Shown here piece after piece: positions 1 to 24,000 of a stretch of DNA of 24,000 nucleotides. The stretch is from positions 7,437-31,436 of the forward strand of contig CAUSAK010000018.1 in assembly GCA_963529535.1 (NCBI GenBank), written 5' to 3'. The position numbers were made by a program, and so were the translations under genes. How positions within the stretch are numbered: position 1 is the stretch's first letter; every line of letters starts with the position of its first letter. Below the pieces are notes generated by a model. It worked only from the letters and a program-made list of their open reading frames with translations. It was not told the DNA's origin and did no database searches. The stretch comes from an uncultured Granulicatella sp. Its GTDB lineage: Bacteria > Bacillota > Bacilli > Lactobacillales > Aerococcaceae.

Positions 1-3000
1 GCTCGTGAATCAAATATTTCTGAAGATAATGATTATTATATTTGTGATTATTTGTTTGACCAACTTACTGGTGGTCAACATCTTACTTTCCCATTTCCGT
101 TTAGTTTTGATCCGAATACTAATGTCAAGACGGGAGATAAGACTGTTGTAGAAGCAGAATTTTTAGTACCTAATGGTGCTACTGAAACAGCAGCTTATCA
201 AGTTAGAAAAGAATTTAAGGCAAAGGTAGCAGATATAGCCACAGATTTAGTATGGTTTTTAGAAAAGGAATATAAGAATGACTTAAAAGAAGAATATCCA
301 AAGCCTATTCGTTATGCTAAGGTGCCAGTGAAAAATTTGACAGAAACTGTACTTCCACAGGGAACTACACAGCTTTTAAAATTAATTCCATGGGAGTATA
401 TCGACTTACCGAATGAAGTTAGTGGTAGAGTAGGGTATACCATTCCTAAAAATGTTACCTTTAAGTTTATATTTGATAACGATTATTTAGATAGTATTTC
501 TGGTGCTGAAAAAATAGATGATGAGACAGCAATAAGTAAGCAAGTCATGCAATGGACTGATACTCATACTACAGTATTGGCAGATGGTAGTAGGGTTAAT
601 CAGCCTGGTTGGTTTACAGGACATGACATTTATTTGAAAAATGTTCCGTTCAATCAGGAAATTCCAATCAAAATAGAGTACTATATCAACTATGAAGAAG
701 ATGGACAAAAGCTTTTAGACACAAAAACAGTCTATATCCAATTAGAACCAGAAGAATTTACTGGGAGCGGTGGATTCGCTTTTCATCGTGTGGGCGATAG
801 ACATTGGTTTCGTGGTAATTTAGCTAAAATGAATCCGGAAGAAAAAGATAAGCCGGTAGAATCAGCAAATGGCAAATTATACGCATTATTTAATGATAAG
901 CTCTATTATATTAAGGAAGATATGATGAGTCAGGGGATGCTCTTTTCCAATGAAATATGGAATTGGAACAATGGGAGTGAACCTGGTAAAACGAACGGAG
1001 GTATGGTTACTGAGATAAAAGAAATTAAAGCAGAACTTGAAAGTTCGGGTGAGTATTTCAAATCTTTTATTCTTTCAAGTTTTAACGGTGATTCAGAGGA
1101 AGAACAGAAAAAAGCAAAAGCCTTAGAAACTAGTTTTGAAAATGGTGGTAACCATAAGGTTTATGGTATCAAAGCAGATGGAACGGAAGTCAAGCTTATC
1201 GAAAATATAAAAATCAATACTAAGTATACGATTGAAGACAAGGTTAGAGAGTATCAGGCATTTAAAGTTGTTTTTGAACGACCTGTCATTTTAGATAATA
1301 GTAGAATTCGTTTGCTTGACTATACAGGACTGACAGATGCCGAAATTCAAAAGTTTAAAAATGGCACTTATACAGATGAACCGGTAAAATATTCAAGTAA
1401 GCTTTATGTCAAAGGAAGAACAGGGAGATTGCCAATACGAGATGATGTTAAATACGAGGAAGGTGTTTATGCTGATCCAAATTGGAACTATCATTTAGTA
1501 GGTGCCCTTCATCCAGTTTTTTCTGAATTGATATCTGGTAATAAGGAAGTGGTTTATCAACCAGGTGGAAAAACGTTTGAATTTCGTACGGGTTTGTTAA
1601 GAAATCAGGAAACAGCATATTCCAATTGGGGACCTATTGATAAGATAACAAATGCAAAAACAGTAGCCCTTTTGCCATCAGGCATTGAATTTGATGAATA
1701 TCGTGACGGTACAAAGGACTATCACTATCAGGTGGTTAAGAATTATAAAAATACGGGAAAAACAGCTATTATTACAACATTTGGGGATGTAGCGATTAGA
1801 AAAACAGATGGCTATGATGATCAAGTTGCAGTTTATCAACTAAGGGCAACAAAGGATGCAAAACGAGGCGAGAATATTATTGAGACTTACCTTATTTACG
1901 ATAATAATGATGTCATTAGACCTGCTAAGCTTCAAAACTATGATACTCAAGTCAAGGACGCCCTTGATATGGACAATGATGGTAATAAAGATGAAATCTT
2001 TATGAGAGTAGCGACTACTATTACCTATGTACCTGCCCTAGAAGTTGTATTGCATAAGGAAGTTAAAAATTTACATGACAATTTAGATACAGCCACTTCT
2101 GATTTAGACCTAGGTAATAAGGCTCACTATGTTGTTACAGTATTTAACAATTCAACAGAGGCTGTTCAGAAAATTTCTATTATTGATAAGCTACCTAAAG
2201 CAGGTGACAAGAGTATTACCCCTGATGAAACTGGTGCTTATAAAGAAAGAGGTTCGACTTTTTCTACACCGCTGTATGATTTTGTAGAAAATATTGAAGC
2301 GAATAAAGAAACGCTTAAGAGATTTGATGTCTTTTATCAATTAGAGGACACGGATACCATTGAGGCAACTAAAGAAGGTGCGTGGCTTACTAAAAATCAG
2401 GTCGATGATATTAGTAAGGTGAAAAGTATTAAATTTGTCTTAAAAACAGGTAAAACAATCAACGTTAAGGAGACGGTTAATTTTGAAATACCTGCAAAAT
2501 TACCGTATGATGAAACATTAGATGAAACTAAAGACAAAGCCGTTAATACAGCAGCATTTTCGTTAGATAATAATTTTTATAATGAGGGCAATAATGTAAC
2601 TGCGACTTTTGTTCGATATGATGTTAGTGGTAAGGTTTATTTAGAAGATAAAACAGAAAAAGATGGGAAGTATAATCCGAAAGCGTTAGCCTCTGGAAAG
2701 ATGAGCGACAAGCCGCTGAAAGGAATAAAGGTTGCTTTATACAAGAGTGATACTAAGAAACCTGCCAAGACCCCTGATGATAAGGCAATTGAAACGACAA
2801 CTGATGAAAACGGTGAATATCATTTAAAAAATTATACAAGAGGTCATTACTTTATTAGAGTATTCAAACCTAAAAGCTATAAAAAAGTGGAGACTAACAA
2901 TCCAGCAGATGATAACTGGGGAAATACTATGGATTCCGAAGAGGCAGAGTATGCAGATAGTCCGTCATTTGAATTAGACCCGACAAATCTTACTTCAATA

Positions 3001-4272
3001 CAAAATGCAGCGTTTTATACAGAAAATTATTCATTGACGTATGTTGTCAAAGGTGATAGACCAAATGATGATTCAAACGATGCTAAAACACCGGAAAAAG
3101 TAGAAGATATTGTCGAAAATACTAACCAAGTACTAGCCAAGAAATTGACGACATCAGTAGATACGAAAGAAGGTGTTGAGGGCAAAGGGGTATGGCTATT
3201 TGATGGTTGGTATCATGATGAGAACTTTACAAAAGATAGCAAAGTAGAAAGTTTAGTCATTACGCAAGATGAAACAGTTTATGGTAGATGGATATTTACA
3301 CCTTATACTCCAGATGAAAAACCTGAGCGTGATACCATTGAAGTTACGAAAAAACTCAATGGAGATGTTCCATTAAAAGAAACGTTCTTCCTTTTACAAA
3401 AAGAAGTGAAGGGAACATGGAAAAATGTGAGTAAAGTACCATATCGCCTATTGGTAGGGCAAACCAAAGCGATTAAAGTGGAAAAAGATACTAATGCAAC
3501 TTATCGTGTGCTTGAAACGAATAAGTTCGGTAATCAAGTAGCGGAAGAGGGCAGTACTTTTACAATTGATAGCATTAATTATAAAGTTAGCTATAGTGGT
3601 GATCAAACAAATGGTTTTGTGATTACCAATACTCAAATTTATGAACCATCTACACCAAAACCTGTCAAAGAACTGGAAAAAATCATTGTCAATAAAGTAT
3701 GGGGCGATGGAAGCACTAAGCAAGCAAAGGCATACTTTATTGTTGAAGAAAAAGTTGGCGATACTTGGCAAGCAACACGTGAAGTGCCTTATAGCATTTT
3801 AGGTGACAAGGCGACAGAAGTCTTGGTAGAAAAAGGAAAAACCTATCGTGTTAGAGAAACGAATATGACAGGCTTTGACAAAGAAGAAAACGGTCGATTA
3901 ACACGTGAGAAGATTTTGTATTCAGTAACTTATAAGCAAGAAAAAATGGTAGGTACTAAAAAAGATGGAACACCAATTGATGTTACTAAAGTAACGATCA
4001 CGAATAATGAGCTTAAACCAGGTGGGGGAAATGAATATCCAGGTGGATCACCAAATAATGATCCAAAGAAAAACAATGATATCCCTACAATAGAAAAAGA
4101 GAAACCAACGACAACGACAAAAACAACACTCAATAAGCAATTACCACAAACAGGTACAGTTAAGTCAGAAAGTGGAAAAATGGCTTGTGAATGTTTACTT
4201 CTTGTAGGTATTGTAGGTATTATTTTCTTTGGTAGAAAGAGAATGCTTCAGAAAAGAGATGCGTCAATGTGA
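1..4272 (+). CDS. LPXTG-anchored cell-wall surface protein (MSCRAMM-like adhesin), 5'-partial at the window edge
   Basis: Frame 1 has no stop from nt 1 to the TGA at 4270-4272. The TTG at 52 used by the ORF track is therefore probably internal, and the gene continues upstream of the window. C-terminal sorting signal: LPQTG (nt 4141-4155), hydrophobic CLLLVGIVGIIFF, basic tail GRKRMLQKRD. Upstream of it lie a Pro/Thr/Lys-rich wall-spanning stretch (PGGGNEYPGGSPNNDPKKNND...KPTTTTKTT) and two CnaB-like domains. Further upstream are one SdrD-B-like domain (VSGKVYLEDK...TTTDENGEYHLKNYTRGHYFIRV), a FDGWYHDENF...VYGRW Listeria/Bacteroides-type repeat and a DUF11-like segment (LGNKAHYVVTVFNNSTEAVQKISIIDKLP). 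Confidence 0.9.
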   Translation, partial: ARESNISEDNDYYICDYLFDQLTGGQHLTFPFPFSFDPNTNVKTGDKTVVEAEFLVPNGATETAAYQVRKEFKAKVADIATDLVWFLEKEYKNDLKEEYPKPIRYAKVPVKNLTETVLPQGTTQLLKLIPWEYIDLPNEVSGRVGYTIPKNVTFKFIFDNDYLDSISGAEKIDDETAISKQVMQWTDTHTTVLADGSRVNQPGWFTGHDIYLKNVPFNQEIPIKIEYYINYEEDGQKLLDTKTVYIQLEPEEFTGSGGFAFHRVGDRHWFRGNLAKMNPEEKDKPVESANGKLYALFNDKLYYIKEDMMSQGMLFSNEIWNWNNGSEPGKTNGGMVTEIKEIKAELESSGEYFKSFILSSFNGDSEEEQKKAKALETSFENGGNHKVYGIKADGTEVKLIENIKINTKYTIEDKVREYQAFKVVFERPVILDNSRIRLLDYTGLTDAEIQKFKNGTYTDEPVKYSSKLYVKGRTGRLPIRDDVKYEEGVYADPNWNYHLVGALHPVFSELISGNKEVVYQPGGKTFEFRTGLLRNQETAYSNWGPIDKITNAKTVALLPSGIEFDEYRDGTKDYHYQVVKNYKNTGKTAIITTFGDVAIRKTDGYDDQVAVYQLRATKDAKRGENIIETYLIYDNNDVIRPAKLQNYDTQVKDALDMDNDGNKDEIFMRVATTITYVPALEVVLHKEVKNLHDNLDTATSDLDLGNKAHYVVTVFNNSTEAVQKISIIDKLPKAGDKSITPDETGAYKERGSTFSTPLYDFVENIEANKETLKRFDVFYQLEDTDTIEATKEGAWLTKNQVDDISKVKSIKFVLKTGKTINVKETVNFEIPAKLPYDETLDETKDKAVNTAAFSLDNNFYNEGNNVTATFVRYDVSGKVYLEDKTEKDGKYNPKALASGKMSDKPLKGIKVALYKSDTKKPAKTPDDKAIETTTDENGEYHLKNYTRGHYFIRVFKPKSYKKVETNNPADDNWGNTMDSEEAEYADSPSFELDPTNLTSIQNAAFYTENYSLTYVVKGDRPNDDSNDAKTPEKVEDIVENTNQVLAKKLTTSVDTKEGVEGKGVWLFDGWYHDENFTKDSKVESLVITQDETVYGRWIFTPYTPDEKPERDTIEVTKKLNGDVPLKETFFLLQKEVKGTWKNVSKVPYRLLVGQTKAIKVEKDTNATYRVLETNKFGNQVAEEGSTFTIDSINYKVSYSGDQTNGFVITNTQIYEPSTPKPVKELEKIIVNKVWGDGSTKQAKAYFIVEEKVGDTWQATREVPYSILGDKATEVLVEKGKTYRVRETNMTGFDKEENGRLTREKILYSVTYKQEKMVGTKKDGTPIDVTKVTITNNELKPGGGNEYPGGSPNNDPKKNNDIPTIEKEKPTTTTKTTLNKQLPQTGTVKSESGKMACECLLLVGIVGIIFFGRKRMLQKRDASM
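3325..4020 (+). repeat. Two tandem, divergent CnaB-type (isopeptide-domain-like) repeats inside the LPXTG gene
   Basis: Two ~110-aa copies: IEVTKKLNGD...TYRVLETNKFG...FVITNTQ and IIVNKVWGDG...TYRVRETNMTG...VTITNNE. Each has a first-strand Lys, an E-box-like Y-R-V-x-E-T-N and a last-strand I-T-N. Similarity is at protein level only; the DNA copies are diverged. Confidence 0.6.
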
Positions 4273-4366
4273 CTTATTTCCTTTTTCTCAAGTATCAGTT
4301 GAAATGAATCATTTTCGATGTACTACAATGCGAGTTCTATCAACAGATGAGAACCCCTAATAAAAT

Positions 4367-4420
4367 AAAAATCGACACATGAAATCTAGTAAAAAAAGGA
4401 TTTTATGGTGTCGATTTTTT
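4367..4420. terminator. Bidirectional rho-independent terminator between convergent LPXTG gene and thiolase
   Basis: AAAAATCGACAC (4367-4378) pairs with GTGTCGATTTTT (4408-4419). The stem extends inward (ATGAAATC / GATTTTAT). An A-run lies on the left and a T-run on the right, so it can terminate both strands. Confidence 0.7.
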
Positions 4421-4428
4421 ATATGTTG

Positions 4429-5619
4429 TTATTGTTCAATTTTTAAACTTAAAGCTACACCCATGCCGCCACCAACACATAGAGAGGCAATTCCGGTTTG
4501 TAATTGACGTTGTTGTAAAGCGTGAATTAATGTCACCACAATACGAGCACCGGAAGCTCCAATTGGATGTCCTAATGCGATAGCACCACCATGGACATTC
4601 ACTTTTTCAGGATTGATGTTTAAGTCTTTGATGACTGCTAAACTTTGAGCAGCAAAAGCTTCGTTTAATTCAAATAAATCAACTTTATCTAAAGGGATAT
4701 GAGTTCTTTGAATCAATTTTTCAATAGCAGGGACTGGTCCGATTCCCATAATAGAAGGATTGACTCCTGCTTCAGCATATCCTGTTAAAGTAGCCAAAAT
4801 CGGTAAATTTAGAGTGTTTGCCACTTCCCGTGTTGTTAATATTAAAGCTGCCGCTCCATCGTTAATTCCGGAAGAATTTCCCGCTGTTACGGCTCCATCT
4901 GTTTTAAAGGCAGGTCTTAATGAACCGAGAGATTCTACAGTTGTTGCTGGGCGAATAAATTCATCTTTATCAATCGCTACGACTTGCTTTGTTTTTTTAT
5001 TCGTGAGTTCAATTGGTGTAATTTCTTTATCAAAAGCACCACTTTGTTGTGCTTGGTATGCTTTTTGTTGAGAATAAACTGCAAATTCATCTAATTGTTG
5101 ACGGGTAAATCCATATTTTTTAACTAGATTTTCAGCAGTAATACCCATCGCTTCGTTAGAAAAGGCATCAGTTAATCCATCATGGAATAAAGCATCAATC
5201 ATGGTACAGTTTCCATTTTTTGTAGCAAATCGATTTGGTAGTAGATGTGGAGCTAAAGACATATTTTCCATTCCGCCGGCTAATACGATTTTTGCATCGC
5301 CTAGACGAATCGCTTGAGCCGCTAATAAAATAGATTTTAATCCAGAGCCACAAACTTCGTTTACGGTTAAAGCTGTACTAGTATGTGCTAATCCTGAATT
5401 TAGCGCAACTTGACGGGCAGGATTTTGACCGAGACCTGCTTGTAATACGTGTCCAAAAATGACCATGTCGATTAAAGTTGGATCTATATTTCCTTTTTGA
5501 ATGGCTGATTTCGCAGCAGCTGTACCTAATTCAACAGCACTGATAGAAGAGAATTGCCCTCCGAATTTTCCAATAGCTGTTCTAGTAGCGCTAATAATCA
5601 CAATATCGTTTGAATTCAT
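4429..5619 (-). CDS. Acetyl-CoA C-acetyltransferase (thiolase II), stand-alone
   Basis: 396-aa ORF with thiolase catalytic motifs: NEVCGSGLKS (acyl-Cys), NVHGGAIALGHPIGASGAR (His) and CVGGGMGVA (C-terminal Cys). AAGGAGA RBS lies just upstream of the ATG on the minus strand (5625-5631). No HMG-CoA reductase domain is fused. Confidence 0.95.
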   Translation of the reverse strand: MNSNDIVIISATRTAIGKFGGQFSSISAVELGTAAAKSAIQKGNIDPTLIDMVIFGHVLQAGLGQNPARQVALNSGLAHTSTALTVNEVCGSGLKSILLAAQAIRLGDAKIVLAGGMENMSLAPHLLPNRFATKNGNCTMIDALFHDGLTDAFSNEAMGITAENLVKKYGFTRQQLDEFAVYSQQKAYQAQQSGAFDKEITPIELTNKKTKQVVAIDKDEFIRPATTVESLGSLRPAFKTDGAVTAGNSSGINDGAAALILTTREVANTLNLPILATLTGYAEAGVNPSIMGIGPVPAIEKLIQRTHIPLDKVDLFELNEAFAAQSLAVIKDLNINPEKVNVHGGAIALGHPIGASGARIVVTLIHALQQRQLQTGIASLCVGGGMGVALSLKIEQ

Positions 5620-5652
5620 ATCATTCTCCTTAAAATTTCATTTCTGTTCAGA

Positions 5653-6288
5653 TTACCAAATGTCATAGCGAGCATTGGATTTATTCCAGTGTATTTCTTC
5701 TAAGTATTTTCTAACTTCATTTTTTTGATGATTTTTAAATAAATTTAGGATTGTCTGATGTTCATCATTTGTCGTTTTCAACAAGTTTTGTATCGTTTCA
5801 GGAGTTATTCTTTTGTAGTTTTTACCAACGAATATTTTTTTCTTATTTTTAAGTTCCTGTACCATAATTGAGTTTGTACTTAGTGATATATATACGTTAT
5901 GAAAACTCTCTTGTAGTTCGTTGTATTTTGTATACAATCTATTCTTGATGGAAGAATACATACTATCTATTAAAAATTGCATAACGGAATAATCTTCTTG
6001 AGTTAATTTCTCACAGGTTTCGTATGCTATTTTTCCATCTAAGGTTCCAATAATTTCATAAATATTTTCTACTTCTTCTTGAGAATATTGTTTTAATTTA
6101 AATCCTTTTCGAGGTTCTCTTTCTAATATATTTTCAGAAGCAAGTTGTAGTAATGCTTCTCGGATTGGCGTGCGGCTTAGACCGACATTGTCGGATAAAA
6201 ATTGTTCAGTTATTTTATCAGTAGGTGTTAGATTGCCAAGGGTCACTTGTTCTGAAATAAAATTGTATACTTTTTCTTTAGGTTCCAT
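5653..6288 (-). CDS. GntR-family transcriptional regulator (FadR/FCD-type C-terminal domain)
   Basis: 211 aa. N-terminal GntR winged helix (LSDNVGLSRTPIREALLQLASENILEREPRKGFKL) followed by a ~140-aa helical effector domain. The stop is only 33 nt from the thiolase start, with no terminator between them. Confidence 0.85.
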   Translation of the reverse strand: MEPKEKVYNFISEQVTLGNLTPTDKITEQFLSDNVGLSRTPIREALLQLASENILEREPRKGFKLKQYSQEEVENIYEIIGTLDGKIAYETCEKLTQEDYSVMQFLIDSMYSSIKNRLYTKYNELQESFHNVYISLSTNSIMVQELKNKKKIFVGKNYKRITPETIQNLLKTTNDEHQTILNLFKNHQKNEVRKYLEEIHWNKSNARYDIW

Positions 6289-6349
6289 ATTTTCATTCCT
6301 TTCTACTATAAGTATTACAAAAAAAAAGAAAAATTACAATAAAAACATA

Positions 6350-6378
6350 TTGAAAAAATAAATTGTATATTGTATACT
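6350..6378 (+). promoter_or_regulatory. Candidate sigma-A promoter of the DDAH-like gene with an embedded GntR-type palindromic operator
   Basis: TTGAAA (6350-6355), 17-nt spacer, TATACT (6373-6378). Inside it, GTATA-TTG-TATAC (6365-6377) is a perfect 5-bp inverted repeat of the T-n-GT-N-AC-n-A type used by FadR-subfamily GntR regulators. A second perfect TATAAT at 6395-6400 is an alternative -10; with that choice the palindrome falls at the -35 region. Confidence 0.45.
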
Positions 6379-6419
6379 ATTTGTGTAGAAAAAATATAAT
6401 AAAGGAAGAAGGAAGTAAT

Positions 6420-7187
6420 ATGTTTAAAAATGTTATTGTCAGAGTACCGTCTAGAACGGTTTGTGATGGTTTAACTAGTGCAAATGAAGGTAAACCTATT
6501 TATGAAAAAGCACTAGTACAACACGAAAATTATGTTAGTGCTTTGACTAAAACGGGAGTTAATGTTACAGTGTTGGAACCTAAAGATGAGTTTCCGGATT
6601 CATGTTTTGTAGAAGATGTGGCACTCTGTACAAGTAAGTGTGTGATTATTACTCGTCCAGGTGCATTAAGCCGTCGTAAAGAGGCTGTATTACCGGATAT
6701 GTTGGAAACATTGAAAAGATTCTATGACAATATAGAGTATATTGAAGAGCCTGGAACTGTAGAAGCTGGAGATATTATGATGGTAGGTGATCATTTTTAT
6801 ATTGGGTTATCCGCTCGTACTAATGAAGCCGGGGCAAAACAAATGATTTCTATCTTAGAAAAGTATGGTTTAAGTGGACAAATGGTACATATGAGTGAAA
6901 TGCTTCATCTTAAAACAGGATTGGCGTATCTTGAAAACAATAATTTATTAGTTGCAGGAGAGTTTAAGACAGCTCCTGAATTCGAAAAATATAATAAGAT
7001 TGAGATTGAGATGAATGAAGCATATGGTGCGAATTGCATTTGGGTTAATGATTATGTGATTGTGCCAGAAGGATATCCAAACGTACAAAAAGCGATTGAA
7101 AATTTGGGTTATAAAGTGTTAGTAGTTGATACTTCCGAATTTAGAAAAATTGACGGTGGACTTAGTTGTTTATCATTGCGATTCTAA
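6420..7187 (+). CDS. Dimethylarginine dimethylaminohydrolase (DDAH) family / pentein-superfamily guanidino-group hydrolase
   Basis: Start moved from 6363 to the ATG at 6420 (MFKNVIVRVPS...). GGAAGAAGGAAG RBS lies at 6404-6415, and the 6363 start would sit inside the promoter. 255 aa, typical DDAH size. Family hallmarks: N-terminal VIVRVPS, FVEDVA, HLKTG (His) and C-terminal DGGLSCLSLRF with the nucleophile Cys. Confidence 0.8.
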   Translation: MFKNVIVRVPSRTVCDGLTSANEGKPIYEKALVQHENYVSALTKTGVNVTVLEPKDEFPDSCFVEDVALCTSKCVIITRPGALSRRKEAVLPDMLETLKRFYDNIEYIEEPGTVEAGDIMMVGDHFYIGLSARTNEAGAKQMISILEKYGLSGQMVHMSEMLHLKTGLAYLENNNLLVAGEFKTAPEFEKYNKIEIEMNEAYGANCIWVNDYVIVPEGYPNVQKAIENLGYKVLVVDTSEFRKIDGGLSCLSLRF

Positions 7188-7220
7188 CATTTAGATGGTA
7201 ATTGGATGAAATGTGTGATA

Positions 7221-7253
7221 GGCAATCAACTGTTAAAGTTGGTTGCCTTTTTT
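7221..7253 (+). terminator. Intrinsic terminator / attenuator between the DDAH-like gene and the permease
   Basis: GGCAATCAAC (7221-7230) pairs with GTTGGTTGCC (7238-7247): 10 bp with one G-U, 7-nt loop, followed by TTTTTT (7248-7253). Only about 7 nt separate the T-run from the permease RBS GGAGGTGGAG (7261-7270). Confidence 0.6.
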
Positions 7254-7273
7254 GATAACAGGAGGTGGAGATA

Positions 7274-8686
7274 ATGAAACAAGATGGTAAGTTATCATTA
7301 ATATCGCTTATTGGGATTATCATGAGTGCTATTATTGGAGCAGGAATATTTAATCTCATGAAAGAGATGGCGAGTGTCGCTTCAGTTGGTGCAACGATGA
7401 TTGGCTGGATTGTTACAGGAATAGGGATGGGTAGTTTAGCGCTTTGTATGCTTACATTAAATACTGCTAGACCTGATTTAGATGCAGGAATTTTTAGTTA
7501 TGCTAGGGAAGGGTTTGGAGATTATATAGGATTTAATTCGGTATGGGGGTATTGGATATCCGTTATTATTGGTAATGTAGCATTTGGGACATTATTATTT
7601 AGTGCGCTTGGATATTTTTTCCCGATTTTTGGTGATGGACAAAATATTGCATCCATTATTGGGGCTTCTGTTTTACTTTGGATTATTCATTATATGTTAT
7701 TGAAGGGTTTAGACAAAGCCGCATTACTTAACGCAATTGTGATGTTAGCAAAACTGATTCCATTAGTTATTTTTTTAATTTGTATCGTTACTGCATTTAA
7801 AATCAATTTGTTTACTATAGATTTTTGGGGAAATAATGTATTAGATGGAGATTTGGGTAGTGTTGTTGAACAAGTAAAAGGAAGTATGTTAGTTACTGTG
7901 TGGGTGTTTATTGGAATAGAGGGTGCTGTCGTGTTCTCTGGTCGAGCAAGAAATAGATCAGATGTAGGGAGAGCAACAGTTTTAGCATTTATTGCTATTA
8001 CAATCATATATGCAATGATCACAGTTCTATCGTTTGGTATTCTGACAAGGGCAGATATTGCATCCTTACCAAATCCTGCTATGGGATATGTATTAGAAAG
8101 CATAATTGGAAAAACAGGAGCAACAATAGTAAATGCTGGTGTAATTATATCAATTTTTGGTGCTTGGATTGCGAATACGTTATTAGCTGAAGAGATTGCT
8201 TATCAAGCAGGAGTGCAGAAATTGTTTCCAAAATGTTTTACAGTTGAAAATAAAAATGGTATGCCTGCTGTGTCAACGTTTATTACAAACTTTTTAGTCC
8301 AATTACTTTTAATCTCATTTTTATTTACTAGTGAAGCATATAGTGTTTTATCAAAATTATCTTCTGCAACTATTTTATTACCATACGCGTGCGTTGCTTT
8401 TTTCTTGATGAAAGAAATAGCGAGAAAGAAAATAAAGGCTCAAATAACTACAATTGCTTTAGGTTTGATTTCAACGATATATATGCTGTGGTTAATTATT
8501 TCATCAGGCTATGTGTATGTGATTTTGACTATCTTAGCTTTATGTCCAGGTACATTAATTTATATATATGTAAAAAAATATTACAAAGAGAAAATGTTTA
8601 CAGCTCCAGAGTATGTTATTTTAACTATAGTAGGGATATTATTTATATATGGTTTATGTAATTTATCTACGCTATTAGTAGGTTAA
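7274..8686 (+). CDS. APC-superfamily amino acid transporter, ArcD-like basic amino acid/polyamine antiporter type
   Basis: About 470 aa and highly hydrophobic, with roughly 12-13 TM segments. N-terminal LSLISLIGIIMSAIIGAGIFNLMKEMA resembles the ArcD/APA signature. The ATG at 7274 is preferred over the GTG at 7265 because GGAGGTGGAG ends 3 nt before it. Confidence 0.85.
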   Translation: MKQDGKLSLISLIGIIMSAIIGAGIFNLMKEMASVASVGATMIGWIVTGIGMGSLALCMLTLNTARPDLDAGIFSYAREGFGDYIGFNSVWGYWISVIIGNVAFGTLLFSALGYFFPIFGDGQNIASIIGASVLLWIIHYMLLKGLDKAALLNAIVMLAKLIPLVIFLICIVTAFKINLFTIDFWGNNVLDGDLGSVVEQVKGSMLVTVWVFIGIEGAVVFSGRARNRSDVGRATVLAFIAITIIYAMITVLSFGILTRADIASLPNPAMGYVLESIIGKTGATIVNAGVIISIFGAWIANTLLAEEIAYQAGVQKLFPKCFTVENKNGMPAVSTFITNFLVQLLLISFLFTSEAYSVLSKLSSATILLPYACVAFFLMKEIARKKIKAQITTIALGLISTIYMLWLIISSGYVYVILTILALCPGTLIYIYVKKYYKEKMFTAPEYVILTIVGILFIYGLCNLSTLLVG

Positions 8687-8747
8687 ATTAAAAGATATAG
8701 ATGAAAAACAGTTAATCGTCAGGTTTGTTCGTCTTTAAAATTAAAAG

Positions 8748-8789
8748 CATCCAGAAACCTATGTGATTTAAGGATTTTGGATGTTTTTT
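8748..8789 (+). terminator. Rho-independent terminator after the permease
   Basis: CATCCAGAAACCT (8748-8760) pairs with AGGATTTTGGATG (8771-8783), with one mismatch and one G-U. TTTTTT follows at 8784-8789. Confidence 0.65.
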
Positions 8790-8811
8790 CTTTGATGAGA
8801 TAGTTAGTATG

Positions 8812-8828
8812 TGTAAAAAATGTGTAAA
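8812..8828 (+). promoter_or_regulatory. Direct repeat TGTAAA-N5-TGTAAA (WalR/VicR-consensus-like response-regulator box) upstream of mvaS
   Basis: ATGTGTAAA occurs at 8809-8817 and 8820-8828, an 11-nt period. The embedded hexamers match TGTWAH-N5-TGTWAH exactly. A third TGTAAATT lies at 8841-8848, next to a possible promoter: TTGCAA 8847-8852, 17 nt, TATTTT 8870-8875. Confidence 0.3.
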
Positions 8829-9061
8829 TTCCAATGCCACTGTAAATTGCAATATTAAGTGAGGAGCATTATTTTCTAATGAACTCTAAAGATATGATAG
8901 AGTAGTGTTTTATAAATTTAATTTAACAATTCACAAAAGGTAAAGATTTGTTAAAATTATGTCTTTCAGTATGGATAATCGTTGTAGCTTTGGTCATTTT
9001 TTGCTACTATGGTACGTGCAGACTATTAGGATAGATACTTATTAGATTAAGGGAGTTAGAA

Positions 9062-10222
9062 ATGAATATCGGAATTGATAAAATTGGATTTTATACACCA
9101 CCATTTGCCTTATCCATGGAGGATTTAGCAGTAGAACGTGGAGTAGAGCCAGCAAAATATACAGTAGGAATTGGACAAAGCACCATGGCAGTAGCTCCAG
9201 TAACTCAAGATATTGTCACAATGGGTGCAAATGCAGCGATGGGAATTTTAGATGAAGCAGATAAAGAAGCCATTGACATGATTCTTGTAGGAACAGAAAC
9301 TGGGATGGATCAATCAAAATCTGCAGCAGTCTATATTCAAAGATTATTAGGATTATCGAATCGAGTTCGTAGTGTGGAATTAAAACATGCGTGCTATGGA
9401 GCAACAGCAGCATTGCAATTAGCAAAAGGGCATATCGCTTTGAATCCAGAATCAAAAGTATTAGTCATTGCAAGTGATATTGCAAAATACGGCTTGAAAA
9501 GTGGTGGGGAACCAACACAAGGTGCAGGGGCAGTGGCAATGATTGTTTCGGCTGAACCTCGTTTACTTCGTTTAGTAGATGAAACTAGCTTATTTACAGA
9601 TGATGTAATGGATTTTTGGCGTCCGAATTATGAAGCCTATCCAATGGTAGATGGAAAATTCTCGAATGAACAATACATTCGTTTCTTTGCAGAAGTTTGG
9701 AATGATTATGCAACACAAACTGGAGTTACTTTTGCAGATTTAGAAGCGATTTGCTTCCATTTACCATATACGAAAATGGGATTAAAAGCATTTAAACCAT
9801 TTTTAGAAGCATTACCAGAAGAAGAACAGGAACGATTAACAATTCGTTATCAAGAAAGTACAGCATATAATCGTCATGTTGGAAATATTTATACAGGATC
9901 GTTATTTTTAAGTTTTATTTCTTTAATTGAAACAAGTTCTGTATTAGTTGCAGGAGACCGTATTGGATTCTTTAGTTATGGATCAGGAGCAGTTGGGGAA
10001 TTTTTTATTGGAGAATTAGTAGAAGGTTTTGAAAAACAATTACGAGTAGAAGCTCACCAACAATTATTAGAGAATCGTAAACAAGTAACTGTTGCAGAAT
10101 ACGAAGCATTATTTAGTCAAATGGTAGATGAAAGTGGCGAACAAACTTTCCAAGTGGAAGATAAAAGTCCATTTATTCTTTCAGGAGTTCACCAACATCA
10201 AAGACAATATCAAAAACAATAA
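9062..10222 (+). CDS. mvaS: Hydroxymethylglutaryl-CoA synthase (mevalonate pathway)
   Basis: 386 aa with strong family resemblance: MNIGIDKIGFYTPP start, catalytic Cys context ELKHACYGATAAL, and FHLPYTKMG and YTGSLFLS motifs. GGGAG RBS lies upstream. Confidence 0.95.
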   Translation: MNIGIDKIGFYTPPFALSMEDLAVERGVEPAKYTVGIGQSTMAVAPVTQDIVTMGANAAMGILDEADKEAIDMILVGTETGMDQSKSAAVYIQRLLGLSNRVRSVELKHACYGATAALQLAKGHIALNPESKVLVIASDIAKYGLKSGGEPTQGAGAVAMIVSAEPRLLRLVDETSLFTDDVMDFWRPNYEAYPMVDGKFSNEQYIRFFAEVWNDYATQTGVTFADLEAICFHLPYTKMGLKAFKPFLEALPEEEQERLTIRYQESTAYNRHVGNIYTGSLFLSFISLIETSSVLVAGDRIGFFSYGSGAVGEFFIGELVEGFEKQLRVEAHQQLLENRKQVTVAEYEALFSQMVDESGEQTFQVEDKSPFILSGVHQHQRQYQKQ

Positions 10223-10232
10223 TTTGTACGTG

Positions 10233-10268
10233 AAAGGACTTGACTTCAATCAAGTCTTTTCTTTTTTT
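10233..10268 (+). terminator. Rho-independent terminator after mvaS
   Basis: AAAGGACTTGA (10233-10243) pairs with TCAAGTCTTTT (10250-10260), with a 6-nt loop CTTCAA. A T-rich run follows to 10268. Confidence 0.75.
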
Positions 10269-10347
10269 ACAGTCTAGATTATGGTAGACTAAGATTATAT
10301 GAAAAATGTAATAAGAGATTTTGCATGAAAGATAAGGAGGTTGGAGT

Positions 10348-11316
10348 ATGGCAAAAATTTTAATCATTAATACAGGTGGAACCATCGCAATGAGTGAAGA
10401 CCATTCTACCGGAAAAGTATCTCCTAATGGAGAAAATCCATTATTATCCAGTGCACATTTATTTCATTTAATCGGAGATATTCATACAGAAGATTTATTT
10501 AATTTACCTTCTCCTCATATGCAAGAATCTCATATGATGCAATTAAGACAAAGAATTTTAACAGCTGTTGAAGAGGACTATACAGGAGTTGTGGTCACTC
10601 ATGGAACAGATACTTTAGAAGAAACAGCGTATTTTCTAGAATTAACAACGAATGTATCCATTCCAATTGTAGTGACTGGAGCAATGAGATCGAGTAATGA
10701 GATTGGAGCAGACGGCTTAGCGAATTTACGGAGTTCTTTAATTGTAGCAGCTTCTCCAGAATCGAAGGATAAAGGAGTTGTAGTTGTCATGAATGATGAA
10801 GTTCATACAGCTACTTATGTGACAAAAACTCATACTACAAATGTCGCAACTTTCCAAACACCAACTTTTGGACCTCTTGGATTAGTTTCTAAAAGTGAAG
10901 TGATTTATTTCCAACGTTTATTAAAACAAGAATACTATCCAATCGAAGAAGTTCAAACGGGCGTATACTTATTAAAAGCTTATGCAGGAATGGATGGACT
11001 ATTACTCGATGCGATTTGTGAGCATCATGCAAAAGGTGTCGTAATTGAAGCGCTCGGAGCAGGAAATTTACCACCAGCAACATTACCAGCCTTACAAAGA
11101 TGTTTAGAAGCAGGGATTCCTATTGTATTAGTCTCAAGAGCCTTTAATGGTGTCACGTATGATGTGTATGACTATTTAGGAGGAGGGAAGCAATTAAGAC
11201 AGTCTGGTGTCATTTTTACAACAGGATTAAGTGGGCAAAAAGCTCGTATGAAACTAAGTGTTTTATTAAGTTCAGGGAAATCATTAGGAGAAATTGAAAA
11301 AGCATTTGCATGCTAG
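10348..11316 (+). CDS. ansA: L-asparaginase, type I (cytoplasmic)
   Basis: 322 aa. ILIINTGGTIAM carries the nucleophile Thr motif, and VTHGTDTLEETAYFL is the second conserved Thr motif. TAAGGAGG RBS present. Confidence 0.9.
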   Translation: MAKILIINTGGTIAMSEDHSTGKVSPNGENPLLSSAHLFHLIGDIHTEDLFNLPSPHMQESHMMQLRQRILTAVEEDYTGVVVTHGTDTLEETAYFLELTTNVSIPIVVTGAMRSSNEIGADGLANLRSSLIVAASPESKDKGVVVVMNDEVHTATYVTKTHTTNVATFQTPTFGPLGLVSKSEVIYFQRLLKQEYYPIEEVQTGVYLLKAYAGMDGLLLDAICEHHAKGVVIEALGAGNLPPATLPALQRCLEAGIPIVLVSRAFNGVTYDVYDYLGGGKQLRQSGVIFTTGLSGQKARMKLSVLLSSGKSLGEIEKAFAC

Positions 11317-11331
11317 AAAGAAGGATTAGAG

Positions 11332-12459
11332 ATGGTAACAAAAATCGGAAGACGTATTCGTGAATATGAAGGGAAACCAATTATTTATGGATATCCATAT
11401 GAAGATTTAGTCGCATGGTTTGAAGAACATGGAGAGAAAAAATTCAGAGCAGGACAATTATGGGACTGGTTATATCGCAAACGTGTAACAAGTTTTGAAG
11501 AAATGACAAACTTATCAAAAGATTTAATTGCAAAATTAAATGAAACTTTTACATTCCCAGTATTAAATGAAAAAATTAAGCAACAATCAACAGATGGTAC
11601 TCGTAAGTTCTTATTTGAATTGGCTGACGGCTTATTAATTGAAACAGTATTAATGCCACAAGAGTATGGTTTATCGATTTGTGTCACAACACAAGTAGGA
11701 TGTAATATCGGTTGTACTTTCTGTGCCAGCGGTATTATTGCGAAACAACGTGACTTAGTCGCTGGAGAAATTGTAGCTCAAGTAATGCACGTACAACGTA
11801 CATTAGATGAGGTAGCTTCTGGAGACCGTGTGAGTCATATCGTAGTAATGGGAATTGGGGAACCATTTGATAACTATGAGAATGTCATTAAGTTCTTAAA
11901 AGTAGTAAATTCAGATGCAGGTTTAGCGATTGGCGCACGTCATATTACGGTATCTACAAGTGGACTTGCTCCGAAGATTTTAGATTTTGCTAAAGAAGGG
12001 TTGCAAGTTAACTTAGCGTTATCGCTACATGCTCCAGATAATGATACTCGTTCTAAAATTATGTGTATTAACCGTAAATACCCAATCGAAGTAGTAATGG
12101 AAGCCATTAATGAATATATTCGTACAACCAATCGTCGTGTGACGTTTGAATATATTATGTTGGACCATGTCAATGATTCTGTCGAGCAAGCACAACAATT
12201 GGCGGATTTATTAGCAGATAAGAAACGTTTATCGTATGTTAACTTGATTCCGTATAATAAAGTTCGTGAGCATGATCAATATGAACGTAGTAGTAAGGAT
12301 CGTGTAGTGGCTTTCTATGATGTATTGAAGAAAAATCATATTAACTGTGTGGTTCGTAAAGAATTCGGTCATGATATTGAAGCGGCGTGTGGTCAATTAC
12401 GTTCAAGCCAAATGAAACGTGACCGTGACAGAAAACGTAAGACGGAAGAAGATAGATAA
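11332..12459 (+). CDS. rlmN: 23S rRNA (adenine2503-C2)/tRNA methyltransferase RlmN (radical SAM)
   Basis: 375 aa. N-terminal [11 protein letters not shown], radical-SAM cluster motif [13 protein letters not shown], and the C-terminal catalytic Cys context EAACGQL. Lies 15 nt after ansA, so it is probably co-transcribed. Confidence 0.95.
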
Positions 12460-12478
12460 GATATATAAGTAGAAGAAT

Positions 12479-12622
12479 AGACTTCCATTTTATAGTAGCA
12501 AAGGACGGCAGCAAACCTTCGGTTTCATGCCTAAACTTCGAGCCTGGGTCTCGAAGTTTCCAGTAATATCAGCCAATTGTGGCTGATATTACTAATGCTA
12601 CTATGGGAAGTCTTACTTTTTT
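12479..12622 (+). other. Structured intergenic element: four-helix junction plus U-tract. Candidate ncRNA, complex rlmN terminator, or MITE-like repeat.
   Basis: The outer stem pairs 12479-12500 (AGACTTCC...ATAGTAGCA) with 12596-13 (TGCTACTAT.GGGAAGTCT): 17 bp around a small internal loop. It encloses three hairpins: 12507-12531 (GGCA..AAACC-TTC-GGTTT..TGCC), 12533-12559 (AAACTTCGAG / CTCGAAGTTT, 10 bp perfect) and 12562-12593 (AGTAATATCAGCC / GGCTGATATTACT, 13 bp perfect). TTTTTT follows at 12617-12622. No credible ORF on either strand. Confidence 0.5.
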
Positions 12623-12771
12623 GAATGGTACTAATTAGAGTACGTCTCCTGTGAATAGTAGTAAAATGATGCAAATAACTTCGCTAATGTAAGTTTTATG
12701 GATACTACTTCTATTATGGGAAGTTTTTCGTTTATGTTTTGATGAATAAATCACTAAAAAAATCACTCATT

Positions 12772-12807
12772 CACCCTCATCTTTAAAGTAGAGATGAGGG
12801 TGTTTTT
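12772..12807 (+). terminator. Orphan rho-independent terminator; left copy of the direct repeat that brackets the PTS island
   Basis: CACCCTCATCT (12772-12782) pairs with AGATGAGGGTG (12792-12802): 11 bp perfect, 9-nt loop, then TTTTT. No CDS ends immediately upstream. 35 of 39 nt are identical to 20101-20140. Confidence 0.7.
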
Positions 12808-12821
12808 ATAGATTCGTCTAC

Positions 12822-12881
12822 TTTTTTCCATATCATATAGAAAAAAATTAACTGTTTTACGAGAAAGCGCTGTCGTATAAT
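12822..12881 (+). promoter_or_regulatory. Candidate promoter region of the PTS/peptidase unit: perfect -10, weak -35, cre-like box, upstream AT-rich inverted repeat
   Basis: TATAAT at 12876-12881 with no good -35, which fits activator dependence. AGAAAGCGCTGTCG (12862-12875) matches the core of the CcpA cre consensus WTGNAANCGNWNNCW at G3, A5, A6, C8, G9, W11 and C14, but mismatches at the three outer positions. Inverted repeat TTTTTTCCATAT-C-ATATAGAAAAAA (12822-12846) is centred about 45 nt upstream of the -10. Confidence 0.35.
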
Positions 12882-12924
12882 AAAGATACCATCTGATGAG
12901 AATAACTGGAGTTAGGAGGGAACG

Positions 12925-14775
12925 ATGAGAAAAAGAGAATTAGTAAAAATTTTAGAAAAAGAAGATTTTGTTTCATTAGAACAATTAGCCAGTAAATTAA
13001 CAGTTTCTACTAGAACCATTCGAGAAGATATTAAAACTATCAATCAAGAATCTTTATCTTTTTATATTAATCGTTCAAAAACTAGAGGTTATTACTTAGT
13101 AATTGAAGATATGGATCAATATAGAATGACGTTAGAGGAATGGTCAAAGGAACGTTTTGAAGGTAAAAATAGTAGGATCCATTCGATTATTGTTTTTTTA
13201 TTATTGAATAATAACTTTGTTACTAATAAACAATTAGCAGAGATTTTCTCGATTAGTATTGGACAGGTGAAAAAAGATACTATAAAAATAGCAGAGCAAT
13301 TAGCAAGTGAAGGATTATTCTTAGAAAGAAAATCACATTATGGGGTAAAAATTACTGGAAATTTATATGACAAATTCAAACTTTTGGAAAAATATTCTAA
13401 AGATTTGCAATCTTATATTGTTGAAAAAATAGAGGAAATTATTACCCCAAAAATTGAATCAGAAATAACACAGTGTACAGTGCTGATTTGTCAAGCATAT
13501 CAATTAAAAATAGATGGAGAAATAGCTAAGTTAATTCAAAGATGGTTAGAGATAATTTTAATCTATTATCAAGAAAATAGTTTATCTTTAGAAAAGTTGG
13601 ATATGGAAGAAATTATTGTTATAAGGAATATTTTAAATAAATTTGAATTGATTAAACACTGTGATTCATATTCTTATCTTTTATATCAATTGTTGTTAGA
13701 CTATCAATCTGATAGATTATTTCAACAAACAGAGTTGAAAACGTTTTTATATATTTTGTATAAAGAAGTGGATGATAAGTTTAATACGAATTTTGTGAAT
13801 GATATTGATTTTATGCGAATGATTCAGTTGCATATAGCGTTTATGTTAGAGAGAAAACAAGTGAATGATTTCCAGGATAATTTTATTATCAAAACTATGG
13901 AAAGAGAATTTCCGGCAATAATGAATGCTGCAATTCTTGTTGTTAAAAGAATTGAAAGTAAGTATCAGGTTGTTATTAATCAGGAAGAAATAGGTTACTT
14001 AACTTCTCATATGGCGGTTTCTTATGAAAAACAAAATGAAAGAAGAAATAGAAAATATTACAGAATTGGATTGGTTTGTAGTTCAGGAGGAGGAATTGCA
14101 CAATTAATGTCTTTAAAATTCACTAGAATTTTTCCAAATTCTGAAATAAAAAGTTTCACCATTTACCAAAAAGGAGAAATCACGGAATTTAATCCAACAT
14201 TATTATTTTCTATTACACCATTAGATTTAAATATTAATTGTCCAGTCATTCAAATTGGAGAAATATTAGGAGAACTAGATTACTTTAGCATTCAAAATAA
14301 TCTTGAATTATTAACTGAACTAGGAACATTAGTAGATAGTAACGAAAAGTTTATAGATATGATATCTTCAGAGTATTTTTCAATTAATGATTTTGAAGAT
14401 TATGAACAATTATTGCATCATGTAGCTGGAAAAATAGAAAGTAACATGAATATTCGAGGGTATGAAAATTCTATTTTAGAAAGAGAAAATTATGTATCCA
14501 CAGTCTATGAAAATGGAATTGCTATCCCCCACCCAATGAATATGAATAGTTCAGAAAATATTATCAGTGTAACATTGTTGCCAAAACCAATACTTTATAA
14601 GCAAAAGAAAATTAAAGTAGTATTCATGTTAGCTTTAAAATCAGGGCAAGTAGAGTTACATCAATATTTATCGAAAAAATTGTATGGACTAATGCAACAT
14701 AGATCATTAGTGAGTGAGTTGTCAAAATGTCAAAATTTTCAAGAGTTTATAAAATTAATAAAGATATATCTTTAA
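12925..14775 (+). CDS. PRD-domain transcriptional activator of the MtlR/LicR/ManR type (HTH - PRD - EIIB-like - EIIA-like)
   Basis: 616 aa. N-terminal DeoR-like HTH (LSLEQLASKLTVSTRTIREDIKTIN), then a second wHTH (VTNKQLAEIFSISIGQVKKD). PRD histidines sit in IQLHIAFMLER and GYLTSHMAVS. EIIB(Gat)-like Cys is in RIGLVCSSGGGIAQLM. The C-terminal EIIA(Mtl/Fru)-like domain carries GIAIPHP. AGGAGGG RBS lies upstream. Confidence 0.85.
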   Translation: MRKRELVKILEKEDFVSLEQLASKLTVSTRTIREDIKTINQESLSFYINRSKTRGYYLVIEDMDQYRMTLEEWSKERFEGKNSRIHSIIVFLLLNNNFVTNKQLAEIFSISIGQVKKDTIKIAEQLASEGLFLERKSHYGVKITGNLYDKFKLLEKYSKDLQSYIVEKIEEIITPKIESEITQCTVLICQAYQLKIDGEIAKLIQRWLEIILIYYQENSLSLEKLDMEEIIVIRNILNKFELIKHCDSYSYLLYQLLLDYQSDRLFQQTELKTFLYILYKEVDDKFNTNFVNDIDFMRMIQLHIAFMLERKQVNDFQDNFIIKTMEREFPAIMNAAILVVKRIESKYQVVINQEEIGYLTSHMAVSYEKQNERRNRKYYRIGLVCSSGGGIAQLMSLKFTRIFPNSEIKSFTIYQKGEITEFNPTLLFSITPLDLNINCPVIQIGEILGELDYFSIQNNLELLTELGTLVDSNEKFIDMISSEYFSINDFEDYEQLLHHVAGKIESNMNIRGYENSILERENYVSTVYENGIAIPHPMNMNSSENIISVTLLPKPILYKQKKIKVVFMLALKSGQVELHQYLSKKLYGLMQHRSLVSELSKCQNFQEFIKLIKIYL

Positions 14776-14788
14776 AGGAGTGAGTTTA

Positions 14789-15829
14789 ATGGATGAACAA
14801 TTTTTGGGTAAACTTTCCAATGCAGATGCCTTGGCTGGTGATGAAGAGGAAGTGAGAGAACTTATTAGGAAAAGACTAGCTCATTTAGAATTAAGCGAGC
14901 AGGTAGATGGATTAGGCAGTATTATTTTTGGGAAAGTCAATGAAAAAAACACAAAAAGTGTTATGTTATGTGCTCACATGGATGAGGTTGGATTTTTGGT
15001 GAGAAGTGTAGATCCTTTTGGTTTACTTCATCTAATGAAGGTAGGGGGAGTACAAAATTATGGTCAATCTTATCAACATGTTAGAGTGACAACGAGGGAT
15101 AGAAAAAAAATACCAGGGATTACATTTGCAGCGTATAAAGATAATATTGTTGATTATGTATTTGCAGATGTTGGTGCTAATAGTCAAGAAGAAGTTGAAA
15201 AAATCGGGATTAGTATAGGAGATATGGTTACATTTTCAACGAACTTCCAAAAATATTCGGCGGAAAATATATATTCTGGAAAAGCAATGGATAATCGATT
15301 AGCTTGTTATATTTTATGTTCTTTAGCTGAAAAATTAGAAAATGTTTCTTTACCATATAATTTGTACTTTGCATTTACAAGTAGTGAAGAAGTGGGAATT
15401 AGAGGTGCTAAAACGGCTACTCAATTAATAAATCCAGATATTGTTTATGTAATTGATGTTGCTACTGCTTCAAATCAATTAAAACGAGATCATTCTAATA
15501 AACGACAAGTTGGAAAGGGACCTATGATTACTTTATTTGATAGAACTCTTTCGCCAAATCGAAAAATGGCAAATCATTTTAGAGATTTTGCATCGAATCA
15601 TAAAATTCCACTTCAAGAAGATATGTTTAATATGGGTGGAACGGATGGTGGAGAAGCTCATAAAGTGAATCAAGGGAAACCGACTTTGGTTACGATTGTT
15701 CCAGTACGATATGGGCATTCCACGACATCATTAGTTAGTTCGAGTGATGTAGATTTAATGGAAGAGCTTTATTATAGGTTATTAAAAAGCTTAACTGAAG
15801 AAATGATTGTTGAGTTTGAAAAATTTTAA
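14789..15829 (+). CDS. M42-family metallo-aminopeptidase (FrvX/YpdE/SgcX/PepA/CelM family)
   Basis: M42 metal-ligand motifs: CAHMDEVGF, GKAMDNRLA, TSSEEVGIRGA, VIDVA, GGTDGG. The ATG at 14789 is preferred because AAAGGAG (14774-14780) lies 8 nt upstream. It begins 14 nt after the regulator stop. Confidence 0.85.
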   Translation: MDEQFLGKLSNADALAGDEEEVRELIRKRLAHLELSEQVDGLGSIIFGKVNEKNTKSVMLCAHMDEVGFLVRSVDPFGLLHLMKVGGVQNYGQSYQHVRVTTRDRKKIPGITFAAYKDNIVDYVFADVGANSQEEVEKIGISIGDMVTFSTNFQKYSAENIYSGKAMDNRLACYILCSLAEKLENVSLPYNLYFAFTSSEEVGIRGAKTATQLINPDIVYVIDVATASNQLKRDHSNKRQVGKGPMITLFDRTLSPNRKMANHFRDFASNHKIPLQEDMFNMGGTDGGEAHKVNQGKPTLVTIVPVRYGHSTTSLVSSSDVDLMEELYYRLLKSLTEEMIVEFEKF

Positions 15830-15846
15830 GAAAGGATGTGAAATAA

Positions 15847-16155
15847 ATGAATGAACAGGAAATTATTCAAATTATAGCAAACTCTGGTGAAAGTAAAATG
15901 AAATCATTTGAAGCGTTAAAATGTGTGAAAAATAAAGATTTTAAAAAAGCAAGAGATCTTCTTAAAGAATCTAGATTGATTGATTTAGAGGCTCATAATG
16001 CACAAACTAAAATTATTGCTCAGGCATTAGACCCAGAAGCTAAAGATGCAGTTACGTTATTAATGGTTCATGCTCAAGATCATTATATGACTAGCCAACT
16101 TGCGAGAGATTTAATTGAAGCTTTAATAGATGTTTTTGAAGAAAAAGAGAAATAG
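15847..16155 (+). CDS. PTS lactose/cellobiose-family EIIA component
   Basis: 102 aa and all-helical. LacF/ChbA/CelC-type pattern: ANSGESKMKSFEAL...AHNAQTKII...LLMVHAQDHYMT, with the phosphorylatable His in VHAQDH. Confidence 0.85.
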   Translation: MNEQEIIQIIANSGESKMKSFEALKCVKNKDFKKARDLLKESRLIDLEAHNAQTKIIAQALDPEAKDAVTLLMVHAQDHYMTSQLARDLIEALIDVFEEKEK

Positions 16156-16170
16156 GAGGATTTGATTATT

Positions 16171-16509
16171 ATGAAAATTTTATTATGTTGTGCAGGTGGA
16201 TTTTCAACTAATATGTTGATGCAAAATATGAAGAAGGTTGTTAAACAAAGTGAAAAATTAAATGAAGAAGACTTTGATTTTACTGCAATCCCTGCAGATT
16301 CATTAGAAGGGATTGTGGAAAATTGGGATATTGTGTTAATAGGACCACAAATTGCCCATAAAATTGATTTTATTCATTCAGTTATTGATCCATTAGATAT
16401 TCCATGTGCAGTAATTGATAAAGATGTATATGGTCAAATGGATGGAGCGACAGTAATGAAATTAGCTTTAGTAACGTATAAAAAACATCAATTATCAAAA
16501 CAAAAATAA
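16171..16509 (+). CDS. PTS lactose/cellobiose-family EIIB component
   Basis: MKILLCCAGGFSTNML carries the active-site Cys loop of ChbB/CelA-type EIIB. The ATG at 16171 is preferred because AGGAGGA (16154-16160) lies 10 nt upstream. Confidence 0.85.
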   Translation: MKILLCCAGGFSTNMLMQNMKKVVKQSEKLNEEDFDFTAIPADSLEGIVENWDIVLIGPQIAHKIDFIHSVIDPLDIPCAVIDKDVYGQMDGATVMKLALVTYKKHQLSKQK

Positions 16510-16524
16510 AAAGGAGTGACTGTG

Positions 16525-17847
16525 ATGTTTGAGAAATTTTCAGAATTCATGAATCGTTTTTTCTTGCCTCTTGCAAGAAAAGTTGATAATCAACCACATC
16601 TTAGCGCTATTAAAGCGGGAATGGTGGCGATGACACCATTTACAATTCTAGGTAGTTTTTTTGCAATACTACCAGCCTTACCTAACATGTTAGGAGAAGA
16701 AAATGCGGTTAGCCAATTTATTACTACTAATGCAGAATTATTTGATTTACCTGTTACTCTTTCAATAGGTTTGATCGGATTGTATGCATGTTTGGCAATT
16801 TCTTATAATTTAGGGAAATTTTACAAATTATATATACCAGGGTGTATGACTTTAGCTACATTTGCATTCTTATTCATGGTTGCAACATTTAATGAACAAG
16901 GGCATTTGATTCTAAAAAATTTAGGTGCTAGAGGTCTCTTTACAGCTATGTTGGTAGCCTTAGCTACAGTAGAATTATATAATTTCTGTAAAAAACGTAA
17001 TTTAACGATTAGAATGCCTGAAGGTGTTCCTGATTTTGTTTCACAATCTTTTGAATTAATTCCAGTAACTTTAATTGTGGGTGGTACATTTATTGTTTTA
17101 CGTTTTGTATTTTTAAATATGATTGGAGAGTTACCACCAACGATTTTAACACGCTTTTTAACTCCGCTAGTAGGTAGTATGGATAATCCTTGGGCGGTAT
17201 TAGTTTTAAATTTTGCAATTTGTACAATTTTCTTCTTTGGTATTCATTCATCAGTGTTTAGTCCAATTACTCGTCCAATTATGGTAGCTTTTATTGCTGA
17301 AAATATTGCAGCAATGCAAGCTGGAGAACCACTTCCTCACTTTTATACTGCAGGAACTTCAAGTGCTTTCTTTGGATTTACAGGATGTGGAATTAGTATT
17401 GGGTGTATTGTAGCTTGTATGTTATCTAAAAATAAAAGATACCAACAAATCGGAAAAGTATCTCTTTTCCCAGCTTTATTTGGTATTAATGAACCAATTT
17501 TATTTGGAGCACCAATTATTTTAAATCCTATTATGTTTATCCCTCATGTTTTTGGTGGCGCTATAATAGGGACATTTCCAATGTTTTTAATGCACTGGGG
17601 ACTTTTAAACAAACCAATTTTTGACCCTCCGTATGTGGGTATTTTCTTAGAAGGATTTTTAACGAATGGGGATTGGCGTACAATCATTGTATGTGCAATT
17701 CAATTAGTTGCGGCTGTTGCAATATATTGGCCATTCTTTAAAATTATGGAAAAGCAGGATGAACTTGAAACATTAAAACAAAATAATAAAGATATATTCA
17801 CTAAAGAAGAAGAAAATCTTTTAGATGATTTAGATTTAGATTTTTAG
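16525..17847 (+). CDS. PTS lactose/cellobiose-family EIIC permease
   Basis: About 440 aa polytopic membrane protein with the typical EIIC(Lac) start FMNRFFLPLARKVDNQPHLSAIKAGM. Also has NEPILFG and a C-terminal hydrophilic acidic tail. AAGGAG (16511-16516) lies 8 nt before the ATG at 16525. Confidence 0.9.
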   Translation: MFEKFSEFMNRFFLPLARKVDNQPHLSAIKAGMVAMTPFTILGSFFAILPALPNMLGEENAVSQFITTNAELFDLPVTLSIGLIGLYACLAISYNLGKFYKLYIPGCMTLATFAFLFMVATFNEQGHLILKNLGARGLFTAMLVALATVELYNFCKKRNLTIRMPEGVPDFVSQSFELIPVTLIVGGTFIVLRFVFLNMIGELPPTILTRFLTPLVGSMDNPWAVLVLNFAICTIFFFGIHSSVFSPITRPIMVAFIAENIAAMQAGEPLPHFYTAGTSSAFFGFTGCGISIGCIVACMLSKNKRYQQIGKVSLFPALFGINEPILFGAPIILNPIMFIPHVFGGAIIGTFPMFLMHWGLLNKPIFDPPYVGIFLEGFLTNGDWRTIIVCAIQLVAAVAIYWPFFKIMEKQDELETLKQNNKDIFTKEEENLLDDLDLDF

Positions 17848-17856
17848 GTGAGTGGT

Positions 17857-18912
17857 ATGGATAAAATTGACAAGATAAGACAAATGATAAAATATAAAAA
17901 ATTGGACGCAATAATCATTACTAATAAAACTACTAAACAATATTTAGGTGCTGTAACAGGAAGTGGATCTATTTTAGTAATTACATTAGATGAATGCATT
18001 CAATTTATGGATGGACGATATCAGAATGAAACATGTATGATTGAAAATGTTGTTAATAAGGTATTATCTAATCGAGATTATTTTACTCCTATTATGGAAT
18101 TTTTTAAAAAGAATCATTTCATAAAAATTGGTGTTGAAAATGAAGGACTATCAATTCAAAAATATTTATTACTGTCTGAACAATTCGAAATTCATCAAAT
18201 CGGAGAAGATATTGTTAAAATTAGAATGATTAAAGACAAAGAGGAAATTCGAAAAATTCAAATTTCTTGTGAATTGACAGATCAAATTTTGTTGAATGTG
18301 TTACCACAAATCAGAGTTGGAATGACGGAAAAAGAATTAGTAGGAATTATTTACAATGAATGTTTTAAATCTGGAGCTGATCGATTATCATTTGAACCTA
18401 TTGTAGCTAGTGGATGGAGAGGTTCTTTACCTCACGGAAGACCTACAAATAAAATTATTCAAAAAGGAGAGCTTGTTACCATTGATTTTGGCATTGTTAT
18501 AGATCATTATCAATCGGATATGACTAGAACGGTAGGAATTAAATATGTAGAGCAAGAGTTAGAAAATATCTATAATGTTGTAAAAAAAGCCCAACAAGCT
18601 GCTGTAGATTTTGTTAGACCCGGAGTTGTTGCTAGTACTGTTGATGAAATAGCAAGAAATATTATATCTGAATCTGGATATGGTGAGTATTTTACACATG
18701 GATTAGGTCATGGAATAGGAATCGGAGGAGATTACCCTATGATGAATTCAACGAGCAGTACTGTTTTGCAAGAGAATATGGTCTTAACTTGTGAACCTGG
18801 AATTTATGTTCCAAAACTAGGTGGAGTAAGAATTGAAGATGTGGTTTGTGTACTATCAGACAGAGGAGAGGCTTTAACTAAAAGTGATAAATCATTAATA
18901 ATGGTGGGATGA
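17857..18912 (+). CDS. M24B-family Xaa-Pro aminopeptidase/dipeptidase (PepP/PepQ/YpdF-like)
   Basis: Pita-bread metal ligands: DFGIVIDHYQSDMTRT (D, D), HGLGHGIG (H), LTCEPGIY (E), VRIEDVV (E). An N-terminal creatinase-like domain is present. The ATG at 17857 follows AGGTGA (17846-17851). The GTG at 17848 is possible but has no RBS. Confidence 0.85.
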   Translation: MDKIDKIRQMIKYKKLDAIIITNKTTKQYLGAVTGSGSILVITLDECIQFMDGRYQNETCMIENVVNKVLSNRDYFTPIMEFFKKNHFIKIGVENEGLSIQKYLLLSEQFEIHQIGEDIVKIRMIKDKEEIRKIQISCELTDQILLNVLPQIRVGMTEKELVGIIYNECFKSGADRLSFEPIVASGWRGSLPHGRPTNKIIQKGELVTIDFGIVIDHYQSDMTRTVGIKYVEQELENIYNVVKKAQQAAVDFVRPGVVASTVDEIARNIISESGYGEYFTHGLGHGIGIGGDYPMMNSTSSTVLQENMVLTCEPGIYVPKLGGVRIEDVVCVLSDRGEALTKSDKSLIMVG

Positions 18913-18914
18913 AA

Positions 18915-20096
18915 ATGAATCAGTTTGATAAGGAATTTGATAGGAGCATAACAGGAACTAGAAAGTGGAATCCAAATTTGCTTAGAGAAAAAAATCCAAA
19001 AGGTAGTGATATTATTGCGATGGATTTAGCTGATATCGATTTTGAATGCGCACCTTCTATAAAAGAGGCGTTAGTAAAAAGAGCTTTAATGCCTGATTAT
19101 AGTTATACTTTTGTTCCCGATAGTTTCTATGATGCAGTTATTGATTGGAATAAAAGATATTTTGAATTAACTATAAAAAAAGAATGGATACGTCTAACTT
19201 TTGGCACAATATCAGCATTGCATAATATTGTTCAGGCATTAACTGATATAGGAGATTATGTAATGATTCATACACCGGCATATGCTCCTTTTGCGGAAGC
19301 GGTAATCCATAATGAAAGAAAATTAATCTGTAATGATTTAGTGTTAAAAAACCAACGTTATTATATTGATTTTGAAAAAATGGACGCAGATATGATAAAG
19401 TATAAAGTGAAATTATTCATACTCTGTAATCCTCAGAACCCTTCAGGAAGAGTTTGGTCATCTCAAGAGCTGAAACAATTGGCTCAAATATGCAAAAAAA
19501 ATCAGGTATATTTAATTTCCGATGAAATCCATCGAGATATTGTTTTTTCAAGTAGCAAATTTACAAGTTTGTGGAACGCTCATAATGATATATTGGATTC
19601 AAGTGTGTTGTGTGTGTCACCTAATAAGGGATTTAATTTAGGTGGGTTGAAAACATCCTATATTGTTGTGCCAAATAAAAAGCTGAGAGAAAAAATTTAT
19701 ACTCGATTATCTGCAAATTATGTTACTTCTCCACATGTTTTTGCAGTTCCGGCAATAGAAGCTGCGTATAGATATGAACACAAATGGTTAGTGGATATGG
19801 TAACATATATTGAAGAAAACCATAGTTATGTTGAAAAATTCATTCATAATTATTTACCAAAATTTAAATTGATGAAAGCAGAATCTTCATTTTTGGTTTG
19901 GATTTATGTGGGTGATGTTCTGAAAACAGAAGAAGAAATAAATGAATTTTTTCAACGTGCTAATTTGACGGTTGTAGTAGGAAGTTACTTTGTATCTAAC
20001 GCTGAGGGGTATGTTCGACTAAATATTGGTATGCAACGATATAAAATTGAAGAAGCGTTTAATAGAATTAGAAGACTATACGACTCGTGTGAATAA
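18915..20096 (+). CDS. PLP-dependent class I/II aminotransferase-fold enzyme, PatB/MalY-type cystathionine beta-lyase (C-S lyase)
   Basis: FDRSITGTRKWN N-terminal motif as in PatB/MalY. Also NPQNPSGRVW, ISDEIHRDIVF and SPNKGFNLGGLK (PLP-Lys context). The start at 18915 follows GGTGGG (18903-18908). The alternative ATG at 18909 overlaps the M24 stop (ATGA); either way the genes are translationally coupled. Confidence 0.8.
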   Translation: MNQFDKEFDRSITGTRKWNPNLLREKNPKGSDIIAMDLADIDFECAPSIKEALVKRALMPDYSYTFVPDSFYDAVIDWNKRYFELTIKKEWIRLTFGTISALHNIVQALTDIGDYVMIHTPAYAPFAEAVIHNERKLICNDLVLKNQRYYIDFEKMDADMIKYKVKLFILCNPQNPSGRVWSSQELKQLAQICKKNQVYLISDEIHRDIVFSSSKFTSLWNAHNDILDSSVLCVSPNKGFNLGGLKTSYIVVPNKKLREKIYTRLSANYVTSPHVFAVPAIEAAYRYEHKWLVDMVTYIEENHSYVEKFIHNYLPKFKLMKAESSFLVWIYVGDVLKTEEEINEFFQRANLTVVVGSYFVSNAEGYVRLNIGMQRYKIEEAFNRIRRLYDSCE

Positions 20097-20103
20097 CCCT
20101 ATT

Positions 20104-20140
20104 CACCCTCATCTTTCAAGTAGGATTGAGGGTGTTTTTT
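20104..20140 (+). terminator. Rho-independent terminator of the PTS/peptidase unit; right copy of the bracketing direct repeat
   Basis: CACCCTCA (20104-20111) pairs with TGAGGGTG (20127-20134), followed by TTTTTT (20135-20140). It is the same sequence as 12769-12807 apart from 4 substitutions, which shorten the stem. Confidence 0.65.
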
Positions 20141-20477
20141 GCTGTTTTCTATGAAGAAACTAAAGTTCACAGTCGGTGAACCGTTTTCAAAGTTGTAATA
20201 TTTCAATTTCGTACGAACAAAAGTTAAAGAGAAACTTAAGGAAATGTTACAAAGGAATGACAAATGTAACAAAAAACGTATGTTCGCTTTGTTTTTTTGT
20301 AATCTAAATATCAAAAAAAGTCAATTTATTTAAAGAGCCTTAACAAATCGCGTGAAATCAACATTTTGATTTTTTTTCGTGTTACAGTAGTTACATCAAA
20401 AGAAACCGCAATGAGAAATTTTAAGCGGTAGATTCTCGAAACGAAATTTTTTAGTCGAGAATCGGAAAGGATATTTT

Positions 20478-21215
20478 ATGAAATTTACACTGAAGAAGAC
20501 GGTGTTGGCAACAATCGCATTAACTTTTCTAGGAATTTCAGGAATGATGAATTCAACAGCCCAGGCTGAAGAATGGGTAGCACGTACTACGGAAGAAATA
20601 AAAGACGAAATTGTTCATAATGAAGAAGGAGTACAAGAGTACACCGTTAAATATGGAGATACCTTATCTGTTATCGCTGAAGCGATGGATGTATCATTAG
20701 ATGCGTTAATACGTCTCAATGATGTGCAAAATGCAAATTTAATTTATGCAGGAACAACGATTAAGTTTTCTGCAGATAAAGAAGAAGTAGTCGTGAAAAC
20801 CGAAGAAGAAGAGCATACTTATAAAGTAGAAAATCGTACAGAAGTAGTAGAAGTAAAAGCAGTAGAGCCAACTCCACAACCAGTAACTACACAACAACCA
20901 AAAACTTATACAGCAACAGAATCGACAGGAGGGTATGAATTAACTGTTCAAGCAACAGCTTATTCTTATGCTGAACCAGGATTATCACATTATACAGCAG
21001 ATGGAACCAACTTAATCAATGATCCAAATGTCATTGCAGTAGATCCTCGAGTAATTCCATTAGGAACTTTAGTAGAAATTCCTGGATATGGAGTGTTCCG
21101 TGCAGCTGATACAGGAGGAGCGATTGTTGGAAATAAAATTGATATTCACTTTACAACTGTGGCTCAAACTTATAATTTTGGCCGTCGCACGATTACAATT
21201 CGTATTTTAAAATAA
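20478..21215 (+). CDS. Secreted LysM + 3D-domain cell-wall protein (YocH-like, MltA-fold putative muralytic protein)
   Basis: Signal peptide MKFTLKKTVLATIALTFLGISGMMNSTAQA. LysM motif YTVKYGDTLSVIAEAMDVSLDALIRLNDV...IYAGTTIKF. C-terminal 3D domain ATAYSY...TADGT...IAVDPRVIPLGT...RAADTGGAI.GNKIDIHF. GGAAAGGA RBS present. Confidence 0.85.
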   Translation: MKFTLKKTVLATIALTFLGISGMMNSTAQAEEWVARTTEEIKDEIVHNEEGVQEYTVKYGDTLSVIAEAMDVSLDALIRLNDVQNANLIYAGTTIKFSADKEEVVVKTEEEEHTYKVENRTEVVEVKAVEPTPQPVTTQQPKTYTATESTGGYELTVQATAYSYAEPGLSHYTADGTNLINDPNVIAVDPRVIPLGTLVEIPGYGVFRAADTGGAIVGNKIDIHFTTVAQTYNFGRRTITIRILK

Positions 21216-21225
21216 AAGCTGATAA

Positions 21226-21261
21226 AAAGATTGGATGAAAATCCAGTCTTTTTTCTTTTTT
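21226..21261 (+). terminator. Rho-independent terminator after the LysM/3D gene
   Basis: AAAAGATTGGAT (21225-21236) pairs with ATCCAGTCTTTT (21241-21252) around a GAAA tetraloop. A T-rich run follows. Confidence 0.75.
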
Positions 21262-21400
21262 GTAAATGATAACCAAAGTTGGAATTTATGAAAAAAATTA
21301 GAAAAAATTATTGTCTTTTTTTCAAAAACTAGGAAATGTGTTGAAAATATGGTATATTGTTGGAAATGCAATATTTAGTAGGATGACAGGAGTGGAAAAA

Positions 21401-22351
21401 ATGAAAAAAACAATGATGGGAATGTTAGCTGTAGCATCAACTTTAACGTTAGCAGCATGTTCAAATAATCAATCAACTGTTGCAACTTCAAAAGCAGGTA
21501 ATGTTACCCAGGAAGAGTTTTATAAGGCATTAAAAACAACATCAGGAGAACAAACATTACAACGTTTAGTGTTGCAAAAAGTTTTAGAAAAAGATGCAGC
21601 TGATAAAAAAGCTTTAGAAGATGAAGCTAAAAAAGAAGTTGCCAACCAAGTGACACAATATGGTGGAGAAGATGCGCTAAAAGCTGTTTTAGCTCGTAGT
21701 GGTTTTACTTCAGTAGATGCTTACCGTGATACAGTATATTTAAACAAATTAATTACAGCAGCTGTTAAAAAAGCCAATAAATTTAGTGATGAAGAAATTC
21801 AAAAATATTATGATACATGGGAACCAAAAGCAACGGTTCAACATATTTTAATTGGGGTAGCTCAGAATGCATCTGAAGAAGAAAAAGCTGAAGCTAAGAA
21901 AAAAGCTGAAGATATCATTAAACAATTAAAAGATGGCGCTGATTTTGATACGTTAGTAAAAGAAAAATCAACTGATAAAACAACTGCTGAATCAGGCGGA
22001 AAAATCGGACCATTTAAACGAACTGATATGGTAAAAGAATTTGCAGATGCAGCTTATGGTTTGAAGGTAGGTTCTATTACAGAAGAACCAGTTTTAACGC
22101 AATATGGTTATCATATCATTAAATTAATAGACAAACCTGAAAAGGGATCATTAAGTGATGTACGTTCTACTTTAGAAGATGAATTAATTGCTGAAAAATT
22201 AAAAGATACAGCCACAATTCATTCAGTTGTCTCTTCATTAGTAAAAGAAGCTGATGTGAAGATTCAAGATGATACATTGAAAAATGCGTTAAAAGATTTT
22301 ATTGAAAACACACCAAATGTAACAGAACAATCACAAACAACAGGAAATTAG
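21401..22351 (+). CDS. prsA: Foldase lipoprotein PrsA (parvulin-type peptidyl-prolyl isomerase)
   Basis: Start moved to the ATG at 21401 (MKKTMMGMLAVASTLTLAAC), giving a lipoprotein signal peptide with lipobox LAAC. AGGAGTGG RBS lies at 21388-21395. Parvulin domain: VQHILI...GGKIGPF...EFADAAYGLKVG...TQYGYHIIKL. A possible extended -10 (TGGTATATT) lies at 21350-21358. Confidence 0.9.
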   Translation: MKKTMMGMLAVASTLTLAACSNNQSTVATSKAGNVTQEEFYKALKTTSGEQTLQRLVLQKVLEKDAADKKALEDEAKKEVANQVTQYGGEDALKAVLARSGFTSVDAYRDTVYLNKLITAAVKKANKFSDEEIQKYYDTWEPKATVQHILIGVAQNASEEEKAEAKKKAEDIIKQLKDGADFDTLVKEKSTDKTTAESGGKIGPFKRTDMVKEFADAAYGLKVGSITEEPVLTQYGYHIIKLIDKPEKGSLSDVRSTLEDELIAEKLKDTATIHSVVSSLVKEADVKIQDDTLKNALKDFIENTPNVTEQSQTTGN

Positions 22352-22361
22352 AATTTCTAAT

Positions 22362-22412
22362 AGGAGCAGGTGGAAATCAAGATGGGTAAATTGATTTTTC
22401 CTGCTCTTTTTT
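22362..22412 (+). terminator. Rho-independent terminator after prsA
   Basis: AGGAGCAGG (22362-22370) pairs with CCTGCTCTT (22400-22408). An inner helix AAATCAA / TTGATTT is present, followed by a T-run to 22412. Confidence 0.7.
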
Positions 22413-22424
22413 ATACAATTTATC

Positions 22425-22452
22425 TTGACAATAGACAGAAAAATTGTAAAAT
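22425..22452 (+). promoter_or_regulatory. Candidate sigma-A promoter for the lipoprotein-ilvE pair
   Basis: Consensus TTGACA (22425-22430), 16-nt spacer, TAAAAT (22447-22452), about 80 nt upstream of the start at 22533. Confidence 0.5.
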
Positions 22453-22532
22453 TGAAAATAATTCAATAATTGTTTTCACGTTATCATTTTTTCAAAAGTT
22501 ATGAAACTAGGCAAATAGAAAGGAAGGATACC

Positions 22533-22958
22533 ATGAGACGTTCATGGAAATTAGTAGTCAGTTTATTAGCAATCGGATTAATGGGCTGTGCTGGTCGTAC
22601 TGAAACTTTTAATCAAGCAGATATGGTAAATGTTTCTAAAAATGGAGAGGTTGCTGATACAACTAAATCTCAACAGACGACTACAACAGCTGCCTCTGCA
22701 AAAGAAGGAACAACTACAACCGAACTAAATGCTTTAGCAAAAGAAGCGATTAAAGAGATTGAAACGAAGAAACAAGTCTTATTGGATAATCACTATACGA
22801 TATTAGTTCAAGCTCAAACAAAAAACTCAATTGATATTCATATTCGACATAAAGAACAAAGTGGCACAAGTAGTTTCGGATTTTTTCGATATACACAATC
22901 AACGAAGGTTTTAGAAGAGATGGACTCAGTAACGGGTGATTATAAACCAGTAAAATAA
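22533..22958 (+). CDS. Small putative lipoprotein of unknown function
   Basis: Start moved to the ATG at 22533 (MRRSWKLVVSLLAIGLMGCAG), which has a lipobox LMGC. AAAGGAAGGA RBS lies at 22519-22528. A Thr-rich linker (TKSQQTTTTAASAKEGTTTT) precedes a ~80-aa globular part. I recognise no family. Confidence 0.7.
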   Translation: MRRSWKLVVSLLAIGLMGCAGRTETFNQADMVNVSKNGEVADTTKSQQTTTTAASAKEGTTTTELNALAKEAIKEIETKKQVLLDNHYTILVQAQTKNSIDIHIRHKEQSGTSSFGFFRYTQSTKVLEEMDSVTGDYKPVK

Positions 22959-22977
22959 TTTTTAGGGAAGTGTTGTT

Positions 22978-24000
22978 ATGACAAAAACAGTAGACTTAGA
23001 TTGGAATCATTTAGGATTCAGTTATATTAAAACAGACTATCGTTACATTAGCTATTATAAAGATGGTCAATGGGATAATGGAGCTTTAGTAGAAGAAAAT
23101 GTACTTCATATTAGTGAAGCATCAACAGCACTTCATTATGGTCAACAAGCGTTTGAAGGATTAAAAGCTTATCGTTGTAAAGATGGAAGCATTAATTTAT
23201 TCCGTCCTGACCAAAATGCGGCACGTTTTGCACGTTCTTGTACTCGTTTATTAATGCCAGAATTTCCTCAAGAACGTTTTGTTGAAGCGATTAAGGAAGT
23301 TGTTCGTGCAAATGAACATTGGATTCCACCGTATGGAACAGGCGGAAGTTTATACATTCGTCCACTAATGATTGGGATAGGCGATACAATTGGAGTGACT
23401 CCAGCTCCAGAATATATTTTCACTATTTTCGTAATGCCAGTTGGAGCTTATTTTAAAGGTGGGTTAACACCAACTAGCTTCGTAGTGAGTGAATATGACC
23501 GTGCTGCTCCTGTAGGAACAGGTGCTGCAAAAGTTGGAGGAAACTATGCCGCTAGCTTATTACCTGGTAAAGAAGCTAAAAAACGTCAATTTAGTGACTG
23601 TATTTATTTAGATCCATTGACTCATACTAAGATCGAGGAAGTTGGGGCTGCGAATTTCTTTGGAATTACAAAGGATAATCAATTCATTACGCCATATTCT
23701 CCATCTATTTTACCAAGTATTACAAAATATTCATTATTATGGTTAGCAGAACACCGTTTAGGAATGGTTGTAAAAGAAGCAGATGTATATGTCGATCGTT
23801 TAGATGAATTTGCTGAAGCTGGAGCATGTGGTACAGCAGCAGTTATTTCACCAATTGCTGGAATCCAAAATGGAGATGACTTCCATGTATTCTATTCAGA
23901 AACAGAAGTAGGACCAGTGACTCGTCGATTATATGATGAATTAGTAGGAATTCAATATGGGGATGTAGAAGCTCCAGAAGGTTGGATTCAAAAAGTATAA
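22978..24000 (+). CDS. ilvE: Branched-chain amino acid aminotransferase (fold type IV)
   Basis: 340 aa, complete, with TAA at 23998-24000. Motifs QQAFEGLKAYR, LFRPDQNAARF, GTGAAKVGGNYAAS (PLP-Lys region) and GACGTAAVI are typical of IlvE. It begins 19 nt after the lipoprotein stop. Confidence 0.95.
   Translation: MTKTVDLDWNHLGFSYIKTDYRYISYYKDGQWDNGALVEENVLHISEASTALHYGQQAFEGLKAYRCKDGSINLFRPDQNAARFARSCTRLLMPEFPQERFVEAIKEVVRANEHWIPPYGTGGSLYIRPLMIGIGDTIGVTPAPEYIFTIFVMPVGAYFKGGLTPTSFVVSEYDRAAPVGTGAAKVGGNYAASLLPGKEAKKRQFSDCIYLDPLTHTKIEEVGAANFFGITKDNQFITPYSPSILPSITKYSLLWLAEHRLGMVVKEADVYVDRLDEFAEAGACGTAAVISPIAGIQNGDDFHVFYSETEVGPVTRRLYDELVGIQYGDVEAPEGWIQKV

Follow-up and report, generated by a model that had tools for sequence, protein, structure and literature searches.

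What does a PTS sugar importer feed when its neighbouring genes encode two peptidases and a C-S lyase, and no glycosidase? The question arises from a block of seven open reading frames, all on the + strand, at positions 12925-20096 of the window (the whole 24-kb stretch of DNA analysed), the coordinates that the initial annotation had given. The first gene (12925-14775) encodes a 616-aa PTS-controlled transcriptional regulator with HTH_11/Mga and PRD domains and a C-terminal EIIA of the Mtl/Fru type. It is followed by a YpdE-type M42 aminopeptidase (14789-15829; 346 aa), the EIIA (15847-16155; 102 aa), EIIB (16171-16509; 112 aa), and EIIC (16525-17847; 440 aa) of a lactose/cellobiose-family PTS, an M24B peptidase of the prolidase/YpdF type (17857-18912; 351 aa), and a PatB/MalY-family PLP-dependent C-S (beta-)lyase (18915-20096; 393 aa). 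Start codons were picked by Shine-Dalgarno sites, and the chosen starts agree with those of genes called independently on eight sister contigs (616, 346, 102, 111/112, 440, 351, and 393 aa). The intergenic gaps are, in order, 13, 17, 15, 15, 9, and 2 nt; if it starts instead from the ATG at 18909, the lyase gene has a 4-nt overlap with the M24 stop. The initial annotation had described gaps of 17 nt or less with a possible start/stop overlap, and this holds. Its observation that the block lacks a glycosidase or deacetylase extends to the entire 24-kb window, which encodes neither.

The gene spacing suggests that the seven genes are co-transcribed, and a terminator scan with folding found no strong internal terminator in the unit. 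An intrinsic terminator identified in the scan closes the upstream rlmN unit (12769..12807, +; fold of -21.1 kcal/mol, z = -5.7), and a second one, followed by a T-run, ends the operon (20101..20139, +; -16.1 kcal/mol). The same two segments are the copies of a 39-nt direct repeat (family D4), 90% identical to each other, that brackets the cassette. A putative promoter read at 12853..12881 (+) has a perfect -10 box, TATAAT (12876-12881), and a poor -35, as expected of an activator-dependent promoter. It may include a cre-like sequence, AGAAAGCGCTGTCG (12862-12875), though such matches are not above chance (20 observed vs 32 expected). An Rfam search found no riboswitch or leader element.

All seven proposed families were recovered with Pfam or NCBIfam models, the one shortfall being the PatB model for the lyase. 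The regulator matches HTH_11 (4e-13), PRD (2e-11), PTS_EIIA_2 (1e-21), and Mga (7e-5) in Pfam, and a regulator occupies the equivalent position in most related loci with sufficient upstream sequence. The EIIA matches PF02255 (6e-26), with an HAQDH motif in its translation. The EIIB matches PF02302 (1.7e-10), and its N-terminal motif, LLCCAGGFST, contains the Cys site. The EIIC matches Pfam PTS_EIIC and the lacE subfamily model TIGR00410 (253.5 bits vs a cut-off of 236; NCBIfam). When aligned to ChbC (3QNQ), it conserves His250 and Glu334, the residues with which ChbC positions the sugar 6-OH, so the sugar-phosphorylation residues are intact. The EIIC does not fall within the characterised cellobiose, chitobiose, or lactose equivalogs, as it scores below all of the NCBIfam equivalog cut-offs (cellobiose, 434; lactose, 614; PRK09592, 503; chitobiose, 760). 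Judged by sequence, it belongs to a distinct, highly conserved subgroup of the Lac/Cel family.

The M42 enzyme matches Peptidase_M42 (1.7e-74; Pfam) and exceeds the cut-off of the YpdE-type equivalog PRK09961 (421 vs 412 bits; NCBIfam). Its identity to E. coli YpdE is 40%, and the two share the motifs CAHMDEVGF, SSEEVG(I/L)RG, and GH; the best solved structure is 1ylo. The M24B enzyme has the Creatinase_N and Peptidase_M24 domains (Pfam). It is 36% identical to YpdF, with which it has in common the motifs DFG, SDMTRT, HxxGHxIG, EPGIY, and VRIEDVV, and its best solved structures are 1wy2, 5cnx, and 1pv9.

The lyase scores just below the cut-off of the NCBIfam PatB model TIGR04350 (336.5 vs 340 bits) and is 27% identical to E. 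coli MalY. Its PDB matches include 4dgt, 6qp3, 3b1c, 1c7n, and 1d2f, and the S. hominis PatB structure 6qp3 is among its best structural relatives (E = 2e-71). Because the lyase keeps the SPNK lysine motif for PLP and the YVRLN arginine motif for carboxylate binding, it should need a free amino acid. Work on a related enzyme, Ls-MalY of L. sakei, demonstrated PLP binding and beta-lyase activity, with pyruvate formed from L-Cys; the activities on L-Cys, cystine, and cystathionine were weak, as was a racemase activity, and free L-Ser was not cleaved (PMC5845896).

Whether the peptidases and the lyase belong with the PTS was examined in 69 loci with an EIIC of 46% or higher identity to that of the window. 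The gene order of the window was found in nearly all of them, across many genera of Bacillota, including many gut and oral bacteria, and the seven-gene arrangement is thus not due to chance. The order is kept in Romboutsia, C. baratii, Abiotrophia, Enterococcus, Streptococcus cuniculi, Lacticaseibacillus, Peptacetobacter, Thomasclavelia, Bulleidia, Amedibacterium, and two species-representative genomes labelled Clostridioides difficile. In Collinsella (Coriobacteriia), the core is kept and the lyase gene is upstream and divergent. Exceptions among the 69 loci are few. The M42 gene is lacking at two contig ends only, the M24 gene is lacking genuinely once (L042) and once at a contig end, and the PatB gene is lacking at two contig ends; L068, where the EIIC match is also weaker, has none adjacent. 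Lyase homologues at least 50% identical to that of the window lie with a Lac-type PTS and an M42 gene in three of three contexts inspected. None of the three enzymes occurs in 12 gammaproteobacterial loci with an EIIC 31-33% identical. The flanking genes always differ between the genera named above, which suggests that the block is self-contained and has spread horizontally.

The block comes in two deep paralogous subtypes, each with its own PatB branch. In subtype 1, the window EIIC is 72-80% identical to most others, such as those of Clostridia and Erysipelotrichia, and 61-62% identical to two Clostridium outliers; the EIIB is 75-82% identical in most cassettes of other genera. In subtype 2, the EIIC is 46-58% identical to that of the window and the gene order is the same, but the lyase is of the MalY-like PatB branch, 35-41% identical to E. 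coli MalY and 23-29% identical to the window lyase. A lyase of this branch that is about 27% identical to the window lyase exceeds the TIGR04350 cut-off (347.5 vs 340). A different PatB branch in each subtype with the same gene order indicates that the lyase activity, not one lineage, appears to be retained. The grouping of peptidases and lyase with the PTS, which the initial annotation had noted at one locus, is conserved across many genera and both subtypes.

An ordinary transporter could also account for the PTS genes. The EIIC is a bona fide Lac/Cel-family protein with its phosphorylation residues intact, and it could import a beta-glycoside or disaccharide for a phospho-glycosidase encoded elsewhere. 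The peptidases and lyase would then be merely co-regulated, for example to tie the turnover of peptides and sulfur amino acids to carbon supply. Alternatively, the lyase could have a second, regulatory function, like E. coli MalY, whose annotation is that of a negative regulator of MalT. Six subtype-2 loci have a GH1 6-phospho-beta-glucosidase gene no more than 7 kb away, one with a ROK kinase gene directly upstream in the same orientation, and the activities tested for Ls-MalY are on ordinary amino acids (PMC5845896). This explanation is unlikely, however. About 90% of loci are without a GH1 gene, the EIIC is far below every characterised equivalog, and the L. sakei authors saw no MalT homologue (PMC5845896). 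Moreover, three cytoplasmic enzymes in fixed order with a PTS in two phyla and both paralogous subtypes, at many insertion sites, are hard to explain without a shared substrate.

The genes recruited beside the lyase in separate lineages point to a beta-elimination that yields pyruvate. RidA and L-LDH genes follow the lyase gene in one Lacticaseibacillus (L044) and a RidA gene follows it in another (L062). In Pseudolactococcus, an L-LDH-like gene overlaps the end of the lyase gene, and in a Coprobacillaceae MAG, a D-2-hydroxyacid dehydrogenase gene begins 4 nt after it. A Lactococcus MAG has an alanine dehydrogenase gene between M24 and PatB. These functions fit the conversion of 2-aminoacrylate to pyruvate. 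The inserted alanine dehydrogenase would also suit a PatB that is mainly a broad amino-acid racemase, in an operon that processes a D-amino-acid-containing glycoconjugate, such as one derived from the cell wall, via D-Ala to L-Ala to pyruvate. Ls-MalY racemises Ala, Arg, Val, Met, Ser, and others, but with specific activities in nmol/min/mg and a Km of ~150 mM, ten-fold below its weak lyase activity and typical of side reactions (PMC5845896). RidA beside the lyase fits elimination, not racemisation. As we also know of no release of D-residues by M42 or M24 enzymes, a racemase role is highly improbable.

The recurrence of this glycosidase-free block in many gut and oral bacteria suggests that it probably breaks down a sugar-amino-acid conjugate. 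We tentatively read it as a PTS-fed catabolic pathway whose substrate is an amino acid or short peptide bearing a sugar. The Lac/Cel-family EIIABC would import the compound and phosphorylate it at the sugar 6-OH, and substrate flow would free the PRD/EIIA regulator from inhibitory phosphorylation, activating the operon. In the cytoplasm, the M42 aminopeptidase would trim whatever precedes the modified residue on its N-terminal side, and a proline after it would be removed by the prolidase-like M24B enzyme, leaving a free amino acid with a beta-substituent. The PatB-type lyase would then carry out an alpha,beta-elimination that releases the sugar part and 2-aminoacrylate, which would decay to pyruvate and ammonia. 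With an O-glycosidic bond, as in glycosyl-serine, the sugar would leave directly as an ordinary sugar 6-phosphate; if so, no glycosidase is needed and the seven genes suffice. What the sequences show directly is the gene content, the operon structure, the intact motifs for catalysis and phosphorylation, and the strong co-conservation; what the substrate is and in which order the steps run is our interpretation.

Several observations count against this reading. PatB enzymes are known as C-S lyases, not C-O lyases, and a thiolate leaves more readily than a glycosyl alkoxide. The known substrates of Lac-family PTSs are plain beta-glycosides. The M24 gene is dispensable in two variants (L042 and L096), and GH1 genes near the six subtype-2 loci mean that a glycosidase may come from elsewhere in the genome. 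The weak activities of Ls-MalY and its failure to cleave free L-Ser (PMC5845896) belong here as well.

Another type of conjugate is suggested by Peptostreptococcaceae, where the cassette directly follows a mini-cluster that includes AgaS (sugar-amine isomerase/deaminase family) and a GatY-type (tagatose-bisphosphate) aldolase in 9/9 loci with enough upstream sequence. The full Romboutsia mini-cluster encodes a PfkB hexose kinase, a GntR regulator, AgaS, and the aldolase, and is without a transporter or deacetylase of its own. The substrate could be an amino sugar that is aminoacylated or peptidylated on its amino group through an amide, of the bacillithiol-like Cys-GlcN type or another N-aminoacyl hexosamine. 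Once the PTS has taken it up, the aminopeptidases would cut the aminoacyl-amine bond and so free hexosamine 6-phosphate, and the lyase would only turn the freed Cys/Ser-type amino acid into pyruvate, ammonia, and sulfide. Aminopeptidases generally accept aminoacyl-amides. Ls-MalY cleaves free L-Cys (PMC5845896). Yet the AgaS adjacency occurs in a single bacterial family, where the synteny may have been inherited, the neighbours in other genera are unrelated, and the AgaS-like protein does not reach the cut-off of its family (448 vs 529). The prolidase-type enzyme would be left without a role, and we know of no abundant natural substrate of this kind in the gut or mouth. An amide-linked amino sugar is thus quite unlikely, slightly more so than the ordinary transporter.

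The glycosylated amino acid or peptide as PTS substrate, the peptidases acting on it, and the lyase breaking the sugar-amino-acid bond remain a reasonable inference. Compared with the initial annotation, this scheme is better founded, with a tight terminator-bracketed unit, co-conservation, an EIIC outside the equivalogs, and pyruvate-related neighbours that fit beta-elimination, but it is not a demonstrated pathway.

The unit is not quite undescribed. The sole description found in a literature search is the subtype-2 block of Lactobacillus sakei (Latilactobacillus) LT-13, drawn by Kato and Oikawa in 2018 as cluster LACBS_00568-00576 including Ls-MalY (PMC5845896). Like the window, it encodes a PRD regulator, an aminopeptidase, Lac/Cel EIIA, EIIB, and EIIC, a second aminopeptidase, and a MalY/PatB lyase. 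It corresponds to subtype 2 (cf. the L. fuchuensis locus L050) and, unlike the window, has an extra RDD-family membrane protein and a lyase of the MalY-like branch. The block is a strain-specific insertion of ~8 kb, and its function was left open; only the isolated enzyme was studied, with its physiological role said to be under investigation (PMC5845896).

The E. coli precedents hold in MG1655: fryA-ypdE-ypdF-fryC-fryB, malX-malY, frvA-frvB-frvX-frvR, and the sgc cluster with sgcX. The fry operon likewise places M42 (YpdE) and M24B (YpdF) genes inside a PTS operon, but its PTS is of the fructose family with its own EI/HPr/EIIA fusion protein, and it is without a lyase; the aminotransferase gene alaC is nearby in a separate unit. 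The fry/ypd products are still annotated as putative. The malX-malY pair (with malI) resembles the window in that the gene of a PatB/MalY-family lyase sits beside that of a PTS permease, with which malY is co-transcribed, but MalX is a glucose-family EIIBC, there are no peptidases, and MalY is known mainly as an antagonist of MalT. The thioalcohol pathway of Staphylococcus hominis PatB (6qp3) and other Cys-S-conjugate beta-lyases have the lyase branch of the window, and a peptidase-assisted route exists for Cys-Gly conjugates; there, a proton-coupled peptide transporter takes the place of the PTS in uptake, and the conjugates contain no sugar. The chb, cel, lac, lic, and gmu operons have in common with the window the EIIA/EIIB/EIIC of TC 4.A.3, the EIIC His and Glu, and a PTS-responsive regulator. 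Characterised Lac/Cel/Chb operons include a gene for a GH1 or GH4 phospho-glycosidase and, in some cases, one for a deacetylase, whereas the window pairs an EIIC below every equivalog cut-off with two peptidases and a lyase.

The cassette is a PTS catabolic operon whose set of enzymes has no precedent. It is composed of seven plus-strand genes that encode a regulator (12925-14775), an M42 peptidase (14789-15829), EIIA (15847-16155), EIIB (16171-16509), EIIC (16525-17847), an M24 peptidase (17857-18912), and a PatB/MalY-type lyase (18915-20096), with intergenic gaps of 13, 17, 15, 15, 9, and 2 nt along the block. The starts were chosen from Shine-Dalgarno sites; for the lyase, an alternative start at 18909 would overlap the M24 stop. 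The chosen starts agree with the independent gene calls on eight sister contigs. Searches against Pfam and NCBIfam supported the seven family assignments made in the initial annotation. The cassette had also been described as lacking a glycosidase or deacetylase, and neither enzyme, including a GH1 or GH4 phospho-beta-glycosidase, was found among the window ORFs. The ORFs examined outside the cassette have housekeeping or surface roles (thiolase, HMG-CoA synthase, asparaginase, RlmN, a LysM/3D protein, PrsA, and an aminotransferase IV). The flanking RlmN and asparaginase sort into protein clusters that include Granulicatella-named members, in line with a Granulicatella host. Elsewhere in the window, a 1406-aa ORF (52-4272), whose sole Pfam match is one SdrD B-like domain, presumably encodes a large surface protein. 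A small divergent unit at 5653-8686, with a GntR/FCD regulator on the minus strand followed by genes for an amino-acid permease and an amidinotransferase/DDAH-like enzyme (the enzyme first), could serve in the use of guanidino compounds.

A strong intrinsic terminator lies upstream of the cassette (12769-12807, folding at -21.1 kcal/mol), and another is found just 3' of the lyase (20101-20139, -16.1 kcal/mol). The two form a 39-nt direct repeat, 90% identical, that brackets the seven-gene block, and it looks as if the block inserted beside, or duplicated, the rlmN terminator. A perfect TATAAT at 12876-12881 with a poor -35, read from the sequence, fits a putative activator-dependent promoter. 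A cre-like sequence in this promoter was considered as a catabolite-responsive element and rejected because the match is not above chance, and Rfam gave only sub-threshold matches for a riboswitch or leader RNA. A spacer of 465 nt separates rlmN from the regulator. It contains several hairpins, one of which is a sub-threshold Rfam match to a Streptococcus sRNA, a 34-nt direct repeat (12590-12623 and 12703-12736, 79% identical), and a further noted stretch at 12506-12558. On one sister contig (L087), a PBECR4-domain ORF sits inside the same spacer (1634-2152), and thus the spacer varies between strains.

The overall GC content of the cassette is 30.3%, compared to about 34-35% in its flanks. 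Recent acquisition was judged from composition and set aside: GC is lower, but GC3 is the same as in host genes, and recent transfer is therefore not claimed from composition alone. No empty insertion site was found, as all eight contigs with an identical downstream LysM protein also carry the cassette; therefore, no presence/absence polymorphism was found in this Granulicatella lineage.

By their Pfam matches, EIIA (PF02255, 90.7 vs a cut-off of 27), EIIB (PF02302, 41.8 vs 23.6), and EIIC (PF02378, 145.7 vs 30.7) are members of the PTS lactose/cellobiose/chitobiose family, TC 4.A.3. EIIC also passes the NCBIfam subfamily model TIGR00410 (253.5 vs 236), and the His250 and Glu334 residues of ChbC, at the sugar 6-OH site in the ChbC structure, align with a His and a Glu of the window EIIC. 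The translations contain the motifs LLCCAGGFST in EIIB and HAQDH in EIIA, whose Cys and His, respectively, we take to be the active sites. Placement of EIIC within the characterised cellobiose/chitobiose transporters had been named, jointly with induction by those sugars alone, as a result that would count against the conjugate pathway. EIIC scores far below every equivalog cut-off, both for the cellobiose/lactose models (TIGR00359, 253 vs 434; TIGR00394, 180 vs 614) and for PRK09592 (167 vs 503) and the chitobiose model PRK10297 (119 vs 760). By these models, it falls outside the characterised cellobiose, chitobiose, and lactose transporters at the equivalog level. Compared with PRD-containing activators of the LicR/MtlR/ManR class, which have an N-terminal HTH, PRDs, and EIIB-like and EIIA-like domains, Pfam finds HTH_11, Mga, one PRD, and EIIA_2 (Mtl/Fru type) domains in the regulator; a second PRD and an EIIB-like domain were not detected by Pfam, and a VCSSGGG motif is visible in the translation. 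The regulator is probably of a PTS-controlled type, so expression of the enzymes would be expected to depend on the presence of the PTS substrate. FrvR was rejected as a homologue because the pairwise similarity is not significant.

The M42 enzyme passes the YpdE-type equivalog PRK09961 (421.2 vs a cut-off of 412), is 40% identical to E. coli YpdE, with which it shares motifs, and 34% identical to FrvX, and has 1ylo as its closest solved structure. It is thus classified by sequence as a YpdE-type aminopeptidase that keeps the metal-binding and catalytic motifs. The M24B enzyme possesses Creatinase_N and Peptidase_M24 domains in Pfam, and its D, D, H, E, E metal ligands align with those of YpdF. 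It is 36% identical to YpdF, is as close to Pyrococcus prolidases, and scores below the equivalog cut-offs for both YpdF (PRK09795, 244 vs 393) and archaeal PepQ (NF040821, 250 vs 630); therefore, its proline specificity is an assumption. The lyase falls just under the PatB model TIGR04350 (336.5 vs 340), and the solved structures that match it best all belong to C-S lyases: 4dgt, 6qp3 (S. hominis PatB), 3b1c, cystalysin, and MalY. Both the PLP lysine (SPNK) and the carboxylate-binding arginine motifs are kept, and the lyase should therefore need a substrate whose alpha-amino and alpha-carboxyl groups are free.

A scan that took a single genome for each GTDB species gave 79 loci, which were then searched by tblastn with the seven window proteins. 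Of the 69 loci whose EIIC is at least 46% identical to the window's, all but one keep the regulator-M42-IIA-IIB-IIC-M24 block or have it truncated where the contig ends. M42 is absent at two contig ends only. M24 is absent from one locus at a contig end, and Granulicatella balaenopterae (L042) genuinely lacks it. PatB is absent at two contig ends and is non-adjacent in one locus (L068), where the EIIC match is also weaker. In 12 gammaproteobacterial loci with EIIC 31-33% identical, M42, M24, and PatB are all absent. The taxa with lyase homologues at least 50% identical are those that also have the EIIC homologues, and three of three contexts inspected from the lyase side hold PTS and M42 genes.

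Enterococcus, Streptococcus, Romboutsia, several Clostridium species, and Sarcina have EIIC homologues that are 70-97% identical, and a Granulicatella MAG has the cassette with an EIIC 96% identical to the window's. Romboutsia ilealis and C. baratii have an identical seven-gene order in unrelated surroundings, and across genera the immediate neighbours of the cassette are unrelated housekeeping genes. The cassette is a self-contained portable unit. In Collinsella, the lyase gene is located upstream on the opposite strand. The cassette family is large and conserved and has two subtypes. Many Bacillota of the gut and mouth carry it, as does Collinsella.

Subtype 1, which includes the window, has an EIIC at least 61% identical (mostly 72-80%) and, outside Granulicatella and Abiotrophia, a lyase 50-57% identical to the window's. 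In most of its cassettes, from different bacterial classes, the transporter (EIIB 75-82%, EIIC 72-80%) has diverged far less than the enzymes and regulator (M42 about 50%, M24 about 42%, lyase about 55%, regulator about 33%), which points to one tightly specified transported molecule. The conservation of EIIC across classes implies that this substrate is specific and ecologically common. Subtype 2 has the same gene order with an EIIC 46-58% identical to the window's. Its lyase is about 23-29% identical to the window lyase and 35-41% identical to E. coli MalY, and passes TIGR04350 (347.5 vs 340). In 27 cassettes of subtype 2 there is an eighth conserved gene, which encodes an RDD-family membrane protein (about 190-240 aa, PF06271) and is located either between EIIC and M24 or 3' of the lyase (e.g., L044 8379-9041, L036 7591-8316). 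Both subtypes are found together in C. baratii and in a Peptacetobacter genome; they are therefore paralogous systems, whose substrates are probably related without being the same.

An ordinary disaccharide PTS, with peptidases and a lyase that are merely co-regulated, would agree with the family membership of the transporter and with the GH1 6-phospho-beta-glucosidase that lies no more than 7 kb from six subtype-2 loci, of about 69 related loci. Examples are L044 (67-3070, followed by a ROK kinase gene), L051 (265-2697, preceded by a PfkB kinase gene), and L059 (13237-14694). This GH1 may belong to a separate operon or point to an additional beta-glucoside on some of the subtype-2 substrates. 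Set against the equivalog scores of EIIC and the conservation of the whole block, an ordinary disaccharide PTS is unlikely.

Genes recruited beside the lyase offer clues to its chemistry. In the Lacticaseibacillus locus L044 (11304-12629), genes for RidA, an enamine/imine deaminase, and for an L-lactate dehydrogenase come directly after the lyase, and RidA is also found 3' of the lyase in a second Lacticaseibacillus locus, L062. In Pseudolactococcus, the end of the lyase gene is overlapped by one for an L-LDH-like protein, a D-2-hydroxyacid dehydrogenase starts 4 nt after the lyase in a Coprobacillaceae MAG, and alanine dehydrogenase sits between M24 and PatB in a Lactococcus MAG. PatB-side recruited genes thus appear in separate lineages (L011 10714-11721; L034 8531-9511; L039 9469-10590). 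All of these recruited enzymes, the D-2-hydroxyacid dehydrogenase included, are linked to 2-aminoacrylate, pyruvate, or alanine, products that would be expected if the lyase, by alpha,beta-elimination, removes a beta-substituent from a three-carbon amino acid. Only D-2-hydroxyacid dehydrogenase copies directly abutting the lyase were counted; the one beside the C. baratii locus L003 was discarded as probably unrelated, being part of a serC-serA-like group.

Other neighbours may bear on the sugar. Directly upstream of nine Peptostreptococcaceae loci (L085 2027-5977; L001, L015, L017-L020, L022, L023, L064) are genes for an AgaS-family isomerase/deaminase and a GatY-type tagatose-bisphosphate aldolase. 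The full Romboutsia cluster encodes a PfkB hexose kinase, a GntR regulator, AgaS, and the aldolase, and has no transporter or deacetylase of its own. These genes, in one family only, hint at a galacto-configured or amino-sugar product. An amino sugar would also suit a substrate in which an aminoacyl group is amide-linked to the sugar; this substrate seems distinctly improbable. In a variant cassette (L096; GCA_964261755.1, 3257-13097), adjoined by relaxase and ISL3 transposase genes, the order is a divergent regulator, EIIC, a 147-aa membrane ORF, EIIB, EIIA, M42, and PatB (50-51% identical to the window lyase), with M24 absent. PatB is followed by a cytoplasmic Cys-type sulfatase that is without a signal peptide, and a radical-SAM/SPASM maturase; this gene content hints at a sulfated substrate.

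The most economical reading of the gene content, quite possible if short of probable, is that the cassette is a PTS pathway for a sugar bearing an amino acid or short peptide. The PTS would import this conjugate, and the cassette enzymes would act on that import; in subtype 1, the PTS is the only transporter, and all three enzymes are cytoplasmic. One exopeptidase would trim the N-terminus and the other would remove the following proline; the need of the lyase for a free amino acid gives the two exopeptidases a role. Within this conjugate pathway, it is possible, if doubtful, that a PLP beta-lyase replaces the glycosidase: an imported, 6-phosphorylated O-glycosyl Ser/Thr or S-glycosyl Cys peptide would be trimmed to the free glyco-amino acid and then split to sugar 6-phosphate, pyruvate, and ammonia. 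With O-linked serine, beta-elimination would yield an ordinary sugar 6-phosphate and pyruvate, which would explain the missing glycosidase and the self-sufficiency of the seven genes. An S-linked conjugate would fit the C-S chemistry of the family better, but would leave a thio-sugar without an obvious fate. Candidate glycopeptide sources would be host mucin, O-GlcNAc proteins, and bacterial glycoproteins. From general knowledge, glucosinolates, muropeptides, Amadori compounds, and GlcNAc-Asn were set aside as substrates, because they either leave the PLP enzyme, which needs a free alpha-amino acid and a beta leaving group, without a role or have an N-terminus blocked to aminopeptidases. The initial annotation had proposed uptake of a glycosylated amino acid or peptide, trimming by the peptidases, and beta-elimination by the lyase. 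That scheme gains strength from the co-conservation of the genes, from an EIIC clade of its own, and from the neighbours related to pyruvate; its substrate and the bond cleaved are putative.

Apart from one paper on Lactobacillus sakei MalY, a full-text literature search on M42/M24/C-S lyase and PTS returned no pathway study. In L. sakei LT-13, a subtype-2 cluster is a strain-specific insertion of about 8 kb with the order PRD regulator, aminopeptidase, IIA, IIB, IIC, RDD protein, aminopeptidase, and MalY (Kato and Oikawa 2018, PMC5845896). Its lyase, Ls-MalY, binds PLP and has beta-lyase activity on L-Cys (95 nmol/min/mg) and also on cystine and cystathionine, with none on L-Ser (PMC5845896). 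PLP-dependent alpha,beta-elimination, predicted for the window lyase, has thus been shown for a subtype-2 homologue. Activities this low suggest a true substrate outside the tested set. The authors state that the physiological function is still under study (PMC5845896). Ls-MalY also has racemase activity on many amino acids, and a racemase-centred role of the PatB enzyme would build on it; this activity is very weak (PMC5845896), and next to the beta-lyase activity such a role is highly improbable.

PTS operons are usually conceived as sugar-only, with an importer and a phospho-glycosidase or isomerase leading to glycolysis. There is a realistic chance that the cassette hides a new way of degrading glyco-amino acids. 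If so, the lyase route would be a new catabolic logic for these compounds, and would provide a function for the M42, M24, and MalY genes that have long stood unexplained in PTS operons. Finding the substrate would reveal a nutrient class of commensals and of bacteria related to pathogens, possibly host- or food-derived glyco-amino acids, and could reveal a new enzymatic break of the sugar-amino-acid bond. It would also make the E. coli puzzle directly testable.

Among known systems, the C. difficile CcpA (PMC3510511) and CdsB papers mention other PTS systems and MalY, and not this cassette. In C. difficile 630, the putative Xaa-Pro aminopeptidase CD2485 is numbered beside the fructose-like PTS CD2486-CD2488 (PMC3510511), a further M24-PTS pairing of the fry/ypd kind in a Gram-positive. 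The fry/ypd, malXY, frv, and sgc precedents drawn from E. coli hold in MG1655, where all are still annotated as putative. To our knowledge, the FrvX, SgcX, YpdE, and YpdF peptidases and MalY in these operons have been unexplained for decades. The PTS operons of E. coli carry M42 and M24 peptidases and MalY, and the cassette unites all three partners in one regulated unit.
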